Shown here: piece by piece, positions 1 through 64,000 of the stretch
How the letters are laid out: every line of letters starts with the position of its first letter
Numbering within the stretch: the stretch's first letter is position 1
Source of the DNA: Escherichia coli
GTDB lineage: Bacteria > Pseudomonadota > Gammaproteobacteria > Enterobacterales > Enterobacteriaceae
Length of the DNA stretch: 64,000 nt
Assembly (NCBI RefSeq): GCF_036507355.1
Contig: NZ_AP027877.1
Reading direction: 5' to 3' (one strand)
Made by a program: the position numbers and the translations under genes
The notes under the pieces: generated by a model
The model's database searches: none
The model's input: the letters and a program-made list of their open reading frames with translations, nothing else
Told to the model about the DNA's origin: nothing

Positions 1-643
1 CGCTGGGTACGCCAGTCGCGTTTAGTGGTTTTTCCGAGTCAGGGTCACGCATACGTAGTGCCAGCGCCAGTTTGTTCAGCGGCGCGAGTTCACGACCCAG
101 TAGTACCATCATGATGATTAACATAATCGGCAGTGCGACCAACCACGGGATCAATTGCCCGGCAACAATCGCCAGCGCCATGTCTTCACGGTATTCCCAT
201 TCCTGACCAACAACGATGCGATATTTGCCATCAGGTGAGGTCATCCAGACAAAACGCCATTGATCTTTATCGCCCACCAGTTGCCCGTCAGCAAAACCTT
301 CCCGTTGATAGCTATAGGGAATATCTTCTCCGTTATCGCCATCGTTAAGGACCATTCTGCCGTCGTGGGTAAAGATGGCAAAGGTCAGCGCATCGTCATC
401 AACATGACCGTGTTTTAATTTATTTGGCGTCTGTGCCATGCGATCCGCCGCGTTGATTTCGTTGAGATCGAGCGTACTTAACCGCTTGGCAAACAGCATC
501 AGTTGGGTGTCGAACAATTCATCGACGTTATCCGTTGTTTGTTTCCAGGCGACAAAGCTGGAAAGCAGCCAGGTCACCGAGGCCAGAATTAAAAAGATTA
601 GCGTCAGCCTGACGCGCAGACTAAGACGTTGGGTAAATTTCAT
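1..643 (-). CDS. qseC: Sensor histidine kinase QseC, N-terminal part (gene continues beyond window start)
   Basis: Reverse-strand reading begins [13 protein letters not shown]... from the ATG at 641-643, overlapping the qseB stop (ATGA); matches the QseC N-terminus from memory. Confidence 0.9.
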
Positions 644-1299
644 TTCTCACCTAATGTGTAGCCAATACCATGCACGGTACGAATAAAATCACTACCGAGT
701 TTGCGTCGCAGATGATGCACATGCACTTCAACGGCATTACTGGTGACCTCTTCGTCCCAGGTATACAGTTTCTCTTCAATCAGTTTGCGCGGCAGTACCC
801 GACCAGCGTTACGCATCAGTAATTCCAGCAGGGCAAATTCTTTTGGTTTCAGTGTTAAGGGTTCGCCAGCCAGCGTGGCGATACGTTTGCCGGGGTCGAG
901 CATGACGTTACCGTGGCGCAGCTCGTTGCTGGCCTGGCCGTTGGTTCGGCGCATCAGAGCTTCCAGCCTGGCGGCGACTTCTATCAACGCAAAAGGTTTA
1001 CACAGATAATCGTCAGCTCCCAGACGCAGCCCTTCTACACGTTCCTCCAGCGCATCGCGCGCGGTCAGGATCAGTACCGGCTCACGCTGACCTTTTTCTC
1101 GCCATTCGCGCAAAATATCGCGACCATCCATGCCTGGTAAGGTTAAATCCAGGATCACCGCATCATAAGGTGCGCTATAAAGCGCCTCTTTTCCCTGACG
1201 ACCTTGTGTAAACCAGTCGACGCTAAAACCCATTTTACTAAGGCCCGTTTTGATGCCGTCGCCAATCAGCATGTCATCTTCTATCAGTAAAATTCGCAT
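640..1299 (-). CDS. qseB: Two-component response regulator QseB (OmpR family)
   Basis: 219-aa [18 protein letters not shown]... with receiver-domain aspartates and a winged-helix C-terminus; recognised as QseB. Confidence 0.95.
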
Positions 1300-1450
1300 T
1301 TTTTCATCCCTGCGATAACCGTATTTGCTGCCAGTAAACCGTGTTGTAACGCGCTCTGTACAGCACTAAATTTTATTTTTTTCCCTTAAGAAGTTGTTAA
1401 GGACTATCTTGTTAAATGCTCGGAAACAGACATTAAAGGGAGTAATAAAC

Positions 1451-1843
1451 ATGAAAAAATTCGCAGCAGTAATCGCAGTAATGGCCCTGTGCAGCGCACC
1501 GGTGATGGCAGCAGAGCAGGGCGGTTTTTCTGGCCCATCGGCAACGCAAAGTCAGGCCGGAGGATTCCAGGGGCCGAACGGCAGCGTAACGACTGTAGAA
1601 AGCGCAAAATCCCTGCGTGACGACACCTGGGTAACCCTGCGCGGCAATATCGTTGAACGCATCTCTGACGATCTCTACGTGTTCAAAGATGCCAGCGGTA
1701 CTATCAATGTTGATATCGACCACAAACGCTGGAACGGCGTGACGGTGACGCCGAAAGATACGGTTGAGATTCAGGGTGAAGTCGATAAAGACTGGAATTC
1801 TGTTGAAATTGACGTCAAACAGATCCGCAAAGTAAATCCGTAA
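1451..1843 (+). CDS. ygiW: BOF/YgiW-family periplasmic stress protein
   Basis: ORF 1394-1843 trimmed to internal ATG giving MKKFAAVIAVMALCSAPVMA signal peptide; recognised as YgiW. Confidence 0.9.
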   Translation: MKKFAAVIAVMALCSAPVMAAEQGGFSGPSATQSQAGGFQGPNGSVTTVESAKSLRDDTWVTLRGNIVERISDDLYVFKDASGTINVDIDHKRWNGVTVTPKDTVEIQGEVDKDWNSVEIDVKQIRKVNP

Positions 1844-1895
1844 TTGTTACCGCTCCCGGGATGCGTTCCCGGGAATAATTTCGCAGGGAGGCAAA

Positions 1896-2378
1896 ATGAC
1901 AAACCTGACACTGGATGTAAACATTATCGATTTCCCATCAATCCCTGTGGCGATGTTGCCGCACCGCTGTAGCCCTGAGTTGCTCAACTACAGTGTGGCG
2001 AAATTTATCATGTGGCGTAAAGAGACGGGGCTTTCTCCTGTTAACCAAAGCCAGACTTTTGGCGTCGCCTGGGACGACCCTGCCACCACCGCACCGGAAG
2101 CGTTTCGCTTTGATATCTGCGGCAGCGTTAGCGAACCGATTCCCGATAATCGTTATGGTGTGAGCAATGGTGAACTTACCGGTGGACGTTATGCCGTGGC
2201 CCGCCACGTTGGCGAGCTGGACGATATTTCACACACGATATGGGGCATTATTCGCCACTGGCTGCCTGCAAGCGGCGAGAAAATGCGTAAAGCACCGATT
2301 CTGTTTCACTACACCAATCTTGCCGAAGGGGTGACGGAGCAGCGACTGGAAACGAATGTTTATGTGCCGTTAGCGTGA
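1896..2378 (+). CDS. ygiV: GyrI-like small-molecule-binding domain protein YgiV
   Basis: 160-aa ORF MTNLTLDVNIIDFPSIPVAMLPHR...; recognised as YgiV. Confidence 0.85.
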   Translation: MTNLTLDVNIIDFPSIPVAMLPHRCSPELLNYSVAKFIMWRKETGLSPVNQSQTFGVAWDDPATTAPEAFRFDICGSVSEPIPDNRYGVSNGELTGGRYAVARHVGELDDISHTIWGIIRHWLPASGEKMRKAPILFHYTNLAEGVTEQRLETNVYVPLA

Positions 2379-2486
2379 TGGGGAATCTTTACCGGAGTGT
2401 GAGCCAAATCACTCGCGATAAGTTTGAGCGAACAATGCCACAGGCGTATTGTTGTTGGGCTTATAATTTCTCCGGTAAGGAATACC

Positions 2487-4094
2487 ATGTATACGCGAAA
2501 TTTATTATGGCTGGTCAGCCTGGTAAGTGCGGCTCCTCTCTACGCTGCTGACGTTCCCGCCAACACACAGCTCGCCCCGCAACAAGTCTTTCGTTACAAC
2601 AATCATAGCGACCCAGGTACGCTCGACCCGCAAAAGGTGGAGGAGAATACTGCTGCGCAGATTGTGCTGGATCTGTTTGAAGGTCTGGTATGGATGGACG
2701 GTGAAGGCCAGGTGCAGCCCGCTCAGGCTGAACGCTGGGAGATACTGGACGGCGGCAAGCGCTATATTTTCCATCTGCGTAGCGGTTTGCAGTGGTCCGA
2801 CGGTCAGCCTCTGACGGCAGAGGATTTTGTCCTCGGCTGGCAGCGCGCGGTTGACCCGAAAACGGCAAGCCCTTTTGCTGGCTATCTGGCACAGGCGCAC
2901 ATTAACAATGCCGCGGCTATTGTTGCGGGTAAAGCAGATGTTACATCGCAGGGTGTCAAAGCGACGGATGATCGTACTCTTGAAGTTACGCTTGAGCAGC
3001 CGGTTCCTTGGTTCACGACGATGCTCGCCTGGCCGACGCTGTTCCCGGTTCCTCATCATGTCATCGCTAAACATGGCGATAGCTGGAGTAAGCCAGAGAA
3101 CATGGTTTACAACGGTGCCTTTGTGCTTGATCAGTGGGTAGTTAACGAAAAGATTACTGCACGCAAAAATCCAAAGTACCGCGATGCGCAACATACAGTA
3201 TTGCAACAGGTTGAGTATCTGGCGCTGGATAATTCGGTCACCGGCTATAACCGCTATCGCGCGGGAGAGGTCGATCTCACCTGGGTTCCGGCGCAGCAAA
3301 TTCCCGCCATTGAAAAATCACTGCCTGGCGAGCTACGAATTATTCCGCGTCTGAACAGCGAATATTACAACTTCAACCTTGAGAAACCGCCATTTAACGA
3401 TGTGCGAGTGCGTCGGGCGCTATATCTTACGGTTGATCGACAGCTTATTGCGCAAAAGGTACTGGGGTTGAGAACGCCCGCAACCACGCTGACGCCGCCA
3501 GAGGTAAAAGGCTTTAGCGCGACGAGGTTCGATGAACTGCAAAAGCCAATGAGTGAGCGCGTCGCGATGGCAAAAGCCTTGCTGAAACAGGCGGGATACG
3601 ACGCCTCTCATCCGCTACGCTTTGAGCTGTTCTACAACAAGTACGATCTGCATGAAAAGACCGCGATAGCGTTGTCTTCCGAATGGAAAAAATGGCTGGG
3701 TGCACAGGTGACGCTGCGCACAATGGAGTGGAAAACCTATCTTGATGCCCGACGAGCCGGTGATTTCATGCTGTCTCGGCAGTCGTGGGATGCGACGTAC
3801 AATGATGCTTCCAGCTTCCTGAACACGCTCAAAAGCGATAGTGAAGAAAACGTCGGTCACTGGAAAAATGCGCAGTATGACGCCTTACTAAACCAGGCCA
3901 CGCAGATCACTGATGCGACAAAGCGTAATGCGTTGTATCAGCAGGCAGAAGTGATCATCAACCAGCAGGCACCGCTGATTCCTATCTACTATCAGCCGTT
4001 AATCAAACTGCTTAAACCCTACGTTGGCGGTTTTCCGCTGCATAATCCCCAGGATTATGTCTACAGCAAAGAGTTGTATATCAAGGCACATTGA
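2487..4094 (+). CDS. ygiS: Periplasmic solute-binding protein YgiS (oligopeptide-binding family)
   Basis: ORF 2424-4094 trimmed to ATG at 2487 (MYTRNLLWLVSLVSAAPLYA signal peptide, AAGGA RBS upstream); 535 aa family 5 SBP. Confidence 0.9.
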   Translation: MYTRNLLWLVSLVSAAPLYAADVPANTQLAPQQVFRYNNHSDPGTLDPQKVEENTAAQIVLDLFEGLVWMDGEGQVQPAQAERWEILDGGKRYIFHLRSGLQWSDGQPLTAEDFVLGWQRAVDPKTASPFAGYLAQAHINNAAAIVAGKADVTSQGVKATDDRTLEVTLEQPVPWFTTMLAWPTLFPVPHHVIAKHGDSWSKPENMVYNGAFVLDQWVVNEKITARKNPKYRDAQHTVLQQVEYLALDNSVTGYNRYRAGEVDLTWVPAQQIPAIEKSLPGELRIIPRLNSEYYNFNLEKPPFNDVRVRRALYLTVDRQLIAQKVLGLRTPATTLTPPEVKGFSATRFDELQKPMSERVAMAKALLKQAGYDASHPLRFELFYNKYDLHEKTAIALSSEWKKWLGAQVTLRTMEWKTYLDARRAGDFMLSRQSWDATYNDASSFLNTLKSDSEENVGHWKNAQYDALLNQATQITDATKRNALYQQAEVIINQQAPLIPIYYQPLIKLLKPYVGGFPLHNPQDYVYSKELYIKAH

Positions 4095-4231
4095 TGCCTT
4101 TATCGCCGTCGGAGCACGTCCGGCGGCGCTATTCACGCTGATCTCCTGTGACTCGACGCGGCAGATAATGTAGTATCTCCGGCAATATTGCCCCTTTGAA
4201 GGCTGGCGAATAAGTTGAGGAATCAGAATTA

Positions 4232-6490
4232 ATGAGCGATATGGCAGAGCGCCTTGCGCTACATGAATTTACGGAAAACGCCTACTTAAACTACTCCATG
4301 TACGTGATCATGGACCGTGCGTTGCCGTTTATTGGTGATGGTCTGAAACCTGTTCAGCGCCGCATTGTGTATGCGATGTCTGAACTGGGCCTGAATGCCA
4401 GCGCCAAATTTAAAAAATCGGCCCGTACCGTCGGTGACGTACTGGGTAAATACCATCCGCACGGCGATAGCGCCTGTTATGAAGCGATGGTCCTGATGGC
4501 GCAGCCGTTCTCTTACCGTTATCCGCTGGTTGATGGTCAGGGGAACTGGGGCGCGCCGGACGATCCGAAATCGTTCGCGGCAATGCGTTACACCGAATCC
4601 CGGTTGTCGAAATATTCCGAGCTGCTATTGAGCGAGCTGGGGCAGGGGACGGCTGACTGGGTGCCAAACTTTGACGGCACTTTGCAGGAGCCGAAAATGC
4701 TACCTGCCCGTCTGCCAAACATTTTGCTTAACGGCACCACCGGTATTGCCGTCGGCATGGCGACCGATATTCCACCGCATAACCTGCGTGAAGTGGCTCA
4801 GGCGGCAATCGCATTAATCGACCAGCCGAAAACCACGCTCGATCAGCTGCTGGATATCGTGCAGGGGCCGGATTATCCGACTGAAGCGGAAATTATCACT
4901 TCGCGCGCCGAGATCCGTAAAATCTACGAGAACGGACGTGGTTCAGTGCGTATGCGCGCGGTGTGGAAGAAAGAAGATGGCGCGGTGGTTATCAGCGCAT
5001 TGCCGCATCAGGTTTCAGGTGCGCGCGTACTGGAGCAAATTGCTGCGCAAATGCGCAACAAAAAGCTGCCGATGGTTGACGATCTGCGCGATGAATCTGA
5101 CCACGAGAACCCGACCCGTCTGGTGATTGTGCCGCGTTCCAACCGCGTGGATATGGATCAGGTGATGAACCACCTCTTCGCTACCACCGATCTGGAAAAG
5201 AGCTATCGCATTAACCTCAATATGATCGGTCTGGATGGTCGTCCGGCGGTGAAAAACCTGCTGGAAATCCTCTCCGAATGGCTGGTGTTCCGCCGCGATA
5301 CCGTGCGCCGCCGACTGAACTATCGTCTGGAGAAAGTCCTCAAGCGCCTGCATATCCTCGAAGGTTTGCTGGTGGCGTTTCTCAATATCGACGAAGTGAT
5401 TGAGATCATTCGTAATGAAGATGAACCGAAACCGGCGCTGATGTCGCGGTTTGGCCTTACGGAAACCCAGGCGGAAGCGATCCTCGAACTGAAACTCCGT
5501 CATCTTGCCAAACTGGAAGAGATGAAGATTCGCGGTGAGCAGAGTGAGCTGGAAAAAGAGCGCGACCAGTTGCAGGGCATTTTGGCTTCCGAGCGTAAAA
5601 TGAATAACCTGCTGAAGAAAGAACTGCAGGCAGACGCGCAAGCCTACGGTGACGATCGTCGTTCGCCGTTGCAGGAACGCGAAGAAGCGAAAGCGATGAG
5701 CGAGCACGACATGCTGCCGTCTGAACCTGTCACCATTGTGCTGTCGCAGATGGGCTGGGTACGCAGCGCTAAAGGCCATGATATCGACGCGCCGGGCCTG
5801 AATTATAAAGCGGGTGATAGCTTCAAAGCGGCGGTGAAAGGTAAGAGCAACCAACCGGTAGTGTTTGTTGATTCCACCGGTCGTAGCTATGCCATCGACC
5901 CGATTACGCTGCCGTCGGCGCGTGGTCAGGGCGAGCCGCTCACCGGCAAATTAACGTTGCCGCCTGGGGCGACCGTTGACCATATGCTGATGGAAAGCGA
6001 CGATCAGAAACTGCTGATGGCTTCCGATGCGGGTTACGGTTTCGTCTGCACCTTTAACGATCTGGTGGCGCGTAACCGTGCAGGTAAGGCTTTGATCACC
6101 TTACCGGAAAATGCCCATGTTATGCCGCCGGTGGTGATTGAAGATGCTTCCGATATGCTGCTGGCAATCACTCAGGCAGGCCGTATGTTGATGTTCCCGG
6201 TAAGTGATCTGCCGCAGCTGTCGAAGGGCAAAGGCAACAAGATTATCAACATTCCATCGGCAGAAGCCGCGCGTGGCGAGGATGGTCTGGCGCAACTGTA
6301 CGTTCTGCCGCCGCAAAGCACGCTGACCATTCATGTTGGGAAACGCAAAATTAAACTGCGTCCGGAAGAGCTACAGAAAGTCACTGGCGAACGTGGACGC
6401 CGCGGTACGTTGATGCGCGGTTTGCAGCGTATCGATCGTGTTGAGATCGACTCTCCTCGCCGTGCCAGCAGCGGTGATAGCGAAGAGTAA
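4232..6490 (+). CDS. parC: DNA topoisomerase IV subunit A
   Basis: 752-aa [35 protein letters not shown]... recognised as ParC; GyrA-like fold with catalytic Tyr region. Confidence 0.97.
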
Positions 6491-6723
6491 TATGCCGGGG
6501 AGGGCGCTGTTTCCTCCCGCTTGCAAGGAACGCCGGATGAAACGTTAAGTCGTCATCCGGCAGCGTATTCAACCCCCGGAAACGATAAAAATTCCCTTGA
6601 AACCGTTGTTTATTCATGCGTTGCGATTAACAATACGCTTTTCCAGAGAGCGGCTTTTAACAATGCCCTAACCTGATTTCAGGTGACGTACAATGCCAGT
6701 CTCTCAGACCTTCAGAGGGTGTT

Positions 6724-7461
6724 ATGCTATATATCTTTCGTCTTATTATTACCGTGATTTACAGCATCTTAGTCTGTGTATTCGGCTCCATTTACTGCCT
6801 TTTTAGCCCGCGTAACCCGAAACATGTGGCCACCTTTGGGCATATGTTTGGTCGTCTTGCGCCGCTGTTCGGCCTGAAAGTTGAGTGCCGCAAACCTGCA
6901 GATGCTGAAAGCTACGGCAATGCTATCTATATCGCTAACCACCAGAACAACTATGACATGGTGACAGCATCGAACATTGTGCAACCGCCGACGGTGACGG
7001 TAGGTAAAAAGAGCTTGCTGTGGATCCCCTTCTTCGGGCAGTTGTACTGGTTAACCGGCAACTTATTGATCGACAGAAACAATCGCACTAAAGCTCACGG
7101 CACTATTGCGGAAGTAGTGAATCATTTCAAAAAACGCCGTATTTCCATTTGGATGTTCCCGGAAGGAACCCGCAGCCGTGGTCGCGGCCTGCTACCGTTC
7201 AAGACTGGAGCATTTCACGCGGCAATTGCAGCAGGCGTCCCGATTATTCCCGTGTGCGTCTCTACAACTTCGAATAAGATTAATCTTAATCGACTGCACA
7301 ACGGTCTGGTGATTGTCGAAATGCTGCCGCCAATTGACGTCAGTCAGTATGGCAAAGATCAGGTTCGTGAGCTGGCTGCCCATTGTCGTTCGATAATGGA
7401 ACAAAAAATCGCCGAGCTCGATAAAGAAGTCGCAGAACGCGAAGCCGCCGGAAAAGTTTAA
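6724..7461 (+). CDS. plsC: 1-acyl-sn-glycerol-3-phosphate acyltransferase
   Basis: 245-aa ORF with NHQNNYD (HX4D acyltransferase motif) and FPEGTRS motif; recognised as PlsC. Confidence 0.95.
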   Translation: MLYIFRLIITVIYSILVCVFGSIYCLFSPRNPKHVATFGHMFGRLAPLFGLKVECRKPADAESYGNAIYIANHQNNYDMVTASNIVQPPTVTVGKKSLLWIPFFGQLYWLTGNLLIDRNNRTKAHGTIAEVVNHFKKRRISIWMFPEGTRSRGRGLLPFKTGAFHAAIAAGVPIIPVCVSTTSNKINLNRLHNGLVIVEMLPPIDVSQYGKDQVRELAAHCRSIMEQKIAELDKEVAEREAAGKV

Positions 7462-7535
7462 GTCGGCAATCTGTATTTTTGCGGGGAACACTTTCCTGCA
7501 CGGTATTACTTTAGCCAGTTTTACATGGAGCAAAT

Positions 7536-8948
7536 ATGTCACTCAGTCGGCGTCAGTTCATTCAGGCATCGGGGATTGCACTTTGTGCAGGCGCTGTTCC
7601 CCTGAAGGCCAGCGCAGCCGGGCAACAGCAACCGCTACCCGTTCCGCCGCTGCTTGAATCTCGCCGTGGGCAACCGCTGTTTATGACTGTACAACGTGCG
7701 CACTGGTCATTTACGCCAGGGACACGCGCGTCGGTCTGGGGAATCAATGGTCGTTACCTGGGGCCGACTATCCGCGTCTGGAAGGGCGACGATGTTAAGC
7801 TTATTTACAGCAACCGCCTGACAGAAAATGTCTCAATGACGGTGGCCGGGCTACAGGTACCAGGTCCGCTGATGGGCGGTCCGGCACGGATGATGTCGCC
7901 AAACGCTGACTGGGCACCCGTACTGCCTATTCGCCAGAACGCAGCTACTCTGTGGTATCACGCCAATACTCCCAACCGCACGGCTCAGCAGGTCTATAAC
8001 GGCCTTGCCGGAATGTGGCTGGTGGAAGATGAAGTCAGCAAGTCGCTGCCTATCCCCAACCATTATGGTGTGGATGATTTTCCGGTCATTATCCAGGATA
8101 AACGGCTGGATAACTTTGGTACGCCAGAATACAACGAACCGGGAAGCGGCGGCTTTGTTGGTGATACGCTGCTGGTTAACGGTGTACAAAGCCCGTACGT
8201 TGAAGTCTCGCGTGGCTGGGTGCGCTTGCGACTGCTGAACGCGTCGAACTCTCGTCGCTATCAACTACAGATGAGCGATGGTCGCCCGTTACATGTGATT
8301 TCTGGCGATCAGGGATTCCTGCCTGCTCCTGTATCGGTGAAGCAACTTTCGTTGGCACCGGGCGAGCGCCGCGAGATTCTGGTGGATATGAGCAACGGTG
8401 ATGAAGTGTCGATCACCTGTGGCGAAGCGGCGAGCATTGTTGATCGTATTCGTGGCTTCTTTGAGCCATCCAGCATTCTGGTTTCTACCCTGGTGCTAAC
8501 GCTGCGCCCAACCGGCCTTCTGCCGCTGGTCACAGACAGTCTTCCGATGCGCCTGCTGCCAACTGAAATCATGGCCGGTTCGCCGATTCGCAGTCGCGAT
8601 ATCAGTCTGGGTGATGACCCGGGTATTAATGGACAACTGTGGGACGTCAACCGTATTGATGTCACCGCGCAGCAAGGAACGTGGGAACGCTGGACGGTAC
8701 GCGCGGACGAGCCGCAAGCGTTCCATATTGAAGGCGTGATGTTCCAGATCCGTAACGTGAATGGTGCGATGCCGTTCCCGGAAGACAGAGGCTGGAAAGA
8801 TACCGTTTGGGTTGACGGACAAGTGGAGCTGCTTGTTTATTTCGGTCAGCCTTCCTGGGCGCACTTCCCGTTCTACTTCAACAGTCAGACGCTGGAAATG
8901 GCGGACCGTGGCTCGATTGGGCAACTGTTAGTCAATCCGGTACCGTAA
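7536..8948 (+). CDS. ftsP: Cell division protein FtsP (SufI), Tat-exported multicopper-oxidase-like
   Basis: 470-aa ORF starting MSLSRRQFIQASGIALCAGA (twin-arginine signal); recognised as FtsP/SufI. Confidence 0.95.
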   Translation: MSLSRRQFIQASGIALCAGAVPLKASAAGQQQPLPVPPLLESRRGQPLFMTVQRAHWSFTPGTRASVWGINGRYLGPTIRVWKGDDVKLIYSNRLTENVSMTVAGLQVPGPLMGGPARMMSPNADWAPVLPIRQNAATLWYHANTPNRTAQQVYNGLAGMWLVEDEVSKSLPIPNHYGVDDFPVIIQDKRLDNFGTPEYNEPGSGGFVGDTLLVNGVQSPYVEVSRGWVRLRLLNASNSRRYQLQMSDGRPLHVISGDQGFLPAPVSVKQLSLAPGERREILVDMSNGDEVSITCGEAASIVDRIRGFFEPSSILVSTLVLTLRPTGLLPLVTDSLPMRLLPTEIMAGSPIRSRDISLGDDPGINGQLWDVNRIDVTAQQGTWERWTVRADEPQAFHIEGVMFQIRNVNGAMPFPEDRGWKDTVWVDGQVELLVYFGQPSWAHFPFYFNSQTLEMADRGSIGQLLVNPVP

Positions 8949-8952
8949 TCTT

Positions 8953-8990
8953 CATACTCGCCCGAGGAGGGCGAGTATGGAATACTTTTC
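8953..8990 (+). terminator. Hairpin downstream of ftsP (putative intrinsic terminator)
   Basis: Inverted repeat CATACTCGCCC-GAGGAG-GGCGAGTATG followed by a moderately T-rich tract. Confidence 0.45.
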
Positions 8991-9058
8991 GATTTCTCTT
9001 TCGTTCCGGCTTATAATCCCCGGCCTTTGATTATTTTTTTATCATTTCTGGAAGCAAA

Positions 9059-11278
9059 ATGAGCTCTATCTCCCTGATCCAACCGGATCGCGACCTGTTC
9101 TCCTGGCCGCAGTACTGGGCCGCCTGTTTTGGACCGGCACCGTTTTTGCCGATGTCTCGTGAAGAGATGGATCAACTTGGCTGGGATAGCTGCGACATCA
9201 TTTTGGTTACTGGCGACGCGTATGTCGATCACCCAAGCTTCGGGATGGCGATTTGCGGTCGTATGCTGGAAGCGCAGGGCTTTCGCGTTGGGATCATCGC
9301 TCAGCCAGACTGGAGCAGCAAAGACGACTTTATGCGTCTGGGTAAACCGAATCTGTTTTTCGGTGTTACTGCTGGCAACATGGATTCGATGATCAACCGT
9401 TATACCGCCGATCGCCGTTTACGTCATGACGATGCCTACACGCCGGATAACGTCGCGGGTAAGCGCCCGGATCGCGCCACACTGGTTTATACCCAGCGTT
9501 GTAAAGAGGCGTGGAAAGATGTACCGGTGATCCTCGGTGGTATTGAGGCTAGTCTGCGCCGTACCGCGCATTATGATTACTGGTCCGATACCGTGCGCCG
9601 TTCCGTGCTGGTGGATTCGAAAGCCGACATGCTGATGTTTGGTAACGGTGAGCGTCCGCTGGTGGAGGTGGCGCACCGTCTGGCGATGGGCGAGCCAATT
9701 AGCGAAATCCGCGATGTGCGTAATACTGCGATTATCGTAAAAGAGGCGTTGCCAGGCTGGAGCGGTGTGGATTCTACTCGTCTTGATACCCCTGGGAAAA
9801 TCGACCCGATCCCGCATCCGTATGGCGAAGATTTGCCGTGTGCGGATAACAAACCGTTGGCCCCGAAAAAGCAGGAAGCTAAAGCTGTAACTGTGCAGCC
9901 GCCGCGCCCGAAACCGTGGGAAAAAACCTACGTATTGCTGCCTTCTTTCGAGAAAGTGAAGGGCGATAAAGTCCTGTACGCTCATGCTTCGCGCATTCTG
10001 CACCACGAAACCAACCCAGGCTGCGCCCGCGCATTGATGCAAAAACACGGTGACCGCTATGTGTGGATCAACCCGCCTGCTATCCCGCTTTCTACCGAAG
10101 AGATGGACTGCGTTTTTGCGCTGCCGTACAAGCGCGTGCCACATCCGGCCTATGGCAATGCCCGTATTCCGGCTTACGAAATGATCCGTTTTTCGGTCAA
10201 CATTATGCGCGGCTGCTTTGGCGGCTGCTCTTTCTGTTCTATCACCGAGCACGAAGGGCGCATTATTCAGAGCCGTTCCGAAGATTCGATCATTAATGAG
10301 ATCGAAGCGATCCGCGACACCGTTCCAGGTTTTACGGGCGTAATTTCCGATCTCGGTGGGCCAACTGCCAACATGTATATGTTGCGCTGCAAATCGCCAC
10401 GCGCTGAACAAACCTGCCGTCGTTTGTCCTGCGTTTACCCGGATATTTGTCCGCATATGGACACTAACCACGAACCGACGATCAACCTCTATCGCCGCGC
10501 TCGCGATCTGAAAGGCATTAAAAAGATTCTGATTGCCTCAGGCGTACGTTATGACATCGCCGTGGAAGATCCGCGCTATATCAAAGAACTGGCGACCCAT
10601 CACGTCGGCGGTTATCTGAAGATTGCTCCGGAACATACCGAAGAAGGGCCGTTGTCGAAGATGATGAAGCCGGGCATGGGCAGTTATGACCGCTTTAAAG
10701 AGCTGTTCGATACCTACTCGAAACAGGCAGGTAAAGAGCAGTATCTGATCCCGTATTTCATCTCTGCGCACCCCGGTACGCGTGATGAAGATATGGTGAA
10801 TTTGGCGCTGTGGCTGAAAAAGCATCGTTTCCGTCTCGACCAGGTACAGAACTTCTACCCATCGCCACTGGCTAACTCGACCACCATGTATTACACCGGG
10901 AAAAACCCGCTGGCGAAGATTGGTTATAAGAGTGAAGACGTCTTCGTACCGAAGGGCGACAAACAGCGTCGTTTGCATAAAGCGTTGTTGCGTTACCACG
11001 ATCCGGCAAACTGGCCGTTAATCCGTCAGGCGCTGGAAGCAATGGGTAAAAAGCATCTGATTGGCAGCCGTCGCGATTGCTTAGTGCCTGCGCCAACCAT
11101 TGAAGAGATGCGTGAGGCTCGTCGTCAGAACCGCAATACTCGTCCAGCGTTGACGAAACATACGCCGATGGCGACCCAGCGTCAGACGCCTGCTACGGCA
11201 AAAAAAGCGTCGTCTACGCAATCTCGTCCGGTGAATGCTGGGGCGAAGAAACGCCCTAAAGCGGCGGTTGGACGTTAA
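9059..11278 (+). CDS. ygiQ: Radical SAM protein YgiQ (UPF0313)
   Basis: 739-aa [23 protein letters not shown]...; contains CFGGCSFC radical-SAM cysteine cluster; lysine/alanine-rich C-terminal tail. Confidence 0.95.
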
Positions 11279-11320
11279 AAAAAATCCCCGGCAACTGACA
11301 TACTGCCGGGGATTTTTTTA
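11279..11320. terminator. Bidirectional rho-independent terminator between ygiQ and yqhH
   Basis: A-run, perfect hairpin ATCCCCGGCA...TGCCGGGGAT, then T-run (AAAAAAAATCCCCGGCAACTGACATACTGCCGGGGATTTTTTT). Confidence 0.65.
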
Positions 11321-11578
11321 TCATTCTGCGTACATACGCAAGCAGCGCAGGCAATCAAAATAGTCCTGTGCATCAAGACGCGTATTGGCTCTGTTAGCTT
11401 CGGATTTGGCAGCATAGATTTGTGGGCGTAGTGCTTTCATATCCTGCTCAAGCCGGGCGATTTTGGCATTTAATGTTTGTACATTGCTCGCCAGTTGATT
11501 GACCTTTTGCTCATTGACGCAGCCACTGAGCAAGCAGGTTGCCAGAACAACAGCTCCCACGGTGAAAATCGTTTTCAT
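11321..11578 (-). CDS. yqhH: Lipoprotein YqhH (Lpp-like)
   Basis: 85-aa [23 protein letters not shown] with lipobox LSGC; coiled-coil region; recognised as YqhH. Confidence 0.85.
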
Positions 11579-11628
11579 ATAGTGTTCCCTTTTATTTATT
11601 GTTCCGGCTAATTGTTATTTAATTCAGC

Positions 11629-12555
11629 TCATTGCTTTAATCTGGCGGCGGTTTTTGCCTCAATCTGCTTAAGTAGGCTGCCGCTGTTCGGGCGGATAAA
11701 ATCAGCGATTTCCCACTTACCTTCGCGCCGCTGTAAAACCAGTTCTTGTTCTTCGTTGTTGCCATTGGTCAGCGTAAAACGAACATGAATGCGGGCGGAA
11801 TCGGCGGTTTTCTCCAGGACACGAATTTCATCAACGCGTGAAAATAGCGACTCTTCGCCAAAACAGATCGGATTGTCGTAAATAAATTGCCGTTCTATTT
11901 GCATATCTTCTTCGGGATTGTTGGCCGTCTTGAAGGTGGTTTTATAGAAGGCGTTAACCGCCTGGCGGTAAGAGTCGGAAACCACCCACGTCCACGGCCA
12001 GCTATAATCGGCAATATGTTCAAAGAGTTCGGCAACAAAGGCTTCCGGCTGTTCTTTTTGCAACGAAGCTAAAGCGGCCAGCGTTTTTTCATTCTCGTTA
12101 TTAACTGCTTGTAAGACGCTGCCATGATTGCTGACAATATCGTCAATGACCCAACGACCATTTTCCGCCACCATTTTCAGTGTCTGCGTGGTCTTTTCTT
12201 TATCATCTTTAAAGATACGAAAGCGCACAACGGCATCGGCATGATCGGCGTCAGTTTGAGTTATCGCTACGCTTTCTAGCACCAGATCGCCAAAATCCTG
12301 ACAATCACAAACCGGATCATAATCCAGCCAGCCAATATTGCCCGGCAGCGTAAGATTGTCGTTCAGGGTAAGCGCCTGTTGAATACGCACAGAAGTTATC
12401 GCCCGCTCTCCGGTTTCACCAAAATAAGGGGCAGTGGCATCTGATTTATAGTTCTGATAAATATGCCGGACTGTTTGTTCTACGGTCTGTGAGGGGGGCT
12501 GTGCGTGTACGGTAAAACTTGCCAGGGCTGCTAAAAACAGAAGTATTATTTTCAT
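11629..12555 (-). CDS. yqhG: Periplasmic protein YqhG (DUF3828)
   Basis: 308-aa ORF with signal peptide MKIILLFLAALASFTVHA; recognised as YqhG. Confidence 0.85.
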   Translation of the reverse strand: MKIILLFLAALASFTVHAQPPSQTVEQTVRHIYQNYKSDATAPYFGETGERAITSVRIQQALTLNDNLTLPGNIGWLDYDPVCDCQDFGDLVLESVAITQTDADHADAVVRFRIFKDDKEKTTQTLKMVAENGRWVIDDIVSNHGSVLQAVNNENEKTLAALASLQKEQPEAFVAELFEHIADYSWPWTWVVSDSYRQAVNAFYKTTFKTANNPEEDMQIERQFIYDNPICFGEESLFSRVDEIRVLEKTADSARIHVRFTLTNGNNEEQELVLQRREGKWEIADFIRPNSGSLLKQIEAKTAARLKQ

Positions 12556-12754
12556 CTGTTTTTCACCTCTCCGTTGCGTTTATCCCGGATATAGATGAGT
12601 TGTTCTTTTAAGAGCTTCCGGCTCTGCATGATGATGTCCTTATATTTGGTATTCCTGAACAAGGAAGAGTAACAACGGGCGGGACGCGAGGGGAATAAAT
12701 GATTTCTGAAAAGTCCGGTAGCGGAACATTACCGCCACCGGGAGAATTTGCACG

Positions 12755-13582
12755 TTAGCCGCCGAACTGGTCAGGATCGGGACCGAGACGCTTGCCCTGA
12801 TCGAGTTTTGCAATTTCGCCGAGTTCGTCTTTGTCGAGACGGAAATCCCAGACATCAAAGTTTTCGGCAATACGTGAAGGTGTGACCGATTTCGGGATCA
12901 CCACCAGGCCGCTATCCAGATGCCAGCGGATAACAATCTGCGCCGGGGTTTTGCCGTATTTATCTGCCAGATCGCGAATGACTTTCTGATCGAAAACGCC
13001 TTTCCCTCCTTGCGCTAATGGGCTCCAGGATTCGGTCTGGATTTTGTGTGTCGCGTTCCAGGCGTGTAGCTGGCGTTGTTGCATCAGCGGATGAAGTTCG
13101 ATCTGGTTTATCACAGGCGTCACGCCAGTTTCATCAATCAGGCGTTGCAGGTGATGGATCTGGAAGTTGCACACGCCGATGCTTTTGATTAATCCCTCTT
13201 TTTGCAATTCGATCATGCCTTTCCATGCTTCGACATAATGGTCGATAGCGGGAACGGGCCAGTGCATTAAGTAGAGGTCGATATAATCAAGCTGTAGTTT
13301 TTTCAGGCTGTCGAGCAGGGCTTCGCGGGGGCGCTTGTGGTCGTCGTTCCACAGCTTAGTGGTGATGAACAGTTCTTCTCTGTTGACTGAGGCATTTTTC
13401 AGGGCTTTGCCGACACCTTCTTCGTTCTTATAGGCCGCGGCGGTATCAATCGAGCGATAACCCACTTCTAACGCTTTTTGAATGGCGGTGATTACTTCCT
13501 CATTACTTGCTTGCCAGACGCCCAGTCCCAACTGGGGCATGACATTGCCATCCTGTAGCTTAATAACGGTTGGATTAGCCAT
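12755..13582 (-). CDS. dkgA: 2,5-diketo-D-gluconate / methylglyoxal reductase A (aldo-keto reductase)
   Basis: 275-aa ORF MANPTVIKLQDGNVMPQLGLGVWQ...; recognised as DkgA. Confidence 0.95.
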   Translation of the reverse strand: MANPTVIKLQDGNVMPQLGLGVWQASNEEVITAIQKALEVGYRSIDTAAAYKNEEGVGKALKNASVNREELFITTKLWNDDHKRPREALLDSLKKLQLDYIDLYLMHWPVPAIDHYVEAWKGMIELQKEGLIKSIGVCNFQIHHLQRLIDETGVTPVINQIELHPLMQQRQLHAWNATHKIQTESWSPLAQGGKGVFDQKVIRDLADKYGKTPAQIVIRWHLDSGLVVIPKSVTPSRIAENFDVWDFRLDKDELGEIAKLDQGKRLGPDPDQFGG

Positions 13583-13686
13583 ACGTTCCTCCTTTATATG
13601 AACTCACCGGAGCAGGCTCCGGTGAGGTGTTGTGAACTTAAGTCTGGACGAAATGCCCGAAAACGAAAGTTTGAGGCGTAAAAAGC

Positions 13687-14850
13687 TTAGCGGGCGGCTT
13701 CGTATATACGGCGGCTGACATCCAGCGTAATGTCATGATTTTCGCCCAGTTGGGTCATGCCGTGCTCTTCCAGTTTTTTCAGCAAAGCCGGGATGGAGCT
13801 GCCGTCCAGACCGTAGTCGGAGAGGTGGGTCGGCACGCCTAATTGCTCAAAGAAATTGCGGGTTGCGGCAATCGCGGCGTCAATACGCTCATCGTCGGAA
13901 CCTTCAGTGATGTTCCAGACGCGTTCAGCATATTGCAGCAGCTTAGCGCGCTTGGTATCGCGTTTTTCATTCCACAGTGCAGGCAGGACGATAGCCAGTG
14001 TTTGCGCGTGATCCAGACCGTGCATCGCAGTCAGTTCGTGGCCCAGCATATGCGTTGCCCAGTCCTGCGGTACGCCAGCGCCAATCAAACCGTTCAGCGC
14101 CTGAGTCGCCGCCCACATGACGTTGGCGCGCACATCGTAGTTTTCTGGCTCTTTCAGGGCTTTCGGACCATCTTCGATCAGCGTCAGCAAAATGCCTTCT
14201 GCGAAACGGTCCTGAATTTTGGCATCAACCGGTTTGGTAACATACTGTTCCACGGTGTGTACAAAGGCGTCCACTACGCCGTTAGCCACCTGACGCGGCG
14301 GCAGGGTGTAGGTATAAACCGGATCGAGCACGGCAAATACGGGCTGAACATGGGCAGAATGGAACGCCTGCTTATCGCCTGTGGTTTTACGGGAGATCAC
14401 CGCACCGGCGTTGGATTCTGAACCGGTTGCTGGCAGCGTCAGCACACAGCCCATCGGGATGGCGCTTTTAATCTCTTTACCACCCGTTTGCAGAATGTGC
14501 CACGGATCGATATTTTCCGGATAGTTAGCCGCTGCGGCGATAAATTTGGTGCCGTCCAGTACAGAACCGCCGCCAACCGCCAGCAGGAAAGTCACTTTCT
14601 GTTCGCGAACCAGTTTCACGGCGTTCATCAGCGTTTCATAAGCCGGGTTTGGCTCAATACCGCCAAATTCCAGCACGTCCATGCCTTTCAGGGCATCCAG
14701 AACTTGATCGAGAACGCCGGTTTTTTTCACGCTGCCGCCACCGTAGGTAATCAATACGCGAGCATCGTGAGGAATTTGTTCGCGTAAACCAGCGATTGCG
14801 CCTTTACCAAACAGAATGCGGGTTGGGGTGTGCAGATTAAAGTTGTTCAT
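13687..14850 (-). CDS. yqhD: NADPH-dependent aldehyde reductase YqhD (iron-containing ADH family)
   Basis: ORF 13687-14874 trimmed to ATG at 14848-14850 giving [17 protein letters not shown]... (387 aa); recognised as YqhD. Confidence 0.95.
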
Positions 14851-14986
14851 TACTTGCTCCCTTTGCTGGGCCAATATGAGGGCAGAGAACGATCTGCCTG
14901 ATGTTTTTCATTGTGATCGCCAGCGCCCTGGCTCTCAATGCTCATTTCTGCCAATGTCTTGCCTATTTCTCCAGAGTGCTGGAGAA

Positions 14987-15943
14987 ATGCTACAAAATTG
15001 CGCACAATCAAATTGCCGCATTATTCCTAAGAAATTACGCGATATGAAACGTGAAGAGATTTGCCGCTTGCTGGCGGATAAAGTTAATAAACTGAAAAAT
15101 AAAGAAAATAGTTTGTCAGAACTGTTGCCCGATGTGCGTTTGTTGTATGGCGAGACGCCTTTCGCACGTACACCGGTGATGTACGAGCCTGGCATCATAA
15201 TTCTCTTTTCCGGACATAAAATCGGTTATATCAATGAACGCGTGTTTCGTTATGATGCCAATGAATACCTGCTGCTGACGGTGCCGTTGCCGTTTGAGTG
15301 CGAAACCTATGCCACGTCAGAGGTGCCGCTGGCAGGGTTGCGTCTCAATGTCGATATTTTGCAGTTACAGGAACTGTTGATGGACATTGGCGAAGATGAG
15401 CATTTCCAGCCGTCGATGGCAGCCAGCGGGATTAACTCCGCCACGTTATCAGAAGAGATTTTATGCGCGGCGGAGCGGTTACTCGACGTGATGGAGCGAC
15501 CACTGGATGCGCGTATTCTCGGCAAACAGATCATCCGCGAAATTCTGTACTACGTGCTGACCGGACCTTGCGGCGGCGCGTTACTGGCGCTGGTCAGTCG
15601 CCAGACTCACTTCAGTCTGATTAGCCGCGTGCTGAAACGGATTGAGAATAAATACACCGAAAACCTGAGCGTCGAGCAACTGGCGGCAGAAGCCAATATG
15701 AGCGTATCGGCGTTCCACCATAATTTTAAGTCTGTCACCAGCACCTCGCCGTTGCAGTATTTGAAGAATTACCGTCTGCATAAGGCGCGGATGATGATCA
15801 TCCATGACGGCATGAAGGCCAGCGCAGCAGCGATGCGCGTCGGCTATGAAAGCGCATCGCAATTTAGCCGTGAGTTTAAACGTTACTTCGGTGTGACGCC
15901 GGGGGAAGATGCGGCAAGAATGCGGGCGATGCAGGGGAATTAA
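14987..15943 (+). CDS. yqhC: AraC-family transcriptional activator YqhC
   Basis: ORF 14816-15943 trimmed to ATG 14987 ([13 protein letters not shown]..., 318 aa) to avoid overlap with divergent yqhD; C-terminal AraC HTH. Confidence 0.9.
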
Positions 15944-15982
15944 ATACGTTCCCGGTACAGCAGCCGGGAACGGGGAAAATCG

Positions 15983-16642
15983 TCAGGCGTTACAGTATTT
16001 TTTTTTAATCACCACAAACAGCGTGCCTAACAAGCCAGCGGTTAACAAGGCAATTGGCAGGATCATCAGGAACGTCATTACCTGATCTTCATGGCGTTTA
16101 ACGAACGGAATCATACTTAAGGCATAGCCGAAACTGGTTACCACGCTGACCCACAGCAATCCGCTTAACCAGTTGAAAAACTGGAAACGGCGGTTTGGCA
16201 GACCGGAAATTCCCGCCATGGTTGGCAGCAGCGTACGGACAAATGCAAGAAAACGTCCAGCCAGCAGCGCCAGCAGACCGTGGCGGTCAAACATGCAGGT
16301 GGCGCGCTGATGATATTTAGCAGGAAGCTGTGCCAGCCAGCCTTTCACCGTTTTGGTATTCCCTAACCAGCGCCCCTGAATATAACTTAGCCAGCAGCCC
16401 AGACTTGCTGCGGCGGTCAGAATCGCAATCGTAGGCAGAAAATCCATAACCCCCTGGGCAATCAATGCGCCTGCCAGTATCAACAAGCTGTCGCCTGGCA
16501 AAAATGAGGCGGGCAGCAGGCCGTTTTCTAAAAACAGCGTGGCAAACATGACAAAGTAAACAACGCTAACAATATGAGGATCCGCCAGCGCGGCAAAGTC
16601 GTGTTGCCAGAGAGCAGCGATGATATCTTGAATAACAGCCAT
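15983..16642 (-). CDS. yghB: DedA-family inner membrane protein YghB
   Basis: 219-aa hydrophobic [26 protein letters not shown]...; recognised as YghB. Confidence 0.9.
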
Positions 16643-16781
16643 GGACTTTCCTGTGGAACAGCGTTTAAGCCTTTATCTGCCTATTGTACTCCTGAATCGT
16701 CCGGGACGCCTTGATCCCGGACGCAACAATTTAAGACTTTTCACAATAAAATGTCTGCAAAATTGTCCAAAAGTGGCAATG

Positions 16782-17969
16782 TTATACAATCCGCGCAAAA
16801 CCGGCGTCCAGATCGGCAATCAGATCGTCGACATCTTCCAGACCAATATGCAGGCGAATCAAGGTCCCGCTAAAATCGATCTCGCCTTGTGGGCGAATGG
16901 CGGCGATATGTTCTGGTTGATTTGCCAGGATCAACGATTCATACCCGCCCCACGAGTAGGCCATGCTGAATAAACTGAAGTTATCCAGATAGTTCGCCAG
17001 CTCTTCATCATTGAGTTTTTTCTTAAGCACAAAGGAAAATAGCCCGCTGCTGCCTGTAAAGTCTCGTTTCCAGAATTCGTGTCCTTTACTGCCTGGCAGG
17101 GCAGGGTGGTTAACTCGCGCAACTTGCGGATGTTCTGCCAGCCATTCGGCCACTTTCAGACTGCTTTCATGATGTTGACGCAAACGCACACCTAATGTGC
17201 GCAGGCCACGGCTGGTTATATAGGCGGTATCAGCATCGACCATTTGGCCCATCAGATAGGCATTTTCCCGTAGCTGCTCCCAGCAACGGGCATTGCACAC
17301 CGCAGTGCCAATCATCGCATCTGAATGCCCAACCAGATATTTGGTGGCGGCCTGAATAGAAACATCGATGCCAAAATCCAGCGCCTTAAACAGCACACCG
17401 GCTGCCCAGGTGTTGTCGATCATAATGATGGCATCCGGCACCACACTGCGCACGGCGGCAACAATCGCCGGAACGTCGTGGACTTCCATAGTGATGGAAC
17501 CCGGCGATTCCAGAAATACGATTTTAGTGTTTGGCTGCAGATGCTTAACGATATCGGCACCAATCAGCGGATCAAACCATGATGTCGTTACGCCCAGTTT
17601 GCTGAGGATTTTGCTACAGAAATCCTGACTCGGTTCATAGGCGGTGTTGGTCATCAACACATGATCGCCCTGTTCGACAAAAGCAAGAATCGAATTAGCA
17701 ACCGCTGCCGCCCCGCAGGGAAATAGCGCGCAGCCTGCGCCACCTTCCAGTTCACACATCGCTTGTTGTAAGGAAAAATGGGTTAACGTTCCGCGCCGTC
17801 CATAGAACAACTCGCCATTGGCGCGATTGCGCGTCGCGTGCTTTTTGGCTTCCATACTGTCAAATACCAGCGAAGAAGCGCGCTGAATCACGCTATTTAC
17901 CGCGCCGAGAGTGTATTTTTTGCTGCGTCCTGCATTCACCAGTTGAGTATCAAGCTTTTTGTCCGCCAT
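16782..17969 (-). CDS. metC: Cystathionine beta-lyase
   Basis: ORF 16782-18104 trimmed to ATG 17967-17969 ([22 protein letters not shown]..., 395 aa); PLP-dependent fold; recognised as MetC. Confidence 0.95.
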
Positions 17970-18134
17970 GTCGGGATTCCTGTTTTTATACGTCTGGATG
18001 TCTAAACTAGCATGAATATTCGCGGGCGCATCCTGAAGAATTGGCATAAAGCAGAAAATTTTCGCAAATGGCGTGCTGGTGACTTTTTTACTGCGTAAAC
18101 GCAAGGAAAAGAAAGCAAAGGTACGGCAGTATGC

Positions 18135-18160
18135 AAATAGTAATGAGAACGACTATCAAT
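18135..18160 (+). promoter_or_regulatory. Fur-box-like sequence upstream of exbB
   Basis: AATAGTAATGAGAACGACTATCAATT resembles the GATAATGATAATCATTATC Fur consensus; exbBD is known to be iron-regulated. Confidence 0.35.
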
Positions 18161-18220
18161 TCGACGTCGTTTTGATATTATTATGCGCAGATTTTGTGAC
18201 TTGCGTCCTGGAGATACACA

Positions 18221-18955
18221 GTGGGTAATAATTTAATGCAGACGGACCTTTCCGTCTGGGGTATGTATCAGCACGCCGATATTGTCGTTAAGTGCGTGAT
18301 GATTGGGCTTATTTTGGCCTCCGTAGTCACCTGGGCAATCTTCTTCAGTAAGAGCGTAGAGTTCTTCAATCAGAAGCGTCGCCTTAAGCGCGAGCAGCAA
18401 CTGCTGGCTAAAGCGCGTTCCTTAAACCAGGCCAACGATATCGCCGCTGATTTTGGTAGCAAAAGCTTAAGCCTGCATTTGCTCAATGAAGCGCAGAATG
18501 AGCTGGAACTGTCAGAAGGCAGCGACGATAACGAAGGTATTAAAGAACGTACCAGCTTCCGTCTGGAGCGTCGGGTCGCCGCAGTAGGTCGTCAAATGGG
18601 CCGCGGTAACGGCTATCTGGCAACCATCGGCGCGATTTCGCCGTTCGTTGGGCTGTTTGGTACGGTCTGGGGCATCATGAACAGCTTTATTGGTATCGCG
18701 CAAACGCAGACCACTAACCTGGCAGTCGTTGCGCCGGGTATCGCAGAAGCTCTGTTAGCAACGGCAATCGGTCTGGTGGCAGCGATTCCGGCGGTCGTTA
18801 TCTATAACGTATTTGCACGCCAGATTGGCGGCTTTAAAGCGATGCTGGGTGATGTTGCAGCGCAGGTATTGTTGCTGCAAAGCCGTGACCTGGATCTGGA
18901 AGCCAGCGCCGCTGCGCATCCGGTTCGTGTCGCACAAAAATTACGCGCAGGATAA
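18221..18955 (+). CDS. exbB: TonB-system proton-channel protein ExbB
   Basis: 244-aa ORF from a GTG start, MGNNLMQTDLSVWGMYQHADIVV...; recognised as ExbB. Confidence 0.95.
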   Translation: MGNNLMQTDLSVWGMYQHADIVVKCVMIGLILASVVTWAIFFSKSVEFFNQKRRLKREQQLLAKARSLNQANDIAADFGSKSLSLHLLNEAQNELELSEGSDDNEGIKERTSFRLERRVAAVGRQMGRGNGYLATIGAISPFVGLFGTVWGIMNSFIGIAQTQTTNLAVVAPGIAEALLATAIGLVAAIPAVVIYNVFARQIGGFKAMLGDVAAQVLLLQSRDLDLEASAAAHPVRVAQKLRAG

Positions 18956-18961
18956 TGTCCG

Positions 18962-19387
18962 ATGGCAATGCATCTTAACGAAAACCTCGACGATAACGGC
19001 GAAATGCATGATATCAACGTGACGCCGTTTATCGACGTGATGTTGGTTCTGCTGATTATCTTTATGGTGGCGGCACCGTTAGCGACGGTAGATGTGAAGG
19101 TTAACTTGCCTGCTTCTACCAGCACGCCGCAGCCGCGCCCGGAAAAACCGGTTTATCTGTCGGTGAAGGCAGACAACTCGATGTTTATCGGTAACGATCC
19201 GGTCACCGATGAAACAATGATTACGGCGTTGAATGCGTTAACCGAAGGTAAGAAAGACACCACCATCTTCTTCCGAGCGGACAAAACCGTCGATTACGAG
19301 ACGTTGATGAAGGTAATGGATACGCTGCATCAGGCGGGTTATCTGAAGATAGGCCTGGTCGGCGAAGAAACCGCTAAAGCGAAGTAA
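18962..19387 (+). CDS. exbD: TonB-system protein ExbD
   Basis: 141-aa ORF MAMHLNENLDDNGEMHDINVTPFIDVMLVLLIIF...; recognised as ExbD. Confidence 0.95.
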   Translation: MAMHLNENLDDNGEMHDINVTPFIDVMLVLLIIFMVAAPLATVDVKVNLPASTSTPQPRPEKPVYLSVKADNSMFIGNDPVTDETMITALNALTEGKKDTTIFFRADKTVDYETLMKVMDTLHQAGYLKIGLVGEETAKAK

Positions 19388-19394
19388 AGTAGAA

Positions 19395-19610
19395 TTGCCT
19401 GATGCGCTACGCTCATCAGGCCTACAAAATCTATTGCAACATGTTGAATCTTCGTGCGTTTGTAGGCCGGATAAGGCGTTCACGCCGCATCCGGCATTAG
19501 GTGCTCAATGCCTGATGCGCTACGCTTATCAGGCCTACAAAATCTATTGCAACATGTTGAATCTTCATGCGTTTGTAGGCGGATAAGGCGTTTTCGCCAC
19601 ATCAGGTAAG
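19395..19610. repeat. Tandem REP (BIME-type) elements, two near-identical ~80-bp units
   Basis: GCCTGATGCGCTACGCT(C/T)ATCAGGCCTACAAAATCTATTGCAACATGTTGAATCTTC(G/A)TGCGTTTGTAGGC(C)GGATAAGGCG occurs twice (about 19397-19478 and 19510-19590); REP consensus palindromes. Confidence 0.8.
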
Positions 19611-19627
19611 AGTGAATTCACAATGAT

Positions 19628-19660
19628 GCCCGGTTGCTTTTCACAACCGGGCATTTTTTT
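19628..19660 (+). terminator. Rho-independent terminator (exbBD side) abutting the yghA stop
   Basis: Hairpin GCCCGGTTG-CTTTTCA-CAACCGGGC followed by TTTTTTT. Confidence 0.6.
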
Positions 19661-20543
19661 AACCTAAATGCTCGCCGCCGCACACGCCGTGCACTTCTGC
19701 GGTGACGTAGCTCGACTCCTGACTTGCCAGATAAACATATACAGGGGCCAGTTCCGCCGGTTGCCCCGCACGCTTCATCGGCGTTTTCTGACCAAACTGC
19801 GGGATCTTATCCTGCGTTTGTCCGCCGGAAATTTGCAGTGCTGTCCAGATCGGGCCTGGCGCGACAATATTCACCCGAATACCTTTCTCTGCGACCTGTT
19901 TTGCCAGGCCACGGCTGTAGTTCAGAATTGCCGCCTTCGTAGCTGCATAGTCCAGTAAATGCGGGCTTGGCTGGTATGCCTGGATTGACGAAGTGGTGAT
20001 GATACTTGCACCTTTCGGTAGCAGGGGTATCGCTTCCTGGGTTAGCCAGAACAGTGCGAAAACGTTAATGGCAAAGGTCTTTTGAAACTGTTCGCTGGTG
20101 AGGTCTGCAATATCAGGAATGGCAACCTGTTTCCCGGCGACCAGCGCCATAATATCCAGCCCACCTAAGGCCTTATGCGCTTCGTGAACCAGCGAACGGG
20201 CAAATTTCTCATCGCTTAAATCGCCTGGCAGCAGAACGGCTTTGCGTCCGCATTCTTCAATGATCTTTTTCACATCCTGAGCGTCTTCTTCTTCTACGGG
20301 AAGATAACTGATCGCCACGTCAGCCCCTTCACGCGCGTAAGCGATGGCGGCAGCGCGACCGATTCCGGAATCGCCCCCTGTCACCAGGGCTTTACGATCT
20401 TTCAGGCGACCGCTACCAACATAGGTTTTCTCGCCGCAATCCGGTACCGGTGTCATCTTCGCCTGGATGCCTGGCGTCGGTTGTTTCTGTTTGGGATATT
20501 CACCAGTGTAATACTGCGTGGTCGGGTCTTTTAAATGAGACAT
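19659..20543 (-). CDS. yghA: NADP-dependent short-chain dehydrogenase/reductase YghA
   Basis: 294-aa ORF with [10 protein letters not shown] Rossmann motif; recognised as YghA. Confidence 0.9.
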
Positions 20544-20664
20544 CGTTTTTCTCCCTTCAGGTTCAACGTCCTTTAAGGGTAGACGCTCTCGATGCGTTGA
20601 TAAGGGAACCAGGAAGATCCCTAACCCTCAGAATTATGCGACAAAGATTTAACGGATATGTTGA

Positions 20665-21228
<564 letters not shown>

Positions 21229-21267
21229 TCTGATTCGGGCGCGGTTCTCGCGCCCGTTATTAACAGG

Positions 21268-22308
21268 TCATTTATCGGAAGACGCCTGCCACAGATTCAG
21301 CTCGCCATCGGCGATATGCTGATCGATCTGCGCCAGCTCCTCGGTGCTAAATGTCAGATTATTCAGCGCCTGCACGTTCTCCTCAAGTTGCTCCGCGCGG
21401 CTGGCACCAACCAATACCGACGTCACTCGCTCATCTTTCAGCAACCAGCTTAACGCCATTTGCGCCATTGATTGTCCACGCTGCTGTGCCATGTCATTCA
21501 ATAATCGCAGGCTGTTGAGGTTGGCTTCGGTGAGCATTTTCGGCGTCAGACCACGAACTTTATTCCCTTCACGATGCATCCGTGAATCTTGCGGAATGCC
21601 GTTGAGATATTTTCCGGTCAGCAATCCCTGAGCCAGAGGAGTAAAGGCAATGCAGCCCACGCCGTTATTTTGCAGGGTATCCAGCAGGCCGCTTTTATCC
21701 ACCCAGCGGTTCAGTAAATTGTACGAAGGTTGATGAATTAACAGCGGAATTTTCCACTCGCGCAGTAACTCGACCATTTTTTGCGTCCGCTCTGGCGAGT
21801 AAGAGGAGATCCCGACATACAGCGCCTTACCGCTTTGTACCGCATGAGCCAGCGCAGAGGCGGTTTCTTCCATCGGCGTATTTTCATCGACGCGATGAGA
21901 GTAAAAGATATCGACATACTCAAGCCCCATACGCTTCAGGCTTTGGTCGAGGCTGGCGAGCAGGTATTTACGTGAACCGCCAGAGCCGTAAGGGCCGGGC
22001 CACATATCGTAGCCAGCCTTGGTAGAGATAATCAGTTCATCGCGATAAGCGGCAAAATCCTCCCGCAGCAGGCGACCAAAGTTCTCTTCTGCGCTTCCTG
22101 GAGGCGGCCCGTAATTGTTGGCTAAATCAAAGTGCGTAATGCCCAAATCAAACGCTTTGCGCAGGATCGCACGCTGTGGTTCCAGCGCGTTAACGTGACC
22201 GAAATTGTGCCATAAACCGAGCGATAACGCGGGCAGGCGTAAACCGCTTTTTCCGCAATAGCGGTATTGCATCTGCCCGTAACGTTCGGGATTCGCTAAC
22301 CAGACCAT
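21268..22308 (-). CDS. gpr: L-glyceraldehyde-3-phosphate reductase (aldo-keto reductase YghZ)
   Basis: 346-aa ORF MVWLANPERYGQMQYRYCGKSGLRLPALSLGLW...; recognised as Gpr/YghZ. Confidence 0.9.
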   Translation of the reverse strand: MVWLANPERYGQMQYRYCGKSGLRLPALSLGLWHNFGHVNALEPQRAILRKAFDLGITHFDLANNYGPPPGSAEENFGRLLREDFAAYRDELIISTKAGYDMWPGPYGSGGSRKYLLASLDQSLKRMGLEYVDIFYSHRVDENTPMEETASALAHAVQSGKALYVGISSYSPERTQKMVELLREWKIPLLIHQPSYNLLNRWVDKSGLLDTLQNNGVGCIAFTPLAQGLLTGKYLNGIPQDSRMHREGNKVRGLTPKMLTEANLNSLRLLNDMAQQRGQSMAQMALSWLLKDERVTSVLVGASRAEQLEENVQALNNLTFSTEELAQIDQHIADGELNLWQASSDK

Positions 22309-22464
22309 GACCTCTCCTTTCCACCGTTCAATTTCGAAACAATGTTTCTAGTTTAGCGATTCGCCAGCGCGTATCCCGTAGTCTGGCTCACAGAGTGACG
22401 AAAAACTGGGCAAAAACACGTGCTTATGCTTTGCTTAAAAAAACACCAACTGAGGAGTGCAACG

Positions 22465-23352
22465 ATGCCGCGTTTAACCGCCAAAGATTTCCCACAAGAG
22501 TTGTTGGATTACTACGACTATTACGCTCACGGGAAAATCTCGAAACGTGAGTTCCTCAACCTGGCGGCGAAGTATGCGGTGGGCGGGATGACGGCATTAG
22601 CGTTGTTTGATTTGCTCAAGCCAAATTATGCGCTGGCGACTCAGGTAGAGTTTACCGACCCGGAGATTGTTGCTGAGTACATCACGTATCCTTCGCCAAA
22701 TGGTCACGGCGAGGTACGGGGTTATCTGGTGAAACCCGCAAGGATGAGCGGCAAAACGCCAGCCGTGGTGGTGGTGCATGAGAATCGTGGACTGAATCCG
22801 TATATCGAAGATGTGGCACGGCGAGTGGCGAAGGCGGGGTATATCGCCCTGGCACCTGACGGCTTAAGTTCCGTTGGAGGTTATCCGGGAAATGATGATA
22901 AAGGTCGTGAGCTGCAACAGCAGGTTGATCCAACCAAACTGATGAATGATTTTTTTGCCGCAATTGAGTTTATGCAACGCTATCCGCAAGCGACAGGCAA
23001 AGTGGGTATTACCGGATTTTGCTATGGCGGTGGCGTATCGAACGCGGCGGCTGTCGCGTATCCGGAACTGGCCTGCGCGGTGCCGTTTTATGGTCGTCAG
23101 GCACCCACTGCCGATGTGGCGAAGATTGAAGCGCCTTTACTACTCCACTTCGCGGAACTGGACACCCGAATCAACGAGGGCTGGCCTGCTTACGAGGCGG
23201 CGTTGAAAGCCAATAATAAGGTTTATGAGGCGTATATCTATCCGGGGGTTAATCACGGATTCCATAATGATTCCACGCCCCGTTATGACAAATCTGCCGC
23301 CGATCTTGCCTGGCAAAGGACACTGAAATGGTTCGATAAATATCTCTCCTGA
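22465..23352 (+). CDS. yghX: Dienelactone-hydrolase-family protein YghX, apparently intact
   Basis: Uninterrupted ORF 22420-23352 (310 aa); likely start MPRLTAKDF at 22465; alpha/beta hydrolase with GFCYGG nucleophile-elbow-like motif. Confidence 0.8.
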   Translation: MPRLTAKDFPQELLDYYDYYAHGKISKREFLNLAAKYAVGGMTALALFDLLKPNYALATQVEFTDPEIVAEYITYPSPNGHGEVRGYLVKPARMSGKTPAVVVVHENRGLNPYIEDVARRVAKAGYIALAPDGLSSVGGYPGNDDKGRELQQQVDPTKLMNDFFAAIEFMQRYPQATGKVGITGFCYGGGVSNAAAVAYPELACAVPFYGRQAPTADVAKIEAPLLLHFAELDTRINEGWPAYEAALKANNKVYEAYIYPGVNHGFHNDSTPRYDKSAADLAWQRTLKWFDKYLS

Positions 23353-23470
23353 TAGGTTTATCTCTTACGGGATTACGTCTTAAACAAGCATGAAAAAATA
23401 GCGTGCGCAAAAGTCGTTCTTTGCCTAAAATATCGCTATATATGACAATATATAGTGAATGAGGTGAACG

Positions 23471-23758
23471 ATGAATAACCATTTTGGTAAAGGCTTAATG
23501 GCGGGATTAAAAGCAACGCATGCCGACAGTGCGGTTAATGTGACAAAATTCTGTGCCGATTATAAACGCGGTTTTGTATTAGGCTACTCACACCGGATGT
23601 ACGAAAAGACCGGAGATCGCCAGCTTAGCGCCTGGGAAGCGGGTATTCTGACGCGCCGCTATGGACTGGATAAAGAGATGGTAATGGATTTCTTTCGTGA
23701 GAATAATTCCTGTTCTACGTTGCGCTTTTTTATGGCCGGTTATCGCCTCGAAAATTGA
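23471..23758 (+). CDS. yghW: DUF2623 protein YghW
   Basis: 95-aa [30 protein letters not shown]...; recognised as YghW. Confidence 0.85.
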
Positions 23759-23946
23759 TCAAACATACGTATTATCTTGCTTTAATTAATTACACTAATG
23801 CTTCTTCCCTTCGTTTTAGCGCCCCGCCGCAGTATCATGATATCGATAACCATAATAAATGTGTGGTAAATGGCGCATCGATCGCATTATTGATTTTGCG
23901 ATTGAGGCAAAATATATGCCAGGTCTTCGCAACGGAATAACTATAA

Positions 23947-25065
23947 ATGACTGGAGATAACACCCTCATCCATTCTCACGGCATTAACCGTCGTGATTTC
24001 ATGAAGCTTTGTGCAGCATTAGCCGCCACCATGGGGTTAAGTAGCAAAGCCGCTGCAGAGATGGCCGAATCGGTTACTAACCCGCAGCGTCCGCCAGTTA
24101 TCTGGATTGGCGCTCAGGAGTGCACCGGTTGTACGGAATCTCTGCTTCGTGCAACGCATCCAACGGTAGAAAATCTCGTGCTGGAGACTATCTCTCTGGA
24201 ATATCACGAAGTGCTTTCCGCCGCCTTCGGTCATCAGGTCGAAGAGAACAAACATAACGCTCTCGAGAAGTACAAAGGGCAGTATGTGTTAGTGGTGGAT
24301 GGTTCCATCCCATTAAAAGATAACGGTATTTATTGCATGGTTGCCGGTGAGCCGATTGTGGATCACATCCGCAAAGCGGCGGAAGGCGCAGCAGCCATTA
24401 TCGCTATCGGTTCCTGCTCCGCGTGGGGCGGTGTTGCCGCAGCTGGAGTTAACCCAACTGGCGCAGTCAGCCTGCAAGAAGTTCTGCCAGGCAAAACCGT
24501 TATCAATATTCCGGGCTGCCCGCCGAACCCGCACAACTTCCTCGCGACCGTTGCGCACATCATCACTTACGGCAAACCGCCGAAACTGGATGACAAAAAC
24601 CGTCCGACCTTCGCCTATGGCCGTCTGATTCACGAACACTGCGAACGTCGCCCGCACTTCGATGCTGGTCGTTTTGCCAAAGAGTTCGGTGATGAAGGCC
24701 ACCGCGAAGGCTGGTGCCTGTACCACCTCGGCTGTAAAGGGCCAGAAACTTACGGCAACTGCTCAACGCTGCAATTCTGCGATGTTGGCGGTGTGTGGCC
24801 GGTGGCGATTGGTCACCCGTGCTATGGCTGTAACGAAGAAGGTATCGGCTTCCATAAAGGCATCCATCAGCTTGCCAACGTCGAAAATCAGACTCCGCGT
24901 TCACAGAAACCGGATGTTAACGCTAAAGAGGGCGGCAACGTCTCTGCAGGCGCTATTGGTTTGCTCGGCGGTGTGGTTGGGCTGGTTGCCGGTGTCAGCG
25001 TGATGGCGGTGCGTGAACTGGGTCGTCAGCAAAAGAAAGATAACGCTGACTCACGGGGAGAATAA
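23947..25065 (+). CDS. hybO: Hydrogenase 2 small subunit (Tat signal)
   Basis: 372-aa ORF with RRDFMK twin-arginine motif and Fe-S cysteine ligands; recognised as HybO. Confidence 0.95.
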
Positions 25066-25067
25066 CC

Positions 25068-26054
25068 GTGAACAGACGTAATTTTATTAAAGCAGCCTCC
25101 TGCGGGGCATTGCTGACGGGCGCGCTGCCGTCTGTCAGTCATGCGGCTGCTGAAAACCGCCCGCCAATTCCGGGATCGCTGGGGATGTTGTACGACTCGA
25201 CCTTGTGCGTAGGCTGCCAGGCTTGCGTCACCAAGTGTCAGGATATCAACTTCCCTGAACGTAACCCGCAAGGGGAACAGACCTGGTCGAACAACGACAA
25301 ACTGTCGCCGTATACCAATAACATCATTCAGGTGTGGACCAGCGGCACAGGGGTCAACAAAGACCAGGAGGAGAACGGCTACGCGTACATTAAGAAACAG
25401 TGTATGCACTGCGTCGATCCGAACTGTGTCTCTGTGTGCCCGGTCTCTGCACTGAAAAAAGATCCGAAAACCGGCATTGTCCATTACGACAAAGACGTGT
25501 GCACCGGTTGCCGTTACTGCATGGTCGCCTGTCCGTACAACGTGCCGAAGTACGACTACAACAACCCGTTTGGTGCGCTGCATAAGTGCGAGCTGTGCAA
25601 CCAGAAAGGTGTGGAACGTCTCGATAAAGGCGGTCTGCCTGGCTGCGTAGAAGTGTGCCCGGCGGGCGCGGTGATTTTCGGTACGCGTGAAGAGCTGATG
25701 GCGGAGGCGAAAAAACGTCTGGCGCTGAAGCCTGGCAGCGAATACCACTATCCGCGTCAGACGCTGAAATCTGGCGACACTTACCTGCATACGGTGCCGA
25801 AATATTATCCGCATCTGTACGGCGAGAAAGAGGGCGGCGGTACTCAGGTTCTGGTACTGACGGGTGTGCCTTATGAAAATCTCGACCTGCCGAAACTGGA
25901 CGATCTTTCTACCGGTGCGCGTTCCGAAAATATTCAACACACCCTGTATAAAGGCATGATGCTACCACTGGCTGTGCTGGCGGGCTTAACCGTGCTGGTT
26001 CGTCGCAACACCAAAAACGACCATCACGACGGAGGAGACGATCATGAGTCATGA
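25068..26054 (+). CDS. hybA: Hydrogenase 2 ferredoxin-type Fe-S subunit
   Basis: 328-aa ORF from GTG; RRNFIK Tat motif; multiple CxxCxxCxxxCP 4Fe-4S motifs; recognised as HybA. Confidence 0.95.
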
Positions 26055-27222
26055 TCCACAACCGCTGGGCGGCAAAATCATCAGTAAACCGGTCATGATT
26101 TTTGGACCGTTAATCGTCATCTGTATGCTCCTGATTGTGAAGCGTCTGGTGTTCGGTCTGGGCTCTGTCTCCGACCTGAACGGCGGCTTTCCGTGGGGCG
26201 TGTGGATCGCGTTTGACCTGCTGATCGGCACCGGCTTTGCCTGTGGCGGCTGGGCGCTGGCGTGGGCGGTATACGTCTTTAACCGTGGGCAATACCATCC
26301 GCTGGTGCGTCCGGCGCTGTTGGCGAGTCTGTTTGGTTACTCACTGGGTGGCTTGTCGATCACTATCGACGTGGGTCGCTACTGGAACCTGCCGTACTTC
26401 TACATTCCGGGTCACTTCAACGTGAACTCGGTACTGTTCGAGACGGCGGTCTGTATGACCATCTACATCGGCGTGATGGCTCTGGAGTTTGCTCCGGCAC
26501 TGTTTGAACGTCTGGGCTGGAAGGTGTCGCTACAGCGTCTGAACAAGGTGATGTTCTTCATCATCGCGCTCGGTGCGCTGCTGCCGACCATGCACCAGTC
26601 TTCAATGGGGTCGCTGATGATCTCGGCGGGCTACAAGGTGCATCCGCTGTGGCAGAGCTATGAAATGTTGCCGCTGTTCTCGCTGCTGACGGCGTTCATC
26701 ATGGGCTTCTCGATTGTCATCTTTGAAGGTTCACTGGTGCAGGCGGGTCTGCGTGGCAACGGTCCGGATGAAAAGAGCCTGTTCGTCAAGCTGACCAACA
26801 CCATCAGTGTGTTGCTGGCGATTTTCATCGTGCTGCGCTTTGGCGAGCTTATCTATCGCGACAAGCTGTCGTTAGCGTTTGCCGGTGACTTCTACTCCGT
26901 GATGTTCTGGATTGAAGTCCTGCTGATGCTCTTCCCGCTGGTCGTTCTGCGTGTGGCGAAGCTGCGTAATGATTCCCGCATGCTGTTCCTGTCAGCACTG
27001 AGCGCACTGTTAGGTTGTGCAACCTGGCGTCTGACCTATTCGCTGGTGGCATTCAACCCGGGCGGCGGTTACGCCTACTTCCCGACCTGGGAAGAACTGT
27101 TGATTTCTATTGGTTTTGTGGCTATTGAGATTTGCGCTTACATCGTACTCATTCGTCTACTGCCGATACTTCCTCCTTTAAAACAAAACGATCATAATCG
27201 TCATGAGGCGAGCAAAGCATGA
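26044..27222 (+). CDS. hybB: Hydrogenase 2 integral membrane subunit
   Basis: 392-aa polytopic membrane ORF overlapping the hybA end; recognised as HybB. Confidence 0.95.
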
Positions 27223-28922
27223 GCCAGAGAATTACTATTGATCCGGTAACCCGTATTGAGGGGCATTTACGCATCGATTGCGAAATCGAAAATGGCGTCG
27301 TTTCGAAAGCATGGGCTTCCGGTACCATGTGGCGCGGCATGGAAGAGATCGTGAAAAACCGCGATCCGCGCGATGCATGGATGATTGTGCAACGTATCTG
27401 TGGCGTATGTACTACCACTCACGCGCTGTCTTCCGTTCGTGCGGCAGAAAGTGCGCTGAATATCAACGTTCCGGTTAACGCGCAATACATCCGTAACATC
27501 ATTCTGGCTGCGCACACCACGCATGACCATATCGTTCATTTCTATCAGCTTTCGGCGCTGGACTGGGTGGACATCACTTCTGCACTGCAAGCTGACCCAA
27601 CCAAAGCCTCCGAAATGCTGAAAGGCGTTTCGACCTGGCATCTGAACAGTCCGGAAGAGTTCACTAAAGTTCAGAACAAGATCAAAGATCTGGTTGCCAG
27701 CGGTCAGTTGGGTATTTTCGCCAATGGCTACTGGGGTCACCCGGCGATGAAACTGCCGCCGGAAGTGAACCTGATTGCGGTAGCGCACTACCTGCAGGCG
27801 CTGGAGTGCCAGCGTGACGCTAACCGCGTCGTGGCGCTGCTGGGCGGTAAAACGCCGCACATTCAGAACCTGGCGGTAGGTGGTGTCGCGAACCCGATCA
27901 ACCTCGACGGTTTGGGCGTGCTGAACCTTGAGCGCCTGATGTACATCAAGTCTTTCATCGACAAGCTGAGCGACTTTGTTGAACAGGTTTATAAGGTTGA
28001 TACCGCAGTTATTGCCGCGTTCTACCCGGAATGGCTGACGCGCGGTAAAGGTGCGGTGAACTACCTGAGCGTGCCGGAATTCCCGACCGACAGTAAAAAC
28101 GGCAGCTTCCTGTTCCCGGGCGGCTACATTGAGAATGCGGATCTGTCCTCGTATCGTCCGATCACTTCTCATTCCGATGAATACCTGATCAAAGGCATTC
28201 AGGAAAGCGCGAAGCACTCCTGGTATAAAGACGAAGCGCCGCAGGCACCGTGGGAAGGTACCACCATTCCGGCTTATGATGGTTGGTCTGACGACGGGAA
28301 ATATTCCTGGGTGAAATCACCGACTTTCTACGGCAAAACGGTAGAAGTGGGTCCGCTGGCTAATATGCTGGTGAAACTGGCGGCAGGTCGCGAATCTACC
28401 CAGAACAAACTGAATGAAATCGTTGCGATTTATCAGAAACTGACTGGTAACACGCTGGAAGTGGAGCAACTGCACTCTACGCTGGGCCGTATTATTGGTC
28501 GTACCGTTCACTGCTGTGAATTGCAGGATATCCTGCAAAACCAATACAGTGCACTGATCACCAATATCGGCAAAGGCGATCACACCACCTTTGTGAAGCC
28601 GAACATTCCGGCAACGGGTGAGTTCAAAGGTGTTGGCTTCCTCGAAGCGCCGCGCGGTATGCTCTCTCACTGGATGGTTATTAAAGACGGTATCATCAGC
28701 AACTACCAGGCGGTTGTTCCATCAACCTGGAACTCTGGTCCGCGTAACTTCAATGATGACGTCGGTCCTTACGAGCAGTCGCTGGTGGGTACACCGGTTG
28801 CCGATCCGAATAAACCGCTGGAAGTGGTGCGTACCATTCACTCCTTCGACCCGTGCATGGCCTGTGCGGTACACGTAGTGGATGCTGACGGCAACGAAGT
28901 GGTTTCAGTGAAGGTTCTGTAA
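27219..28922 (+). CDS. hybC: Hydrogenase 2 large subunit ([NiFe])
   Basis: 567-aa ORF; N-terminal RICGVCTTTH and C-terminal DPCMACAVH Ni-binding motifs; start overlaps hybB stop (ATGA). Confidence 0.97.
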   Translation: MSQRITIDPVTRIEGHLRIDCEIENGVVSKAWASGTMWRGMEEIVKNRDPRDAWMIVQRICGVCTTTHALSSVRAAESALNINVPVNAQYIRNIILAAHTTHDHIVHFYQLSALDWVDITSALQADPTKASEMLKGVSTWHLNSPEEFTKVQNKIKDLVASGQLGIFANGYWGHPAMKLPPEVNLIAVAHYLQALECQRDANRVVALLGGKTPHIQNLAVGGVANPINLDGLGVLNLERLMYIKSFIDKLSDFVEQVYKVDTAVIAAFYPEWLTRGKGAVNYLSVPEFPTDSKNGSFLFPGGYIENADLSSYRPITSHSDEYLIKGIQESAKHSWYKDEAPQAPWEGTTIPAYDGWSDDGKYSWVKSPTFYGKTVEVGPLANMLVKLAAGRESTQNKLNEIVAIYQKLTGNTLEVEQLHSTLGRIIGRTVHCCELQDILQNQYSALITNIGKGDHTTFVKPNIPATGEFKGVGFLEAPRGMLSHWMVIKDGIISNYQAVVPSTWNSGPRNFNDDVGPYEQSLVGTPVADPNKPLEVVRTIHSFDPCMACAVHVVDADGNEVVSVKVL

Positions 28923-29416
28923 TGCGTATTTTAGTCTTAGGGGTCGGCAATATTTTGCTGACCGATGAAGCCATCGGTGTGCGGATTGTCGAAGCGTTAG
29001 AGCAACGATACATTCTGCCGGATTATGTTGAGATCCTCGATGGCGGCACGGCGGGAATGGAGCTGCTTGGCGACATGGCAAATCGCGATCATCTGATTAT
29101 TGCGGATGCCATTGTGTCGAAGAAGAGCGCGCCGGGAACGATGATGATCCTGCGGGATGAAGAAGTTCCGGCGTTGTTTACCAACAAAATCTCTCCGCAT
29201 CAGCTTGGCCTGGCCGACGTCTTGTCGGCCCTGCGCTTCACCGGCGAGTTTCCGAAAAAGCTGACCCTGGTCGGCGTAATTCCGGAATCGCTGGAGCCAC
29301 ACATCGGCTTAACGCCGACGGTTGAAGCAATGATTGAACCTGCGCTTGAGCAGGTTCTGGCTGCGCTGCGCGAATCAGGCGTGGAAGCCATCCCACGGGA
29401 GGAAGCTCATGACTGA
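28922..29416 (+). CDS. hybD: Hydrogenase 2 maturation endopeptidase
   Basis: 164-aa ORF MRILVLGVGNILLTDEAIGVRIVE...; recognised as HybD. Confidence 0.95.
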   Translation: MRILVLGVGNILLTDEAIGVRIVEALEQRYILPDYVEILDGGTAGMELLGDMANRDHLIIADAIVSKKSAPGTMMILRDEEVPALFTNKISPHQLGLADVLSALRFTGEFPKKLTLVGVIPESLEPHIGLTPTVEAMIEPALEQVLAALRESGVEAIPREEAHD

Positions 29417-29897
29417 AGAGATAGCAGGCTTCCAGACCTCCCCGAAGGCGCAAGTACAGGCAGCATTTGAAGAAATTGCCCGGCGTTCGATGCACGATCT
29501 CTCTTTTCTGCATCCTTCAATGCCGGTGTATGTTTCTGATTTTACGCTGTTCGAAGGTCAGTGGACGGGGTGTGTGATCACCCCGTGGATGCTGAGTGCG
29601 GTTATCTTCCCCGGCCCGGATCAACTCTGGCCGCTGCGCAAAGTGAGTGAAAAAATTGGTCTGCAACTGCCGTATGGCACCATGACCTTTACCGTTGGCG
29701 AACTGGACGGTGTTTCGCAATACCTCTCCTGTTCGCTGATGTCACCGCTTTCGCACAGTATGTCGATTGAAGAGGGCCAACGCCTGACGGATGACTGCGC
29801 ACGAATGATCCTTTCACTGCCAGTCACGAATCCGGATGTACCACACGCAGGGCGTCGCGCCCTGCTGTTTGGTCGCAGGAGTGGCGAAAATGCATGA
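29409..29897 (+). CDS. hybE: Hydrogenase 2-specific chaperone
   Basis: ORF 29334-29897 trimmed to ATG 29409 (MTEEIAGFQTSPKAQ..., 162 aa); recognised as HybE. Confidence 0.9.
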   Translation: MTEEIAGFQTSPKAQVQAAFEEIARRSMHDLSFLHPSMPVYVSDFTLFEGQWTGCVITPWMLSAVIFPGPDQLWPLRKVSEKIGLQLPYGTMTFTVGELDGVSQYLSCSLMSPLSHSMSIEEGQRLTDDCARMILSLPVTNPDVPHAGRRALLFGRRSGENA

Positions 29898-30231
29898 GTT
29901 GTCGCTTTGCCAGAGTGCCGTTGAAATTATCCAACGGCAGGCGGAGCAGCACGATGTTAAGCGCGTCACCGCCGTGTGGCTGGAAATTGGCGCGCTCTCC
30001 TGCGTTGAGGAGAGCGCCGTCCGTTTTAGTTTTGAAATTGTCTGCCACGGAACGGTGGCGCAAGGGTGCGATTTACATATCGTCTATAAACCCGCCCAGG
30101 CCTGGTGCTGGGATTGCAGCCAGGTGGTGGAGATTCATCAGCACGATGCGCAGTGTCCGCTCTGTCACGGCGAGCGGTTGCGTGTCGATACCGGCGATTC
30201 GCTGATCGTCAAAAGTATTGAAGTTGAATAA
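29890..30231 (+). CDS. hybF: Hydrogenase nickel-incorporation protein (HypA paralog)
   Basis: ORF 29836-30231 trimmed to ATG 29890 (MHELSLCQSAVEII..., 113 aa); CxxC...CxxC zinc motif. Confidence 0.9.
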   Translation: MHELSLCQSAVEIIQRQAEQHDVKRVTAVWLEIGALSCVEESAVRFSFEIVCHGTVAQGCDLHIVYKPAQAWCWDCSQVVEIHQHDAQCPLCHGERLRVDTGDSLIVKSIEVE

Positions 30232-30243
30232 CCGGAGTTAACA

Positions 30244-30492
30244 ATGTGTATTGGCGTTCCAGGCCAGGTGCTGGCTGTCGGTGAAGATATTCACCAGCTT
30301 GCGCAGGTTGAAGTATGTGGTATCAAGCGCGACGTGAATATCGCCCTGATTTGTGAAGGTAACCCTGCCGATCTACTGGGCCAGTGGGTGCTGGTACACG
30401 TCGGATTTGCCATGAGCATCATCGACGAAGATGAAGCCAAAGCCACATTAGACGCACTGCGCCAAATGGATTACGACATTACCAGCGCGTGA
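30244..30492 (+). CDS. hybG: Hydrogenase maturation factor (HypC paralog)
   Basis: 82-aa [35 protein letters not shown]...; N-terminal MC motif typical of HypC/HybG. Confidence 0.9.
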
Positions 30493-30494
30493 TG

Positions 30495-30612
30495 ATTAGC
30501 TTTCGTAGGTCTGATAAGACGCGGCAGCGTCGCATCAGGCATTGTGCTCGATTGCCGGATGCGGCGTGAACGCCTTATCCGGCCTGGATGGCTTGCTGCG
30601 ACGAACGCTAAC
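30495..30612. repeat. REP element pair between hybG and yghU
   Basis: GTAGGTCTGATAAGACGCGGCAGCGTCGCATCAGGC ... GCCGGATGCGGCGTGAACGCCTTATCCGGCCTGGA are REP-consensus palindromes. Confidence 0.7.
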
Positions 30613-30614
30613 CC

Positions 30615-31481
30615 TTACCCCTGACGCTTATCTTCCGTATTCGTCTCAAAATCACTGGCGTCATGGCGCTCATGCAACTGCTCGTTCAGCGGCCCGTTGG
30701 TGCGGTTAACAATACGCCCACGTTTCACCGCCGGACGTTCGCCCACTTCTTTTGCCCAGCGTTGCACATGCTTATAACTGCCCGCATCAAGAAACTCTGC
30801 GGCATCATATACGCCGCCTAATACCACATTGCCAAACCACGGCCAAATCGCCATATCCGCAATGGTGTACTCATCGCCCGCAACAAACTTATGCTGCGCC
30901 AGTTGCTTATCCAGCACGTCGAGCAGACGTTTGGCTTCCATGGTAAAGCGATTGATGGCGTACTCAATTTTCACCGGCGCGTAATGGTAAAAGTGACCAA
31001 AACCACCGCCGAGGAACGGCGCGGCACCCTGTAGCCAGAACAGCCAGTTCATTGCTTCAGTACGTTTAGCCAGATCCTGCGGCAAGAAGTAGCCAAATTT
31101 TTCTGCCAGATAAAGCAGGATCGAACCAGACTCAAACACGCGGATCGGCGGATTATGCGTATGATCGCGCAGCGCCGGGATCTTCGAGTTTGGGTTCACT
31201 TCGACAAAGCCGCTGGAGAATTGATCGCCATCGCCTATGCGTATCAGCCAGGCGTCGTACTCTGCACCAGTAACGCCCAGCGCCAGCAGCTCCTCAAGCA
31301 TAATCGTTACTTTCTGACCGTTCGGCGTTCCCAGCGAATAAAGTTGCAATGGATGTTTGCCAACGGGCAGCGTTTTTTCATGCGTCGGACCAGAAACCGG
31401 GCGATTGATATTGGCGAACGCGCCGCCAGCGGATTTATCCCACGTCCAGACTTTCGCGGGCTGATAAGTATTGTCTGTCAT
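30615..31481 (-). CDS. yghU: Glutathione S-transferase-like protein YghU
   Basis: ORF 30615-31529 trimmed to ATG 31479-31481 (MTDNTYQPAKVWTWDKS..., 288 aa); recognised as YghU. Confidence 0.9.
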   Translation of the reverse strand: MTDNTYQPAKVWTWDKSAGGAFANINRPVSGPTHEKTLPVGKHPLQLYSLGTPNGQKVTIMLEELLALGVTGAEYDAWLIRIGDGDQFSSGFVEVNPNSKIPALRDHTHNPPIRVFESGSILLYLAEKFGYFLPQDLAKRTEAMNWLFWLQGAAPFLGGGFGHFYHYAPVKIEYAINRFTMEAKRLLDVLDKQLAQHKFVAGDEYTIADMAIWPWFGNVVLGGVYDAAEFLDAGSYKHVQRWAKEVGERPAVKRGRIVNRTNGPLNEQLHERHDASDFETNTEDKRQG

Positions 31482-31685
31482 AGTGAGTTGCCTTCTGAGT
31501 GGTAGTGTTGAAGCAGTGTAGCAGGTCACTTGCTGTACAGAATGTGAATTTTTTAACCCTTTGCGCCAGCCGCTGCGATGAGGTGTATGATTAGTCTGAC
31601 CTCTGTCCGGTTAATGTCGCTGAGCAGGTAATCAGAGCACAACAATTACGCCAACTGCTTAGGTTGTATTGTTAAAGGTAAAGTG

Positions 31686-33545
31686 ATGAGCAAAGGAACG
31701 ACCAGCCAGGATGCCCCGTTCGGGACATTATTGGGCTACGCCCCAGGTGGGGTAGCAATCTACTCTTCAGATTACAGTTCTCTCGATCCGCAGGAATACG
31801 AAGATGACGCCGTATTCCGTAGCTATATCGACGACGAATATATGGGCCACAAATGGCAATGCGTTGAATTTGCTCGCCGTTTTCTCTTTCTGAACTACGG
31901 TGTGGTCTTTACTGACGTGGGTATGGCGTGGGAGATTTTCTCGCTGCGCTTCCTGCGTGAAGTGGTTAATGACAACATCCTGCCATTGCAGGCATTTCCT
32001 AACGGCTCGCCGCGTGCGCCGGTCGCGGGTGCGCTTCTTATCTGGGATAAAGGCGGTGAATTTAAAGACACTGGCCATGTCGCCATCATTACCCAATTAC
32101 ATGGCAACAAAGTCCGTATTGCGGAACAGAACGTGATTCATTCCCCGTTGCCGCAAGGGCAACAGTGGACGCGCGAACTGGAGATGGTGGTCGAAAACGG
32201 CTGCTATACCCTTAAAGATACTTTTGATGATACCACCATTCTGGGCTGGATGATCCAGACGGAAGATACTGAATACAGCTTACCGCAGCCGGAAATTGCA
32301 GGCGAGCTGCTGAAAATCAGCGGAGCGCGCCTGGAAAACAAAGGCCAGTTTGACGGTAAATGGCTGGATGAAAAAGATCCGCTACAAAACGCCTATGTGC
32401 AGGCCAACGGTCAGGTGATCAATCAGGATCCGTATCATTATTACACCATTACCGAGAGCGCCGAGCAGGAGCTGATTAAAGCCACCAACGAGCTGCACCT
32501 GATGTATCTTCACGCAACCGACAAGGTGCTGAAAGATGACAACCTGCTGGCGCTGTTCGACATTCCGAAAATCCTCTGGCCACGTTTGCGTCTCTCCTGG
32601 CAGCGTCGCCGTCACCATATGATCACCGGTCGTATGGATTTCTGCATGGATGAGCGTGGTCTGAAGGTTTACGAGTACAACGCCGACTCCGCCTCATGTC
32701 ATACCGAAGCGGGCTTGATCCTCGAACGTTGGGCGGAGCAGGGCTATAAAGGCAACGGCTTCAATCCGGCGGAAGGGCTGATTAACGAACTGGCTGGTGC
32801 CTGGAAACACAGTCGTGCACGTCCGTTTGTCCATATCATGCAGGACAAAGATATCGAGGAAAACTATCACGCGCAGTTTATGGAGCAGGCGCTGCACCAG
32901 GCGGGCTTTGAAACGCGTATCTTGCGCGGGCTGGATGAACTGGGCTGGGATGCTGCCGGGCAACTGATTGATGGGGAAGGGCGACTGGTTAACTGCGTGT
33001 GGAAAACCTGGGCGTGGGAAACCGCGTTTGATCAGATTCGTGAAGTTAGCGACCGTGAGTTTGCTGCGGTGCCAATCCGTACCGGTCATCCGCAAAACGA
33101 AGTGCGTCTTATCGACGTATTGCTGCGCCCGGAAGTGCTGGTCTTTGAGCCGCTGTGGACGGTGATCCCCGGCAACAAAGCGATTCTGCCGATCCTCTGG
33201 TCGCTGTTCCCGCACCATCGTTACCTGCTGGATACCGATTTCACTGTTAATGATGAATTGGTGAAAACAGGTTACGCAGTGAAACCGATTGCCGGTCGCT
33301 GTGGTAGCAATATCGACCTGGTCAGCCATCATGAAGAGGTGCTGGACAAAACCAGCGGTAAATTTGCCGAGCAGAAAAACATCTATCAGCAACTGTGGTG
33401 TTTGCCGAAAGTGGACGGGAAATACATTCAGGTATGTACCTTCACCGTTGGCGGCAACTACGGTGGGACGTGTTTGCGCGGTGATGAATCACTGGTTATT
33501 AAAAAAGAGAGTGATATTGAACCGTTAATTGTGGTGAAAGAGTAA
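31686..33545 (+). CDS. gss: Bifunctional glutathionylspermidine synthetase/amidase
   Basis: ORF 31683-33545; ATG at 31686 gives MSKGTTSQDAPFGTLLGYAP... (619 aa); CHAP amidase N-domain with Cys, ATP-grasp C-domain. Confidence 0.95.
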   Translation: MSKGTTSQDAPFGTLLGYAPGGVAIYSSDYSSLDPQEYEDDAVFRSYIDDEYMGHKWQCVEFARRFLFLNYGVVFTDVGMAWEIFSLRFLREVVNDNILPLQAFPNGSPRAPVAGALLIWDKGGEFKDTGHVAIITQLHGNKVRIAEQNVIHSPLPQGQQWTRELEMVVENGCYTLKDTFDDTTILGWMIQTEDTEYSLPQPEIAGELLKISGARLENKGQFDGKWLDEKDPLQNAYVQANGQVINQDPYHYYTITESAEQELIKATNELHLMYLHATDKVLKDDNLLALFDIPKILWPRLRLSWQRRRHHMITGRMDFCMDERGLKVYEYNADSASCHTEAGLILERWAEQGYKGNGFNPAEGLINELAGAWKHSRARPFVHIMQDKDIEENYHAQFMEQALHQAGFETRILRGLDELGWDAAGQLIDGEGRLVNCVWKTWAWETAFDQIREVSDREFAAVPIRTGHPQNEVRLIDVLLRPEVLVFEPLWTVIPGNKAILPILWSLFPHHRYLLDTDFTVNDELVKTGYAVKPIAGRCGSNIDLVSHHEEVLDKTSGKFAEQKNIYQQLWCLPKVDGKYIQVCTFTVGGNYGGTCLRGDESLVIKKESDIEPLIVVKE

Positions 33546-33558
33546 TACATGTTGTAGC

Positions 33559-33598
33559 AATCCCGTACTGATTATGAAGAATAGTCAGTACGGGGATT
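33559..33598. terminator. Stem-loop downstream of gss
   Basis: Near-perfect inverted repeat AATCCCGTACTGA ... TCAGTACGGGGATT; no strong T-run, so terminator function is uncertain. Confidence 0.35.
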
Positions 33599-33836
33599 AA
33601 TCAAAATATTCAATATTTATATATTCAAATATTTATTCATTTCATATGTGAATACATTAACCAGCAGAATGCCTGTGTTCTAATTATTTCTAAAGATTTT
33701 TAATGAATGCTTATTGTCTGATACACAAGAAATAACACTCTTTTTATCGTTAAAAAATGATATTTCACTTTGCCCACACCGTTAAAGTCACTGATAATGC
33801 GTCCGTTCGTAAATTCAAAATGGCGTAATCTAATAT

Positions 33837-35336
33837 ATGCTAAATTTATTTGTTGGCCTTGATATATACACAGGGCTTTTGTTATTACTTGCTCTGGCAT
33901 TTGTGTTGTTCTACGAAGCAATCAATGGTTTTCATGACACGGCGAATGCGGTGGCAACCGTTATTTATACTCGTGCCATGCAGCCACAGCTTGCCGTGGT
34001 GATGGCGGCATTTTTTAACTTTTTTGGCGTGTTATTGGGCGGACTTAGCGTTGCCTATGCCATTGTCCATATGTTGCCAACCGATTTGTTGCTGAATATG
34101 GGGTCAACCCACGGCCTGGCGATGGTCTTTTCCATGCTGCTGGCGGCGATTATCTGGAACCTGGGAACGTGGTTCTTCGGTTTACCGGCCTCCAGTTCGC
34201 ACACCTTGATTGGTGCGATTATCGGCATCGGTTTAACCAACGCGCTGTTAACCGGCTCATCGGTGATGGATGCGTTAAACCTGCGTGAAGTGACCAAAAT
34301 TTTCTCCTCGCTGATTGTTTCCCCTATCATCGGCCTGGTCATTGCGGGAGGCCTGATATTCCTGCTGCGCCGTTTCTGGAGCGGAACGAAAAAGCGTGAC
34401 CGTATTCACCGCATTCCGGAAGATCGCAAAAAGAAAAAAGGCAAACGTAAGCCGCCATTCTGGACGCGTATTGCGCTGATTGTTTCCGCTGCGGGCGTGG
34501 CGTTTTCGCACGGCGCTAACGACGGGCAGAAAGGGATCGGCCTGGTGATGCTGGTACTGGTGGGGATTGCCCCTGCTGGCTTCGTCGTCAATATGAACGC
34601 GTCCGGCTATGAAATTACCCGTACCCGCGATGCCGTTACCAACTTCGAACACTACCTGCAACAGCATCCTGAACTGCCGCAGAAGTTGATTGCGATGGAA
34701 CCTCCATTGCCTGCGGCATCGTCTGATGGCATGCAAGTAACGGAGTTTCACTGTCATCCGGCAAATACCTTTGATGCGATTGCGCGCGTTAAAACGATGC
34801 TGCCAGGCAATATGGAAAGTTACGAGCCGTTAAGCGTGAGTCAGCGCAGCCAGCTGCGCCGCATTATGCTGTGCATCTCTGATACCTCCGCGAAGCTGGC
34901 GAAACTGCCAGGCGTCAGTAAAGAAGACCAGAACCTGCTGAAAAAACTTCGCAGCGATATGTTAAGCACCATTGAGTACGCTCCGGTGTGGATCATCATG
35001 GCAGTAGCACTGGCGCTCGGCATTGGCACCATGATTGGCTGGCGTCGTGTTGCGATGACCATCGGTGAGAAGATTGGTAAGCGCGGCATGACGTATGCGC
35101 AAGGCATGGCGGCACAAATGACGGCGGCAGTGTCTATCGGTCTTGCCAGTTATATTGGGATGCCCGTCTCCACAACACACGTCCTCTCGTCTGCAGTTGC
35201 AGGGACGATGGTGGTGGACGGCGGTGGGTTACAGCGTAAAACGGTAACCAGCATCCTGATGGCGTGGGTATTTACTTTACCGGCGGCGATTTTTCTTTCT
35301 GGTGGGCTGTACTGGATAGCATTGCAGTTGATTTAA
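33837..35336 (+). CDS. pitB: Low-affinity inorganic phosphate transporter PitB
   Basis: 499-aa polytopic [42 protein letters not shown]...; recognised as PitB. Confidence 0.95.
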
Positions 35337-35384
35337 CCTTCCTGAAAATGCCCGGTCCTGGCGATCGGGCATTTCCATTTTTGG

Positions 35385-36077
35385 CTAGTGATAACCACGC
35401 GCGGTCATAAAATCCGTAATCGCTTTTTCTGCATCAACCAACACCTGTTCCAGTGGCTGATTGGCATCGATATCAACCAGTTGTGCACCACCAAAGGTTA
35501 ACTGTGGCGTTATGGCAATCTTCCTCGCCAGCGATTCCCGTTTATGGTCGGGTTTACGCATGCAGGCAACTTCAAGGTCAACATTGAGTTTGATGACCAG
35601 ATCAGGCTTATGGCTCGCCATCCAGTGAAACGCTTTACGTTCCTGGCTTGCCAGCCATGAGACAAAACGACCACCTTCAACGTTAGGTGGGAACACCGTA
35701 CCATCGTAAGCGCCAGGAATTTGGTCCTGAGGATAACGGTCGGTTAGAACAATTAACCCGCGACGACGACAGGCAAGCATATGACGAAAGCGCAGTAAGC
35801 GACGGGCGACAAACGCTGTAATTACCAGCGCCGGAACTGGTCCAGGCAATTTTTTTGCTGTTTTCACCTGATTTCGTTCAATTGTTTTATGTAAGGATTT
35901 TCCCATCAACGGTAATTTTGTCACTGCACGACCGACATTTCCGGCCTGTTTTCCTAAATGAACTCTTTCGGCAGCACCATATTTTTCGACAACGGTAATG
36001 AGATGTTCACACACCGTTGACTTGCCTGAACCATCGCTACCAATAACGGCAATTAATGGAGGTGTTATTGACTGCAT
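35385..36077 (-). CDS. yghT: P-loop kinase-like protein YghT (thymidylate/nucleoside-kinase-like fold)
   Basis: 230-aa ORF; Walker [13 protein letters not shown]-type motif LTDRYPQ, C-terminal RKPDH motif shared with YghS/YghR. Confidence 0.85.
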
Positions 36078-36155
36078 GAATATATCCTTTAATTTAAATA
36101 TCCATTAAAAATATTTATTTGGTTAATATGTTTTTATGAAAGCGTAATTCAGGTC

Positions 36156-36183
36156 AATGTCACAATTAACCATTGTCACAATA
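36156..36183. promoter_or_regulatory. Candidate operator in the yghT/yghS divergent promoter region
   Basis: AATGTCACAATT and the perfect 11-bp palindrome ATTGT-C-ACAAT lie 16 bp apart in an AT-rich 173-bp divergent intergenic region. Confidence 0.3.
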
Positions 36184-36250
36184 AGGTTGAACGGATATTC
36201 TGAGCACGGACCACGTAATATTCAATACATTATTTGCTGCCGGGTTTTTC

Positions 36251-36964
36251 GTGAATCAACGTAATATGTCAATAATTAATTCCACGCCAGTGCGTGTTAT
36301 TGCCATTGTAGGATGTGATGGTTCAGGTAAATCGACCCTCACGGCAAGCCTGGTAAATGAACTGGCAGCAAGAATACCAGCAGAACACATTTATCTCGGG
36401 CAATCGTCCGGGCGAATTGGCGAATGGATTTCACAGCTCCCTGTTATTGGCGCACCTTTTGGGCGTTATCTGCGAAGTAAAGCGGCACATGTGCACGAAA
36501 AGCCCTCAACACCGCCTGGCAATATTACTGCGCTGGTTATCTATCTGCTTTCCTGCTGGCGGGCGTACAAGTTTCGCAAAATGTTGTGTAGAAGCCAGCA
36601 AGGCCATCTGCTCATCACCGACCGCTACCCGCAGGTTGAAGTGCCGGGTTTTCGCTTTGATGGCCCGCAATTGGCAAAAACCACGGGCGGTAACGGTTGG
36701 ATAAAAATGTTAAGGCAGCGCGAGTTGAAGCTGTACCAATGGATGGCGTCTTATTTACCCGTATTGTTGATTCGTCTTGGCATTGATGAACAAACCGCGT
36801 TTGCGCGTAAACCTGACCACCAACTGGCAGCGTTACAGGAAAAAATCGCCGTTACGCCGCAACTGACATTCAATGGCGCAAAGATCCTTGAACTGGATGG
36901 TCGGCAACCAGCCGATGAAATTCTGCAAGCGTCACTACGCGCAATTCACGCCGCGCTTTCCTGA
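36251..36964 (+). CDS. yghS: P-loop kinase-like protein YghS (paralog of YghT/YghR)
   Basis: 237-aa ORF; Walker A GCDGSGKST, ITDRYPQ, ARKPDH motifs. Confidence 0.85.
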   Translation: MNQRNMSIINSTPVRVIAIVGCDGSGKSTLTASLVNELAARIPAEHIYLGQSSGRIGEWISQLPVIGAPFGRYLRSKAAHVHEKPSTPPGNITALVIYLLSCWRAYKFRKMLCRSQQGHLLITDRYPQVEVPGFRFDGPQLAKTTGGNGWIKMLRQRELKLYQWMASYLPVLLIRLGIDEQTAFARKPDHQLAALQEKIAVTPQLTFNGAKILELDGRQPADEILQASLRAIHAALS

Positions 36965-36995
36965 TCACCAAAATGGATAGGGGATGATTTAACGA

Positions 36996-37754
36996 ATGGA
37001 TGCACTACAAACACAAACTGTTATTAGTACAACCGCGCCGCAGCCCAACTACATTCCGGGGCTGATTGCGGTGGTCGGGTGTGATGGCACCGGTAAATCC
37101 ACACTGACCACCGACCTGGTGAAATCGCTGCAACAACACTGGCAAACCGAGCGGCGCTATCTGGGGCTGCTCTCCGGCGAAGACGGCGACAAAATCAAAC
37201 GATTGCCGTTGGTTGGCGTCTGGCTGGAACGGCGACTGGCGGCCAAATCCTCGAAAACCCAAAGCATGAAAACCAAATCTCCGGCGCTATGGGCGGCGGT
37301 GATTATGTACTGCTTCTCGCTGCGAAGAATGGCGAATCTACGCAAGGTTCAGCGACTGGCGCAAAGTGGCGTTCTGGTGGTCAGCGATCGCTTCCCGCAG
37401 GCTGAAATTTCGGGCTTTTATTATGATGGACCGGGGATTGGCGTCGAACGTGCGACCGGGAAAATAAGCATGTTTCTGGCGCAGCGCGAACGGCGTTTAT
37501 ACCAACAAATGGCGCAATATCGCCCGGAATTAATTATTCGCTTGGGCATTGATATTGAGACTGCCATCTCCCGCAAGCCTGACCATGACTATGCCGAGCT
37601 GCAGGACAAAATCGGTGTTATGTCGACGATTGGCTATAACGGCACAAAAATTCTTGAGATTGATTCCAGAGCGCCCTACAGCGAAGTGCTGGAACAGGCA
37701 CAGAAGGCGGTTTCTCTGGTTGCCATCGTTTCTGACCGCCGAAGTTTAACTTAA
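36996..37754 (+). CDS. yghR: P-loop kinase-like protein YghR (paralog of YghT/YghS)
   Basis: 252-aa ORF; Walker A GCDGTGKST, VSDRFPQ, SRKPDH motifs. Confidence 0.85.
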   Translation: MDALQTQTVISTTAPQPNYIPGLIAVVGCDGTGKSTLTTDLVKSLQQHWQTERRYLGLLSGEDGDKIKRLPLVGVWLERRLAAKSSKTQSMKTKSPALWAAVIMYCFSLRRMANLRKVQRLAQSGVLVVSDRFPQAEISGFYYDGPGIGVERATGKISMFLAQRERRLYQQMAQYRPELIIRLGIDIETAISRKPDHDYAELQDKIGVMSTIGYNGTKILEIDSRAPYSEVLEQAQKAVSLVAIVSDRRSLT

Positions 37755-37799
37755 GGCTGGCGGGATACTTTTTACTATCAACGATAAGGTCAGGCTGAA

Positions 37800-39149
37800 T
37801 TGGCGGGTTTTAACATCAAACATTGGTTTGCAGATGGCGCGTTTCGCACCATTATTCGCAATAGCGCCTGGTTAGGCTCCAGTAATGTCGTGAGCGCCTT
37901 GCTGGGTCTGTTGGCGCTCTCGTGTGCCGGTAAAGGGATGACGCCCGCCATGTTTGGCGTACTGGTGATTGTGCAATCGTACGCCAAGTCGATCAGCGAT
38001 TTTATTAAGTTTCAGACATGGCAGCTGGTGGTTCAGTACGGAACACCAGCATTAACCAACAATAATCCGCAGCAATTTCGCAATGTCGTCTCATTTTCCT
38101 TCTCGCTGGATATCGTCAGCGGCGCGGTGGCGATTGTCGGCGGCATTGCCTTACTGCCATTCCTTTCCCATTCATTAGGTCTGGATGACCAAAGCTTTTG
38201 GCTGGCGGCGCTGTATTGCACGTTCATTCCTTCAATGGCTTCCTCCACGCCGACCGGCATTCTGCGTGCGGTAGATCGCTTTGATTTGATTGCTGTACAG
38301 CAGGCGACGAAACCTTTTCTGCGCGCAGCGGGGAGCGTCGCAGCCTGGTATTTTGACTTTGGTTTTGCGGGTTTTGTTATTGCCTGGTACGTGTCGAATC
38401 TGGTTGGCGGCACCATGTACTGGTGGTTTGCCGCGCACGAATTACGCCGCAGAAATATCCATAACGCCTTCAAATTGAATCTGTTTGAGTCTGCCCGACA
38501 CATTAAAGGCGCGTGGAGTTTTGTCTGGTCAACCAACATTGCCCACTCCATCTGGTCGGCGCGTAACTCGTGCAGCACAGTGTTGGTGGGGATCGTGTTA
38601 GGACCCGCTGCCGCCGGGTTATTTAAAATCGCCATGACATTCTTCGATGCCGCCGGAACGCCAGCGGGTTTGCTGGGTAAAAGTTTTTACCCAGAGGTGA
38701 TGCGTTTAGATCCGCGCACCACCAGACCGTGGTTGTTAGGCGTGAAGTCCGGTTTACTGGCGGGCGGAATCGGTATTCTGGTGGCGCTCGCGGTGTTGAT
38801 CGTCGGCAAGCCGCTCATTTCGCTGGTGTTTGGCGTTAAGTATCTCGAAGCGTATGACCTGATTCAGGTGATGCTGGGCGCAATTGTGATCTCGATGCTG
38901 GGTTTCCCGCAGGAGTCATTGCTATTGATGGCGGGAAAACAGCGCGCTTTTCTCGTGGCGCAAACCATCGCCTCAATCGGCTACATCGTATTGCTGTTCA
39001 TGTTCTGTCATCTGTTTGGTGTGCTGGGAGCAGCGTTTGCTTACTTCGGTGGGCAATGTCTGGACGTGGCGCTCTCGTTAATTCCAACCTTAAAGGCATT
39101 TTTTCAGCGCCATTCCTTGCTTTATAACGCAGCCGGAGAGAAATCCTGA
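37800..39149 (+). CDS. yghQ: Polysaccharide-biosynthesis/MOP-flippase-family inner membrane protein YghQ (apparently full length)
   Basis: 449-codon ORF from a TTG at 37800 (true start may be an internal ATG); highly hydrophobic multi-TM protein; I recall K-12 YghQ as shorter. Confidence 0.8.
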   Translation: MAGFNIKHWFADGAFRTIIRNSAWLGSSNVVSALLGLLALSCAGKGMTPAMFGVLVIVQSYAKSISDFIKFQTWQLVVQYGTPALTNNNPQQFRNVVSFSFSLDIVSGAVAIVGGIALLPFLSHSLGLDDQSFWLAALYCTFIPSMASSTPTGILRAVDRFDLIAVQQATKPFLRAAGSVAAWYFDFGFAGFVIAWYVSNLVGGTMYWWFAAHELRRRNIHNAFKLNLFESARHIKGAWSFVWSTNIAHSIWSARNSCSTVLVGIVLGPAAAGLFKIAMTFFDAAGTPAGLLGKSFYPEVMRLDPRTTRPWLLGVKSGLLAGGIGILVALAVLIVGKPLISLVFGVKYLEAYDLIQVMLGAIVISMLGFPQESLLLMAGKQRAFLVAQTIASIGYIVLLFMFCHLFGVLGAAFAYFGGQCLDVALSLIPTLKAFFQRHSLLYNAAGEKS

Positions 39150-39973
39150 TGATGAGAAAATATTTCCCGCTTGAGGCGAGCGAGCATCTATTTGTTGCGA
39201 TTGAGGAAGATGATGTTGTTGATGCCCAGGTCAGTTTGCCGCCGACTATCGCACTAAGTTGTACCACCGAAATCATCCATGATAATTACGCGTTATGCCT
39301 GCAATTCTGGCTCAATGGCGTTGATCGTCAGGAATTACTTCGTTTAATTCGCAAACAAGCCAAAGGCGATGAGCTGACGACAGACGAGCGTAAACAGTTT
39401 AAATACATGCGAGCGCGCTACAAGCATCTACGTTTTGCACAACGGCTGTATTTAAAAAAGCATCAGGCCAGATTTTTATTCGGCAAAACGACCGTTTTTC
39501 TGGGACGTTTTCAGGACGGATTTCGTAACGGTAAGAAAAATATTGTGTCGTATTACGGCAACCTGTTACGAATTTATTTAAGCTCTCCGGTCTGGTCGTT
39601 GGTGAACTATTCATTACGCCATAGCCAGTTAGAAAGCGTAAGCGGTTTTATTGCCTATCGGCAAAAGCAAATGCATACCCTGAAAGAGATTATTGCCAAA
39701 CCGCGACTAACCGGCAGGGAATTTCATGATGTGCGAAAAATCATCAGCCAGCAGGTTTCTTATTACGACACCTTAAGATCGCTTGATCCTGAAAATAAAG
39801 AGGCGTTACAGATTTCCCGTTTCCTCGCCGCCATTAATGGCCTGATGGGGGATCAACACGACGACATGGTGGCGGATGATATGGAAAACCGCCAGTCGTA
39901 TGATGCACCGGTGGCGCTGGATAGCGATATTCGCCAGCGCTTAGAGCTGCTGATTTCGCGTTTTCCGCTATAA
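39149..39973 (+). CDS. Hypothetical basic protein (274 aa), no family recognised
   Basis: ATG overlaps the yghQ stop (TGATG), implying translational coupling; ORF MMRKYFPLEASEHLFVAIEEDDVV...; within a same-strand gene array. Confidence 0.65.
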   Translation: MMRKYFPLEASEHLFVAIEEDDVVDAQVSLPPTIALSCTTEIIHDNYALCLQFWLNGVDRQELLRLIRKQAKGDELTTDERKQFKYMRARYKHLRFAQRLYLKKHQARFLFGKTTVFLGRFQDGFRNGKKNIVSYYGNLLRIYLSSPVWSLVNYSLRHSQLESVSGFIAYRQKQMHTLKEIIAKPRLTGREFHDVRKIISQQVSYYDTLRSLDPENKEALQISRFLAAINGLMGDQHDDMVADDMENRQSYDAPVALDSDIRQRLELLISRFPL

Positions 39974-39981
39974 CCGGAGCA

Positions 39982-40545
39982 ATGATGTCATCTCGTTTGA
40001 TTATTGCGCTGATTATCATGCTCTTAGCCCCGGGTGTGCAGGCACACAATTTCGTCACTGGCAAAACGGTTACCCCTGTTTATATTCAGGAAGGCGGCGA
40101 GCTGCTTCTGAATAGCGACGACGAAATTCACTACCAAAAGTGGAACAGCACACAATTGGCGGGAAAAGTCCGAATTATCCAGTATATCGCCGGGCGTAAG
40201 TCGGCGAAGAAAAAGAACTCACTGTTAATTAAAGCGGTTGAAGCGGCAAACTTTCCGCAGGATCGTTTTCAGCCCACCACCATTGTGAACACCGATGATG
40301 CCATCTTTGGTACTGGCTATTTTGTTGTTGGCAAAATCGAAAAAAATAAACGCCACTATCCGTGGGCGCAATTCGTTATTGACGGCAATGGACAGGGACG
40401 CGTTGCCTGGCGCTTGCCGGAGCAGAGTTCAACCATTCTGGTGCTGAATAAAGCCGGGCAAATTCAGTGGGCAAAGGACGGCAGCCTGACGCCGGAAGAG
40501 GTAGATCATGTTATTGCGCTGGCGCAGAAACTGATCAATGAATAA
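39982..40545 (+). CDS. YtfJ-family periplasmic protein (paralog of E. coli YtfJ)
   Basis: 187-aa ORF with signal peptide; HNFVTGKTVTPVYIQEGGELLLNSDDEIHYQKWNSTQLAGKVRIIQYIAGR closely parallels my recollection of the YtfJ sequence. Confidence 0.7.
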   Translation: MMSSRLIIALIIMLLAPGVQAHNFVTGKTVTPVYIQEGGELLLNSDDEIHYQKWNSTQLAGKVRIIQYIAGRKSAKKKNSLLIKAVEAANFPQDRFQPTTIVNTDDAIFGTGYFVVGKIEKNKRHYPWAQFVIDGNGQGRVAWRLPEQSSTILVLNKAGQIQWAKDGSLTPEEVDHVIALAQKLINE

Positions 40546-40575
40546 AAAATTCAAAGGATTGAGGGCGTTAGTGAG

Positions 40576-41646
40576 ATGAAGCTGGTTGAACACTACATCA
40601 TGCGTGGTACGCGCCGTCTGGTGCTGATTATCGTCGGTTTTCTGATCTTTATTTTCGCCAGCTACTCCGCACAGCGTTATCTGACCGAAGCGGCAAATGG
40701 GACATTAGCTCTTGATGTTGTGCTGGATATCGTTTTCTACAAAGTGCTGATTGCACTGGAGATGTTGTTACCTGTTGGTCTGTATGTGTCAGTTGGCGTG
40801 ACGCTAGGGCAGATGTATACCGACTCGGAAATTACCGCTATCTCTGCGGCGGGGGGCAGTCCGGGACGCTTGTACAAAGCCGTTCTTTATCTGGCGATAC
40901 CGCTAAGTATTTTTGTCACCCTTCTGTCGATGTATGGTCGTCCGTGGGCTTATGCGCAGATTTATCAACTGGAGCAGCAGTCGCAGTCGGAGCTGGATGT
41001 TCGCCAGTTGCGGGCAAAGAAATTTAACACTAACGATAACGGACGAATGATCCTTTCGCAGACGGTTGATCAGGATAATAATCGCCTGACTGACGCGCTG
41101 ATTTATACTTCTACTGCCAATCGAACCCGCATTTTCCGCGCCCGTTCGGTTGATGTGGTTGACCCATCACCCGAGAAACCGACCGTTATGTTGCACAACG
41201 GCACTGCCTATCTTCTCGATCATCAGGGGCGTGACGACAACGAACAGATCTACCGTAATCTGCAATTACATCTGAATCCGCTGGATCAAAGCCCTAACGT
41301 CAAACGCAAAGCGAAATCGGTCACGGAGCTGGCGCGCTCCGTCTTTCCAGCCGATCATGCCGAACTGCAATGGCGACAAAGCCGTGGCCTGACCGCATTG
41401 TTGATGGCGCTGCTGGCCATTTCATTAAGTCGGGTAAAACCGCGGCAAGGGCGATTTTCAACATTATTGCCACTGACGTTGCTGTTTATTGCCATTTTTT
41501 ATGGCGGCGACGTCTGCCGTACGCTGGTGGCTAACGGCGCGATTCCCCTCATTCCTGGTTTGTGGTTAGTACCCGGACTCATGCTAATGGGCCTGCTGAT
41601 GCTGGTCGCACGCGACTTCTCTTTGCTGCAGAAATTTTCCCGATGA
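40576..41646 (+). CDS. LptF/LptG-family (YjgP/YjgQ) permease paralog 1
   Basis: 356-aa ORF; N-terminal TM segments; region LEMLLPVGLYVSVGVTLGQMYTDSEITAISAAG parallels the LptF motif [29 protein letters not shown] recalled from memory. Confidence 0.8.
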   Translation: MKLVEHYIMRGTRRLVLIIVGFLIFIFASYSAQRYLTEAANGTLALDVVLDIVFYKVLIALEMLLPVGLYVSVGVTLGQMYTDSEITAISAAGGSPGRLYKAVLYLAIPLSIFVTLLSMYGRPWAYAQIYQLEQQSQSELDVRQLRAKKFNTNDNGRMILSQTVDQDNNRLTDALIYTSTANRTRIFRARSVDVVDPSPEKPTVMLHNGTAYLLDHQGRDDNEQIYRNLQLHLNPLDQSPNVKRKAKSVTELARSVFPADHAELQWRQSRGLTALLMALLAISLSRVKPRQGRFSTLLPLTLLFIAIFYGGDVCRTLVANGAIPLIPGLWLVPGLMLMGLLMLVARDFSLLQKFSR

Positions 41647-42722
41647 ATGTTTTCAGTCGCTATTTAATCCGTCATCTCTTTCTCGGTTTTGCCGCCGCCG
41701 CAGGGCTATTGCTGCCGCTTTTTACCACCTTCAACCTGATTAACGAACTGGATGATGTCAGCCCGGGCGGTTATCGCTGGACTCAGGCGGTGCTGGTGGT
41801 GCTAATGACCTTACCGCGCACACTTGTCGAACTTTCGCCATTTATCGCCTTATTGGGAGGGATTGTCGGCCTGGGGCAGCTATCGAAAAACAGTGAGCTT
41901 ACCGCCATTCGCAGCACGGGGTTTTCTATCTTCCGTATTGCACTGGTGGCGCTGGTTGCCGGGATATTGTGGACTGTTTCGTTAGGCGCGATAGATGAGC
42001 GGGTAGCGTCGCCATTGCAGCAACAGGCGCTGCAAATCAAATCGACCGCCACCGCGTTGGGGGAGGACGATGACATTACCGGCAATATGCTGTGGGCCAG
42101 GCGCGGCAATGAATTTGTGACGGTGAAATCGCTGAATGAGCAGGGCCAGCCTGTGGGCGTGGAGATTTTTCATTATCGTGACGATCTCTCGCTCGAATCC
42201 TACATTTATGCACGCAGTGCCACCATTGAAGACGACAAAACGTGGATCCTGCATGGTGTGAATCATAAAAAATGGCTGAATGGCAAAGAAACGCTGGAAA
42301 CATTAGATAATCTTGCCTGGCAATCGGCCTTCACCAGTATGGATCTTGAAGAGCTATCGATGCCGGGGAATACTTTTTCTGTCCGTCAGCTTAATCATTA
42401 CATCCATTATTTGCAGGAAACCGGGCAACCCAGCAGCGAATACCGCCTTGCACTGTGGGAAAAACTGGGGCAACCCATCCTGACCCTGGCGATGATTTTG
42501 CTGGCTGTGCCGTTTACCTTTAGCGCCCCGCGCTCGCCAGGGATGGGTAGCCGTCTCGCTGTAGGCGTCATCGTTGGCTTACTCACCTGGATCAGCTATC
42601 AAATCATGGTCAATTTGGGATTGCTATTTGCGTTAAGCGCACCTGTTACCGCGCTCGGTTTACCGATAGCGTTTGTGCTGGTGGCGTTGAGCCTGGTGTA
42701 TTGGTATGACAGACAACATTAA
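41643..42722 (+). CDS. LptF/LptG-family (YjgP/YjgQ) permease paralog 2
   Basis: ORF 41562-42722 trimmed to ATG 41643 (MNVFSRYLIRHLFLGF..., 359 aa) overlapping the upstream stop (ATGA); same architecture as paralog 1. Confidence 0.8.
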   Translation: MNVFSRYLIRHLFLGFAAAAGLLLPLFTTFNLINELDDVSPGGYRWTQAVLVVLMTLPRTLVELSPFIALLGGIVGLGQLSKNSELTAIRSTGFSIFRIALVALVAGILWTVSLGAIDERVASPLQQQALQIKSTATALGEDDDITGNMLWARRGNEFVTVKSLNEQGQPVGVEIFHYRDDLSLESYIYARSATIEDDKTWILHGVNHKKWLNGKETLETLDNLAWQSAFTSMDLEELSMPGNTFSVRQLNHYIHYLQETGQPSSEYRLALWEKLGQPILTLAMILLAVPFTFSAPRSPGMGSRLAVGVIVGLLTWISYQIMVNLGLLFALSAPVTALGLPIAFVLVALSLVYWYDRQH

Positions 42723-42723
42723 A

Positions 42724-42750
42724 CCCGCCGTGGCGCAACACCACGGCGGG
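42724..42750. terminator. Hairpin between convergent operons (putative bidirectional terminator)
   Basis: CCCGCCGTGG-CGCAACA-CCACGGCGGG perfect 10-bp stem in the 34-bp gap between the two convergent stops. Confidence 0.5.
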
Positions 42751-42756
42751 CTCACA

Positions 42757-43929
42757 TTACTGCTTCAGAGTAGCAAATGCCTGAATGATGGCATCGATTT
42801 GCTCACGACTGTGGGCAGCGTTTACGCTACAGCGCAGCAGCGTGATGCCTGCAGGCGCGGCAGGTGGCAGGATAAGATTCACATAAACGCCCAGCGAAAT
42901 AAGCTCGCGCCAGATGCGTAAACCTTCCTCTTTCGAACCGATTATTACCGGCACTACCGGACTAATATGTGAACTTAACTCATAACTCAGCTTTTGCAGC
43001 CCGTCATACAGATGGTTGGCATTATCCATCAGTTTTTGCCGCAACTCTGGTTGAGTGGCAATGGTTCTTAACGACGAGCGCACGGTTGCAATGCAGGAAG
43101 GAGAAGGGGAGGCGGTAAAAATATACGGACGACTGCCGTAGCGCAGCACTTCCATCGCTTCCGAACCCACGGCAAAACCACCAATAGAAGCCAGGCTTTT
43201 ACTGAAGGTGCCAACGATAATATCCACATCATCTTCAACGCCAACGGCTTCAACCAGCCCGCGCCCCGTTGCGCCTAACACGCCAAACGAGTGAGCTTCA
43301 TCGACAATTAAATATCCGCCGAGACGACGTTTGATATCAACAATTTCCGCCAGCGGCGCAACGTCACCGAGCATACTGTAGATGCCCTCAACGATGATAA
43401 TCGCCTCTTTCGCCCGTTCACCGAGGCGAACCATGCGCCGTTCCAGATCTTTAGCATCGTTATGGCGGAAACGAATAATTTCCGCGCCACCGAGAGAACA
43501 GGCGTCATAAATACTGGCGTGGCTGTCAGCATCCAGTAACACCACGGCGTTATGGTCGGCAAGTGCGCTGATGACGCCTAAATTAGCGGTATAACCGGTT
43601 GAAAAAACGATAGCGGTAGGGCGATTGAAAAACTCAGCAATCTCTTTCTCTAACGCCAGATGCGGCGCATAACTGCCGTTTGCCATACGAGAACCGGTGG
43701 TGCCGGTGCCTTGGGCCGCTAACGCTGCCTGACCTTCGGCGATGGCATCATGATTGAAGGTTAATCCGAGATAATTATTGGTCCCGGCCAGAATCACTTT
43801 TTTATTGCCGATCCGGCCTTCGGTGGCGGAATACACTTCATCAATACAGGTGCCAAACGGTGTTAACCCGTTGTCACTAAATTGCAGACGCTCGCCAGCA
43901 AGGCGCGCATATTTATCGTATAGCCCCAT
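42757..43929 (-). CDS. PLP-dependent alpha-oxoamine synthase, serine-palmitoyltransferase-like
   Basis: 390-aa ORF; DEAHSFGVLG and GTFSKSLASIGGF (PLP-lysine motif of the AONS/SPT/KBL family); ATG overlaps the stop of the upstream ACP gene. Confidence 0.85.
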   Translation of the reverse strand: MGLYDKYARLAGERLQFSDNGLTPFGTCIDEVYSATEGRIGNKKVILAGTNNYLGLTFNHDAIAEGQAALAAQGTGTTGSRMANGSYAPHLALEKEIAEFFNRPTAIVFSTGYTANLGVISALADHNAVVLLDADSHASIYDACSLGGAEIIRFRHNDAKDLERRMVRLGERAKEAIIIVEGIYSMLGDVAPLAEIVDIKRRLGGYLIVDEAHSFGVLGATGRGLVEAVGVEDDVDIIVGTFSKSLASIGGFAVGSEAMEVLRYGSRPYIFTASPSPSCIATVRSSLRTIATQPELRQKLMDNANHLYDGLQKLSYELSSHISPVVPVIIGSKEEGLRIWRELISLGVYVNLILPPAAPAGITLLRCSVNAAHSREQIDAIIQAFATLKQ

Positions 43930-44177
43930 TATTTATTCTCCAGCCATGGAAGTAGAGTTTCCATTAATTGCGCAGGGGTTTTGACATCCAGCAGAATATT
44001 AATAGGAATGGAAATATCGAATCTGTCTTCCAGCATCATTAAGAGATCCATCACTTTGATCGACTCCAGGCCAAGATCGTTGACGAGATCGCTGTCGGGC
44101 TTAATTTCCACACCGTTTTCGACCAAATCCTGTAAACAGGAAAGGATGTAATCCATTACTATTTCACGATTTACCAT
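43929..44177 (-). CDS. Acyl carrier protein (dedicated, non-AcpP)
   Basis: 82-aa acidic ORF with DLGLESIKVMDL phosphopantetheine-attachment-type serine motif. Confidence 0.8.
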   Translation of the reverse strand: MVNREIVMDYILSCLQDLVENGVEIKPDSDLVNDLGLESIKVMDLLMMLEDRFDISIPINILLDVKTPAQLMETLLPWLENK

Positions 44178-44208
44178 AGAAACGTTAACACACCTTTAAA
44201 CAAGACAA

Positions 44209-45123
44209 TCAAAATAGCCCGTTGCGTAATGCGTGTTCCAGGCTAATCCCGGGAAACCAATTAATATCTTCAGAAATACGGTTATTACTTGCCGACCAGT
44301 CGGCGTGGGTTAATTCACGAATTTTCGAGCGGGTCAGCATAGGTTCTTTACCTGCCAGGCGACTCAACGCGGTACTGATATCCGCAAGGCAGGTGAGTAC
44401 CGGCAGAGGAATGCCAACCATTCGCACGGAACCACAACGGGCGTCGGCGGCAAGTTGCTGTACGCGTTGCCAGTCATAGCCGCCAGCGACGCCATCGCAT
44501 AATTCATAGGTTTGCGTCTGTACAGTTTCGGCGCTTAACCACTGACCCACTGCTTGCGCAAAATCGGTGACATGCAGGAAAGAGAGCTGTGTATCTGGTG
44601 CACCAAGTCGTGGCAGCAGGCCGCGCAGCATCCAGTCAAACAGCGGTTTTAACTCTTTATCGCCGGGACCATACACGGCTGTCGGGCGAAAAACGCCCAG
44701 CGTAATTTCGTCAGCCATTGCCGTCAGCCGTTGTTCGGCGACGTGTTTGGAATTTGCGTACCAGGAGAGCTCGGGATGGCGCGCCGCCAGCGAAGAGATA
44801 AACAGAAAACGTTGGCAAAAGCCGCTCTCTTTTGCTGCTTGCATCAGGCGCAGGCTGCCGTCAACGTTACAGTGGGTAAAAATCTCTTCTTTGTGTCCGC
44901 GCACTTGCCCGGCGCAATGGACCACCGCGCTGGCTCCGGCAACCAGTTCGCTAAGCGAATGTGTATCTTCCAGCGAACCGCGCACCCAAGTAAGATTATC
45001 ATTGACGTGAGCGCGGGCAGTACGCGTCAATGCGCGAACGTGAAAGCCGCGGGCGAGCAGGTTATCGATAATATATTTACCGATAAAACCGGTAGCGCCC
45101 GTCACCGCGACAGTTTGATTCAT
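44209..45123 (-). CDS. NAD(P)-dependent epimerase/dehydratase-family (extended SDR) reductase
   Basis: 304-aa ORF; N-terminal VTGATGFIGKYI Rossmann motif; YANSK (YxxxK) catalytic motif; start overlaps the upstream stop (ATGA). Confidence 0.8.
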   Translation of the reverse strand: MNQTVAVTGATGFIGKYIIDNLLARGFHVRALTRTARAHVNDNLTWVRGSLEDTHSLSELVAGASAVVHCAGQVRGHKEEIFTHCNVDGSLRLMQAAKESGFCQRFLFISSLAARHPELSWYANSKHVAEQRLTAMADEITLGVFRPTAVYGPGDKELKPLFDWMLRGLLPRLGAPDTQLSFLHVTDFAQAVGQWLSAETVQTQTYELCDGVAGGYDWQRVQQLAADARCGSVRMVGIPLPVLTCLADISTALSRLAGKEPMLTRSKIRELTHADWSASNNRISEDINWFPGISLEHALRNGLF

Positions 45124-46841
45124 GCCAGGGATTCCTGCACATGAAGGCTTGCAGCATAAGCCTTCTGATAACGTTTTTTCGCTTCCGCACGGGCAGGCTT
45201 GCCGGAGGACGTTCGGGGAATGCTGTGGGGCGGCAACAGATCGATAGCCGCGGTCACGCCAAATTCGCTTTGGATCCGTGCTGCCAGCGCGTGGATAAGC
45301 TGCCCGCGACGTTCTTCATCGCTGATCCGACACTGGATCTGCAAAATGATTTTTTCCTGGACGGTAACAAAAGCAATCGCATCGCCAGAATGAATTTCCG
45401 GTTCCTGTTCCGCTATATATTCAATATCCTGCGGCCAGATATTACGGCCACGAATAATAATCAGATCTTTAATGCGTCCGGTGACATACAGATAACCATC
45501 CAGCAGATAACCGAGGTCGCCAGTGTCTAACCAGCCCGTCGCGGCAATCTCGTCTTGCGAAGCCTGGTCGCCAAAGTAACCGCTCATCAGACTGGGACCG
45601 GAGATGCAAATATGGCCTACCACACGTTCCGCGACCGGCATACCTGCTTGATTGCGGATTTCAATACCATGTTCCGGCAACGCTTTGCCGCAGTTGACGA
45701 AAGTCGATACGGCGCGTGTCTCTGCACCCGGCGCGACGGCTTTACCCTGATATTCGAGGATGTCGCGATCCACTTCGTTAACTACAACCCCGGAGGCTTC
45801 ATCAGAGAAGCTGACAGCCAGCGCATTTTCTGCCAGGCCGTAGCACGGCATGAAAGTTTTATCGTCAAAGTTAACCTGACGGAAACATTCAGCGAATTGA
45901 TGGAGTTGTTCTGCGGAGATGGGTTCTGCACCAATACCAGCGACGCGCCAGCAGGAAAGATCCAGTTCAGCGAGATCTTTTTCATTCACGCGGCGCTGGC
46001 ACAATTCATAGCCAAACGGCGGCGCAACGGAAACGGTGCCGCGATTTTTACTGATCAATTTAAGCCATTGCAGAGGACGCATGGCAAAATCCTGAGTGCG
46101 CAAATAATCTACTGAAAGTTGCGTGGCGACGGGGGTCAGGAGAAAGCCGACCAGTCCCATATCATGGTAGAAAGGCAGCCAGGAGACGCAGCGGTCGCCA
46201 GGGCGTAATTTAATGCCGTCGTGGCTTATAGCACGTAGATTAGCCATCACTTCGCGATGGGTGATAATGACGCCACGGGGAAAACGGGTGCTGCCGGAGG
46301 TGTACTGGAGGTAGGCGATATCGTTCGGAACTGGACGCTGGAGCGCAACATCGGCTTCCGGTAATGCCTTAAACCAGGCGTGGCTTAAAACATGTAATTC
46401 GGGGTTGTCATGCGTCGCGGCATTGACCAGTGGCAACCACTCATCACCAGTGATAATGGCTGCGGGCTGGCAACTTGTCAGTAAACCCTGCAATTTGGCG
46501 CTCCAGGAATCCCGCTGACCAACGCCCATTGGAATCGCCAACGGGACGGCGACTAAGCCGGCATACTGGCAGGCAAAAAAAGCCTCTACGAACCCGCTAC
46601 TTGTTTCGGCAATCAGTGCCACGCGATCGCCTTTTTTCAGGTTCAGCGATAACAACCGCTTCGCACCAGCTTCGGCACGCGCTTTTAACGTCTGATATTC
46701 CAGTTGATCTTCAAGTTGGCAACGTCTGTCATAAAAATTCATTCCAGCGCTACTCAGAGCGGCGTAGTCCAAAGCATCAACCAGCGTTGGAAAATCGGCA
46801 TAGCGTATAGGTAGGGAATGCGTAAAGATTTTATTAGACAT
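45120..46841 (-). CDS. Fatty acyl-AMP ligase / acyl-ACP synthetase (adenylate-forming enzyme)
   Basis: ORF 45120-46850 (GTG) trimmed to ATG 46839-46841 (MSNKIFTHSL...); AMP-binding core motifs YTSGSTRFPRGV and TGDLGY...GRIKDLIIIRGRNI. Confidence 0.85.
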   Translation of the reverse strand: MSNKIFTHSLPIRYADFPTLVDALDYAALSSAGMNFYDRRCQLEDQLEYQTLKARAEAGAKRLLSLNLKKGDRVALIAETSSGFVEAFFACQYAGLVAVPLAIPMGVGQRDSWSAKLQGLLTSCQPAAIITGDEWLPLVNAATHDNPELHVLSHAWFKALPEADVALQRPVPNDIAYLQYTSGSTRFPRGVIITHREVMANLRAISHDGIKLRPGDRCVSWLPFYHDMGLVGFLLTPVATQLSVDYLRTQDFAMRPLQWLKLISKNRGTVSVAPPFGYELCQRRVNEKDLAELDLSCWRVAGIGAEPISAEQLHQFAECFRQVNFDDKTFMPCYGLAENALAVSFSDEASGVVVNEVDRDILEYQGKAVAPGAETRAVSTFVNCGKALPEHGIEIRNQAGMPVAERVVGHICISGPSLMSGYFGDQASQDEIAATGWLDTGDLGYLLDGYLYVTGRIKDLIIIRGRNIWPQDIEYIAEQEPEIHSGDAIAFVTVQEKIILQIQCRISDEERRGQLIHALAARIQSEFGVTAAIDLLPPHSIPRTSSGKPARAEAKKRYQKAYAASLHVQESLA

Positions 46842-46850
46842 ATACACCAC

Positions 46851-47211
46851 GAAAAAATTGGATATCCAAAATAAAATGACAATAATGCGGTGGATTATAT
46901 AGGCATAAAAGATAAATGAGATAGTATTTTCATCGGTGTGAAAATGAACATTGATTTAAATAATGAGTTTAAGTTTTTTGTTTTTATTGTGAATGATATT
47001 TAATTTATGAATATATTAAGAAGAAGCCTTGTCCGGTCGCCTTAAATCGACAAAAGGCATTGTGGCGCTTCTGCGTAGTCGCTGACCCTATCGTAATCAT
47101 TAATAAATACTATTTATTCGTCGTTTGTATTCATTGGGTTGATTATTAAGATGCCGTTCGTTGCTGTTGCAACCTGTTTTTCACCGTTAATTATTTGTTA
47201 TCCACAGAACT
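46851..47211. promoter_or_regulatory. AT-rich divergent promoter region between the FAAL operon and yghO
   Basis: 361-bp noncoding stretch, visibly AT-rich with A/T tracts (e.g. TTTAAATAATGAGTTTAAGTTTTTTGTTTTTATTGTGAATGATATTTAATTTATGAATATATTAAG), flanked by divergent starts. Confidence 0.4.
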
Positions 47212-48354
47212 ATGGAATGCGATCTGCTGATGATCAAAATTGAAAAAGTAATTAATAAAAATGACCTTAAGGCATTTATTGCTTTTCCGTCATCACTTTA
47301 TCCCGATGATCCAAACTGGATACCCCCTTTATTCATTGAACGCAGCGAGCATTTGTCTGCGAAGAATCCGGGGACGGACCATATCATCTGGCAGGCGTGG
47401 GTGGCAAAAAAAGCGGGGCAGATAGTTGGGCGTATTACCGCGCAAATAGATACCTTACACCGCGAGTGTTACGGCGAAGATACCGGTCATTTCGGCATGA
47501 TTGACGCCATTGATGATCCGCAGGTTTTTGCCGCGTTGTTTGGCGCAGCGGAAGCGTGGTTGAAGTCACAAGGTGCAAGTAAGATCAGCGGGCCTTTCAG
47601 CCTGAATATCAATCAGGAAAGCGGATTACTGATTGAAGGTTTTGACACACCACCCTGTGCGATGATGCCACACGGCAAACCGTGGTATGCCGCGCATATT
47701 GAACAACTGGGTTATCACAAAGGCATTGATTTACTGGCGTGGTGGATGCAGCGAACCGATCTCACTTTCTCTCCGGCGCTAAAAAAACTGATGGTTCAGG
47801 TGCGCAAAAAGGTGACCATTCGCTGCATCAATCGCCAGCGGTTTGCCGAAGAGATGCAGATCCTGCGTGAGATTTTCAACTCTGGCTGGCAGCACAACTG
47901 GGGATTTGTGCCGTTTACCGAACATGAATTCGCGACCATGGGCGACCAACTTAAATATCTGGTGCCGGACGATATGATCTACATCGCTGAGATTGATTCT
48001 GCACCTTGCGCGTTTATTGTCGGCTTGCCAAACATCAACGAGGCGATTGCCGATCTGAACGGATCGCTCTTTCCCTTCGGCTGGGCAAAATTGCTGTGGC
48101 GTTTGAAAGTCAGCGGTGTGCGAACTGCGCGAGTACCGCTGATGGGCGTGCGCGACGAGTATCAGTTCAGCCGCATCGGCCCGGTGATTGCGCTGTTATT
48201 GATTGAAGCCTTACGCGATCCGTTTGCCCGCCGGAAGATCGATGCGCTGGAGATGTCATGGATCCTCGAAACCAATACAGGCATGAATAACATGCTGGAA
48301 CGCATTGGGGCGGAGCCGTACAAGCGTTACCGATTGTATGAAAAGCAGATTTAA
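47212..48354 (+). CDS. yghO: YghO-family protein, putative GNAT-like N-acyltransferase, intact
   Basis: 380-aa ORF MECDLLMIKIEKVINKNDLKAFIAFPSSLYPDDPNWIPPLF...; recognised as YghO family, which I recall as a disrupted pseudogene in K-12; acyltransferase assignment is from family knowledge, not from motifs I can verify. Confidence 0.7.
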   Translation: MECDLLMIKIEKVINKNDLKAFIAFPSSLYPDDPNWIPPLFIERSEHLSAKNPGTDHIIWQAWVAKKAGQIVGRITAQIDTLHRECYGEDTGHFGMIDAIDDPQVFAALFGAAEAWLKSQGASKISGPFSLNINQESGLLIEGFDTPPCAMMPHGKPWYAAHIEQLGYHKGIDLLAWWMQRTDLTFSPALKKLMVQVRKKVTIRCINRQRFAEEMQILREIFNSGWQHNWGFVPFTEHEFATMGDQLKYLVPDDMIYIAEIDSAPCAFIVGLPNINEAIADLNGSLFPFGWAKLLWRLKVSGVRTARVPLMGVRDEYQFSRIGPVIALLLIEALRDPFARRKIDALEMSWILETNTGMNNMLERIGAEPYKRYRLYEKQI

Positions 48355-48360
48355 TACCAG

Positions 48361-49125
48361 CTAACTCAGGTTCATCTCCAGCGGCACCGCCGAGCGAATC
48401 AAATGGTGGCCTTCCAGCTCGATATCGTGGAGATTCTTTTTCACGGTCCGCACATGATCGCGTGCTGCGCGCTGGGCGACGTGCGGCAGCCGCTGCAACA
48501 CCGCGTTGTAGATCCGCGCATGCTGGCGATCGATCTGCTTTTTTTGCTGTGGTCGATGGTAGAGATTATTTACGCTGGCAAACACTGAATTAAACATCAG
48601 ATCGGTCAATGATTGCAGCGTAAACACCAACACCTGATTGTGAGAAGCCTGACAAATGGCGAGATGGAAAGCGTGATCCAACTGCGCATGTTCGATCAGC
48701 GAAATCTCTTTGTTGTTCTCACTGGCGGCGAGCATTTTTTCATAACAGCGGGTTATCACAACAAAATCAGCCTGGGTTCCCAGCGTTGCCGCAAGCCTTG
48801 CCGATTCGCCCTCCAGCAATGCGCGAACGTCGAGCAGATCATACAGCGTTCGCGGCTGCGTACTGAACAGATGGATCAGCGGGCTGGTGTCCTGCACCCG
48901 ATTAAGCCGTGCGACACGAGAATCGCGACCCTGCGCCGTTTCAATAATCCCGCGCCCGCGCAGCACGGTCAGCCCTTCACGCAGTGCGGAGCGTGAGAAC
49001 CCGAGCTTTTCACACAGTCGACGTTCCGAGGGAAGCGGCTGACCGACCTTCAGTACGCCGTCGATAATTAACCGTTCGATACTCTCTGCAACCACTTCGC
49101 AAATAGGGCGACGTTCATCTTTCAT
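48361..49125 (-). CDS. glcC: GntR/FadR-family transcriptional activator of the glc operon
   Basis: ORF 48361-49185 trimmed to ATG (MKDERRPICEVVAESIERLIIDG..., 254 aa); recognised as GlcC. Confidence 0.9.
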   Translation of the reverse strand: MKDERRPICEVVAESIERLIIDGVLKVGQPLPSERRLCEKLGFSRSALREGLTVLRGRGIIETAQGRDSRVARLNRVQDTSPLIHLFSTQPRTLYDLLDVRALLEGESARLAATLGTQADFVVITRCYEKMLAASENNKEISLIEHAQLDHAFHLAICQASHNQVLVFTLQSLTDLMFNSVFASVNNLYHRPQQKKQIDRQHARIYNAVLQRLPHVAQRAARDHVRTVKKNLHDIELEGHHLIRSAVPLEMNLS

Positions 49126-49375
49126 TCCCGGACCTCGTGCACAGGTAGGACCAATTTTTCTGTTCTTAACTCGCAAAACACGCACATCACGTAAGTGATT
49201 ATGTTACATCAATTTAACATTAAGTTAACCAAGACAAGGTCACAGAGCTGGAAAAAAAATGGTCTGACCGGTAGCTAAAGAGATAGACGAAAACGAAAAG
49301 CCCGCTTAATAACTGTTCACAGAAGCAGCGCGCAAAAATCAGCTGCCACACAACACAACAAAGCGAAGCCTACTC

Positions 49376-50875
49376 ATGAGCATCTTGTACGAAGAGCGTC
49401 TTGATGGCGCTTTACCCGATGTCGACCGCACATCGGTACTGATGGCACTGCGTGAGCATGTCCCTGGACTTGAGATCCTGCATACCGATGAGGAGATCAT
49501 TCCTTACGAGTGTGACGGGTTGAGCGCGTATCGCACGCGTCCATTACTGGTTGTTCTGCCTAAGCAAATGGAACAGGTGACAGCGATTCTGGCTGTCTGC
49601 CATCGCCTGCGTGTACCGGTGGTGACCCGTGGTGCAGGCACCGGGCTTTCTGGTGGCGCGCTGCCGCTGGAAAAAGGTGTGTTGTTGGTGATGGCGCGCT
49701 TTAAAGAGATCCTCGACATTAATCCCGTTGGTCGCCGCGCGCGCGTGCAGCCAGGCGTGCGTAACCTGGCGATCTCCCAGGCCGTTGCACCGCATAATCT
49801 CTACTACGCACCGGATCCTTCCTCACAAATCGCCTGTTCCATTGGCGGCAACGTGGCGGAAAATGCCGGTGGCGTCCACTGCCTGAAATATGGTCTGACC
49901 GTACATAACCTGCTGAAAATTGAAGTGCAAACGCTGGATGGCGAGGCACTGACGCTGGGATCGGATGCGCTGGATTCGCCTGGTTTTGACCTGCTGGCGT
50001 TGTTCACCGGATCGGAAGGTATGCTCGGCGTGACCACCGAAGTGACGGTAAAACTGCTGCCGAAGCCGCCCGTGGCGCGGGTTCTGTTAGCAAGCTTTGA
50101 CTCGGTAGAAAAAGCCGGACTTGCGGTTGGTGACATCATCGCCAATGGCATTATCCCCGGCGGGCTGGAGATGATGGATAACCTGTCGATCCGCGCGGCG
50201 GAAGATTTTATTCATGCCGGTTATCCCGTCGACGCCGAAGCGATTTTGTTATGCGAGCTGGACGGCGTGGAGTCTGACGTACAGGAAGACTGCGAGCGGG
50301 TTAACGACATCTTGTTGAAAGCGGGCGCGACTGACGTCCGTCTGGCACAGGACGAAGCAGAGCGCGTACGTTTCTGGGCCGGTCGCAAAAATGCGTTCCC
50401 GGCGGTAGGACGTATCTCCCCGGATTACTACTGCATGGATGGCACCATCCCGCGTCGCGCCCTGCCTGGCGTACTGGAAGGCATTGCTCGTTTATCGCAG
50501 CAATATGATTTACGTGTTGCCAACGTCTTTCATGCCGGAGATGGCAACATGCACCCGTTAATCCTTTTCGATGCCAACGAACCCGGTGAATTTGCCCGCG
50601 CGGAAGAGCTGGGCGGGAAGATCCTCGAACTCTGCGTTGAAGTTGGCGGCAGCATCAGTGGGGAACATGGCATCGGGCGAGAAAAAATCAATCAAATGTG
50701 CGCCCAGTTCAATAGCGATGAAATCACGACCTTCCATGCGGTCAAGGCGGCGTTTGACCCCGATGGTTTGCTGAACCCTGGGAAAAACATTCCCACGCTA
50801 CACCGCTGTGCTGAATTTGGTGCCATGCATGTGCATCACGGTCATTTACCTTTTCCTGAACTGGAGCGCTTCTGA
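49376..50875 (+). CDS. glcD: Glycolate oxidase FAD-binding subunit
   Basis: 499-aa ORF MSILYEERLDGALPDVDRTSVLMALREH...; recognised as GlcD. Confidence 0.95.
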   Translation: MSILYEERLDGALPDVDRTSVLMALREHVPGLEILHTDEEIIPYECDGLSAYRTRPLLVVLPKQMEQVTAILAVCHRLRVPVVTRGAGTGLSGGALPLEKGVLLVMARFKEILDINPVGRRARVQPGVRNLAISQAVAPHNLYYAPDPSSQIACSIGGNVAENAGGVHCLKYGLTVHNLLKIEVQTLDGEALTLGSDALDSPGFDLLALFTGSEGMLGVTTEVTVKLLPKPPVARVLLASFDSVEKAGLAVGDIIANGIIPGGLEMMDNLSIRAAEDFIHAGYPVDAEAILLCELDGVESDVQEDCERVNDILLKAGATDVRLAQDEAERVRFWAGRKNAFPAVGRISPDYYCMDGTIPRRALPGVLEGIARLSQQYDLRVANVFHAGDGNMHPLILFDANEPGEFARAEELGGKILELCVEVGGSISGEHGIGREKINQMCAQFNSDEITTFHAVKAAFDPDGLLNPGKNIPTLHRCAEFGAMHVHHGHLPFPELERF

Positions 50876-51927
50876 TGCTACGCGAGTGTGATTACAGTCA
50901 GGCGCTGCTGGAGCAGGTGAATCAGGCAATTAGCGATAAAACGCCGCTGGTGATTCAGGGCAGCAATAGCAAAGCCTTTTTAGGTCGCCCAGTCACCGGG
51001 CAAACGCTGGATGTGCGTTGTCATCGCGGCATTGTTAATTACGACCCGACCGAGCTGGTGATAACCGCTCGTGCCGGAACGCCGCTGGTGGCGATTGAAG
51101 CGGCGCTGGAGAGCGCCGGGCAAATGCTTCCCTGCGAGCCGCCGCATTATGGTGAAGAAGCCACCTGGGGCGGGATGGTCGCCTGCGGGCTGGCGGGGCC
51201 GCGTCGCCCGTGGAGCGGTTCGGTCCGCGATTTTGTCCTCGGCACGCGCATCATTACCGGCGCTGGAAAACATCTGCGTTTTGGTGGTGAAGTGATGAAA
51301 AACGTTGCCGGATACGATCTCTCACGGTTAATGGCCGGAAGCTACGGTTGTCTTGGCGTGCTCACTGAAATCTCAATGAAAGTGTTACCGCGACCGCGCG
51401 CCTCCCTGAGCCTGCGTCGGGAAATCAGCCTGCAAGAAGCCATGAGTGAAATCGCCGAGTGGCAACTCCAGCCATTACCCATTAGTGGCTTATGTTACTT
51501 CGACAATGCGTTGTGGATCCGCCTTGAGGGCGGCGAAGGATCGGTAAAAGCAGCGCGTGAACTGCTGGGTGGCGAAGAGGTTGCGGGTCAGTTCTGGCAG
51601 CAATTGCGTGAACAACAACTGCCGTTCTTCTCGTTACCAGGTACCTTATGGCGCATTTCATTACCCAGCGATGCGCCGATGATGGATTTACCCGGCGAGC
51701 AACTGATCGACTGGGGCGGGGCGTTACGCTGGCTGAAATCGACAGCCGAGGACAATCAAATCCATCGCATCGCCCGCAACGCTGGCGGTCATGCGACCCG
51801 CTTTAGTGCCGGAGATGGTGGCTTTGCCCCGCTATCGGCTCCTTTATTCCGCTATCACCAGCAGCTTAAACAGCAGCTCGACCCTTGCGGCGTGTTTAAC
51901 CCCGGTCGCATGTACGCGGAACTTTGA
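50875..51927 (+). CDS. glcE: Glycolate oxidase FAD-binding subunit GlcE
   Basis: 350-aa ORF MLRECDYSQALLEQVNQAISDK...; start overlaps the glcD stop. Confidence 0.95.
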   Translation: MLRECDYSQALLEQVNQAISDKTPLVIQGSNSKAFLGRPVTGQTLDVRCHRGIVNYDPTELVITARAGTPLVAIEAALESAGQMLPCEPPHYGEEATWGGMVACGLAGPRRPWSGSVRDFVLGTRIITGAGKHLRFGGEVMKNVAGYDLSRLMAGSYGCLGVLTEISMKVLPRPRASLSLRREISLQEAMSEIAEWQLQPLPISGLCYFDNALWIRLEGGEGSVKAARELLGGEEVAGQFWQQLREQQLPFFSLPGTLWRISLPSDAPMMDLPGEQLIDWGGALRWLKSTAEDNQIHRIARNAGGHATRFSAGDGGFAPLSAPLFRYHQQLKQQLDPCGVFNPGRMYAEL

Positions 51928-51937
51928 GGAGCAGGCT

Positions 51938-53161
51938 ATGCAAACCCAATTAACTGAAGAGATGCGGCAGAACGCGCGCGCGCTGGAAGCCGACAGCATC
52001 CTGCGCGCCTGTGTTCACTGCGGATTTTGTACCGCAACCTGCCCAACCTATCAGCTTCTGGGCGATGAACTGGACGGGCCGCGCGGGCGCATCTATCTGA
52101 TTAAACAGGTGCTGGAAGGCAACGAAGTCACGCTTAAAACACAGGAGCATCTCGATCGCTGCCTCACTTGCCGCAATTGTGAAACCACCTGTCCTTCTGG
52201 TGTGCGCTATCACAATTTGCTGGATATCGGGCGTGATATTGTCGAGCAGAAAGTGAAACGCCCACTGCCGGAGCGAATACTGCGCGAAGGATTGCGCCAG
52301 GTAGTGCCGCGTCCGGCGGTCTTCCGTGCGCTGACGCAGGTAGGGCTGGTGCTGCGACCGTTTTTACCGGAACAGGTCAGAGCAAAACTGCCTGCTGAAA
52401 CGGTGAAAGCTAAACCGCGTCCGCCGCTGCGCCATAAGCGTCGGGTTTTAATGCTGGAAGGCTGCGCCCAGCCTACGCTTTCGCCCAACACCAACGCGGC
52501 AACTGCGCGAGTGCTGGATCGTCTGGGGATCAGCGTCATGCCAGCTAACGAAGCAGGCTGTTGTGGCGCGGTAGACTATCACCTTAATGCGCAGGAGAAA
52601 GGGCTGGCACGGGCGCGCAATAATATTGATGCCTGGTGGCCCGCGATTGAAGCAGGTGCCGAGGCAATTTTGCAAACCGCCAGCGGTTGCGGCGCGTTTG
52701 TCAAAGAGTATGGGCAGATGCTGAAAAACGATGCGTTATATGCCGATAAAGCGCGTCAGGTCAGTGAACTGGCGGTCGATTTAGTCGAACTTCTGCGCAA
52801 GGAACCGCTGGAAAAACTGGCAATTCGCGGGGATAAAAAACTGGCCTTCCACTGCCCGTGTACCCTACAACATGCGCAAAAGCTGAACGGCGAAGTGGAA
52901 AAAGTGTTGCTTCGTCTTGGATTTACCTTAACGGACGTTCCCGACAGCCATCTGTGCTGCGGTTCAGCGGGAACATATGCGTTAACGCATCCCGATCTGG
53001 CACGCCAGCTGCGGGATAACAAAATGAATGCGCTGGAAAGCGGCAAACCGGAAATGATCGTCACCGCCAACATTGGTTGCCAGACGCATCTGGCGAGCGC
53101 CGGTCGTACCTCTGTGCGCCACTGGATTGAAATTGTAGAACAAGCCCTTGAAAAGGAATAA
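51938..53161 (+). CDS. glcF: Glycolate oxidase iron-sulfur subunit
   Basis: ORF 51791-53161 trimmed to ATG 51938 (MQTQLTEEMRQNARALEADSILRACVHCGFCTATCP, 407 aa); two CxxCxxCxxxCP clusters. Confidence 0.95.
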   Translation: MQTQLTEEMRQNARALEADSILRACVHCGFCTATCPTYQLLGDELDGPRGRIYLIKQVLEGNEVTLKTQEHLDRCLTCRNCETTCPSGVRYHNLLDIGRDIVEQKVKRPLPERILREGLRQVVPRPAVFRALTQVGLVLRPFLPEQVRAKLPAETVKAKPRPPLRHKRRVLMLEGCAQPTLSPNTNAATARVLDRLGISVMPANEAGCCGAVDYHLNAQEKGLARARNNIDAWWPAIEAGAEAILQTASGCGAFVKEYGQMLKNDALYADKARQVSELAVDLVELLRKEPLEKLAIRGDKKLAFHCPCTLQHAQKLNGEVEKVLLRLGFTLTDVPDSHLCCGSAGTYALTHPDLARQLRDNKMNALESGKPEMIVTANIGCQTHLASAGRTSVRHWIEIVEQALEKE

Positions 53162-53165
53162 AAAA

Positions 53166-53570
53166 ATGAAAACTAAAGTCATTCTTAGCCAGCAAATGGC
53201 GAGTGCAATTATTGCCGCAGGTCAGGAAGAGGCGCAGAAAAATAACTGGTCTGTTTCCATTGCTGTTGCCGATGACGGCGGTCATCTGCTGGCGTTAAGT
53301 CGCATGGACGATTGCGCGCCGATTGCGGCTTACATCTCCCAGGAGAAAGCGCGTACCGCCGCGCTGGGGCGTCGTGAAACTAAGGGCTATGAAGAGATGG
53401 TGAACAACGGACGTACCGCGTTCGTGACTGCGCCGTTATTAACGTCGCTGGAAGGCGGCGTACCGGTTGTTGTTGATGGGCAAATTATTGGTGCCGTGGG
53501 CGTTTCTGGTTTAACCGGAGCACAGGATGCGCAGGTCGCGAAAGCGGCAGCAGCGGTGTTGGCGAAATAA
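53166..53570 (+). CDS. glcG: GlcG (heme-degrading-like domain protein of the glc operon)
   Basis: ORF 53148-53570 trimmed to ATG 53166 (MKTKVILSQQMASAIIAAG..., 134 aa). Confidence 0.9.
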   Translation: MKTKVILSQQMASAIIAAGQEEAQKNNWSVSIAVADDGGHLLALSRMDDCAPIAAYISQEKARTAALGRRETKGYEEMVNNGRTAFVTAPLLTSLEGGVPVVVDGQIIGAVGVSGLTGAQDAQVAKAAAAVLAK

Positions 53571-53591
53571 GCGAAAACGAGGAGATAAACA

Positions 53592-55763
53592 ATGAGTCAA
53601 ACCATAACCCAGGGCCGTTTACGCATTGACGCCAATTTTAAACGTTTTGTGGATGAAGAAGTTTTGCCGGGAACAGGGCTGGACGCTGCGGCGTTCTGGC
53701 GCAATTTTGATGAGATCGTTCACGATCTGGCGCCAGAAAATCGTCAATTACTGGCAGAACGCGATCGCATTCAGGCGGCGCTGGACGATTGGCATCGCAG
53801 CAATCCGGGTCCGGTAAAAGACAAAGCGGCCTATAAATCTTTCCTGCGTGAACTGGGCTACCTGGTGCCGCAACCGGAGCGCGTGACGGTGGAAACCACG
53901 GGCATTGACAGCGAAATCACCAGTCAGGCGGGGCCACAGCTGGTGGTTCCGGCAATGAACGCCCGCTACGCGCTGAACGCGGCGAACGCTCGCTGGGGCT
54001 CACTGTACGATGCGTTATACGGCAGCGACATCATTCCGCAGGAAGGGGCGATGGTCAGCGGCTACGATCCGCAGCGCGGTGAGCAGGTTATCGCCTGGGT
54101 TCGGCGTTTCCTCGATGAATCACTACCGCTGGAAAACGGCAGCTATCAGGATGTGGTGGCGTTTAAGGTAGTTGATAAACAATTACGCATCCAGTTGAAA
54201 AATGGTAAAGAAACCACGTTACGTACCCCGGCGCAGTTTGTCGGTTACCGTGGCAATGCCGCTGCGCCGTCCTGCATTTTGCTGAAAAATAACGGCCTGC
54301 ATATTGAGCTGCAAATCGATGCCAACGGGCGGATTGGCAAAGACGATCCGGCGCACATCAACGATGTTATCGTCGAAGCGGCCATCAGTACCATTCTCGA
54401 CTGCGAAGATTCGGTCGCGGCGGTTGATGCGGAAGATAAAATCCTGCTGTACCGCAATCTGCTGGGCCTGATGCAGGGGACTCTGCAAGAGAAAATGGAG
54501 AAAAACGGTCGACAAATCGTGCGTAAACTGAATGACGATCGTCATTACACCGCCGCCGATGGCTCTGAAATTTCTCTGCACGGACGCTCGCTGCTGTTTA
54601 TCCGCAACGTGGGTCATTTGATGACCATTCCTGTGATTTGGGACAGCGAAGGCAATGAAATCCCGGAAGGCATTCTTGATGGCGTCATGACTGGCGCGAT
54701 TGCCCTCTATGATTTAAAAGTGCAGAAAAACTCGCGCACTGGCAGCGTCTATATTGTGAAACCGAAAATGCACGGTCCGCAGGAAGTGGCGTTCGCCAAC
54801 AAACTGTTTACCCGCATTGAGACAATGCTCGGTATGGCACCGAATACCCTGAAAATGGGCATTATGGATGAAGAACGTCGGACCTCGCTGAACTTGCGTA
54901 GCTGTATCGCTCAGGCGCGCAACCGCGTGGCGTTCATCAATACAGGTTTCCTCGACCGTACCGGCGATGAAATGCATTCGGTGATGGAAGCTGGCCCGAT
55001 GCTGCGTAAAAAACAGATGAAATCGACGCCGTGGATCAAAGCCTACGAGCGCAATAACGTGCTTTCCGGTCTGTTCTGTGGGCTGCGCGGTAAAGCGCAA
55101 ATCGGCAAAGGCATGTGGGCAATGCCGGATCTGATGGCGGACATGTACAGCCAGAAGGGCGATCAGTTGCGTGCCGGGGCGAACACGGCCTGGGTTCCGT
55201 CACCAACCGCCGCCACGCTGCATGCGCTGCATTACCACCAAACCAACGTACAGAGCGTGCAAGCTAACATTGCTCAGACCGAGTTCAATGCTGAATTTGA
55301 ACCGCTGCTGGACGATCTGCTGACCATTCCGGTTGCTGAAAACGCTAACTGGTCGGCGCAAGAGATCCAACAAGAGCTGGATAACAACGTGCAGGGGATT
55401 CTGGGTTACGTAGTGCGTTGGGTAGAGCAGGGGATTGGTTGTTCAAAAGTGCCGGACATTCACAACGTGGCGCTGATGGAAGACCGCGCAACGCTGCGCA
55501 TCTCCAGCCAGCATATCGCCAACTGGTTACGCCACGGCATTCTGACCAAAGAACAGGTGCAGGCATCGCTGGAGAACATGGCGAAAGTGGTTGATCAGCA
55601 AAACGCTGGCGATCCGGCTTATCGTCCAATGGTGGGGAATTTCGCTAACTCGTGTGCCTTTAAAGCTGCCAGTGATTTAATCTTCCTCGGTGTGAAACAG
55701 CCAAACGGCTATACCGAACCGTTATTACACGCCTGGCGTTTACGCGAAAAAGAAAGTCATTAA
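53592..55763 (+). CDS. glcB: Malate synthase G
   Basis: 723-aa [34 protein letters not shown]...; recognised as GlcB. Confidence 0.97.
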
Positions 55764-56118
55764 TAGCGTCAAAAAAAGCCCCGGCAAGTTTTATTGTCGG
55801 GGCTATTATAGTAACTGCGGTAGTACATTTATCCCGGAAATAACCGGAGCGATTATCAGGGTTTAACAATATTAAATACCCGTAGCGCATCACTAGCGGG
55901 ATTAAAACAATAATATGGACATCTTAACGATACTCTGCGCCTGCGTGTGCGGAACAGAAACCCTTACCCGATATACTTGTTATGCCAAAGGTAGCAATTG
56001 CGTTAGCAGCGTACTGTTGCTGTAAAGTATAACGCCTATATTTTACAGTTCAGTCCTCTTTTGCTTATTACAACCTTAATCATATCAAGCATATAAAGAT
56101 AATAAGAGACTGAACAAT

Positions 56119-57801
56119 ATGGTTACCTGGACCCAAATGTATATGCCGATGGGAGGACTGGGGCTATCCGCTCTGGTTGCCCTGATCCCAATAATATTCT
56201 TCTTCGTTGCACTTGCGGTATTACGTCTGAAAGGACATGTCGCCGGAGCGATAACCCTTATATTATCTATCCTGATTGCGATATTCGCCTTTAAAATGCC
56301 GATTGATATGGCATTTGCTGCTGCGGGCTATGGCTTTATTTATGGTTTATGGCCAATTGCGTGGATTATTGTCGCGGCGGTGTTCCTGTATAAATTAACC
56401 GTTGCCAGCGGACAGTTCGATATTATCCGCAGCTCGGTTATCTCCATCACCGACGATCAGCGTTTGCAGGTGTTACTGATTGGTTTCTCCTTTGGTGCGT
56501 TGCTGGAAGGAGCGGCTGGCTTTGGTGCGCCGGTGGCGATTACCGGTGCGCTGCTGGTGGGCCTGGGCTTCAAACCGTTATACGCGGCGGGGCTGTGTCT
56601 GATTGCCAATACTGCGCCGGTGGCGTTTGGTGCGTTGGGCGTGCCGATTCTGGTCGCCGGTCAGGTAACGGGAATCGATCCGTTCCACATTGGCGCAATG
56701 GCGGGACGTCAGTTACCGTTCCTGTCGGTTCTTGTGCCGTTCTGGCTGGTAGCAATGATGGACGGCTGGAAAGGGGTGAAAGAGACGTGGCCAGCGGCGC
56801 TGGTTGCTGGGGGAAGCTTCGCTGTCACTCAGTTCTTTACCTCTAATTATATTGGTCCGGAACTGCCGGATATTACTTCGGCGCTGGTGAGTATCGTCTC
56901 ACTCGCTTTATTCCTTAAAGTCTGGCGGCCGAAAAATACCGAAACGGCAATCAGCATGGGACAATCCGCAGGTGCGATGGTGGTAAATAAGCCATCTTCT
57001 GGCGGTCCCGTACCTTCAGAATATAGTCTGGGGCAAATCATTCGAGCGTGGTCACCGTTTTTAATCTTAACGGTGCTGGTCACCATCTGGACCATGAAGC
57101 CGTTTAAAGCGTTATTTGCTCCGGGCGGCGTGTTTTATTCACTGGTGATTAATTTCCAGATCCCTCATTTGCATCAACAAGTGTTGAAAGCGGCACCCAT
57201 TGTCGCCCAACCAACGCCAATGGATGCGGTGTTTAAATTCGACCCCCTCTCGGCTGGCGGCACCGCTATTTTTATTGCGGCGATTATCTCTATCTTCATC
57301 CTCGGCGTGGGCATCAAGAAAGGGATTGGCGTCTTTGCCGAAACGCTAATTAGTCTGAAGTGGCCGATATTGTCGATTGGCATGGTGCTGGCGTTCGCCT
57401 TCGTCACCAACTATTCCGGCATGTCCACCACGCTGGCGCTGGTACTGGCAGGTACAGGCGTGATGTTCCCGTTCTTCTCACCGTTCCTCGGTTGGCTGGG
57501 GGTATTCCTTACCGGCTCGGACACTTCTTCAAACGCCCTGTTTGGTTCACTGCAATCGACCACGGCGCAGCAAATCAACGTCTCTGACACTCTGCTGGTG
57601 GCAGCAAATACCAGCGGCGGCGTAACTGGCAAGATGATCTCCCCGCAATCTATCGCCGTGGCCTGCGCCGCGACGGGCATGGTGGGCCGAGAATCTGAAC
57701 TGTTCCGCTACACCGTGAAGCACAGTCTGATTTTTGCCAGCGTTATCGGCATTATCACGCTGCTGCAGGCGTATGTGTTTACTGGAATGTTAGTCTCGTA
57801 A
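56119..57801 (+). CDS. glcA: Glycolate/lactate permease (LctP family)
   Basis: 560-aa polytopic [37 protein letters not shown]...; recognised as GlcA. Confidence 0.95.
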
Positions 57802-57810
57802 GTCAATAAT

Positions 57811-57850
57811 GCCGGATGAAGGTAAATATCATCCGGCTTTCCATTTGTTT
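57811..57850 (+). terminator. Rho-independent terminator after glcA
   Basis: Hairpin GCCGGATGA-AGGTAAATA-TCATCCGGC followed by TTTCCATTTGTTTG. Confidence 0.6.
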
Positions 57851-58170
57851 GTCGTTTATCTCGCCAGGGAACCGTTTTTACGATTGGCTTCTTAATACAT
57901 AGTCTCCGTTTTACAATGCAAATTGTTTAATATTTATACGTCTGAGCTTCTGTGCTGGTTATAAAGCACCCACTTTCATGAGATCAATTTTAGTATGTTA
58001 TTACATTGCTACGTCTGTTCTTTTCATGACGAATGGCGTTTTTTCTCTTGTTTGTATTTTTCACGAGAGCAATGAGCAGATCAAAATTCCCAAAAACATA
58101 AGATTATTCGCAATGAATCGCCACGGGTTTAACAGACACCTCAGAGTCATTTAAGATGGCTTAAAGAGAG

Positions 58171-58455
58171 GTGCCCATGAGCGGTAAGCGTTATCCCGAA
58201 GAGTTTAAAATTGAAGCAGTCAAACAGGTTGTTGATCGCGGTTATTCTGTTGCCAGCGTTGCAACACGTCTCGATATCACCACCCACAGCCTTTACGCCT
58301 GGATAAAGAAGTACGGTCCGGATTCTTCCGCTAATAAAGAACAGTCAGATGCTCAGGCCGAGATCCGCCGTCTCCAGAAAGAGCTGAAGCGGGTTACCGA
58401 CGAACGGGACATATTAAAAAAAGCCGCGGCGTACTTCGCAAAGCTGTCCGACTGA
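58171..58455 (+). CDS. IS3-family transposase OrfA (HTH domain)
   Basis: 94-aa ORF MPMSGKRYPEEFKIEAVKQVVDRGYSVASVATRLDITTHSLYAWIKKYG... with leucine-zipper-like C-terminus typical of IS3 OrfA. Confidence 0.9.
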   Translation: MPMSGKRYPEEFKIEAVKQVVDRGYSVASVATRLDITTHSLYAWIKKYGPDSSANKEQSDAQAEIRRLQKELKRVTDERDILKKAAAYFAKLSD

Positions 58456-59324
58456 GGTACGCCTTTATCCGTGACAACACCTGTTGCTGGCCTGTTCGCC
58501 TGCTCTGTCGGGTGCTGGATGTTCATCCCAGTGGTTTTTACGCCTGGCTTCAGCAGCCGCATTCACAACGCCATCAGGCAGACCTGAGGCTGACAGGGCA
58601 GATTAAACAGTTCTGGCTGGAATCGGGATGCGTCTATGGTTATCGCAAAATCCATCTGGATCTGCGGGACAGCGGGCAACAGTGCGGAGTGAACAGAGTC
58701 TGGCGACTGATGAAACGTGTCGGGATAAAGGCTCAGGTCGGATACCGGAGCCCGCGGGCACGTAAAGGCGAGGCCAGTATCGTGTCGCCCAACAGGCTCC
58801 AGCGACAGTTCAATCCGGATGCTCCGGATAAGCGTTGGGTAACGGACATAACCTACATCAGGACCCACGAAGGCTGGCTGTATCTTGCCGTGGTTGTTGA
58901 TCTGTTCTCACGCAAAATTATCGGCTGGTCCATGCAATCCCGGATGACAAAGGACATTGTCCTGAACGCACTGCTGATGGCTGTATGGCGCCGTAATCCC
59001 CAAAAACAGGTGCTGGTTCATTCGGATCAGGGCAGTCAGTACACAAGCCATGAGTGGCAGTCGTTCCTGAAATCACACGGCCTGGAGGGCAGCATGAGCC
59101 GTCGCGGTAACTGCCATGATAATGCGGTTGCAGAAAGCTTTTTCCAGTTGTTGAAACGCGAACGGATAAAGAAAAAGATCTACGGAACGCGGGAAGAAGC
59201 CCGCAGCGATATTTTTGATTACATCGAAATGTTTTATAACAGTAAGCGTCGGCATGGTTCCAGCGATCAGATGTCACCGACAGAATATGAAAACCAGTAT
59301 TATCAACGGCTCGGAAGTGTCTAG
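58416..59324 (+). CDS. IS3-family transposase OrfB (DDE integrase core), expressed as OrfAB fusion by -1 frameshift
   Basis: -1 frame is open from the slippery site; contains WVTDITYIRTHEGWLYLAVVVDLFSRKIIGWSM, HSDQGSQYTS and CHDNAVAESFF DDE-core motifs; the first in-frame ATG is at 58512. Confidence 0.85.
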   Translation, partial: KKSRGVLRKAVRLRYAFIRDNTCCWPVRLLCRVLDVHPSGFYAWLQQPHSQRHQADLRLTGQIKQFWLESGCVYGYRKIHLDLRDSGQQCGVNRVWRLMKRVGIKAQVGYRSPRARKGEASIVSPNRLQRQFNPDAPDKRWVTDITYIRTHEGWLYLAVVVDLFSRKIIGWSMQSRMTKDIVLNALLMAVWRRNPQKQVLVHSDQGSQYTSHEWQSFLKSHGLEGSMSRRGNCHDNAVAESFFQLLKRERIKKKIYGTREEARSDIFDYIEMFYNSKRRHGSSDQMSPTEYENQYYQRLGSV

Positions 59325-59339
59325 ATTACCCGTGGCGAT

Positions 59340-59555
59340 TCAGTCATCAGTAATTACGCTGTCATCCAGTTTCGCATAACAGATACTGTCATCACCGGCT
59401 TCAATATAGCTGGAAAAATTCTCACTGATGAAGCGGTAGAAAAGGGCACCGAGTACATACTGTTTAAAATCCCATCCATCTACGGAGCCTCTGACATCAT
59501 TGGCAATGGCCCAGATTTGGCGGTGTAGCTCTGCACGCTGCTGAAGGCTTGTCAT
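59340..59555 (-). pseudogene. hsdM: Truncated type I restriction-modification methyltransferase (hsdM) N-terminal remnant
   Basis: 71-codon ORF MTSLQQRAELHRQIWAIANDVRGSVDGWDFKQYVLGALFYRFISENFSSYIEAGDDSI... matches the N-terminus of type IC HsdM (EcoR124-like) as I recall it, then runs directly into the IS right end. Confidence 0.7.
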
Positions 59556-59758
59556 TTTGTATCCTGTTGTATGATTCTTAAGTACTGTTATTGGCCCGAT
59601 TTTATCGTAATTTCATATTGATGACAGGCTTTGTATGTCATACGTTGCACTGAGAGTTCGTTTGCCCGGTTGTGTAGGCAGCGCTCTTTCAGCCAGGTCA
59701 GTAGAAACGTTGCGCTGACGATAAATACTGAAGCCCCAATACCATCGGGGCTGAACGT

Positions 59759-61636
59759 TCAGTCGGTGAGAATTTCTTCATCCGTATCCATTGTGGATGG
59801 TGATGAATCTATTTTTGTTGTAAGAAATACCCGATTCAGTAGTCTTTGCTTCAGGGCGTTTCTTCGCTCATTGTAGAACTCCGGGAAGCGACTGAACTCA
59901 ATATTTTCATCTGAAACTAACAGCATTGATGGCGAATAGTTGTTTGATGGCTGAGATAGCCATTGTTTCAGGGAAGTATCCTGTTTACTTATATTCTGAG
60001 AGTGATTCAGTAAATGAAGATTAGGTATGGTGTCCCAGTGCTCCGGATTTTCATAAAAGCTGAGGTTCTCTGGTGTATTCGCAACATAATCTAATTTTTC
60101 AAGATATTTCTTTGAAAAATGATTTCTTGGGTGAAGGTGATCAATATGAAACACCTCGGTCGGATTCATTTCAGGGAACAGAAGATGCAATAGTGCGCGG
60201 CAACGACCTTCGCCATATCTGATATTGAGAAGGCTTTCGATGTATTCGTCGTCAAATCTGAGGTCTTTATTCGAGCCTTTATATCTGTCAATAATCTTCT
60301 CAAGAGGAAAGTGAATATCTGAAAGACTATTTTTCATTACATCTCTGATACTCGTGAGTAGCGCATCTGCCTGGCTTCCAAAGATCCCTTTCAGAAGTAC
60401 CATGTAAAACCACTGGCTAATTACTGAGCGTTCATTGTGGTTTTTATTCAGGAGATTAATCGTTGTATATAATGGATGTCCACTGGTTTGCTTTTTGTAA
60501 AGCCAGTAGACCACAGGAATGACTGCATTTTTAGATATCAAAGACTGTGGATTGATGCCGAATCGCCTGATAAGAATAAAGGTCTCCTTGATACAGGATT
60601 TTATTTCAGACCATTGTTGTTGTATCTTACCGACCTCCTCTGAAGTGAAGTTTTTTACTTTGAACCGGACGTCAGAGTCAATAAGCATCAGGCTGGTTTT
60701 TAAGAACCAGTCTCTTTCAATATAAAAACCCATTTCATTATTCTGATAAATGTTTTTTGTCAGTTCATCCAGTTCTTTTCTGAAATCACCCTGCCAGTGC
60801 GCTACCGCTATTGACATCAGTAAGTCTGAAAACTCAAGTTTTGTCCCCCCGCTGTTCGTGCGGATGAAAACATCCAGCACATGATCAATGTCCTGACTGC
60901 TCTCATTGAAGTAGTGGATAAGATTCTCAGTTCTTATCTTGGTATAAAGTTTAAGCAGAGTTTTTCTGGAAAATTCACTGGAAATGAGATCTCTTTTTTC
61001 AAGTTCTGGTACGACAACGTTAAATAAAATATCATCAGGCGAATCATGTTGCTCGTATTTGAATATTTCGTGCAGGCAGAACCAGTGATGTTTGTTATCG
61101 GCAAGTGAATCAGTATATTGCTTCTCGGTCAGGAACCTGAAGTTATACTTCATCATGAGCTCATCGTCTGACTTAAGTGGCGCGGTTAAATCGACGTAAA
61201 GCTTTCTGGGTGGCAGGATGCGATCATCCTGTGCCGAAGGCCACCACATCCGGGGCTGTTTATACGCATACGTTCCACACAATCCAATATATAATGATGT
61301 GAGACGCTGCTGACCATCAATCACGGCCTTGAAATCATGAAACCCAGCATTTGTTGCTACGCAGGGGTTTTCTTCATTAAATCGCTGACAGTATTCTTTC
61401 AGGAACTCATAGAATTTGTAATCATTTTTAATACTGGCACTACGGATATCCCACATCATGAAAGAGTTTATCGGGTAGTCTCGCATGATGGAATCAAACA
61501 GCAAACATATCTGACTGCTGCTCCAGACGAACTTCCTCTGAATTGCAGGCAGAAGATAGTGGCGTAAATTAATTGAATCTATCGCTTGTTTTATCGTTAT
61601 TGCTTTTTCATACTGGCCAGCCATCATAAACCTCAT
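59759..61636 (-). CDS. DUF262/DUF1524 (GmrSD-like) putative type IV restriction / defence nuclease
   Basis: 625-aa ORF; N-terminal DUF262 signatures (LPAIQRKFVW, LFDSIMRDYPINSF, VIDGQQRLTSLYIGL); C-terminal His-Me/HNH-like DUF1524 region (HIDHLHPRNHF ... NLHLLNHSQN). Confidence 0.8.
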   Translation of the reverse strand: MRFMMAGQYEKAITIKQAIDSINLRHYLLPAIQRKFVWSSSQICLLFDSIMRDYPINSFMMWDIRSASIKNDYKFYEFLKEYCQRFNEENPCVATNAGFHDFKAVIDGQQRLTSLYIGLCGTYAYKQPRMWWPSAQDDRILPPRKLYVDLTAPLKSDDELMMKYNFRFLTEKQYTDSLADNKHHWFCLHEIFKYEQHDSPDDILFNVVVPELEKRDLISSEFSRKTLLKLYTKIRTENLIHYFNESSQDIDHVLDVFIRTNSGGTKLEFSDLLMSIAVAHWQGDFRKELDELTKNIYQNNEMGFYIERDWFLKTSLMLIDSDVRFKVKNFTSEEVGKIQQQWSEIKSCIKETFILIRRFGINPQSLISKNAVIPVVYWLYKKQTSGHPLYTTINLLNKNHNERSVISQWFYMVLLKGIFGSQADALLTSIRDVMKNSLSDIHFPLEKIIDRYKGSNKDLRFDDEYIESLLNIRYGEGRCRALLHLLFPEMNPTEVFHIDHLHPRNHFSKKYLEKLDYVANTPENLSFYENPEHWDTIPNLHLLNHSQNISKQDTSLKQWLSQPSNNYSPSMLLVSDENIEFSRFPEFYNERRNALKQRLLNRVFLTTKIDSSPSTMDTDEEILTD

Positions 61637-61697
61637 ATGTTATATTAGCTGGCCTATTTTAATTTATTGCGTGTCGGTAGTACAGTCTTTGCACAAA

Positions 61698-62027
61698 CTA
61701 ATTTATGCAATGGAAAAGCTGACGGCTCGGTTTGTGTTTTTCATTCGGGTAGACTCGCATTGCGGATGCACAAAGTGATGAAACCTGTCTTGCTATATTT
61801 TTACCGAAGTTAACAAGTAGGCCGTGCTTTATTTTTTCACCCTCTGCCCTGATGCTGATGACAAAGCTGAACTGATATACGATTACCTCAATGAGGTCAT
61901 TGCCAAATGTTATGATGGCGGCGTTGTTTATTTCATATTCATAATCCCTCAGGTCAGTGTTAAGTCTTGCTGTTGCATTTACAAGTGCGTATTCTTTATC
62001 GATAATCATAACTTTCTCACTTATCAT
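61698..62027 (-). CDS. Hypothetical small protein (109 aa)
   Basis: ORF with ATG start between the WYL regulator and the DUF262/DUF1524 gene on the same strand; no recognisable motif. Confidence 0.45.
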   Translation of the reverse strand: MISEKVMIIDKEYALVNATARLNTDLRDYEYEINNAAIITFGNDLIEVIVYQFSFVISIRAEGEKIKHGLLVNFGKNIARQVSSLCASAMRVYPNEKHKPSRQLFHCIN

Positions 62028-62067
62028 GTTAATGTGATTTAATCATCACTAATAATATGTTGTGATT

Positions 62068-62781
62068 TTAATTACGATTATTCGTCTGTTTACTCCCGTA
62101 ATGCATTATCTGATGAATAATGTTCATGTGGGGTAAGGCTTCCATAAAGTCAGACTGTTCAATCAGCGAAATGAGTGTGTTATCGATCTCAAACGTTGTA
62201 TCCGGTAATACCTCAACCAGCCTGATTCGGGACAGGGAAATAACGAACACGCCCGATGACGTACATCCGGCAAGAAACCACTCCGCATGGCTGCAAAGCA
62301 GACGATAGGGATGAACGGTATGGCTGACGTTTTCGTCGGTTCTGATACGCACCTTGGTCTGGTTAAGTATGGCGAGCGTTAGTCTGCTGAAATCACCGAA
62401 CAGCGTGGGTTTCTGGCGCGGCTCCGGGAGCATAATCCGGTAGGGTGAAGGGTGCTCCCCGTCAAGCAGAAGGCTCAGCAGTTTGGCATCCATCGCGGGT
62501 AACAGACGGTCAAGATGCAGCAGTCTCGCCAGTATCTTCATATCTCGTTCCGTGCGGCGACGAAAGTAATGTGAGGCAAGCTGATACACGCCGTTGCTCT
62601 GTTCAATATCAAGGTAGGTCAGACGGACGTTGAAATCCCGCCGCAGCGTTCGCGTTGTCACTCCAAATTCTTCTGCCAGCGTCCCGATATGCAGCTTTTC
62701 ACCCTGAAACAAACGGCTCAGGATGATGGAAAGGCGGGTTGCCAGTCTGTCATGTTCGTTTTCTTGTGTTATCAGCGTCAT
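62068..62781 (-). CDS. WYL-domain transcriptional regulator (HTH + WYL), BrxR/CapW-like
   Basis: 237-aa ORF; N-terminal HTH (IGTLAEEFGVTTRTLRRDF); central W[YF]L-type region (HPYRLLCSHAEWFLAGCTSSGVFVISLSRIRLVEVL). Confidence 0.7.
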   Translation of the reverse strand: MTLITQENEHDRLATRLSIILSRLFQGEKLHIGTLAEEFGVTTRTLRRDFNVRLTYLDIEQSNGVYQLASHYFRRRTERDMKILARLLHLDRLLPAMDAKLLSLLLDGEHPSPYRIMLPEPRQKPTLFGDFSRLTLAILNQTKVRIRTDENVSHTVHPYRLLCSHAEWFLAGCTSSGVFVISLSRIRLVEVLPDTTFEIDNTLISLIEQSDFMEALPHMNIIHQIMHYGSKQTNNRN

Positions 62782-62883
62782 ACATCATTTCCGAATTTAG
62801 CCGGGAAATGATGCCAGCAGTAGCGGACAGGATTTGTCCACCCTCTGAAGTTTTTTAAAGTCTGAATACCTTAAATGTAAGTG

Positions 62884-63633
62884 CTAAACGTCAGTATTCT
62901 CAGGTGAATAAAGATGCTTCTGGCGCATGTAGGCAATAAAAATGCAGGATGGTAGCGTCACCCGGTATGCGGGACCGGCTAAATCAATCAGCAGCCAGAG
63001 AGAACTGAGCACCCAGCCCACAGGACCGGCAAAAGCGCCCATGGTACGCGTCAGCATGGCATTTCCTGCAACGGTCAGCCCTCTGCCTAACAGGGCTTTC
63101 GCCACACCATTTGTGACAACAAGTGCCATCTGATAGGCCGCAAACCCGGATGTTTTTATCCCCGCCTGGATTGCCATGGTCAGCAACTCCGGCGTGGGGT
63201 TGCTGTAGCCTGTCTGCAATTCTTCCGCCACGGTCTTTAACTGATCGGGCGTCATCTTCTCAAGGCTTTTCTCCAGGATCTTCATCAGCAGATTCATTTC
63301 AATGGTTTCAACACTGGATTTGTTGTTGTAGTTCACCTTCATTTTATCGCAGGCATCGGTGAGAATTTCCCGGTACGGCACCCCTTTACCCCAGCGGAGC
63401 AGCGTGGCAAAGCTGTTCGCCCCAAACGTCTGAACCTCGGCGGCAATGGCATCCCAGTAGCGCGGGTGGTTGGGCTTGTGTTTTTTATACTGAGGATCAT
63501 AGGTCAGCGTTTCCGTGATGCGTGCCAGTCCGTCTTTCGGATCGCAGATAAGCACAGAAACCAGTAAATCCAGATCGTCACGATGGCAGTGGCGCAGAAA
63601 CTCAAGGTCGGGGTCGTGTCGGTAGGTAGCCAT
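62884..63633 (-). CDS. Hypothetical protein, possibly YaaW-like (UPF0174/DUF3944)
   Basis: 249-aa ORF; acidic N-terminal DDLDLLVSVL region and glycine-rich hydrophobic C-terminus (GAFAGPVGWVLSSLWLLIDLAGPAY); family assignment from memory, low certainty. Confidence 0.4.
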   Translation of the reverse strand: MATYRHDPDLEFLRHCHRDDLDLLVSVLICDPKDGLARITETLTYDPQYKKHKPNHPRYWDAIAAEVQTFGANSFATLLRWGKGVPYREILTDACDKMKVNYNNKSSVETIEMNLLMKILEKSLEKMTPDQLKTVAEELQTGYSNPTPELLTMAIQAGIKTSGFAAYQMALVVTNGVAKALLGRGLTVAGNAMLTRTMGAFAGPVGWVLSSLWLLIDLAGPAYRVTLPSCIFIAYMRQKHLYSPENTDV

Positions 63634-63707
63634 ATTTCACCTCATTGCAGATATTGGACCTGACAGTTTAAGGAAGCCACCGGACAGGGCTTGTCCGCCT
63701 GAAAAAC

Positions 63708-63745
63708 AAAAAAGTAAAAAAAACCTGCCGAAAGCAGGTTTCTGT
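63708..63745 (-). terminator. Rho-independent terminator for the partial minus-strand gene at the window end
   Basis: Hairpin AACCTGC-CGAAA-GCAGGTT; on the minus strand it is followed by a T-rich run (plus-strand AAAAAACAAAAAAGTAAAAAAA). Confidence 0.55.
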
Positions 63746-63776
63746 TCACCGGATGGAGGTATAACGCGTCGGGATT

Positions 63777-64000
63777 ACTTTCCGCGCCATTCCTTTTCCA
63801 CTTTATCCGCAAAAGCATCGCACTGCCGGGCATATTCCGGGTTATAGAGCAGCTCCGACTGCGAAAGCTGCATGGCGGTCATGCTGCCGTTACGGGCATT
63901 TGATTCGAGCCAGGTTCTGCCATAGGTTTTGTTCATCACCTGAAGTACCCGGTTGAATACCGGTCCGTTGAAGCGGGCATTGAGATTAACGCCTTTTACC
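63777..64000 (-). CDS. Partial CDS (C-terminal 74 codons), unknown product; gene continues beyond window end
   Basis: Open minus-strand frame ending ...VLQVMNKTYGRTWLESNARNGSMTAMQLSQSELLYNPEYARQCDAFADKVEKEWRGK then TAA at 63777-63779, followed by the terminator. Confidence 0.55.

Follow-up and report, generated by a model that had tools for sequence, protein, structure and literature searches.

The 108-bp gap between ygiV and ygiS in the E. coli chromosome examined here is best understood as the ancestral, never-occupied form of the site at which the K-12 lineage gained the mqsR-mqsA (mqsRA) toxin-antitoxin (TA) cassette, and the strain as one that lacks this system, a reading to which we assign a probability of roughly 0.88. 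The analysis concerns a 64,000-bp stretch of contig NZ_AP027877.1 (assembly GCF_036507355.1), referred to throughout as the window. An initial annotation had described the gap as an empty site, and the comparisons presented here refine that description, in that the empty state of the locus is the ancestral one and the one found in most genomes, and not a loss.

The left end of the window carries qseC' on the - strand, followed by qseB, ygiW, ygiV, ygiS, and parC, and then by plsC and ftsP (Table 1). The left flanking gene ends with a TGA stop codon at 2376-2378, its product shares 98.75% amino-acid identity with K-12 YgiV, and it is also annotated as ygiV in TUM13936, the closest complete genome. 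On the right, ygiS is intact, begins with an ATG at 2487, and encodes a protein with 99.4% amino-acid identity to K-12 YgiS. The distance of 108 bp given in the initial annotation is exact (2379-2486), and its statement that the gap contains no open reading frames (ORFs) stands in substance: mechanical calling places three ORFs across the gap, one of 42 aa at 2360-2488 (- strand), one of 58 aa at 2375-2551 (+ strand), and a version of ygiS extended to a TTG, and nothing there qualifies as a credible gene, an RNA family, or an MqsA operator. Neither the 42-aa nor the 58-aa ORF has a Pfam match, PGAP annotates no feature in the same gap of TUM13936, the K-12 record contains no annotation within the 101 bp of the gap that the two strains share, and an Rfam search over window positions 1300-4300 at E<=1 matched no RNA family.

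Table 1. Features of the ygiV-ygiS locus and of the distal end of the window (positions are those of the window).
Feature	Position	Strand	Description	Evidence
qseB	640-1299	-		
ygiW	1451-1843	+		
ygiV	1896-2378	+	GyrI-like domain protein, 160 aa; left flank	ORF list; Pfam GyrI-like, E 1.9e-36
ygiV-ygiS intergenic region	2379-2486		Unoccupied mqsRA site, 108 bp	K-12 alignment; same junction in other genomes
GGGAA	2381-2385		Exact insertion point; five bases replaced by the 927-bp mqsRA cassette in K-12	
ygiS leader	2386-2482	+	Identical in K-12	Alignment, inverted repeat, RNA fold
ygiS	2487-4094	+	SBP_bac_5, family-5 periplasmic solute-binding protein, 535 aa; right flank	ORF list; Pfam, E 3e-84
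parC	4232-6490	+		
IS3-family element	58171-59324			
GmrSD_N/DUF262 restriction-like protein	59759-61636	-		
HTH+WYL regulator	62068-62781	-		
DUF3944 protein	62884-63633	-		

The annotation record of K-12 MG1655 gives the gene order ygiS (b3020), mqsA (b3021), mqsR (b3022), ygiV (b3023), ygiW, qseB, and qseC. The mqsR-mqsA pair of K-12 (ygiU-ygiT, b3022-b3021) therefore has a chromosomal address that is common to the window, with near-identical flanks, and what the window lacks relative to the K-12 locus are mqsR, mqsA, the operator palindromes, and the terminators of the cassette. By pairwise alignment the window follows K-12 up to position 2380, two bases beyond the ygiV stop, at which point 927 bp in K-12 stand against GGGAA in the window (2381-2385); the 101 bp that follow, up to the ygiS ATG (2386-2486), are 100% identical in K-12 by both alignment and blastn. 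The BLAST blocks obtained against K-12, which cover window positions 1-2380 and 2386-38868, agree with this 927-versus-5-bp alignment, and when the K-12 cassette together with ygiS was used as the query, matches in empty-site genomes began at query base 928. The flanks are collinear and align without other gaps, and the two alleles differ only by the cassette, as is expected of an occupied and an unoccupied form of one site. The statement in the initial annotation that K-12 carries mqsRA (ygiUT) between ygiV and ygiS is borne out by the K-12 record, and the alignment places the pair exactly at this junction.

Genes for an MqsR-family toxin (PF15723) or an MqsA-family antitoxin (PF15731) were not found anywhere in the 64-kb window, for which the best tblastn hits had E-values of 0.63 and 0.8, respectively. 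When the K-12 intergenic region was compared with the window using blastn, only the shared 101 bp were matched and no remnant of the cassette was detected. Operators were defined as MqsA palindromes of the form ACCT-N3-AGGT, two copies of which lie in the autoregulated K-12 promoter, and a search for the operator AACCTTTTAGGT allowing up to one mismatch returned 0 matches in the window.

The ancestral state of the junction was assessed from outgroups, for which a YgiV scan of species-representative genomes yielded five loci, belonging to E. albertii, E. whittamii, Escherichia sp. MOD1-EC7003, Escherichia sp. E1V33, and SCPM-O-B-8794; this set contains no E. fergusonii, Salmonella, or Citrobacter. 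In all five, qseB-ygiW-ygiV is directly followed by ygiS, or by internally deleted remnants of ygiS, and then by parC, and neither MqsR nor MqsA was found in any of them, such that the junction is uninterrupted throughout this small sample. Conservation extends to the junction sequence itself, which reads TGAnGGGGA(A)TCTTTACCGGAG in E. albertii, E. whittamii, and further divergent Escherichia. Empty-site alleles from O157:H7, O55:H7, Nissle 1917, CFT073, E. albertii, and E. whittamii likewise have the same contiguous ygiV-ygiS junction as the window, with point differences only.

The GGGAA bases of the window bear directly on the proposal that the cassette was deleted, precisely or nearly so, from a K-12-like allele in the lineage of the window strain. 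Toxin-antitoxin loci do decay and disappear, and IS1 insertions into mqsR are found in some genomes, which lends the proposal some general plausibility. However, GGGAA is present in the window and in the outgroup species and is missing from K-12, and a deletion cannot recreate bases that its starting allele does not contain; precise excision from a K-12-like allele therefore cannot yield the window. The window also retains no trace of the cassette. We consider deletion to be effectively refuted by the junction alignment and give it next to no weight.

We determined the frequency of each state of the locus among 5,426 complete RefSeq E. coli genomes. The mqsRA genes are present in 2,298 of these (42%), in every case at an identity of at least 99% and never on a plasmid record of the set, and an uninterrupted empty junction, detected with a 120-bp probe centred on the window junction, occurs in 3,112 (57%), including O157:H7 strains that are 100% identical over the probe. 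The characterization of the gap as the empty site of a variable accessory module is upheld by these two counts. The state seen in the window, an empty site next to an intact ygiS, accounts for roughly 1,715-1,756 genomes, or about 32%.

A second alternative is that mqsRA, or a divergent pair of the MqsRA family, is encoded elsewhere in the genome of the strain, outside the window. MqsR-family pairs do occur on plasmids of other Enterobacterales, and a 354-kb E. coli plasmid record contains a copy at 99% identity. Against such a relocation, K-12-type mqsRA was found on 0 plasmid records of the 5,426-genome set, and a probe spanning the end of ygiV and the start of mqsR identified an intact ygiV-mqsR junction in 2,289 of the 2,298 mqsRA genomes. 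At most nine of the 2,298 copies are thus located elsewhere or disrupted, with IS1-disrupted examples visible among them, including IS1 in mqsR, so that ectopic copies must be very rare. At blastn sensitivity, divergent copies with 65-99% nucleotide identity were found in 0 of the 5,426 genomes, where the search returned a single spurious match of 32 bp, and the 64-kb window itself contains nothing of the kind. We therefore regard relocation as very unlikely, and the population statistics indicate that the strain very probably lacks MqsR, an mRNA interferase, and MqsA, its antitoxin and repressor, outside the window as well; beyond the 64 kb, the exclusion of an ectopic or divergent mqsRA is a statistical one. 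The plasmid copy mentioned above is a 99% identical mqsR at 56244-56537 of NZ_MG591698.1 (354 kb, E. coli), and it is the only plasmid-borne K-12-type copy that we encountered. A further "plasmid" match, NZ_CP141089.1, is 4.9 Mb in length, evidently a chromosomal sequence deposited under a plasmid label.

The cassette that distinguishes the K-12 allele is 927 bp long (positions 7821 to 8747 of the K-12 locus, L001). It opens with a terminator-like hairpin, continues with the mqsRA promoter, in which two MqsA palindromes lie, and then with mqsR and mqsA, and has a further hairpin at its 3' end. The promoter region spans approximately 200 bp and contains two ACCT-TTT-AGGT MqsA operators (repeat family D1). 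K-12 MqsR matches PF15723 with an E-value of 5.5e-35, and K-12 MqsA matches PF15731, which combines a zinc-binding N-domain with an HTH, with an E-value of 7.2e-56. The terminator-like hairpin (L001 8691-8709, - strand) is located 38 bp beyond the stop codon of ygiV and consists of TGGCGC-TACTAAT-GCGCCA with a T-rich tail, and in the alignment the cassette closes after mqsA with a second, GC-rich hairpin and a T-run. With a hairpin at both of its ends, the cassette appears to be transcriptionally insulated on both sides.

Several properties of the cassette point to a foreign origin. Its GC content is 41.1%, versus 52-55% for ygiW, ygiV, ygiS, and parC, and its diversity is low, with all cassette copies at least 99% identical as opposed to 93-100% identity for the flanks. 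MqsR-family toxins with 57-68% identity are encoded on plasmids of Rahnella, Rouxiella, Pectobacterium, Yersinia, Burkholderia, and others, and this occurrence on plasmids of several genera shows that the family is mobile. A near-identical donor copy of mqsRA outside E. coli was not found. Repeat searches and the alignment revealed no target-site duplication, terminal inverted repeats, or att-like repeat pairing the two ends of the K-12 cassette, and the five ancestral bases at the insertion point are replaced and not duplicated, unlike the outcome of insertion by a transposon, integron, or integrase. Taken together, the outgroup junctions, the GGGAA bases, the low GC content and low diversity of the cassette, and the plasmid-borne relatives make a single foreign acquisition within E. 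coli the best reading of the data. The K-12 lineage would have gained a self-contained, AT-rich cassette of 927 bp two bases after the ygiV stop, with replacement of five bases, and this one mqsRA allele would then have spread within the species at the same site, probably through descent and through homologous recombination via the conserved flanks.

The same recombination raises the possibility of a secondary loss, in which the lineage once had mqsRA and empty-site DNA then overwrote the locus by homologous recombination, so that the form now present is ancestral but re-acquired. The mqsRA genes occur in very different backgrounds, such as K-12, ETEC H10407, O145, and O121, and their identity of at least 99% across these implies that recombination carries alleles of the locus from one lineage to another, in which case exchange in the reverse direction is equally possible. 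Arguing against a loss of this kind, the closest complete genomes among the matches listed (TUM13936, O55:H7, and O157:H7, at 99.3-99.4% identity over 25 kb) all have the uninterrupted arrangement or an identical junction. Identity to K-12 is also similar on the two sides of the site, at 99.0% over window positions 1-2380 versus 98.7% over the next 36 kb, and no recombination patch is evident. We judge a secondary loss to be improbable, although less so than relocation, and favour a site that was never occupied.

As the first base of the leader stem described here coincides with the exact end of the K-12 cassette, the two alleles share an identical ygiS leader. The leader is bounded by a 12-13-nt inverted repeat (I2), TCTTTACCGGAG at 2386-2397 and CTCCGGTAAGGA at 2470-2481, which forms the base of a long predicted hairpin and would pair the ygiS Shine-Dalgarno sequence AAGGA at 2477-2481. 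The predicted RNA fold has a free energy of -40.8 kcal/mol (z -3.47), and 0 of 200 shuffled sequences were as stable. Four Escherichia species retain the basal stem, a covariation test across them identified no compensatory changes, and the evidence for the structure is thus that of energy and conservation. The hairpin may serve as a translational control element.

A perfect TATAAT at 2462-2467 was read from the sequence as a candidate ygiS promoter, and a strict sigma-70 scan of the gap returned no promoter on the + strand. In the terminator scan of the gap, a weak terminator-like structure with a 5-bp stem (2435-2447) was the only result. Given that there is no strong terminator between ygiV and ygiS in the window, ygiW-ygiV transcripts may read into ygiS in this strain, whereas in K-12 two hairpins lie between these genes.

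The locus has a third state. In 1,357 of the 5,426 E. coli genomes (25%), ygiS is replaced by a single-copy filler of 236 bp that extends from codon 8 almost to the ygiS stop; in the example from AMSHJX01 (L002) the filler occupies positions 6614-6849, and the equivalent of window positions 2509 to approximately 4062 is absent. BLAST identified the filler as the 3' end of a group II intron through its 93% identity to the terminal part of a full, ltrA-bearing copy in strain Z1323CEC0003, and Rfam at the gathering threshold left it unmatched in the AMSHJX01 locus. Different internal deletions of ygiS are found in Escherichia sp. MOD1-EC7003 (L003 5556-5922) and Escherichia sp. E1V33 (L005 3719-4140), both of which are without mqsRA. 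These two lineages have lost parts of ygiS independently of each other, and its loss is therefore recurrent in the genus.

The states of mqsRA and ygiS are strongly associated across the genome set. The mqsRA junction is empty in 1,356 of the 1,357 genomes that lack ygiS, and all 2,298 mqsRA genomes cover at least 80% of a probe made of the cassette plus ygiS, from which it follows that mqsRA genomes keep most or all of ygiS. One interpretation is that the absence of mqsRA and the loss of ygiS are functionally linked: if MqsR truly lowers ygiS in bile stress, an unregulated ygiS could be a burden that strains without the toxin shed time and again, and the window strain would represent an intermediate state. 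We think such a link unlikely. The co-occurrence agrees with ygiS being either dispensable or costly where MqsR is absent, and it agrees equally well with shared ancestry, in which a single lineage without mqsRA deleted ygiS once.

Two other regions of the window differ from K-12. The first, of about 8.4 kb (38869-47251), is absent from K-12, which has an IS5 element (insH9) there between yghQ and yghO; in the window it encodes a full-length yghQ-like polysaccharide flippase, a YtfJ-like protein, two LptF/LptG-like permeases, a class I/II aminotransferase, an NAD-dependent epimerase, and an AMP-binding ligase. The K-12 arrangement at this position looks like an IS5-associated deletion. The second region, at 57847-64000 beyond glcA, has no match to the yghJ/type II secretion region of K-12 and contains a 109-aa ORF in addition to the last four features of Table 1. 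This region may be a small defence islet.

The polymorphism of mqsRA is already known, and what is reported here is the correct recognition of an ordinary variable locus. The type II TA loci of E. coli, mqsRA included, have been reviewed as unevenly distributed accessory genes, with no TA locus common to MG1655, W, EDL933, and UTI89 (PMC7167474), and strain NRG857c has been reported to lack MqsRA (PMC7232551). Horizontal transfer of chromosomal TA loci is the subject of Fiedoruk et al. 2015 and of Ramisetty & Santhosh 2016, as these are cited in PMC7167474 and PMC5120126. Other chromosomal TA loci of E. coli that vary by presence or absence have been described as horizontally acquired and are likewise small, self-contained, AT-rich, two-gene cassettes located between conserved genes and patchily distributed; we see no specific difference between these and the mqsRA locus, which is one example of a described pattern.

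The principal consequence, a modest one, concerns the use of K-12 as a reference, as K-12 represents the derived state at this locus. Results obtained with MqsR and MqsA in K-12, including those on biofilm, persistence, bile tolerance, and ghoST control, are not transferable to the window strain, and the same applies to the empty-site majority of sequenced E. coli (57%), which, on the reading favoured here, never had mqsRA. The adjacency of mqsRA and ygiS has been discussed by Fraikin et al. 2019 (PMC6918082), and that article describes as not reproduced the action of MqsR on ygiS mRNA in bile stress that Kwan et al. 2015 had claimed. For this contested link between MqsR, ygiS, and bile, a description of the locus as having three states, with counts for each and the co-occurrence of mqsRA and ygiS, is mildly useful when considered in a phylogeny-aware manner.

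Follow-up and report, generated by a model that had tools for sequence, protein, structure and literature searches.

Introduction

A REP is an imperfect palindrome of 30-40 nt that carries a conserved GTAG at its 5' foot, read as CTAC when the element is inverted (PMC3333891). Among the composite elements built from REPs, BIME-1 designates one z1 and one y REP placed around a conserved long linker, often with an IHF site and occurring in single copy (Ton-Hoang et al., PMC3333891), and multi-copy mixtures are termed 'atypical BIMEs' (PMC3333891). The closest described counterpart of the locus studied here is REP222 of E. coli K-12, a cluster of five REPs assigned to exbB, exbD and yghA (Murashko et al. 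2023, PMC10100675). In that work yghA was chosen as a model mRNA with multiple REPs, and a REP probe detected the full-length yghA mRNA as well as a decay intermediate of ~300 nt, both of which were stabilised by ATP depletion, by inactivation of RNase E and by loss of the degradosome scaffold (PMC10100675). The transcripts of exbB, exbD and yghA responded to ATP depletion together with other REP-bearing mRNAs (PMC10100675).

Here we analyse the corresponding region in a 64,000-nt stretch of E. coli DNA, which in its entirety is referred to as the window. A preliminary description had reported tandem REP/BIME repeats, followed by a terminator, between exbD and yghA and had regarded them as an ordinary E. 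coli feature. The repeats were recovered at the same positions by Tandem Repeats Finder and by a repeat search, and the appraisal as ordinary also stands, the K-12 sequence being matched save for one intergenic base and the K-12 cluster having been catalogued as REP222 (PMC10100675). The element is very probably this REP/BIME cluster, situated in the shared 3' region of exbBD and yghA, together with the exbBD intrinsic terminator; as such it is already known and ordinary for E. coli. What we add is its unit structure, a linker that is specific to the locus and a polymorphism with nucleotide-exact boundaries, along with the suggestion that a bidirectional terminator lost one of its directions through the insertion.

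Results

The intergenic region between exbD and yghA occupies 271 nt (19388-19658) and is flanked by converging reading frames, exbD at 18962-19387 on the + strand and yghA at 19659-20543 on the - strand, each identified from the ORF listing and from the annotation of matching E. coli genomes. The TAA stop codon of exbD lies at 19385-19387, 9 nt upstream of the first REP stem, and that of yghA, likewise TAA when read on the - strand, at 19659-19661. In an allele alignment the spacer had the same length as that of K-12 MG1655 (3,150,547-3,150,817 in K-12) and differed from it at one base, and the exbD gene of this non-K-12 strain departs from that of K-12 by a few synonymous differences. RefSeq record NC_000913.3 holds no repeat_region feature over the exbD/yghA stretch. 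Near its 3' end (19350-19367) the exbD gene of this strain, unlike that of K-12, reads ATAGGCCTGGTCGGC, which resembles the REP head GTAGGCCTGAT and shows 78% complementarity to the first REP of the array (REP a, below); the likeness is probably the product of chance and one synonymous change.

Tandem Repeats Finder returned a single array at 19396-19603 with a period of 113 bp, 1.8 copies and 93% matches (score 372), while the repeat search paired two 72-nt stretches in register (19396-19467 with 19509-19580; 97% identity). When the two units were aligned globally, 77 of the first 80 columns (96%) were identical, as were 92 of the first 99, and beyond this point the second unit decays. Hence the near-identical units of about 80 bp in the preliminary description correspond to a real conserved core, the 77/80 segment, but not to the true period, which is 113 bp. 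A search for the REP motif TATCMGGCCTAC with at most one mismatch yielded five matches against 0.21 expected in the 64-kb window, three of them between exbD and yghA; the REP palindromes at this locus are not due to chance.

As reference BIME-1 we used the best copy of the canonical L linker, which is located downstream of katE; this linker is a dispersed motif, present in 5,425 of 5,426 genomes at a median of at least 31 places per genome. Measured against this copy, the first palindrome of the array, REP a (19396-19425, + strand), is a z1 REP in the iREP orientation that ends in CTAC, agrees at 28/30 positions and folds into a hairpin of -15.3 kcal/mol. It is followed by a long linker, L-a, comprising the 36 nt between CTAC and GTAG (19426-19461) and carrying the IHF-like core ATTCAACATGTTG on the - strand (19437-19449), and then by REP b (19462-19496, + strand), a y REP in the REP orientation with GTAG at its 5' end, identical to the katE y REP at 35/35 positions and with a hairpin of -20.9 kcal/mol. 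A short linker of 12 nt, TTAGGTGCTCAA (19497-19508), resembling the 'l' of the Y-l-Z2 element naRNA4, joins this unit to the next. There, REP c (19509-19538, + strand) is again a z1 REP in the iREP orientation (29/30; hairpin -13.2 kcal/mol) and precedes the long linker L-c (19539-19574), with its IHF-like core at 19550-19562 on the - strand and 22/36 identities to the katE linker. The last member, REP d (19575-19608, + strand), is a decayed y REP that matches the katE y REP at 29/35 positions and forms a hairpin of -8.9 kcal/mol; a 1-nt deletion in the stem and five substitutions set it apart from the reference, GTAG being kept and the stem decayed, and a 16-nt spacer separates it from the terminator.

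REPs a-c thus combine intact stems of -13 to -21 kcal/mol with the GTAG or CTAC foot, and the identification as REP is borne out by the comparison with the katE BIME-1, at 35/35 for y and 28-29/30 for z1. They are extragenic, lying between two stop codons, and highly repeated, as a 461-nt query spanning the locus found a median of at least 33 places per genome. Folding of the whole spacer predicts that each strand can form a single long hairpin (about -111 kcal/mol; z-score about -6.6 to -6.9).

The preliminary description had also warned that this repeat structure could be taken for a minimal CRISPR array or for an sRNA, and the caution about an sRNA proved well placed. The resemblance to a minimal array, with two 30-nt repeats and one spacer, comes from the presence of two palindromic 30-nt repeats of equal length, 113 bp apart; these 'repeats', however, are z1 REPs, which are dispersed at tens of places per genome, there was no match to Rfam CRISPR families, and the neighbours are exbBD and yghA rather than cas genes. 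Since the sequence between the repeats has been duplicated along with them, there is no unique spacer, and we give an array at this position practically no credence. The possibility of a small protein gene arises because the ORF listing mechanically contains a 63-aa ORF at 19395-19586 on the + strand and ORFs of 40-81 aa on the - strand. Yet these frames cross REP palindromes and duplicated DNA within a block that is absent from 29% of genomes, the ORFs running through the repeats gave no Pfam matches, and none of them is annotated in any record inspected, so that the chance of a coding function appears negligible.

The sRNA reading concerns the y-linker-z1 REP pair at 19465-19535 on the + strand, which matches the Rfam family naRNA4 (RF02564) over the full length of the model (positions 1-77) with 68.1 bits against a gathering score of 59.5, and which could accordingly be annotated as a discrete gene for a naRNA4-type RNA, that is, a two-hairpin, HU-binding, nucleoid-associated sRNA. 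Some plausibility comes from the nature of naRNA4, a Y-l-Z2 REP pair that arises by processing of a REP cluster (PMC4550694). However, the threshold is passed because the model describes a REP pair; RF02564 behaves as a generic REP-pair model, with 50.2 bits on the opposite strand here and a second match in the window at another REP pair (30508-30584). The second hairpin of our segment is z1, which lacks 7 nt relative to the Z2 of naRNA4 and is aligned with seven model positions deleted, and in the Rfam alignment the short linker reads AAcGGUGCCGACU in the model and AUUaGGUGCUCAAU here. No promoter-like site was found near the match, the segment lies inside the 3' UTRs of two mRNAs, and the functions ascribed to naRNA4, HU binding and DNA condensation, have been shown for REP325 only (PMC4550694). 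An independent sRNA gene is consequently very improbable, and we rejected it along with the CRISPR and small-protein readings. The REP pair at 30508-30584, on the - strand, belongs to another BIME and is the stronger naRNA4 match (84.8 bits); two sRNA families also exceeded their Rfam gathering scores in the window, namely C0719 at 55819-56040 (- strand, 291 bits) and ES173 at 13621-13684 (- strand, 99 bits).

With the REP/BIME cluster as the preferred reading, its class could be examined through the katE copy. Read on the - strand, each unit aligns with the katE BIME-1 from end to end, with y REP, long linker and inverted z1 in the same order and at the same spacing, and each thus pairs one y REP with one z1 REP of opposite orientation. 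The long linkers measure 36 nt against 35 nt in the katE BIME-1 and are identical to it at 21-22/36 positions, sharing the core ATTCAAnATnTTGCA. Because this BIME-1 layout is duplicated rather than single-copy, amounting to two tandem units or 1.8 copies by Tandem Repeats Finder, the element is, judged by sequence organisation, a pair of BIME-1-type units and an 'atypical BIME' in the Bachellier/Ton-Hoang scheme. Its long-linker variant is confined to the exbD/yghA locus, with a median of two places per genome in the 3,790 genomes that have it, against at least 31 for the canonical L. The linker core agrees with the IHF consensus WATCAANNNNTTR at 12/13 positions in both units, a quality of match that occurs about once per kb in the window, and by analogy with other BIME-1 elements IHF may bind the two linkers.

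The strong hairpin and T-run noted in the preliminary description are real. The predicted exbBD intrinsic terminator (19625-19660, + strand) consists of a 12-pair stem with seven G-C pairs, a 7-nt loop and a T7 tract; the hairpin spans 19625-19655, folds at -20.5 kcal/mol and runs into the T7 at 19654-19660, the last bases of which are the complement of the yghA stop codon, with which the T-run overlaps. This terminator is invariant in four aligned alleles and identical in Escherichia sp. MOD1-EC7003. In the allele of this window, a G+C-rich stem-loop followed by a U-run is present on the + strand and not on the - strand, and no terminator-like site was found on the - strand within 1.4 kb downstream of yghA. 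By comparison, in alleles that lack the repeats the same hairpin, within a spacer of 38 nt, scores as a terminator on both strands, with a - strand tail, CATTTTTATT, that reaches into the exbD stop codon. Four clear REPs are present here against five in the K-12 count; the naRNA4 model weakly aligned the terminator hairpin as a second REP (20.8 bits), and this hairpin may be the fifth REP of K-12. The ~300 nt intermediate of K-12 has a size that fits the 271-nt spacer. In E. coli LP-26-E1-261 (NZ_CM144251.1) an IS200C of ~0.7 kb sits inside the T-run, directly after the hairpin (855-1570 of locus L004; window 19654-19660), where it splits the U-tract of the exbBD terminator and moves the yghA stop codon away from the hairpin.

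Comparison across 5,426 complete E. coli genomes showed that the repeats form a discrete block of 233 bp (19389-19621), beginning with GTAG and lying between A19388 and A19622, that is either present or absent. The 461-nt query was covered to at least 80%, the cut-off used, in 3,586 of the 5,426 genomes and the unit was present in 3,771, placing carriers at ~66-69%. In 1,575 genomes (29%) the junction is empty, and three A's after the exbD stop codon lead directly into the hairpin. A third form, a recombinant with one copy of the unit, was matched exactly in ~137 genomes (~2.5%), mostly at one place per genome; its left part has the variant of unit 1 and its right part those of unit 2, and given this mosaic it appears to have arisen through a deletion in which the two units recombined. 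A 61-nt query across the unit junction was not locus-specific, matching 3,897 genomes at up to seven places per genome, and was excluded from the counts of the two-copy allele.

Alignment of the filled, one-copy and empty alleles revealed no target-site duplication and no microhomology deletion at the ends of the 233-bp block. A loose similarity of the flanks (GTAAAGTAGAATT and GTAAGAGTGAATT) was considered and set aside, a decayed copy of the short linker being the more likely explanation. The empty allele is also that of Escherichia sp. MOD1-EC7003, a separate lineage whose exbD has diverged by 3-4%, and a hairpin scan of genome contigs gave one locus among the matches listed; with the ancestral state read from this one outgroup, the empty junction points to the 38-nt spacer as the original state and to the block as a later insertion.

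The last exbD codon (19383-19384) is AAG in alleles with the BIME and AAA in empty alleles, including that of the non-coli Escherichia (comparison with L002 and L006), so that a synonymous exbD site adjoining the insertion co-varies with the block. Strain GPEC349-628 (NZ_CM160080.1; L005/L007) contains IS621, of the IS110 family, in a z1 REP of the exbD/yghA BIME; its junction, at about 590-600 of L005, corresponds to REP c at ~19533-19538 of the window, and across its right junction the sequence is ...ACAGTAT|CTACAAAATC, the insertion point being the CT of ...ATCAGGCCTAC. Beyond this IS621 lies yghU, not exbD, which points to a rearrangement in that strain.

Discussion

The BIME may have spread and been amplified through the REP-associated Y1 transposase (TnpA-REP) or through recombination, and the lack of a target duplication is consistent with either; its copy number appears to have changed since, the two units having recombined. 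We propose, as a possibility that we regard with some doubt, that the BIME landed inside a compact bidirectional terminator, exactly where the hairpin meets the minus-strand U-tract, turning it into a one-way terminator and giving exbBD and yghA long, fully complementary, REP-laden 3' UTRs, with the effect that decay of the two mRNAs is coupled and ExbD translation is slightly damped.

In the mechanism that accompanies our main reading, exbBD transcripts would cross four REP hairpins and end at the hairpin and U7 on the + strand. The insertion would part the - strand U-tract from its hairpin, so that yghA transcripts would run on into the REPs, where the stems would halt exonucleases working 3'-to-5', so that a stable 3' fragment with the REPs remains; a yghA mRNA that includes the REPs and gives rise to a stable fragment is what the published K-12 experiments show (PMC10100675). 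With exbBD crossing the REPs from one side and yghA reading into them from the other, the two 3' UTRs would be complementary over ~270 nt. As to translation, REPs no more than 15 nt from a stop codon are described as stalling terminating ribosomes and lowering translation (Liang et al. 2015, as cited in PMC12306157), and REP a, at 9 nt past the exbD stop codon, falls within this distance and may mildly reduce ExbD translation by ribosome stalling. We infer these effects on exbD translation and yghA termination from the sequence together with the K-12 experiments.

A more modest interpretation is that the BIME is a selfish or neutral passenger without consequence for the expression of exbBD or yghA. 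This would account for a block that is missing from 29% of E. coli genomes and reduced to one unit in a few percent, whose fourth REP is decaying, and in or beside which IS elements have inserted without apparent constraint. Against it, the K-12 transcripts of exbB, exbD and yghA respond to ATP depletion and yghA leaves a stable intermediate that contains the REPs (PMC10100675), and the insertion takes the - strand U-tract away from the hairpin. We therefore consider a passenger without effect unlikely, if by no means far-fetched.

As a discovery the element matters little, being annotated in K-12 and already in use as a model REP-bearing 3' UTR. It has more value for annotation, where it explains a repeat that tools mislabel, as the Rfam naRNA4 match and the 63-aa ORF illustrate, and it neatly illustrates a recent REP-cluster insertion that is still polymorphic and has changed the geometry of a shared terminator. 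The block is itself a target for insertion of IS621. If the proposed one-way terminator is correct, mRNA decay of the TonB system would be coupled to that of an aldehyde reductase in carriers of the block, and the split between 29% empty and ~67% filled alleles would constitute a natural experiment on the effects of REP insertion on host genes.

Placed beside the systems described so far, the element is closest to REP222 of K-12, with which it shares the locus, the 271-nt length and the sequence except for one intergenic base, nothing substantive being different. From BIME-1 (RIB/RIP elements) it takes its parts, their order, orientation and spacing as in the katE copy, with y at 35/35 and z1 at 28-29/30, whereas it departs from that class in having two tandem units, diverged linker flanks, a linker specific to the locus and a BIME-2-like short linker that joins the units. 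What it has in common with naRNA4/REP325 (RF02564) is a pair of hairpins, formed by a y REP and a z-type REP on either side of a short linker; there, however, the pair contains Z2 and the cluster six units, while here it contains z1 and the cluster two units, and the RNA is one predicted by a model match. Finally, the empty allele resembles the bidirectional intrinsic terminators found between convergent genes, with one hairpin and U-tracts on both strands in a 38-nt spacer, and differs from the allele of this window, in which insertion of the BIME leaves a predicted terminator on the + strand only.

Follow-up and report, generated by a model that had tools for sequence, protein, structure and literature searches.

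Intact yghX in Escherichia coli, its probable two-step loss in K-12 and the conserved N-terminal module of the encoded hydrolase

The gene yghX is annotated as a pseudogene in the K-12 reference of Escherichia coli, and this raises a question about the species as a whole: is the broken gene its usual condition, or is it K-12 that has departed from an enzyme that other strains keep? And, where the gene is kept, what would the enzyme do, and in which compartment of the cell? These questions are addressed here for a stretch of 64,000 nucleotides of E. coli DNA (the window, whose own positions are used throughout). With high confidence, yghX is present in it as the intact ancestral allele, encoding a 295-residue hydrolase of the dienelactone hydrolase (DLH) family, and K-12 has lost this gene in two steps.

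The continuous dienelactone-hydrolase-like frame of 295-310 amino acids that a first-pass annotation had read from the letters alone holds up: a single uninterrupted open reading frame occupies positions 22420-23352 of the plus strand, counted in the ORF listing as 310 amino acids from a GTG, and an in-frame ATG at 22465 gives 295 amino acids. This ATG is most likely the true start, which makes yghX an intact CDS at 22465-23352 (+) of 295 codons and a TGA stop, with the coordinates of the RefSeq CDS in syntenic genomes. A Shine-Dalgarno-like GAGGAG (22452-22457, +) lies 7 nt ahead of it and is the same in K-12, the RefSeq CDS of the near-identical strain F9792 (888 nt) starts at the equivalent ATG, as does that of GPT24-02, and the same codon is the start in all close orthologues. 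Furthermore, the K-12 peptide YqhI, which has been detected experimentally, begins at the equivalent position (PMC6001520, Table 1). The GTG at 22420 was considered as a real start and rejected, given that RefSeq, the orthologues and the detected YqhI all use the ATG; the 15-codon in-frame extension that it opens (22420-22464, +) is probably untranslated, this GTG being merely the mechanical start of the ORF. The yghX segment of the window is 99.8% identical to that of F9792, and the two proteins are identical.

How, then, does K-12 differ? That its yghX is a frameshifted pseudogene, which the first-pass annotation had stated, is correct: MG1655 annotates b4658 as a pseudogene and PGAP flags the copy of C3026 as "frameshifted". 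The pairwise alignment that had been proposed for locating the frameshift was run, and K-12 is not identical in frame to the window across this region, since it lacks TA at 22573-22574 and C at 22934. The first is a 2-bp deletion in codon 37 (TAT, CDS nt 109-110, + strand) and the second a 1-bp deletion in codon 157 (ACC, CDS nt 470, + strand); both in the alignment and in a scripted pairwise comparison, the window copy carries neither lesion. The net change of -3 puts the 3' end of the K-12 gene back in the original frame and leaves the 120 codons between the lesions out of frame, with a first stop that ends the product at 47 residues; this product is precisely YqhI, annotated in MG1655 as a separate 47-codon CDS, yqhI (b4755), over the 5' end of yghX. 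K-12 and the window thus share the locus, the promoter region, the ribosome-binding site and the start codon, at 98.9% nucleotide identity, but YqhI consists of 36 native YghX residues followed by 11 out-of-frame ones, and no hydrolase is made in K-12. YqhI has been detected in K-12 by epitope tagging (PMC6001520) and, as it is made from the same start codon, the expression signals of yghX are active in that strain.

The label of a dienelactone-hydrolase-like protein is accurate, and the ORF lies far beyond chance, as follows from its matches to two family models: the NCBIfam model NF041440, "YghX family hydrolase", with 586.5 bits against a cut-off of 460 (E 8e-177, protein residues 3-294 over model positions 1-292 of 292), and the Pfam DLH model PF01738, with 163.9 bits against a gathering cut-off of 21 (E 5e-48, residues 85-294). 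The alpha/beta-hydrolase catalytic domain comprises residues 59-295 (22639-23349, +) and matches PDB entry 4ZV9 at E 5e-161. An AlphaFold (AF2) model of the window protein has a mean pLDDT of 96.7 and superimposes on 4ZV9 with a TM score of 0.99 and an rmsd of 1.0 Å. This crystal structure is that of the same gene at the same locus in O157:H7 Sakai (ECs_3884, "EcoDLH"), also of 295 amino acids, from which the window protein is separated by three amino-acid differences (V69F, R93K and S135N). The structure covers about residues 59/60 to 294/295, leaving the N-terminal 59 without an experimental structure; otherwise there is no difference of substance. Among more distant proteins, the nearest other solved relative is a putative DLH of Klebsiella pneumoniae (3F67, "KpDLH"; 28% identity, E 2e-23), which has the motif G-F-C-x-G-G, lacks the N-terminal module and belongs to a different subfamily. 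ClcD of Pseudomonas knackmussii (1DIN, 4U2B; EC 3.1.1.45) shares with YghX the alpha/beta-hydrolase fold (TM ~0.84 between the YghX model and 1DIN) and the Cys-His-Asp positions, but at ~25% identity, without the N-terminal module, and as a cytoplasmic protein encoded within a chlorocatechol pathway operon, whereas YghX has no such pathway genes as neighbours.

In ClcD, residues 123, 171 and 202 form the Cys-His-Asp triad. A HMMER alignment of YghX to the ClcD variant 4U2C (C123S) pairs these positions with Cys186, the predicted nucleophile, which lies within G-F-C-Y-G-G (codon 23020-23022), with Asp233, the predicted triad acid (23161-23163; ClcD Asp171), and with His264, the predicted triad base (23254-23256; ClcD His202), all on the plus strand. 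Across an alignment of 32 relatives with 36-68% identity, Cys186 and His264 are at least 90% conserved and Asp233 is invariant. By analogy with ClcD, the chemistry of YghX is likely to be covalent catalysis via an acyl-thioester on Cys186: this residue would attack the carbonyl of an ester, a lactone or a similar compound to give the acyl-thioester intermediate, which a water molecule activated by His264 and Asp233 would then hydrolyse. Regarding the substrate, the purified catalytic domain (EcoDLH) showed no detectable phosphotriesterase activity on paraoxon or FDDEP, versus a weak activity of KpDLH; the crystal showed its active-site Cys in an oxidised or modified state, and the DLH family name is, according to the same preprint, no guide to substrate (bioRxiv 10.1101/2025.10.30.685675). 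The literature search returned no enzymatic activity data for YghX, including the dienelactone hydrolysis of EC 3.1.1.45, and the neighbours gpr, yghW and hyb include no catabolic pathway genes.

The only part of YghX that is not routine is its N-terminal module, residues 1-58 (22465-22638, +), delimited on the basis of PF23678, the family alignment, motif counts and AlphaFold. The Pfam family PF23678, "YqhI-like", matches residues 1-36 (E 1.5e-21). As a side observation, this family was built on a segment that belongs to a hydrolase, as its N-terminal module, and the idea of the original paper that YqhI has a glycosyltransferase-like domain is unsupported by the yghX context. Further along the module, the window protein has an S-K-R-E-F-L box (codons of K27-R28 at 22543-22548), after which come 12 uncharged residues (YAVGGMTALALF), Lys52, Pro53 (at -6), A56-L57-A58 and Thr59. 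The consensus of the family runs from LYDxYxH through a few residues to (S/D)RRxF(L/M/I), a stretch rich in Ala/Gly/Ser/Thr whose composition, but not whose position, is conserved across relatives, a proline and AxA. RR is found in 57 of 72 N-termini and KR in 13, and the uncharged stretch has at least 13 residues in 42 of the 72 and exactly 12 in 25.

Is this arrangement an export signal? There is about an even chance that residues 1-58 of YghX are a Tat-type signal with an unusually long conserved n-region, in which the KR variant of the twin-arginine box, the short uncharged stretch, the proline at -6 and the A-L-A before Thr59 would form the signal proper, and which would send the folded YghX to the periplasm. 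What leads to this reading is the layout of the motifs, together with the matches of TIGR01409 (TAT_signal_seq) to 7 of the 32 relatives, these being RR-bearing (at E up to 1, the best being 0.004), the variable-length insertions that two relatives (P0254 and P0264) carry directly after AxA, as expected behind a cleavage site, and the fact that the catalytic domain folds without residues 1-59, which are absent from the crystal construct 4ZV9. The module resembles Tat signals in its polar n-region, in the x-F-L that comes after a basic pair, in a Gly/Ala-rich stretch of weak hydrophobicity, in the basic residue and the proline of its c-region, and in AxA; unlike them, it is 58 amino acids long, has a positionally conserved 20-residue extension, KR and 12 uncharged residues, and is predicted to be helical. 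A natural KR variant of a Tat signal peptide does occur in TtrB of Salmonella. Several traits of the sequence would nonetheless argue against export: the consecutive arginines of the Tat motif S/T-R-R-x-F-L-K are absent from the window protein, its 12 uncharged residues fall below the usual minimum of 13, and Tat-signal profile HMMs (including TIGR01409 and PF10518) gave no match to it. The predicted structure also counts against export, as helices with a pLDDT of 91-96 are unlike typical cleavable signal peptides and suggest a folded helical hairpin. Literature searches on Tat export or a periplasmic location of dienelactone hydrolases, and on the localisation of YghX, returned nothing relevant.

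The same features can be read differently, and a possible though rather unlikely alternative is that residues 1-58 are a folded helical mini-domain (for a lid, docking or oligomerisation) of a cytoplasmic enzyme, whose likeness to a Tat signal would be superficial or vestigial. In the AlphaFold model of the full-length protein, residues 1-58 form three helices with a pLDDT of 91-96 (a range that holds for residues 1-60), and the same helices (11-21, 27-37 and 44-51) are predicted for residues 1-62 modelled by themselves from an alignment of their own, with a pLDDT of 91-96 over residues 11-40 and of 96 over 11-30. Such a mini-domain would also be in line with the ~20-residue extension ahead of the RR box, which is positionally conserved (LYDxYxH) and has a Pfam family of its own, with the fixation of KR in 120 of 120 close enterobacterial orthologues together with an uncharged stretch of only 12 residues, and with the accumulation to detectable levels of the 47-aa peptide left in K-12, in which residues 1-36 are preserved (PMC6001520); moreover, a catalytic free thiol would be better suited to the cytoplasm. 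Against it stand the canonical Tat layout of RRxF(L/M/I), Ala/Gly/Ser/Thr-rich stretch, Pro and AxA, the linkers of variable length directly after AxA, the relatives that match Tat models (PF10399, the Rieske N-terminal Tat signal, in 4; TIGR02811 in 2; besides those of TIGR01409), and the crystallisation of a catalytic domain devoid of residues 1-58.

An uncleaved signal anchor of Tat type, Rieske-like, by which the hydrolase would be tethered to the periplasmic face of the inner membrane, is improbable. The four relatives matching PF10399, the single one matching TIGR01416 and the confident helical prediction for the hydrophobic segment would suit it, but the uncharged stretch of 12-17 residues, with Gly-Gly in it and a mean Kyte-Doolittle hydropathy of 1.41, offers little length and little hydrophobicity for spanning a membrane, and the conserved AxA with a proline at -6 points to cleavage. 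To return to the Tat-type signal, it may be, at somewhat less than an even chance, that the module is either an unusual Tat signal that combines a folded helical-hairpin extension, placed before the twin-arginine box, with a KR fixed in the enterobacterial clade, or else a new helical module with a regulatory role that derives from such a signal.

Whatever the role of its N-terminus, is the gene of the window strain alive, and is its intact frame the older state? The suggestion that this strain may retain the ancestral yghX has been borne out by full-length orthologues, by the position next to gpr that the gene has kept, and by an intermediate allele found on the SNP background of K-12. There are 120 close full-length orthologues of 294-299 aa and 85-92% identity in Citrobacter, Pseudescherichia, Enterobacter, Kosakonia, Leclercia and others, and in Citrobacter and Enterobacter yghX adjoins the same divergently transcribed aldo-keto reductase gene as in the window, gpr, which encodes L-glyceraldehyde 3-phosphate reductase (21268-22308, -). 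Nei-Gojobori dN/dS is 0.03-0.11 between the window allele and other E. coli alleles and 0.023 against Pseudescherichia. The intact yghX is ancestral and under purifying selection. K-12 and the window are separated by 9 synonymous changes and 1 non-synonymous change, and substitutions so few indicate that the inactivation in K-12 is recent.

It is very unlikely that the gene, its open frame notwithstanding, is already non-functional in the window strain, either silenced or crippled by missense changes. Two results would fit such a state, namely that no activity has been found so far for the protein and that a scan for sigma-70 promoter and terminator consensus over 22250-23520 gave no promoter-like site on the plus strand upstream of yghX (and no terminator). 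The negative promoter scan is, however, uninformative, because the detection of YqhI shows that the start region is expressed in K-12. Conversely, the protein is identical to the F9792 copy, the triad is intact, dN/dS is 0.02-0.11 across all comparisons, and the upstream region and the start codon support translation even in K-12; a silent pseudogene in the window was rejected on these grounds. Judging by the intact triad and the low dN/dS, YghX of the window strain would be a functional enzyme.

The surroundings of the gene give no indication of a pathway: in a syntenic genome, the neighbourhood consists of exbBD, yghA, yqhA, gpr, yghW and the hyb operon. The downstream neighbour yghW (DUF2623; 23471-23758, +) has its own promoter, as a genomic SELEX study lists, for the spacer between the two genes, a constitutive sigma-70 promoter (TTGCCT-17-GACAAT; PMC3946193), by which yghW is apparently transcribed independently of yghX. 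This published promoter, in the spacer at 23353-23470, was not flagged by our consensus scan.

How common is each state of the gene? Short allele-specific junction queries were run with megablast against 5,426 complete E. coli genomes, a match being counted only where the exact junction was there. The locus itself is present in 5,425 of them. The 2-bp deletion allele is present in 1,251 of the 5,426 genomes and the 1-bp deletion allele in 1,198, and 4,221 are undeleted at the second site (codon 157), so that the two second-site classes, adding up to 5,419, partition the collection. In the query for the undeleted first site, SNPs close by keep the 28-mer seed from matching and limit the count to 3,337 genomes, and due to this undercount the intact fraction was taken from the second site. 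On this basis, ~77-78% of the genomes have these sites intact, and the K-12 lesions occur in ~22-23%, with both of them in ~22%; the collection over-represents this deleted class. Along with many K-12 laboratory derivatives, the class with the 2-bp deletion includes isolates from pigs, humans, rivers and other sources, which makes the deletion a trait of a natural lineage. The difference of ~53 genomes (~1%) between the two deletion counts fits carriers of the 2-bp deletion alone, and two strains, 203740 and SW070910, have precisely this allele and differ from the window at the very ten SNPs by which K-12 does. An allele of this kind on the SNP background of K-12 shows that the gene was already dead, through the 2-bp deletion, when it lost the further 1 bp. 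The loss of yghX would thus have taken two steps, a -2 change in codon 37, leaving only the 47-aa YqhI, and then a -1 change in codon 157, and the window strain would never have acquired either. That the K-12 "frameshift" might instead be a sequencing or annotation artefact, with no real difference from the window strain, has a negligible probability and was rejected, given the recurrence of the same deletions in 1,198-1,251 complete genomes, from K-12 derivatives as well as natural isolates that were sequenced independently, the existence of the intermediate allele and the experimental detection of YqhI with its out-of-frame tail, and given that nothing was found in favour of it.

Some individual alleles deserve a mention of their own. 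In 203740 and SW070910 (gene at 466-1351 of the fetched segments), the frame is open from codon ~38 to the natural stop, and a signal-less hydrolase is conceivable from an internal start, for instance Met42. In strain CX15 (gene at 466-1356 of its segment), an inserted in-frame GTG extends the V-V-V-V run at residues 100-103 to five valines; its YghX of 296 aa is annotated as intact, and the GTG repeat appears to be slippage-prone. Strain IAL7255 keeps no more of the queried segment than its final ~200 bp, annotated as a fragment of a "dienelactone hydrolase family protein", which suggests an independent partial deletion of yghX. Finally, one match to the yghX segment sits on a plasmid record.

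Elsewhere in the window, positions 37800-46850 (~9 kb) contain ORFs of 449, 274, 187, 356 and 386 aa on the plus strand and of 390, 304 and 576 aa on the minus strand, which match a cluster of the syntenic genome with LPS-biosynthesis/flippase-like proteins, a YtfJ family protein, LptF and LptG, the same cluster being also annotated with a serine palmitoyltransferase, an acyl carrier protein, an epimerase and a fatty acyl-AMP ligase. In MG1655, yghO and a shortened yghQ flank an IS5, and the cluster is short of ~7.7 kb; the gap looks like an IS5-associated deletion and, as such, like a second K-12-specific loss in the window. For the 24 kb at 12000-36000, the best match among the 5,426 complete E. 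coli genomes keeps the whole region in one syntenic block but reaches no more than 99.3% identity, and the source lineage is therefore not closely represented among them.

Regarding its standing, the intact yghX is the majority, ancestral and already annotated state in E. coli, neither rare nor new: RefSeq gives the name "YghX family hydrolase" to thousands of intact copies, and the K-12 pseudogene and YqhI annotations, the NF041440 model, the crystal structure and at least one biochemical test are already public. It is K-12 that is unrepresentative of E. coli at this locus, and this has a practical side, as the "yghX pseudogene" serves engineers as a neutral integration site in K-12/W3110 (PMC7677707); an integration at yghX in most other E. 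coli would disrupt a conserved gene under selection. The series of alleles (intact, -2 only, and -2 with -1) represents a clean, stepwise decay of a gene into a pseudogene within one species. As for the N-terminal module, if it is a Tat signal, YghX would be a periplasmic cysteine hydrolase and a Tat substrate that K-12-based inventories have missed because K-12 lost the gene; if it is a new helical module, the YqhI of K-12 would be the surviving and still expressed hairpin of that module.

Follow-up and report, generated by a model that had tools for sequence, protein, structure and literature searches.

An inverted repeat upstream of yghW in Escherichia coli lies at the center of a conserved 28-bp palindrome predicted to be a ModE operator

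The site described here lies in a 64,000-nucleotide stretch of Escherichia coli DNA (RefSeq assembly GCF_036507355.1, contig NZ_AP027877.1; hereafter, the window), in which the local gene order is gpr on the minus strand followed by yghX, yghW, and hybO on the plus strand. The window is identical to an E. coli RefSeq record over the 501 bp tested, and that record annotates yghW as the coding sequence of a 95-aa DUF2623 protein, which is preceded by a Shine-Dalgarno-like GAGGTG four nucleotides before its ATG (Table 1). The upstream neighbor, yghX, is intact in the window (22420-23352; 310 aa by ORF call and 295 aa in the identical RefSeq record), and its product combines a dienelactone hydrolase domain with a YqhI-like N-terminus; in K-12, yghX is annotated as a pseudogene accompanied by a separate small gene, yqhI.

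Between yghX and yghW, the window carries a perfect inverted repeat with 8-bp arms and a 4-bp spacer, CTATATAT-GACA-ATATATAG (full sequence CTATATATGACAATATATAG), at exactly the location given in the first-pass annotation of this DNA (23436-23455). The same annotation had placed the repeat about 15 bp upstream of yghW, and the measured distance from the end of the right arm to the ATG at 23471 is 15 nt. Taken by itself, the bare 8+4+8 repeat is statistically unremarkable because both of its arms are runs of TA and are thus self-complementary. Specifically, the window contains five perfect 8+4+8 repeats against about 1.5 expected from first-order Markov simulations, and when spacers of 0 to 10 are allowed, it contains 46 perfect repeats with 8-bp arms against about 14 in such simulations. 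No tandem repeats were found around the site.

Table 1. Features of the yghX-yghW intergenic region and the start of yghW, in window coordinates
Feature	Position	Strand	Basis or remark
Candidate sigma-70 promoter of yghW	23421..23449	+	-35 TTGCCT (23421-23426), 17-nt spacer, -10 GACAAT (23444-23449)
Complete predicted ModE box ATCGCTATATA-TGACAA-TATATAGTGAA, 11-6-11 palindrome	23432..23459	.	Consensus match, PWM, and conservation
Left ModE half-site ATCGCTATATA	23432..23442	.	0 mismatches to consensus
Perfect 8-4-8 inverted repeat	23436..23455	.	Inner portion of the ModE box
Variable N6 center TGACAA	23443..23448	.	Differs among E. coli strains
Candidate antisense promoter	23447..23475	-	-35 TTCATC (23475-23470), 17-nt spacer, -10 TATATT (23452-23447)
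Right ModE half-site TATATAGTGAA, weakened in the window strain	23449..23459	.	K-12 has TATATAGCGAA
Rare T allele (C in K-12), box position 25	23456	.	Near-invariant C of the half-site
Shine-Dalgarno-like GAGGTG of yghW	23461..23466	+	Sequence; 4 nt before the ATG
yghW coding sequence, 95 aa, DUF2623	23471..23758	+	Annotated in the identical RefSeq record

The repeat proves to be the inner part of a larger palindrome with the properties of a ModE box. ModE forms homodimers and has a winged-helix domain for DNA binding, and modE is annotated in K-12, the gene itself lying outside the 64-kb window. The ModE consensus published for E. coli by Rodionov et al. (2004, PMC545781), ATCGNTATATA-[N6]-TATATANCGAT, is matched by 23432-23459 of the window at 20 of the 22 specified positions, that is, with 2/22 mismatches, while the box of K-12 MG1655, ATCGCTATATA-TGACAA-TATATAGCGAA, departs from it at 1/22. 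Because the best consensus match in 20 shuffled windows (1.28 Mb) had four mismatches and was met once, the larger unit lies beyond chance. The site therefore extends over 28 bp in an 11-6-11 arrangement, and the GACA that appears as the spacer of the smaller repeat is part of the variable N6 center and forms no conserved unit.

This match was further examined against sites of other operons. A scan of four K-12 regions with the consensus returned unique best sites upstream of modA, moaA, dmsA, and napF, with four, four, three, and two mismatches, respectively. These four reference sites were placed by that scan, with the footprinting literature as background, and napF is a ModE-controlled operon; the ModE regulation of the dmsABC and moa operons is taken from the titles of the papers concerned. 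With a position weight matrix (PWM) built from these four sites only, 23432-23459 is the top match of the 64-kb window, scoring 23.4 bits where the runner-up reaches 11.7, and the K-12 allele of the box scores 27.5 bits. The maxima of 100 shuffled windows averaged 12.6 bits, with a highest value of 21.7, and the leave-one-out scores of the reference sites themselves ran from 18.3 to 25.7 bits, three of the four falling below the score of the window box. A second ModE-like match in the window, ATATTTATATATTCAAATATTTATTCAT at 33613-33640, has five mismatches and scores 11.7 bits, which is within the range of the shuffled windows; it sits in AT-rich pitB-gss intergenic DNA and was set aside as probably a chance match. 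Other regulators were also considered. The SOS box of LexA is a similar-looking TA-rich palindrome with CT...AG ends, but its consensus is the 16-bp CTGT-N8-ACAG, and the element reads CTA...TAG over 20 bp with neither CTG nor CAG. LexA, NrdR, and Zur boxes were all rejected on the grounds of half-site sequence and spacing, which disagree with those of the element.

The length of the arms noted in the window is a property of this strain. In K-12, the perfect arms measure 11 bp, TCGCTATATAT-GACA-ATATATAGCGA, and the 8-bp arm length is thus strain-specific because a T stands at 23456 here as opposed to the C of K-12, this single-nucleotide change being the sole difference between the two across 101 nt. 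The allele is rare: among matching E. coli genomes, a 60-mer taken from the window is found exactly in 7 of 5288 and the K-12 60-mer in 2433 of 5309. The T falls at position 25 of the box, where each of the four reference sites and 78 of the 79 distinct orthologous rows have C. With T in place of C, only 8 bp of the 11-bp perfect arms remain, and the PWM score is about 4 bits lower (23.4 as against 27.5); we infer that ModE would bind this box less strongly, so that regulation may be weaker in the window strain. As a natural operator variant, the T allele could be used for testing the importance of this half-site position.

Conservation across Enterobacteriaceae had been named in the first-pass annotation as one way to check the repeat, and it was assessed here by comparing the 70 nt before the start codon at 80 loci, each from a different species, that encode relatives of YghW and cover the family from Escherichia to Buttiauxella, Cedecea, and Shimwellia. 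The ModE box is present with zero to three mismatches at all 80 of these enterobacterial loci, as a palindrome set off from more variable flanks and most often reading ATCGCTATATA-ATTTAT-TATATAGCGAT. In the box-anchored alignment, the mean information is 1.83 bits at the specified positions and 1.13 bits at the N positions, falling to 0.74 and 0.46 bits in the 30-nt flanks. The outer CG dinucleotides (box positions 3-4 and 25-26) and the TATATA of the right half are near-invariant across genera, whereas position 24, an N in the consensus, is occupied by A in 33 cases, G in 42, and T in 4. The pattern within Escherichia is similar, with most substitutions in 11 aligned sequences falling in the N6 center and at position 24; the left half-site is identical in nine of the 11 and carries one substitution in each of the remaining two, and the N6 center reads TGACAA, TTACGA, TGGCGA, or TGAAAA, among others, in different E. 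coli strains. Judged from these alignments, the arms of the repeat extend outward to the CG dinucleotides, and GACA is not a unit.

The box also keeps its place relative to yghW. In the window, 11 nt separate its end from the start codon; the distance is 10-21 nt at 79 of the 80 loci, and when the enterobacterial loci are taken together with the six of seven more distant DUF2623 lineages that carry the box, it lies 10-29 nt before the start codon at all but one locus, where the distance is 73 nt. That one is Enterobacter sp. JUb54 (locus L059), which has a perfect ModE box 73 nt before the yghW start (upstream of 2501 in that locus); an insertion or a different start codon could account for the distance. 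The genes to the left of the box, on the other hand, change from genus to genus. The upstream neighbor is yghX in E. coli, Klebsiella, and Raoultella and gpr in Kluyvera and Yokenella, and the box is likewise retained next to a chemoreceptor gene in Citrobacter and next to unrelated genes in Buttiauxella and Cedecea. Downstream, hybO is found 3' of yghW in some genera only, with the box present either way. Directly left of the box (23418-23431 in the window; loci L002-L081), all genera show a moderately conserved motif, TTGCxT or TCGCTC with an A-tract after it, which carries about 1.0-1.5 bits per position and could be either a -35 element for a promoter of the E. coli type or an additional element resembling a half-site.

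Promoter candidates were then sought over the box. The best plus-strand candidate at the locus by enumeration is TTGCCT-17-GACAAT, scoring 8/12, and Shimada 2014 predicted the same promoter from a genomic SELEX peak of RpoD holoenzyme in the yghX-yghW interval; a promoter scan at a threshold of 9 of 12 returned no plus-strand promoter over the repeat. A different arrangement emerges from the orthologous loci, where box positions 8-13 read TATAAT on the plus strand in 70 of 80 cases and the mirror hexamer on the minus strand is TATAAT in 15. Full promoters scoring at least 9/12 are present on the plus strand at 54 loci and on the minus strand at 7, an example being TAGCCA-18-TATAAT on the plus strand in Kluyvera. 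The plus-strand TATAAT in the left half-site thus suggests that the box incorporates the -10 element of a promoter pointing rightward, toward yghW, and the TATATG found at positions 8-13 in both E. coli K-12 and the window strain would be a degraded form of an ancestral TATAAT. Every candidate -10 found, whether GACAAT at 23444-23449 or TATAAT at positions 8-13 in the 70 loci, lies within the box, which under either candidate is therefore predicted to cover the -10 region together with the expected start site of yghW, the position of the latter being our own estimate. Published start-site maps gave no entry for it: no yghW start site was found at the coordinates searched in the Kim 2012 supplements, where b2998 appears only in an orthologue table, and the Ettwiller 2016 supplements held no match. 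The suggestion in the first-pass annotation that the repeat might be a regulator operator overlapping the promoter is thus borne out insofar as the repeat forms the inner part of a palindromic ModE box covering the candidate -10 hexamers.

Comparison with established ModE sites bears on how the box would act. The operator of E. coli modABC is an 11-6-11 palindrome of the same consensus as that at yghW, ending 17 nt before the modA ATG, compared with 11 nt at yghW, and its left half contains TATATT where most yghW orthologues have TATAAT. The yghW box is nearer the consensus (one or two mismatches) than the modA box (four), and it is often the better match of the two. The genes served are of different kinds, modABC encoding a transporter and yghW a 95-aa protein without an assigned function. 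The sites at moaA, dmsA, and napF have the consensus in common with the yghW box and score similarly, but they lie farther from their start codons, their ends being about 174, 72, and 197 nt away, respectively. At these three operons, ModE acts as an activator. Because its placement resembles that at modA, and because it lies on the predicted core promoter, unlike the upstream activation sites, the yghW box suggests repression, and ModE most likely represses rather than activates yghW.

ModE senses molybdate and regulates modABC as well. In the mechanism that we propose, it would occupy 23432-23459 in its molybdate-bound form when molybdate is plentiful, blocking RNA polymerase and keeping yghW off. 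When molybdate is scarce, ModE would be released, and yghW would be transcribed alongside the modABC uptake genes. Expression data from Salmonella are in keeping with this picture. The molybdate iModulon of Salmonella Typhimurium comprises modA, modB, modC, STM0770, STM0771, STM3142, and yghW (PMC9764980), and modABC and yghW are jointly among the down-regulated genes in another Salmonella data set; membership of an iModulon is correlative evidence, here obtained in Salmonella. In the supplements to the iModulon study, yghW is not mentioned. Overall, the consensus match, the matrix score, and the conservation at yghW loci make it very probable that the inverted repeat is the center of a 28-bp ModE operator, predicted to overlie the yghW promoter and to repress yghW.

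The more modest reading, also offered in the first-pass annotation, is that the element is simply an AT-rich -10 region, its palindromy being a by-product of two TA runs with no regulator bound. It draws on the self-complementary TA repeats of the arms and on the presence of five perfect 8+4+8 repeats in the window, where the type is not uncommon, and it is right in one respect, since the candidate -10 hexamers do sit inside the element. A hexamer, however, accounts for 6 bp and not for a unit of 28 bp, nor for outer CG dinucleotides and a right-half TATATA that stay near-invariant while the flanks drift, and the agreement with both the ModE consensus and a matrix derived from other operons is far beyond chance, so that we regard this reading as highly improbable. 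Still less probable is a role at the RNA level, either as a structure in the 5'-UTR of yghW or as a terminator or attenuator after yghX. The RNA of 23425-23475 does fold into an 11-pair hairpin (-11.8 kcal/mol, z-score -4.5), and the end of yghX, encoded on the same strand, is 80 nt upstream; such folding is nonetheless expected of any palindrome. The reported arms are A/T except for one terminal C-G pair, and an intrinsic terminator was rejected, there being no G+C-rich stem followed by a T run and no plus-strand terminator-like site in a scan of 23200-24000. A search of the same interval on both strands gave no Rfam match at E-values up to 1. Of 49 distinct boxes, 18 have non-pairs (C/A, C/T, or A/G) where positions 5 and 24 face each other in the stem, and the paired fraction of 31/49 equals the prediction for independence, which means that these variable positions do not covary. 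Moreover, if the -10 element lies inside the box, the yghW mRNA would be without the left arm.

A rival of a different kind concerns which gene the operator serves. A ModE site at this locus was reportedly found by genomic SELEX and assigned to an antisense gene. A study of ModE targets (Kurata 2013; J Bacteriol 195:4496, PMC3807462) is cited for the antisense gene pair yghW/morA and for the direct control of morA by ModE, and its title and the papers citing it assign the ModE-dependent promoter at the locus to morA, not explicitly to yghW. As far as that title and those citations go, the ModE box is a known kind of site that has essentially already been reported at the yghW locus; the morA target shares its locus and regulator with the box described here, the named target being a non-annotated antisense gene. 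On the minus strand, the candidate TTCATC-17-TATATT scores 8/12 by enumeration, equal to the plus-strand candidate, and may be the morA promoter, sharing the ModE box, a link that we draw from the same title and citing papers. A 77-aa minus-strand ORF (23249-23482), which crosses both the box and the 3' end of yghX, may in turn be related to morA. The pairing of yghW with a ModE-controlled antisense gene, the equal promoter scores, and the ORF spanning the box would all agree with an operator that serves only a leftward morA promoter inside the palindrome and leaves yghW outside ModE control. The comparison across genera speaks against this, as the mirror -10 TATAAT and the minus-strand promoters of at least 9/12 occur at far fewer of the 80 loci than their plus-strand counterparts (15 vs 70 and 7 vs 54), and the distance from the box to the yghW ATG is fixed while the sequence on the left changes completely between genera. 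In Salmonella, furthermore, it is yghW and not an antisense RNA that groups with modABC (PMC9764980). Exclusive service to morA consequently appears unlikely, although somewhat less so than either of the two preceding readings, and the comparative evidence points to yghW as the conserved target of the box. The morA reading is weak only as an exclusive one, since in E. coli a single operator could be common to the two promoters.

With yghW as the probable conserved target of a ModE operator, the family to which its product belongs merits attention. DUF2623 is very small, with 62 cluster representatives among 1.84 billion proteins. Seven more distant lineages, with 29-46% identity to YghW, were included in the comparison, and six of them have a ModE box just upstream with zero to three mismatches. 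In the seventh (protein P0163; loci L092-L094), a decayed box, CTCGGTATGCAATAATTTACACAACGTA, with seven mismatches occupies the usual position, about 19-47 nt before the DUF2623 start codon, which suggests that ModE control may have been lost or changed in this lineage. Two neighborhoods among the distant relatives were also recorded. At locus L097 (610-1794), the DUF2623 gene and its ModE box lie directly 3' of a gene for a ModA-family (SBP_bac_11) binding protein with 25% identity to E. coli ModA, and at locus L100 (763-1788), the DUF2623 gene lies directly 3' of a MOSC-domain gene; both neighbors are molybdenum-related. A PDB sequence search with YghW returned nothing, a first AlphaFold model was poor (pLDDT 63), and the literature search gave no papers that mention DUF2623.

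The site itself represents ordinary biology, that is, a metal-sensing repressor over a promoter, and its interest lies in the gene that it would control. Because this small family is tightly coupled to a near-consensus ModE box on the promoter, and because the ModA-family and MOSC-domain neighbors in distant relatives are suggestive, there is about an even chance that YghW is an unrecognized core component of the enterobacterial response to molybdate starvation. The published assignment of the ModE site to an antisense gene may thus be incomplete, and in E. coli, one operator may gate two opposed promoters, those of yghW and morA. As a conserved target, yghW stands as an uncharacterized candidate for a role in molybdate homeostasis, and what YghW does when molybdate is scarce is a directly testable question.

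Follow-up and report, generated by a model that had tools for sequence, protein, structure and literature searches.

A sphingolipid-type locus of Escherichia coli with a candidate head-group module of kinase-fold and CHAD-fold proteins

What do the thirteen genes lying between pitB and glcC in Escherichia coli make, and which of them are not yet accounted for? We addressed this in a window of 64,000 nucleotides of contig NZ_AP027877.1, the whole stretch of DNA that was analysed. A first-pass annotation, made from the letters alone, had read the locus as one for sphingolipid-type synthesis and export; its open reading frames, gaps and orientations all lie where it had placed them (Table 1), its family assignments held in profile-HMM searches, with the Spt, FAAL, LptF, LptG and YtfJ proteins above profile cut-offs, and its overall reading is supported by profiles, orthology and published E. 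coli biochemistry. We consider it very probable that this is the Escherichia/Enterobacterales version of the alpha-, beta- and gammaproteobacterial sphingolipid cluster, whose products make a ceramide-type lipid and carry it towards the outer membrane. This interpretation is already in the literature and so is not new; the only new part is a likely head-group module of three kinase-like proteins and a hidden CHAD protein.

Table 1. Genes and intergenic elements of the locus (window coordinates)
Feature	Position	Strand	Description
yghT	35385-36077	-	thymidylate-kinase-fold P-loop protein, paralog 1 of 3; putative head-group kinase
yghT/yghS divergent intergenic	36078-36250	.	presumed promoters; GC dips to about 0.45
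yghS	36251-36964	+	thymidylate-kinase-fold P-loop protein, paralog 2
yghR	36996-37754	+	thymidylate-kinase-fold P-loop protein, paralog 3
yghQ	37800-39149	+	multi-pass MOP/Wzx-type membrane protein; putative lipid flippase
274-aa ORF	39149-39973	+	divergent stand-alone CHAD-fold protein
YtfJ-family gene (YtfJ2)	39982-40545	+	periplasmic protein, paralog of ytfJ
lptF2	40576-41646	+	LptF paralog; permease half of putative sphingolipid extractor
lptG2	41643-42722	+	LptG paralog; second permease half
hairpin	42720-42754	.	between converging operons; likely bidirectional terminator
spt	42757-43929	-	serine palmitoyltransferase
acpR	43929-44177	-	dedicated acyl carrier protein, immediately upstream of spt
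epi/cerR	44209-45123	-	extended-SDR NAD(P)-dependent reductase; ketone-reduction step
aasR	45120-46850	-	FAAL-type acyl-AcpR synthetase
aasR/yghO divergent intergenic	46851-47211	.	AT-rich, GC 0.42; presumed promoters and regulation
yghO	47212-48354	+	bacterial ceramide synthase bCerS/aca ortholog; tandem-GNAT N-acyltransferase

The plus-strand array from yghS to lptG2 is tightly packed, with successive gaps of 31, 45, -1, 8, 30 and -4 nt; the lptG2 start is as in RefSeq, giving the 4-nt overlap with the lptF2 stop. The hairpin has a 16-bp stem in which 10 of the 16 pairs are G-C. yghO is divergent from the minus-strand operon, 361 bp apart, and the aasR start codon is uncertain, the RefSeq product being shorter by 14 codons. 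Between yghT and yghS there is a single weak sigma-70-like match (36173-36201), not above chance, and the aasR/yghO intergenic region matched no Rfam family.

Identification of the pathway is carried by the core enzymes. Spt scores 595.6 bits against the curated serine palmitoyltransferase model NF047599 (cut-off 500), and RefSeq product naming already uses spt for 42757-43929. AasR, the FAAL, reaches 873.5 bits against NF006624 (cut-off 600), and AcpR matches ACP models below cut-off only (e.g., 35.6 bits against 71), which fits a specialised ACP. Epi/CerR carries GATGFIG at residue 9 and YANSK at residue 122, the Y, S and K of the latter invariant in 63 orthologs. The alignment to Caulobacter that the first-pass annotation had proposed bears out the relationship, with Spt 54% identical, Epi/CerR 32-34% identical to the gene in the matching operon position, and YghO, whose structure model is a tandem GNAT fold, a full-length bCerS ortholog at 42-43%. 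Conservation of the five-gene core with spt extends over 80 species: of the 42 loci whose flanks are complete, 36 carry yghO, 37 epi and 38 aasR.

Much of the biochemistry has been done by others. Padilla-Gómez et al. (2022) named the E. coli BL21(DE3) genes yghO/aca, aasR, epi, acpR and spt, and they reported 4'-phosphopantetheinylation of AcpR, its selective acylation by AasR, and formation of 3-oxo-sphinganine by Spt, AcpR and AasR together, with L-serine as substrate and acyl-AcpR preferred by Spt (PMC9386255). The product might instead be some different lipid or signal derived from an alpha-amino ketone, such as a CAI-1-like compound or an N-acyl amino-alcohol, given that alpha-oxoamine synthases are versatile and that Spt also has lower-scoring matches to the BioF, Kbl and CqsA models. 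We regard this as the least probable of the readings considered, as the serine palmitoyltransferase model is the only equivalog model that Spt passes, the E. coli enzyme forms 3-oxo-sphinganine from L-serine with a preference for acyl-AcpR, and all four spt partner genes are orthologs of Caulobacter ceramide genes. On the way to a ceramide-type product, AasR loads a free fatty acid onto AcpR at the expense of ATP and Spt condenses acyl-AcpR with L-serine to 3-oxo-sphinganine, two steps shown by others with the E. coli proteins. By orthology, YghO would N-acylate and Epi/CerR would reduce the 3-ketone to yield dihydroceramide, the order of these two reactions being disputed in the literature.

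Export is the predicted role of lptF2, lptG2 and yghQ in the plus-strand array. LptF2 and LptG2 score 318 bits against TIGR04407 (cut-off 230) and 305 bits against TIGR04408 (cut-off 240), and match the LptF and LptG chains in the PDB at E 1e-20 to 1e-32 and 1e-34 to 1e-41, with the coupling-helix motifs SEIT and SELT kept, respectively. In 43 of the 80 species, Nitrospira and Caulobacter included, their genes adjoin spt, and the locus holds no LptB paralog, an arrangement that matches the Caulobacter data on LptF2/G2 and LptB. YghQ is a putative flippase on weak profile matches (MOP flippase NF007773, E 2e-8), and aligns over 98% of its length, at 27% identity, with the gene just upstream of aasR in Caulobacter loci, where CC_1166 lies (PMC11324152). 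The YtfJ paralog passes TIGR01626 (212 bits, cut-off 151), has a signal-peptide-like N-terminus ending in VQA, and its gene is confined to the Enterobacterales versions of the locus. One could take the arm from yghS to lptG2 for a mere neighbour of the spt operon with no relation to it, a cluster for nucleotide kinases and the export of LPS or polysaccharide, as the RefSeq names 'dTMP kinase', 'lipopolysaccharide biosynthesis protein', 'lptF' and 'lptG' and the passing of the LptF and LptG equivalog models would suggest. This we find very improbable: besides the recurrent pairing of lptF2/lptG2 with spt, deletion of the Caulobacter counterparts is possible only in a strain without spt, the yghTSR, yghQ and CHAD genes adjoin spt in rearranged orders in Xanthomonadales and Betaproteobacteria, and the dTMP-kinase scores fall far under cut-off. 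In the sphingolipid pathway that we favour, synteny and fold suggest that YghQ would flip the lipid across the inner membrane and that LptF2/LptG2, driven by the housekeeping ATPase LptB, would extract it on its way to the outer membrane.

The remaining genes make up the candidate head-group module. YghT, YghS and YghR are three anciently diverged thymidylate-kinase-fold proteins. YghS shares 37% identity with YghT and 44% with YghR, all three paralog groups conserve the P-loop GxDGxGKST to 90% or more, D131-R132 of DRYPQ and the RK and DH of RKPDH are invariant, and a profile of the YghT family hits thymidylate kinases in the PDB at E 1e-5 to 1e-3. In Pfam, YghR yields P-loop matches and a weak Thymidylate_kin match, and nothing else. 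yghT has one-to-one orthologs beside spt in Xanthomonadales and Betaproteobacteria. The RefSeq name 'dTMP kinase' for YghT and YghS was rejected, since thymidylate kinase models give these proteins only 24-32 bits, YghT 24.4 against TIGR00041, far under the cut-off of 83. The 274-aa protein has a CHAD fold of the polyphosphate-binding type; the Pfam CHAD model does not detect it, and it is only 11-17% identical to solved CHAD domains. Of 80 spt loci, 19 have both the CHAD-like gene and the kinases, 4 have the kinases without the CHAD-like gene, none has the CHAD-like gene without the kinases, and 57 have neither; these counts take in 17 related Enterobacterales, and so represent about four to five independent lineages.

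These proteins could serve a soluble phosphate, polyphosphate or nucleotide pool, such as an activated head-group donor or polyphosphate as phosphoryl donor, and not the lipid itself. Inorganic polyphosphate is a ligand of CHAD domains, and free-standing CHAD proteins share operons with polyphosphate kinases or phosphatases (PMC6537752); the fold of YghT/S/R is that of nucleotide-monophosphate kinases, the kinase and CHAD-like genes also lie side by side, next to glycosyltransferases, in a locus that has no spt, a cytidylyltransferase adjoins a family member in one locus, and the phosphate transporter gene pitB adjoins five other enterobacterial loci from four genera. We nonetheless think this unlikely, as all three proteins miss curated nucleotide-kinase cut-offs, the kinases lie within 10 kb of spt in 23 of 80 spt loci, and at distant loci the module neighbours membrane lipid-phosphate enzymes (a PAP2 lipid phosphatase and an LmtA-like lipid-phosphate methyltransferase), along with an OlsC/LpxO-like acyl hydroxylase and a GT4. 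We found no counterparts of the Caulobacter cpg genes in the window; from this, the CHAD protein and the co-occurring YghT/S/R we infer a head group that differs from that of Caulobacter and is probably phosphorylated, judging by fold, synteny and neighbours. The cytoplasmic YghT/S/R and CHAD-fold protein would act on the head group of the ceramide-type lipid, most plausibly by phosphorylation. Speaking against this step, the ligand known for CHAD domains is polyphosphate and not a lipid.

Is the locus in use? Among complete E. coli genomes, 4063 of 5426 (~75%) carry the core, and the entire 13-gene arrangement is kept in nine other Enterobacterales genera. About 25% of genomes lack the core, K-12 among them. 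The description in the first-pass annotation of a disrupted yghO, a truncated yghQ and an IS5 copy in K-12 proved correct: K-12-type genomes lack window 38869-47251 (8.4 kb), with IS5 in its place and a breakpoint 40 nt inside yghO, and the aasR/yghO intergenic region is gone. The K-12 loss is an IS5-associated 8.4-kb deletion. It is conceivable, if not the likelier case, that the locus is intact but effectively silent, ordinarily yielding no E. coli sphingolipid and acting only in a specific niche or stress. The DNA of its promoter regions is rich in A and T (GC 0.42-0.46), a typical trait of E. coli accessory loci that are silenced. In the literature searched, no sphingolipid is described from wild-type E. 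coli, and the genomes without the core have lost it with no obvious harm. BL21(DE3) empty-vector extracts had no detectable SPT activity or 3-oxo-sphinganine despite the intact chromosomal locus (PMC9386255), and therefore the locus may be silent in laboratory culture. Against silence, all 13 genes are under strong purifying selection (dN/dS 0.03-0.12; yghT 0.07), close to the flanking pitB and glcC (0.02-0.03), the arrangement is conserved across genera, and over-expression in BL21 supplying precursors gave compounds migrating like sphinganine and ceramide, which the authors credit to chromosomal epi and yghO (PMC9386255). Silence concerns the activity of the locus, not its identity, and is compatible with the sphingolipid reading.

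How does the locus compare with known systems? BL21(DE3) ECD_02850-ECD_02854 belong to the same locus, and over the full 13 kb the E. coli B sequence is 98.2% identical and carries the same genes; the published account of BL21, in its available text, covers five genes only, without the yghT-to-lptG2 arm, and no native E. coli lipid (PMC9386255). Uchendu et al. (2026) drew the E. coli UTI89 locus with lptF2/lptG2 paralogs alongside that of Caulobacter (bioRxiv 10.64898/2026.04.12.717747). Spt and Sphingomonas SPT (2JG2, 2X8U) are both soluble alpha-oxoamine synthases with conserved catalytic motifs (47% identity to S. paucimobilis 2jg2), but E. coli Spt prefers a dedicated acyl-ACP over acyl-CoA in the published assays (PMC9386255). 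LptF2/LptG2 share family and topology with the LptB2FG LPS extractor and align at full length with solved LptF/LptG, including the coupling-helix region, yet are divergent paralogs (E 1e-20 to 1e-41) in a sphingolipid locus without their own ATPase and, unlike the housekeeping pair on which K-12 relies, are absent from K-12. YghT/S/R share the P-loop and a DRY-type motif with thymidylate kinase, whose solved structures align over most of the chain, but differ in a longer, family-specific segment between the two motifs and in being three conserved paralogs in a lipid-locus context. The CHAD comparators are Ricinus CHAD 6QV5, Streptomyces PptA 6RN5, Chlorobium 3E0S and E. coli YgiF (PMC6537752); unlike known CHAD proteins, the 274-aa protein is partnered by thymidylate-kinase-fold proteins in a lipid locus and not by recognised polyphosphate enzymes. 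A close system outside the Enterobacterales is the Caulobacter crescentus cluster CC_1152-CC_1168 / CCNA_01210-01226 (PMC11324152; bioRxiv 10.64898/2026.04.12.717747), with the same five ceramide genes, a gene upstream of aasR for a putative flippase of the MOP type, and LptF2/LptG2 with no second LptB. Caulobacter loci from MAGs reproduced the published CC_1166 to CC_1154 order (PMC11324152), the E. coli homologs fall where that order predicts, and identities between the two systems are 54% for Spt, 44% for AasR, 43% for bCerS, 32-34% for CerR, 27% for the flippase and 23-25% for LptF2/G2. Where Caulobacter has CpgB (a DAGK-type ceramide kinase), CpgA, CpgC, CpgD (a cytidylyltransferase) and LptC2, E. 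coli has in their place YghT/S/R, the CHAD-fold protein and the YtfJ paralog.

The locus between pitB and glcC very probably directs synthesis of a ceramide-type lipid coupled to Lpt-like export. The first-pass annotation had read it as a candidate sphingolipid-like pathway, and profiles, motifs, synteny and published E. coli enzyme data all support that reading; the ORFs, gaps and orientations it described across 33-51 kb agree exactly with our ORF map. Flanked by pitB and glcC, the locus comprises yghT (minus strand), an array of seven plus-strand genes (yghS, yghR, yghQ, a 274-aa ORF, a YtfJ-family gene, and LptF and LptG paralogs, with gaps in gene order of 31, 45, -1, 8, 30 and -4 nt), a convergent minus-strand operon of spt, ACP, SDR/epimerase and FAAL, and yghO divergent from that operon. 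Five of the proteins pass curated NCBIfam models (see table). A search of the intergenic regions with Rfam found neither a riboswitch nor another known RNA, and promoter and terminator scans gave nothing above shuffled sequence except the hairpin between the operons.

Features of the locus, its surroundings and related loci in other genomes, with NCBIfam scores and cut-offs in bits (L-numbers are homologous loci; other positions are those of the window)
Feature	Position	Model	Score	Cut-off
pitB, low-affinity phosphate transporter	33837-35336
YghT and YghS	35385-36964
274-aa CHAD-like protein (+)	39149-39973
YtfJ paralog		TIGR01626	212	151
Sphingolipid-locus paralogs of LptF and LptG	40576-42722
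LptF paralog		TIGR04407	318	230
LptG paralog		TIGR04408	305	240
Hairpin, 16-bp stem, between converging operons	42720-42754
Spt		NF047599	595.6	500
ACP	43929-44177
FAAL (AasR)		NF006624	873.5	600
aasR, ambiguous start	46809-46850
Core, missing from K-12-type genomes	38869-47251
Variable region downstream of glcA	58512-63633
Extra genes not in E. coli	L031:16992-17681
Extra genes not in E. coli	L060:18710-19399
Extra genes not in E. coli	L032:15881-16621
Extra genes not in E. coli	L060:15730-16830
Extra genes not in E. coli	L069:6039-6797
Kinase genes abutting CHAD-like gene, metagenomic	L087:8159-10885
CHAD-like/APH fusion, metagenomic	L083:1339-3366
CHAD-like/APH fusion, metagenomic	L085:10001-12931

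Each of the five core enzymes could be matched to a ceramide function. Spt belongs to the alpha/beta/gamma-proteobacterial serine palmitoyltransferases, shares 47% identity with the S. paucimobilis enzyme of crystal structure 2jg2, and keeps the PLP-lysine, His and Asp motifs (GTFSKS, DADSH and VDEAHS); thousands of RefSeq E. coli genomes already carry the gene under the name 'spt: serine palmitoyltransferase'. Directly upstream, overlapping the spt start by 1 nt, lies a dedicated ACP gene of 82 aa that is matched by ACP models below their housekeeping cut-offs and has a homolog in 79 of 80 spt loci, collected by scanning one genome per species. This ACP shows 'GLES' at the position of the housekeeping 'DSL' phosphopantetheine-attachment motif, and a search of it for D-S/T-L found none; E. 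coli AcpR is nonetheless phosphopantetheinylated, as shown experimentally in PMC9386255. AasR, the FAAL-type acyl-ACP synthetase, is 44-49% identical to the genes at the same position in distant loci, and epi/CerR carries a GATGFIG NAD(P) site and a YxxSK motif whose Y, S and K are invariant across 63 orthologs. The alignment to Caulobacter that had been proposed for this reductase gave 32-34% identity to the gene in the same operon slot. YghO has the GNAT fold of a bCerS-type N-acyltransferase and full-length homologs, 42-53% identical, in the Nitrospira, Geobacter, Methylotenera and Caulobacter loci, the same four groups out to which the whole five-gene core is kept. In Caulobacter MAG loci the flippase gene is followed by aasR, epi, acpR and spt, then by some 5 kb of other genes, and finally by lptF2, lptG2 and the yghO homolog; this reproduces the published order CC_1166 to CC_1154, and YghO is therefore the bCerS ortholog.

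Much of this enzymology has been published. Padilla-Gómez et al. 2022 (PMC9386255) place E. coli B among SPT-containing bacteria (BL21(DE3) and ETEC B7A), name ECD_02850-02854 as yghO/aca, aasR, epi, acpR and spt, and note that a single cluster of all five dihydroceramide genes is confined to C. crescentus and E. coli BL21. The same paper reports experiments in which E. coli AasR acylated AcpR and E. coli Spt made 3-oxo-sphinganine with a preference for acyl-AcpR, and describes compounds in BL21 migrating like sphinganine and ceramide, possibly arising from chromosomal ECD_02852 and ECD_02850. BL21 extracts without over-expressed Spt are reported there to have no activity, so the locus may be silent in laboratory culture, which is the chief caveat to the ceramide reading. 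In our literature search, no paper reported detecting a sphingolipid in wild-type E. coli or a native ceramide there, and the K-12 papers that name yghQRST or yghO (an mlaA screen, an FlhDC SELEX and a lysine acetyltransferase screen) offered no functional information on them.

The export arm is encoded within the sphingolipid locus by paralogs of LptF and LptG that adjoin spt, and in 43 of the 80 species these paralogs, lptF2 and lptG2, lie at most 10 kb from it. Both proteins align over their full length to solved LptF and LptG (E 1e-20 to 1e-41) and keep the SE(I/L)T coupling-helix segment, which in LptB2FG contains the glutamate docking onto LptB. All ORFs of the locus are accounted for and none encodes an ABC ATPase. 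We considered YghT/S/R, three thymidylate-kinase-fold paralogs, as the missing ATPase and rejected them, since they have only Walker A in common with ABC proteins and are also present in loci without lptF2/lptG2. An LptC2 partner is likewise absent, there being no LptC-like or unassigned ORF in the locus, and lptC2 appears to be restricted to Caulobacter (bioRxiv 10.64898/2026.04.12.717747). Olea-Ozuna et al. 2024 (PMC11324152) reported an additional copy each of LptC, LptF and LptG, as well as a putative flippase, in the Caulobacter cluster. Uchendu et al. 2026 (bioRxiv 10.64898/2026.04.12.717747) showed that the Caulobacter LptF2-LptG2 complex binds housekeeping LptB and that LptF2/LptG2 can be deleted only in the absence of spt; their Figure 2B also draws the sphingolipid operons of E. 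coli UTI89. YghQ, a multi-pass membrane protein, matches an MOP-flippase model weakly and shares 27% identity with the gene that occupies the CC_1166 position in Caulobacter. On the model of the Caulobacter experiments, the lipid would probably be flipped by YghQ first and extracted by LptB2-F2G2 afterwards.

The locus is widespread and under selection. Of 5426 complete E. coli genomes, 4051 have the full 13 kb at no less than 80% coverage, and the synteny comparison that had been suggested across the species recovered an 8.4-kb core in 4063 of them. K-12-type genomes have lost the core and carry IS5 in its place, much as the first-pass annotation had it, with the left breakpoint within yghQ and the right 40 nt inside yghO. 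In E. coli the locus is always chromosomal and single-copy, and we rejected a mobile or plasmid origin; the sole 'plasmid' matches were records of 0.35 to 4.9 Mb. Complete 13-gene sets at 50-88% protein identity occur in Pseudocitrobacter, Hafnia, Serratia, Shimwellia, Mangrovibacter, Citrobacter youngae, Pluralibacter, Cedecea and Rosenbergiella. Measured against a divergent Escherichia lineage (dS 0.13-0.63), dN/dS of all 13 genes is 0.03-0.12, compared with 0.02-0.03 for the flanking pitB and glcC; the genes are therefore maintained, and the idea of a decaying remnant can be dismissed.

Several observations concern the strain and the surroundings of the locus. None of the 5426 complete genomes carries the core at 99% identity or above, the best match being an environmental isolate from the Netherlands at 98.7%, so the lineage of the window is poorly represented among complete genomes. 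Downstream of glcA the sequence becomes variable and carries genes of defence type (DUF262/GmrSD-like, YaaW/DUF3944, an HTH regulator and a type I restriction-modification M subunit); 57500-64000 was not matched at 80% coverage or more by any complete E. coli genome, and the closest genome has a Flp/Tad pilus cluster at that position. On the other side, pitB stays beside yghT in Pseudocitrobacter, Hafnia, Citrobacter youngae and Pluralibacter, with 75-84% identity in homologous loci L004, L005, L006, L015 and L016. It may thus travel with the locus, which would be of note if the head group is phosphate-rich.

Some database names are likely to mislead. RefSeq/PGAP labels YghT and YghS 'dTMP kinase' despite scores of 24-25 bits against a cut-off of 83, and, since the sphingolipid-locus paralogs clear the equivalog models, gives them the plain names 'lptF' and 'lptG'. 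The start of aasR is ambiguous as well: the longest ORF, from GTG 46850, gives 576 aa and the RefSeq product in ATCC 8739 has 562 aa.

The anciently diverged YghT, YghS and YghR are 34-44% identical to one another, and each forms a separate orthologous group in Xanthomonadales and Betaproteobacteria. All three keep the P-loop, DRYPQ and RKPDH motifs; among 50 sequences from the three paralog groups, conservation of GxDGxGKST reaches 90% or more and D131 and R132 never vary. Their profile aligns with thymidylate kinases of solved structure weakly, over most of the chain. A true dTMP kinase function was rejected on TIGR00041 scores of 24.4 (YghT), 24.7 (YghS) and 32.0 (YghR) against a cut-off of 83.25. 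The 274-aa protein has the CHAD helical-bundle fold, matching 6qv5 (Ricinus CHAD; 13.7, 216), 6rn5 (Streptomyces PptA; 11.4, 190) and 3e0s (Chlorobium CHAD; 11.4, 202). With the Pfam CHAD model (PF05235) the E. coli protein has no match at E up to 10; among 12 divergent members of the family, 2 match at E up to 1e-3 and 6 at E up to 0.1. Its assignment to CHAD is therefore by transitive and fold evidence only. Across 17 sequences, down to 29% identity, R60, R88, K92, H93, R95, H105, H193, R196, H237 and R262 are invariant. Characterised CHAD domains bind inorganic polyphosphate (PMC6537752).

Kinases and the CHAD-like gene occur together in 19 of the 80 spt loci, kinases only in 4, the CHAD-like gene only in none and neither in 57, counts that come from no more than about four or five independent lineages. 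Next to this module, Betaproteobacteria and Xanthomonadales carry enzymes whose substrates are lipid phosphates and acyl chains: an OlsC/LpxO-like acyl hydroxylase, a PAP2 lipid phosphatase, an LmtA-like lipid-phosphate O-methyltransferase and a GT4 glycosyltransferase. These extra genes suggest lineage-specific decoration of the same lipid. Most likely, YghT/S/R would phosphorylate the lipid and the CHAD-fold protein would handle a phosphate-rich group or its donor; the main alternative is that kinases and CHAD-like protein serve a soluble pool. That the module makes a lipid-linked phosphate of some kind is a tentative proposal, to which we give rather less than even weight, and an oligophosphate or polyphosphate-dependent head group, new to sphingolipids, is unlikely. 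The lipid proposed would be a ceramide with one or more phosphates, possibly in pyro- or oligophosphate form, or a ceramide that receives its phosphate from polyphosphate.

Related architectures recur elsewhere. On a 53-kb metagenomic contig (L087) two YghT/S/R-like kinase genes are immediate neighbours of a CHAD-like gene and of one for a GT2 glycosyltransferase, and spt is absent from the 10 kb around them. Divergent CHAD-like members are also fused to APH/choline-kinase-like domains (P0247, P0219) in metagenomic proteins encoded away from spt, a kinase-plus-CHAD-like arrangement once more.

E. coli, the reference organism for the study of bacterial membrane lipids, is taught to lack sphingolipids. 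About 75% of complete E. coli genomes (among them BL21, UTI89-type and many clinical strains) nevertheless keep an intact, selected pathway that K-12 has lost. Both the locus and its interpretation have been published, and the pathway is familiar to specialists, so we claim no new discovery; the remaining value lies in a testable head-group-module hypothesis and in the annotation corrections. Whether the lipid is produced, what head group it carries and whether it and LPS use a common Lpt bridge bear on barrier function, polymyxin-type susceptibility and host signalling, and the CHAD and kinase genes offer concrete targets for the head-group question.

Comparison with the ceramide phosphoglycerate (Cpg) genes of Caulobacter frames that question. 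ORFs from the Caulobacter spt-lptF2 interval, among them a YegS/DAGK-like kinase, were used as tblastn queries against the 64-kb window and found no CpgA-D counterpart at E <1e-3. If the module did give rise to a new anionic sphingolipid, gamma- and beta-proteobacteria including E. coli would share it, and roughly three-quarters of E. coli strains could place it in the outer membrane through a second Lpt extractor. Caulobacter has a DAGK-type ceramide kinase, CpgB, with its partner genes, whereas the E. coli window is without them; it is conceivable, if doubtful, that YghT/S/R and the hidden CHAD-fold protein form an unrecognised head-group module that replaces CpgA-D and yields such a lipid.

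Follow-up and report, generated by a model that had tools for sequence, protein, structure and literature searches.

The window analyzed here, a 64,000-nt stretch of Escherichia coli DNA, contains three adjacent genes for kinase-like proteins. yghT (35385-36077, minus strand, 230 aa) is divergent from yghS (36251-36964, plus strand, 237 aa) and yghR (36996-37754, plus strand, 252 aa), in agreement with the inverted orientation described in the original prediction. The AT-rich region between yghT and yghS (36078-36250) carries a plus-strand sigma-70-like match at 36173-36201, which is a consensus match only, and a GC-rich, terminator-like hairpin, likewise a pattern match only, lies between the convergent pitB and yghT at 35346-35374. 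SlyA induces yghS in K-12. Downstream on the plus strand are yghQ (37800-39149), which encodes a 449-aa polytopic flippase of the MOP/Wzx type, and a gene for an unnamed, all-alpha protein of 274 aa (39149-39973) whose start overlaps the yghQ stop. These are followed, still on the plus strand, by a gene for a YtfJ-family protein with a signal peptide and thus a predicted periplasmic location (39982-40545), and by lptF2 (40576-41646) and lptG2 (41643-42722), both encoding LptF/LptG-like permeases. The ceramide backbone synthesis genes spt, acpR, cerR and aasR occupy the minus strand at 42757-46808, and yghO, a homologue of bacterial ceramide synthase/N-acyltransferase, lies on the plus strand at 47212-48354.

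YghT, YghS and YghR are paralogues, 33-40% identical to one another over their full length. Each has a Walker A P-loop, GCDGTGKST being one of its forms (36015-36041 in yghT, 36311-36337 in yghS, 37077-37103 in yghR), and each has a DR(Y/F)PQ motif, which reads DRYPQ in YghT (35727-35741) and YghS (36620-36634) and DRFPQ in YghR (37386-37400). The RKPDH motif is also common to all three (35544-35558, 36806-36820 and 37572-37586, respectively), but it is not the C-terminal tail that it was first taken for; it falls ~75-80% of the way along the protein, where NMP kinases have their lid. Similarly, the TPQLTF(N/G)GA block that had been assigned to the whole trio is found in YghT and YghS, but YghR has MSTIGYNGT instead.

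Structure prediction and Foldseek comparison against kinase folds, which had been suggested as a check of the kinase assignment, returned an NMP-kinase fold. The AF2 kinase model has a pLDDT of 91.5, the best Foldseek matches are Tmk, and hhalign against E. coli Tmk gives a probability of 95.5%; the P-loop, the DRX motif and the lid are present in each of the three proteins. With a pI of 9.6-9.9 and neither a transmembrane segment nor a signal peptide, the proteins are predicted to be soluble, very basic and therefore cytoplasmic. Their likeness to Tmk lies in a GxDGxGK(S/T)T P-loop with an acidic residue, the DR(Y/F) motif and a lid arginine. However, they are only 15-23% identical to Tmk, far under the family cut-offs, and ~40 additional residues form long basic helices (53-116) that Tmk does not share. 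The invariant motifs YLG..SG, PQ, (F/Y)DG and RKPDH, together with a pI of ~9.7, further set YghRST apart. Searching solved structures with the kinase profile gave weak Tmk P-loop matches only, and comparison with anti-phage defence models likewise gave matches only at the level of the P-loop.

This distance from Tmk bears directly on the current annotation, as RefSeq labels yghS and yghT "dTMP kinase" (the PGAP product name). Although there are weak matches to the corresponding models, the scores on TIGR00041 are 24.4 (YghT), 24.7 (YghS) and 32.0 bits (YghR) against a cut-off of 83.25 and 234.3 bits for the true E. coli Tmk, and those on PF02223 are 19.7, 17.7 and 26.8 bits, respectively, against a cut-off of 27. 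The Tmk residues that reportedly contact dTMP, including the thymine and deoxyribose moieties (F74, R78 and S104/T105/Q106 in E. coli), are not conserved: the equivalent positions hold Y/F/M, C/R/L and V-E-V, and are variable or replaced by the PQ and FDG motifs. Moreover, the tmk gene of E. coli is located elsewhere. We therefore consider it next to impossible that these are genuine dTMP kinases, and a better assignment would correct a label that has spread through RefSeq. The sequences and models instead suggest three non-redundant and probably catalytically competent members of a distinct, uncharacterized branch of the thymidylate-kinase superfamily (NMP-kinase fold).

Average-linkage clustering of the homologues yields three clean orthogroups, to which yghT, yghS and yghR respectively belong (T, 69 sequences; S, 78; R, 72), and these span the Alpha-, Beta- and Gammaproteobacteria. 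Duplication had been invoked as the origin of the trio; the copies are indeed paralogues, but rather than a local diversification the pattern points to an ancient triplication whose three orthologue groups have been kept across proteobacterial classes. The motifs are ~100% conserved across 220 homologues, and K27/S28/T29, D124-R125, D137, E158, R186-K187-P188-D189-H190 and K198 are ~100% conserved in each orthogroup. With a dN/dS of 0.13, yghS is under purifying selection, and so is yghR, whose value is 0.04. Such conservation, combined with purifying selection, argues that the motifs did not arise by chance and that the copies are still under constraint. In 94% of complete E. coli genomes the yghT-yghS-yghR region is present at least partially, and in 85% most of it is there; the spt-aasR block occurs in ~75% (4067-4183 of 5426).

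The genomic context of the kinases is as consistent as their sequences. In 80 species they accompany the MOP flippase YghQ and the unannotated 274-aa protein, usually within 10 kb of spt, acpR, cerR, aasR and yghO. Among the 51 species loci whose 10-kb flanks are complete, all three kinases are found in 45, yghQ in 44, the 274-aa protein gene in 40 and spt in 39, while the order of the genes varies among Escherichia, Serratia, Pantoea, Carnimonas and the sphingomonads. Natural fusions reinforce this picture: an S-R fusion lies within an spt locus, a T-X fusion adjoins genes for 274-aa-type and YghQ-like proteins, and relatives are fused to Wzx flippases. The three kinases, YghQ and the 274-aa protein form a conserved module embedded in the proteobacterial sphingolipid locus. 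Membership in a lipid locus, which had been a guess, is now strongly supported by comparative genomics. The observation behind the original prediction is real, and its interpretation is partly supported.

The 274-aa protein appears to be CHAD-like, based on its fold and on marginal sequence scores. It has a pair of four-helix bundles and conserves basic and histidine residues, and Pfam CHAD (PF05235) matches 9 of 35 family members, one of them at 26.0 bits relative to a gathering score of 25.6. PF05235 does not match the E. coli protein itself, alignment of the family with the short CHAD domain of E. coli YgiF by hhalign was negative, and a search of solved structures with the family profile returned nothing. 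The gene lies two genes downstream of the kinases and is co-conserved with them in 53 of 80 loci. CHAD domains bind polyphosphate. That the kinases travel with a flippase and a polyphosphate-binder-like protein in a sphingolipid cluster makes phosphorylation of that lipid a more probable role than synthesis of a DNA precursor.

The presence of permeases in a locus that, in E. coli, has no ABC ATPase gene beside them raises the question of whether the kinases are NTPase subunits that energize or gate YghQ or LptF2G2 and phosphorylate nothing. The proteins do have a Walker A P-loop like that of LptB, they are encoded beside LptF/G-like permeases, and fusions of kinase domains to Wzx-type flippases exist. 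Nevertheless, theirs is an NMP-kinase fold with lid and DRX motif rather than an ABC, RecA or AAA+ fold. There is no LSGGQ-type signature and no Q-loop/H-loop architecture, and matches to ABC_tran (Pfam) are under the cut-off and span only ~25-34 residues of the P-loop. MOP flippases are not ATP-driven, and the LptF2G2 paralogues of Caulobacter bind the housekeeping LptB. This explanation is very hard to sustain, and the earlier view that the kinases are not the missing transporter ATPase, together with its premise that the ABC signature is absent, holds.

We propose instead that YghT, YghS and YghR are cytoplasmic phosphotransferases that build a phosphate-rich ceramide head group before the lipid is flipped and exported by LptF2G2. 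We hold this reading tentatively, with a probability of about 0.4, and infer as follows which acceptor is used, in what order the steps run, what complex forms and what is produced. Ceramide would be made by the products of spt, acpR, aasR, yghO and cerR. A lipid kinase would then generate ceramide phosphate, namely the DgkA paralogue of the locus where there is one and, in E. coli, the housekeeping DgkA. The three kinases, acting sequentially or as a hetero-oligomer, would use ATP to add further phosphoryl groups to the head group by a transfer onto phosphate of the Tmk/PPK3 type, giving a pyro- or oligophosphate. The CHAD-like protein may bind this phosphate-rich group, YghQ would flip the lipid, and LptF2G2 together with LptB would extract it toward the outer membrane. 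A DgkA paralogue in ~20 loci and a PAP2 phosphatase in 18, both enzymes of lipid phosphates, speak for this proposal. Among the observations that weigh against it, K-12 has kept yghRST intact although the rest of the locus is lost, distant relatives occur in polysaccharide clusters that have no sphingolipid genes, and, in contrast to PPK3, every paralogue retains the DRX arginine and neither ppx nor sixA is a neighbour.

An alternative that stays closer to the original prediction is that the three proteins are lipid kinases directed at hydroxyls, each paralogue phosphorylating a different one on the ceramide or long-chain base (the C1-OH, the C3-OH, or an acyl-chain OH introduced by an LpxO-like hydroxylase). 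The linkage to the locus fits this equally well, an LpxO-like hydroxylase is encoded in 19 loci, a CpgB-type ceramide kinase is missing from the E. coli locus, and the invariant D137, E158, D189 and H190 could serve as a general base. However, where deoxynucleoside kinases carry their catalytic base after strand 2 there is a YLGxxSG motif and no acidic residue. In addition, ~20 loci already have, next to the triad, a DgkA paralogue and thus a member of a lipid-kinase family, and the co-conserved CHAD-like protein is left without explanation. The YghT/S/R sequences themselves hold no feature that separates a phosphate from a hydroxyl acceptor; it is the CHAD-like partner and the precedent of PPK3, neither of which figured in the original prediction, that favor phosphate-on-phosphate chemistry. 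Simple hydroxyl phosphorylation is possible but unlikely.

It is less plausible still that the acceptor is a soluble head-group precursor (a nucleotide, nucleoside, sugar or acid) that is joined to ceramide after its phosphorylation. The enzymes closest in fold all have soluble nucleotides as substrates, and the fusion of many distant relatives to an NTP_transf_5-like nucleotidyltransferase domain suggests a logic of kinase followed by activation. The Caulobacter pathway uses a soluble activated phosphoglycerate, which CpgD makes. However, there is no gene in the E. coli locus for a nucleotidyltransferase, CDP-alcohol transferase or glycosyltransferase that could attach such a precursor, and three conserved kinases would be uncommonly many for a single precursor. 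Their close coupling to MOP flippases, including fusions with them, points to an acceptor that is bound to the membrane.

Could the kinases form a heteromeric PPK3-like enzyme that makes or uses free polyphosphate and has the CHAD-like protein as its adaptor to granules or polyphosphate? Adjacent Tmk-like paralogues with a CHAD-like gene do resemble the PPK3 operon, the proteins are basic, and pitB adjoins the locus in Escherichia, Hafnia, Citrobacter and Pseudocitrobacter; the tie to sphingolipids would then be a loose one, such as the supply of phosphate or energy. Yet with the queries used, neither the window nor any of the 80 loci showed ppx, sixA or pst as neighbours (a His_Phos_1 gene was rejected as a general neighbour, as it occurs in one locus only). 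All paralogues retain the DRX arginine, so that none fits the regulatory subunit of PPK3, and linkage to spt, yghQ and lptFG extends across many orders. E. coli also already has PPK1, and K-12 ppk mutants reportedly lack polyphosphate. We regard synthesis or use of free polyphosphate as quite improbable.

If the preferred reading of a phosphate-rich ceramide head group is correct, its most novel and more speculative version is that the product is a ceramide oligophosphate, to which each orthologue adds one phosphate in phosphoanhydride linkage, or which the complex extends processively in the manner of PPK3. We think this particular product unlikely, and to our knowledge no ceramide oligophosphate has ever been reported. 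It would represent an undescribed class of anionic outer-membrane lipid, whose handling would fall to a CHAD-like chaperone together with a MOP flippase and an Lpt-type exporter. Its genes would be present in approximately three-quarters of E. coli genomes and in many Enterobacterales, Xanthomonadales, Betaproteobacteria and sphingomonads. The recently discovered chemistry of the PPK3 type would then possibly apply to a lipid as well as to free polyphosphate. More generally, spt-aasR is present in ~75% of complete E. coli genomes, yet no sphingolipid structure has been reported for E. coli. Defining these genes would show which lipid the bacteria place in their outer membrane, a matter relevant to resistance to polymyxin and detergents and to interaction with the host. 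The literature found mentions yghT, yghS, yghR and yghQ only in screen tables and in a SlyA-regulon entry with no function assigned, and we found no biochemistry or lipidomics for yghT/S/R or for any E. coli sphingolipid, and no paper connecting thymidylate-kinase-like genes with spt loci.

Two known systems frame this proposal. The spt locus of Caulobacter encodes a ceramide phosphoglycerate pathway, with the ceramide kinase CpgB and CpgA/C/D, and its cpg genes include nucleotidyltransferases, a CDP-alcohol-type transferase and a phosphoesterase. Both systems place head-group genes inside the same type of locus (spt, acpR, cerR, aasR, bCerS, lptF2G2 and a putative flippase), and both probably serve the same purpose, an anionic outer-membrane sphingolipid. 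However, cpg homologues are missing from the E. coli-type locus, which has the three kinases and the CHAD-like protein in their place; no YghRST homologue has been described in the Caulobacter locus. With the Caulobacter head-group genes absent, head-group chemistry in the enterobacterial locus type has no candidates other than YghQ, the CHAD-like protein and the three kinases. Homology of the kinases to CpgB was considered and rejected: CpgB belongs to the DAG-kinase/LCB5 family and has a GGDG motif, whereas YghT/S/R have a P-loop fold and no DAGK Pfam match.

The nearest precedent for yghT/S/R is PPK3 of Sulfolobus, a polyphosphate kinase formed by two Tmk paralogues (Saci_2019/Saci_2020) from a CHAD-containing operon, which have lost the dTMP-binding residues and have a basic cleft. 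YghT/S/R are likewise adjacent paralogues of the Tmk superfamily with the canonical tmk elsewhere in the genome, are co-encoded with a CHAD-type protein (CHAD-like by fold and marginal scores), and combine a basic character with the absence of dTMP-binding residues. There are also differences. YghT/S/R number three, where PPK3 has two paralogues, and their sequence similarity to PPK3 is no higher than that to Tmk. The DRX arginine (R125), which the PPK3 regulatory subunit lacks, is 100% conserved in the T, S and R orthogroups, so that no obvious regulatory subunit exists among them. Finally, they lie beside genes for sphingolipid synthesis, for a MOP flippase and for LptFG instead of ppx, sixA or pst.

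The proteins encoded by yghT (35385-36077, minus strand, 230 aa), yghS (36251-36964, plus, 237 aa) and yghR (36996-37754, plus, 252 aa; a CDS without a name in RefSeq) are paralogues with 33-40% identity over full-length alignments, and all share the Walker A motif G(S/C)DG(S/T)GKST, DR(Y/F)PQ and RKPDH. The original prediction is confirmed as an observation, with two amendments: the TPQLTF(N/G)GA block is present in YghT and YghS and absent from YghR, and RKPDH, described as a C-terminal block, instead occupies the lid position in both the YghS model and the profile alignment to Tmk. These are real genes, with dN/dS against another Escherichia species of 0.13 for yghS and 0.04 for yghR. With pI values of 9.6-9.9 the three E. 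coli proteins are strongly basic, and none has a signal peptide or membrane segment.

Pfam and NCBIfam return only generic P-loop matches and sub-threshold thymidylate-kinase matches. An AlphaFold2 model of YghS built from 47 diverse homologues (mean pLDDT 91.5) retrieved thymidylate kinases as the top PDB matches in Foldseek (E about 4e-7, TM 0.52-0.57), and profile-profile comparison with E. coli Tmk gave a probability of 95.5% at 17% identity. The proteins therefore fall with kinases and not with a non-kinase NTPase fold, and we regard the kinase fold as nearly certain. That they are ATPase partners of transporters is less likely; as had been noted, an LSGGQ-type ABC signature occurs in none of the three. 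RefSeq/PGAP names yghS and yghT 'dTMP kinase', an identity that is effectively excluded by TIGR00041, on which the true E. coli Tmk scores 234 bits and the three proteins 24-32 (yghS and yghT 24-25) against a cut-off of 83, and by the lack of conservation where the alignment places Tmk F74, R78 and S104-Q106. The genome carries its real tmk at another site, and the label is a propagated over-annotation.

Scanning one genome per species identified 317 relatives; 80 loci were kept, and 220 full-length kinase sequences were extracted from them. Average-linkage clustering resolved three clean groups, YghT-type (69), YghS-type (78) and YghR-type (72), ranging across Enterobacterales, Carnimonas, Xanthomonadales, many Betaproteobacteria, sphingomonads and Acetobacter; the triplication is ancient and retained. 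The P-loop Lys/Ser/Thr, D124-R125, D137, E158, R186-K187-P188-D189-H190 and K198 are ~100% conserved in each group, and from its residues no paralogue looks like a pseudo-enzyme. Invariant residues peculiar to each group concentrate at positions 48-75 and 103-107, the counterpart of the Tmk acceptor side. Many distant relatives are ~500 aa long (P0163, P0169, P0222, P0269, P0257) and have at the N-terminus a nucleotidyltransferase domain (NTP_transf_5-like) bearing a GETDLDLLVD motif; fusions to Wzx-type flippases or to a GT4 glycosyltransferase occur in some of them, and one (L006) lies in a Wzx/Wzy polysaccharide cluster alongside sulfation genes.

Genes were placed by listing ORFs and by consulting the RefSeq annotation of the best-matching genome. 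Upstream of yghT lie gss and pitB, and 3' of yghR follow, all on the plus strand and spaced by 8-45 nt or overlapping, yghQ (a MOP flippase), a gene for a 274-aa hypothetical protein (39149-39973), a YtfJ-family gene and two LptF/LptG-like permease genes. Beyond these, spt, acpR, cerR and aasR lie on the minus strand, followed by yghO (47212-48354, plus), whose product is a ceramide synthase/N-acyltransferase homologue according to the literature and matches no Pfam or NCBIfam model. This sphingolipid locus has been partly characterised by biochemistry in E. coli BL21 (PMC9386255). The yghT-yghS intergenic region (36078-36250) is AT-rich (500-bp block GC 0.41), and SlyA overexpression in K-12 raises yghS 3.1-fold along with genes silenced by H-NS; silencing may be the normal state of the locus.

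The window is chromosomal DNA of E. coli, and its bases 35000-38000 are matched by 5082 of 5426 complete genomes of the species, at a top identity of 99.3%. The other 344 have no match, one copy is plasmid-borne, and in O157:H7 RIMD 0509939 the match is limited to 73 nt at the pitB end, yghT-yghR being absent. In the K-12 lineage (L005 8801-11030, equivalent to ~37800-47200), an IS5 element lies between a truncated yghQ and yghO, where it stands in place of the 274-aa gene, ytfJ-like, lptF2G2, spt, acpR, cerR and aasR; the associated deletion runs from the 3' part of yghQ up to yghO. With the rest of the locus lost, the K-12 yghTSR genes are therefore an orphaned remnant.

Linkage was counted by tblastn of the window proteins against the 80 loci and tabulated for the 51 with full 10-kb flanks. 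All three kinases occur in 45 of these, yghQ in 44, the 274-aa gene in 40, spt in 39, cerR in 38, aasR in 36 and lptF/lptG-like genes in 27, and the association is kept despite reshuffled gene order in Escherichia, Serratia, Pantoea/Erwinia, Carnimonas and others. Sphingomonads and Acetobacter, whose sphingolipid genes are known to be dispersed, have the order S-R-T-yghQ-274aa; the conserved core therefore comprises the MOP flippase, the 274-aa protein and all three kinases. We put the probability that the kinases belong to the sphingolipid pathway at roughly 0.8. Natural in-frame fusions, S-R (492 aa, L094 5947-7425, on five contigs, within an spt locus) and T-X (509 aa, L095 8008-9537, beside CHAD-like and YghQ-like genes and one for a His_Phos_1 phosphatase), suggest physical association between the paralogues.

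Accessory genes also accompany the kinases outside the E. coli window, which contains none of them: a DgkA (DAGK_prokar) paralogue in about 20 loci from enterobacteria and Carnimonas, a PAP2 membrane phosphatase in 18 different loci, and an LpxO-like hydroxylase in 19 (example sites L002 2279-2644, L004 12404-12730 and L094 8264-8842). In Sphingobium wenxiniae (L080 14548-16589) the kinase/flippase/CHAD-like module is followed by a GT4 glycosyltransferase gene and a gene resembling GINT1_N, the N-terminal domain of glucosamine inositolphosphorylceramide transferase, which hints that phosphorylated ceramide is glycosylated in sphingomonads.

The 274-aa protein is labelled 'hypothetical protein' throughout the databases, and the E. 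coli sequence has no Pfam or NCBIfam match of its own. Its AF2 model is all-alpha (pLDDT 94.2), and the family alignment (n=35) is rich in invariant Arg, Lys and His, with two H-x-(x)-R-K motifs among them. Pfam CHAD matches nine of the 35 members, one of them passing the gathering score; CHAD domains are specific polyphosphate-binding modules (PMC6537752). Because a comparison with E. coli YgiF, which has a short CHAD domain, gave a negative result, we term the protein CHAD-like, not a proven CHAD.

The kinases are strictly linked to ceramide synthesis genes and stand alongside a MOP flippase, an Lpt-like exporter and DgkA and PAP2 accessory genes. Lipid pyrophosphates are the usual substrates of the MOP flippase family. 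Together with a parallel to PPK3, the heteromeric polyphosphate kinase of Sulfolobus, which these associations fit, this company leads us to propose ceramide head-group phosphorylation. Everything past 'kinases of the sphingolipid module' is what we infer. In this proposal the three kinases would phosphorylate the ceramide head group on the cytoplasmic side, the CHAD-like protein would then bind the phosphate-bearing head group ahead of flipping by YghQ, and LptF2G2 would extract the lipid using LptB, as in Caulobacter, where LptF2G2 operates with LptB. We lean modestly towards a lipid head group as the substrate. The most economical version, in which ceramide phosphate is lengthened to a pyro- or oligophosphate, involves phosphoanhydride chemistry that we consider rather unlikely. 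The original interpretation, hydroxyl-directed ceramide or long-chain-base kinases, is partly supported and plausible, sharing with our proposal the linkage to ceramide synthesis; kinases of a soluble head-group precursor are less likely.

The genes are already known and named, and the literature searched holds no functional data for yghT, yghS or yghR. Relative to that literature, the five-gene module conserved within bacterial sphingolipid loci, of which the kinases are members, the CHAD-like nature of their partner and the analogy with PPK3 appear to be new. In Sulfolobus, two adjacent thymidylate-kinase paralogues form PPK3, share an operon with a CHAD protein, and have kept the nucleotide site, lost the dTMP site and gained a basic cleft (2026 study, PMC12995831). 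The E. coli proteins are similar in being several basic, Tmk-like paralogues with a CHAD-like partner, a lost dTMP site and fusions suggestive of physical association. However, none of them lacks the DRX arginine and they have no ppx or sixA neighbours, both of which count against membership of PPK3; a PPK3-like enzyme acting on free polyphosphate is among the less likely readings.
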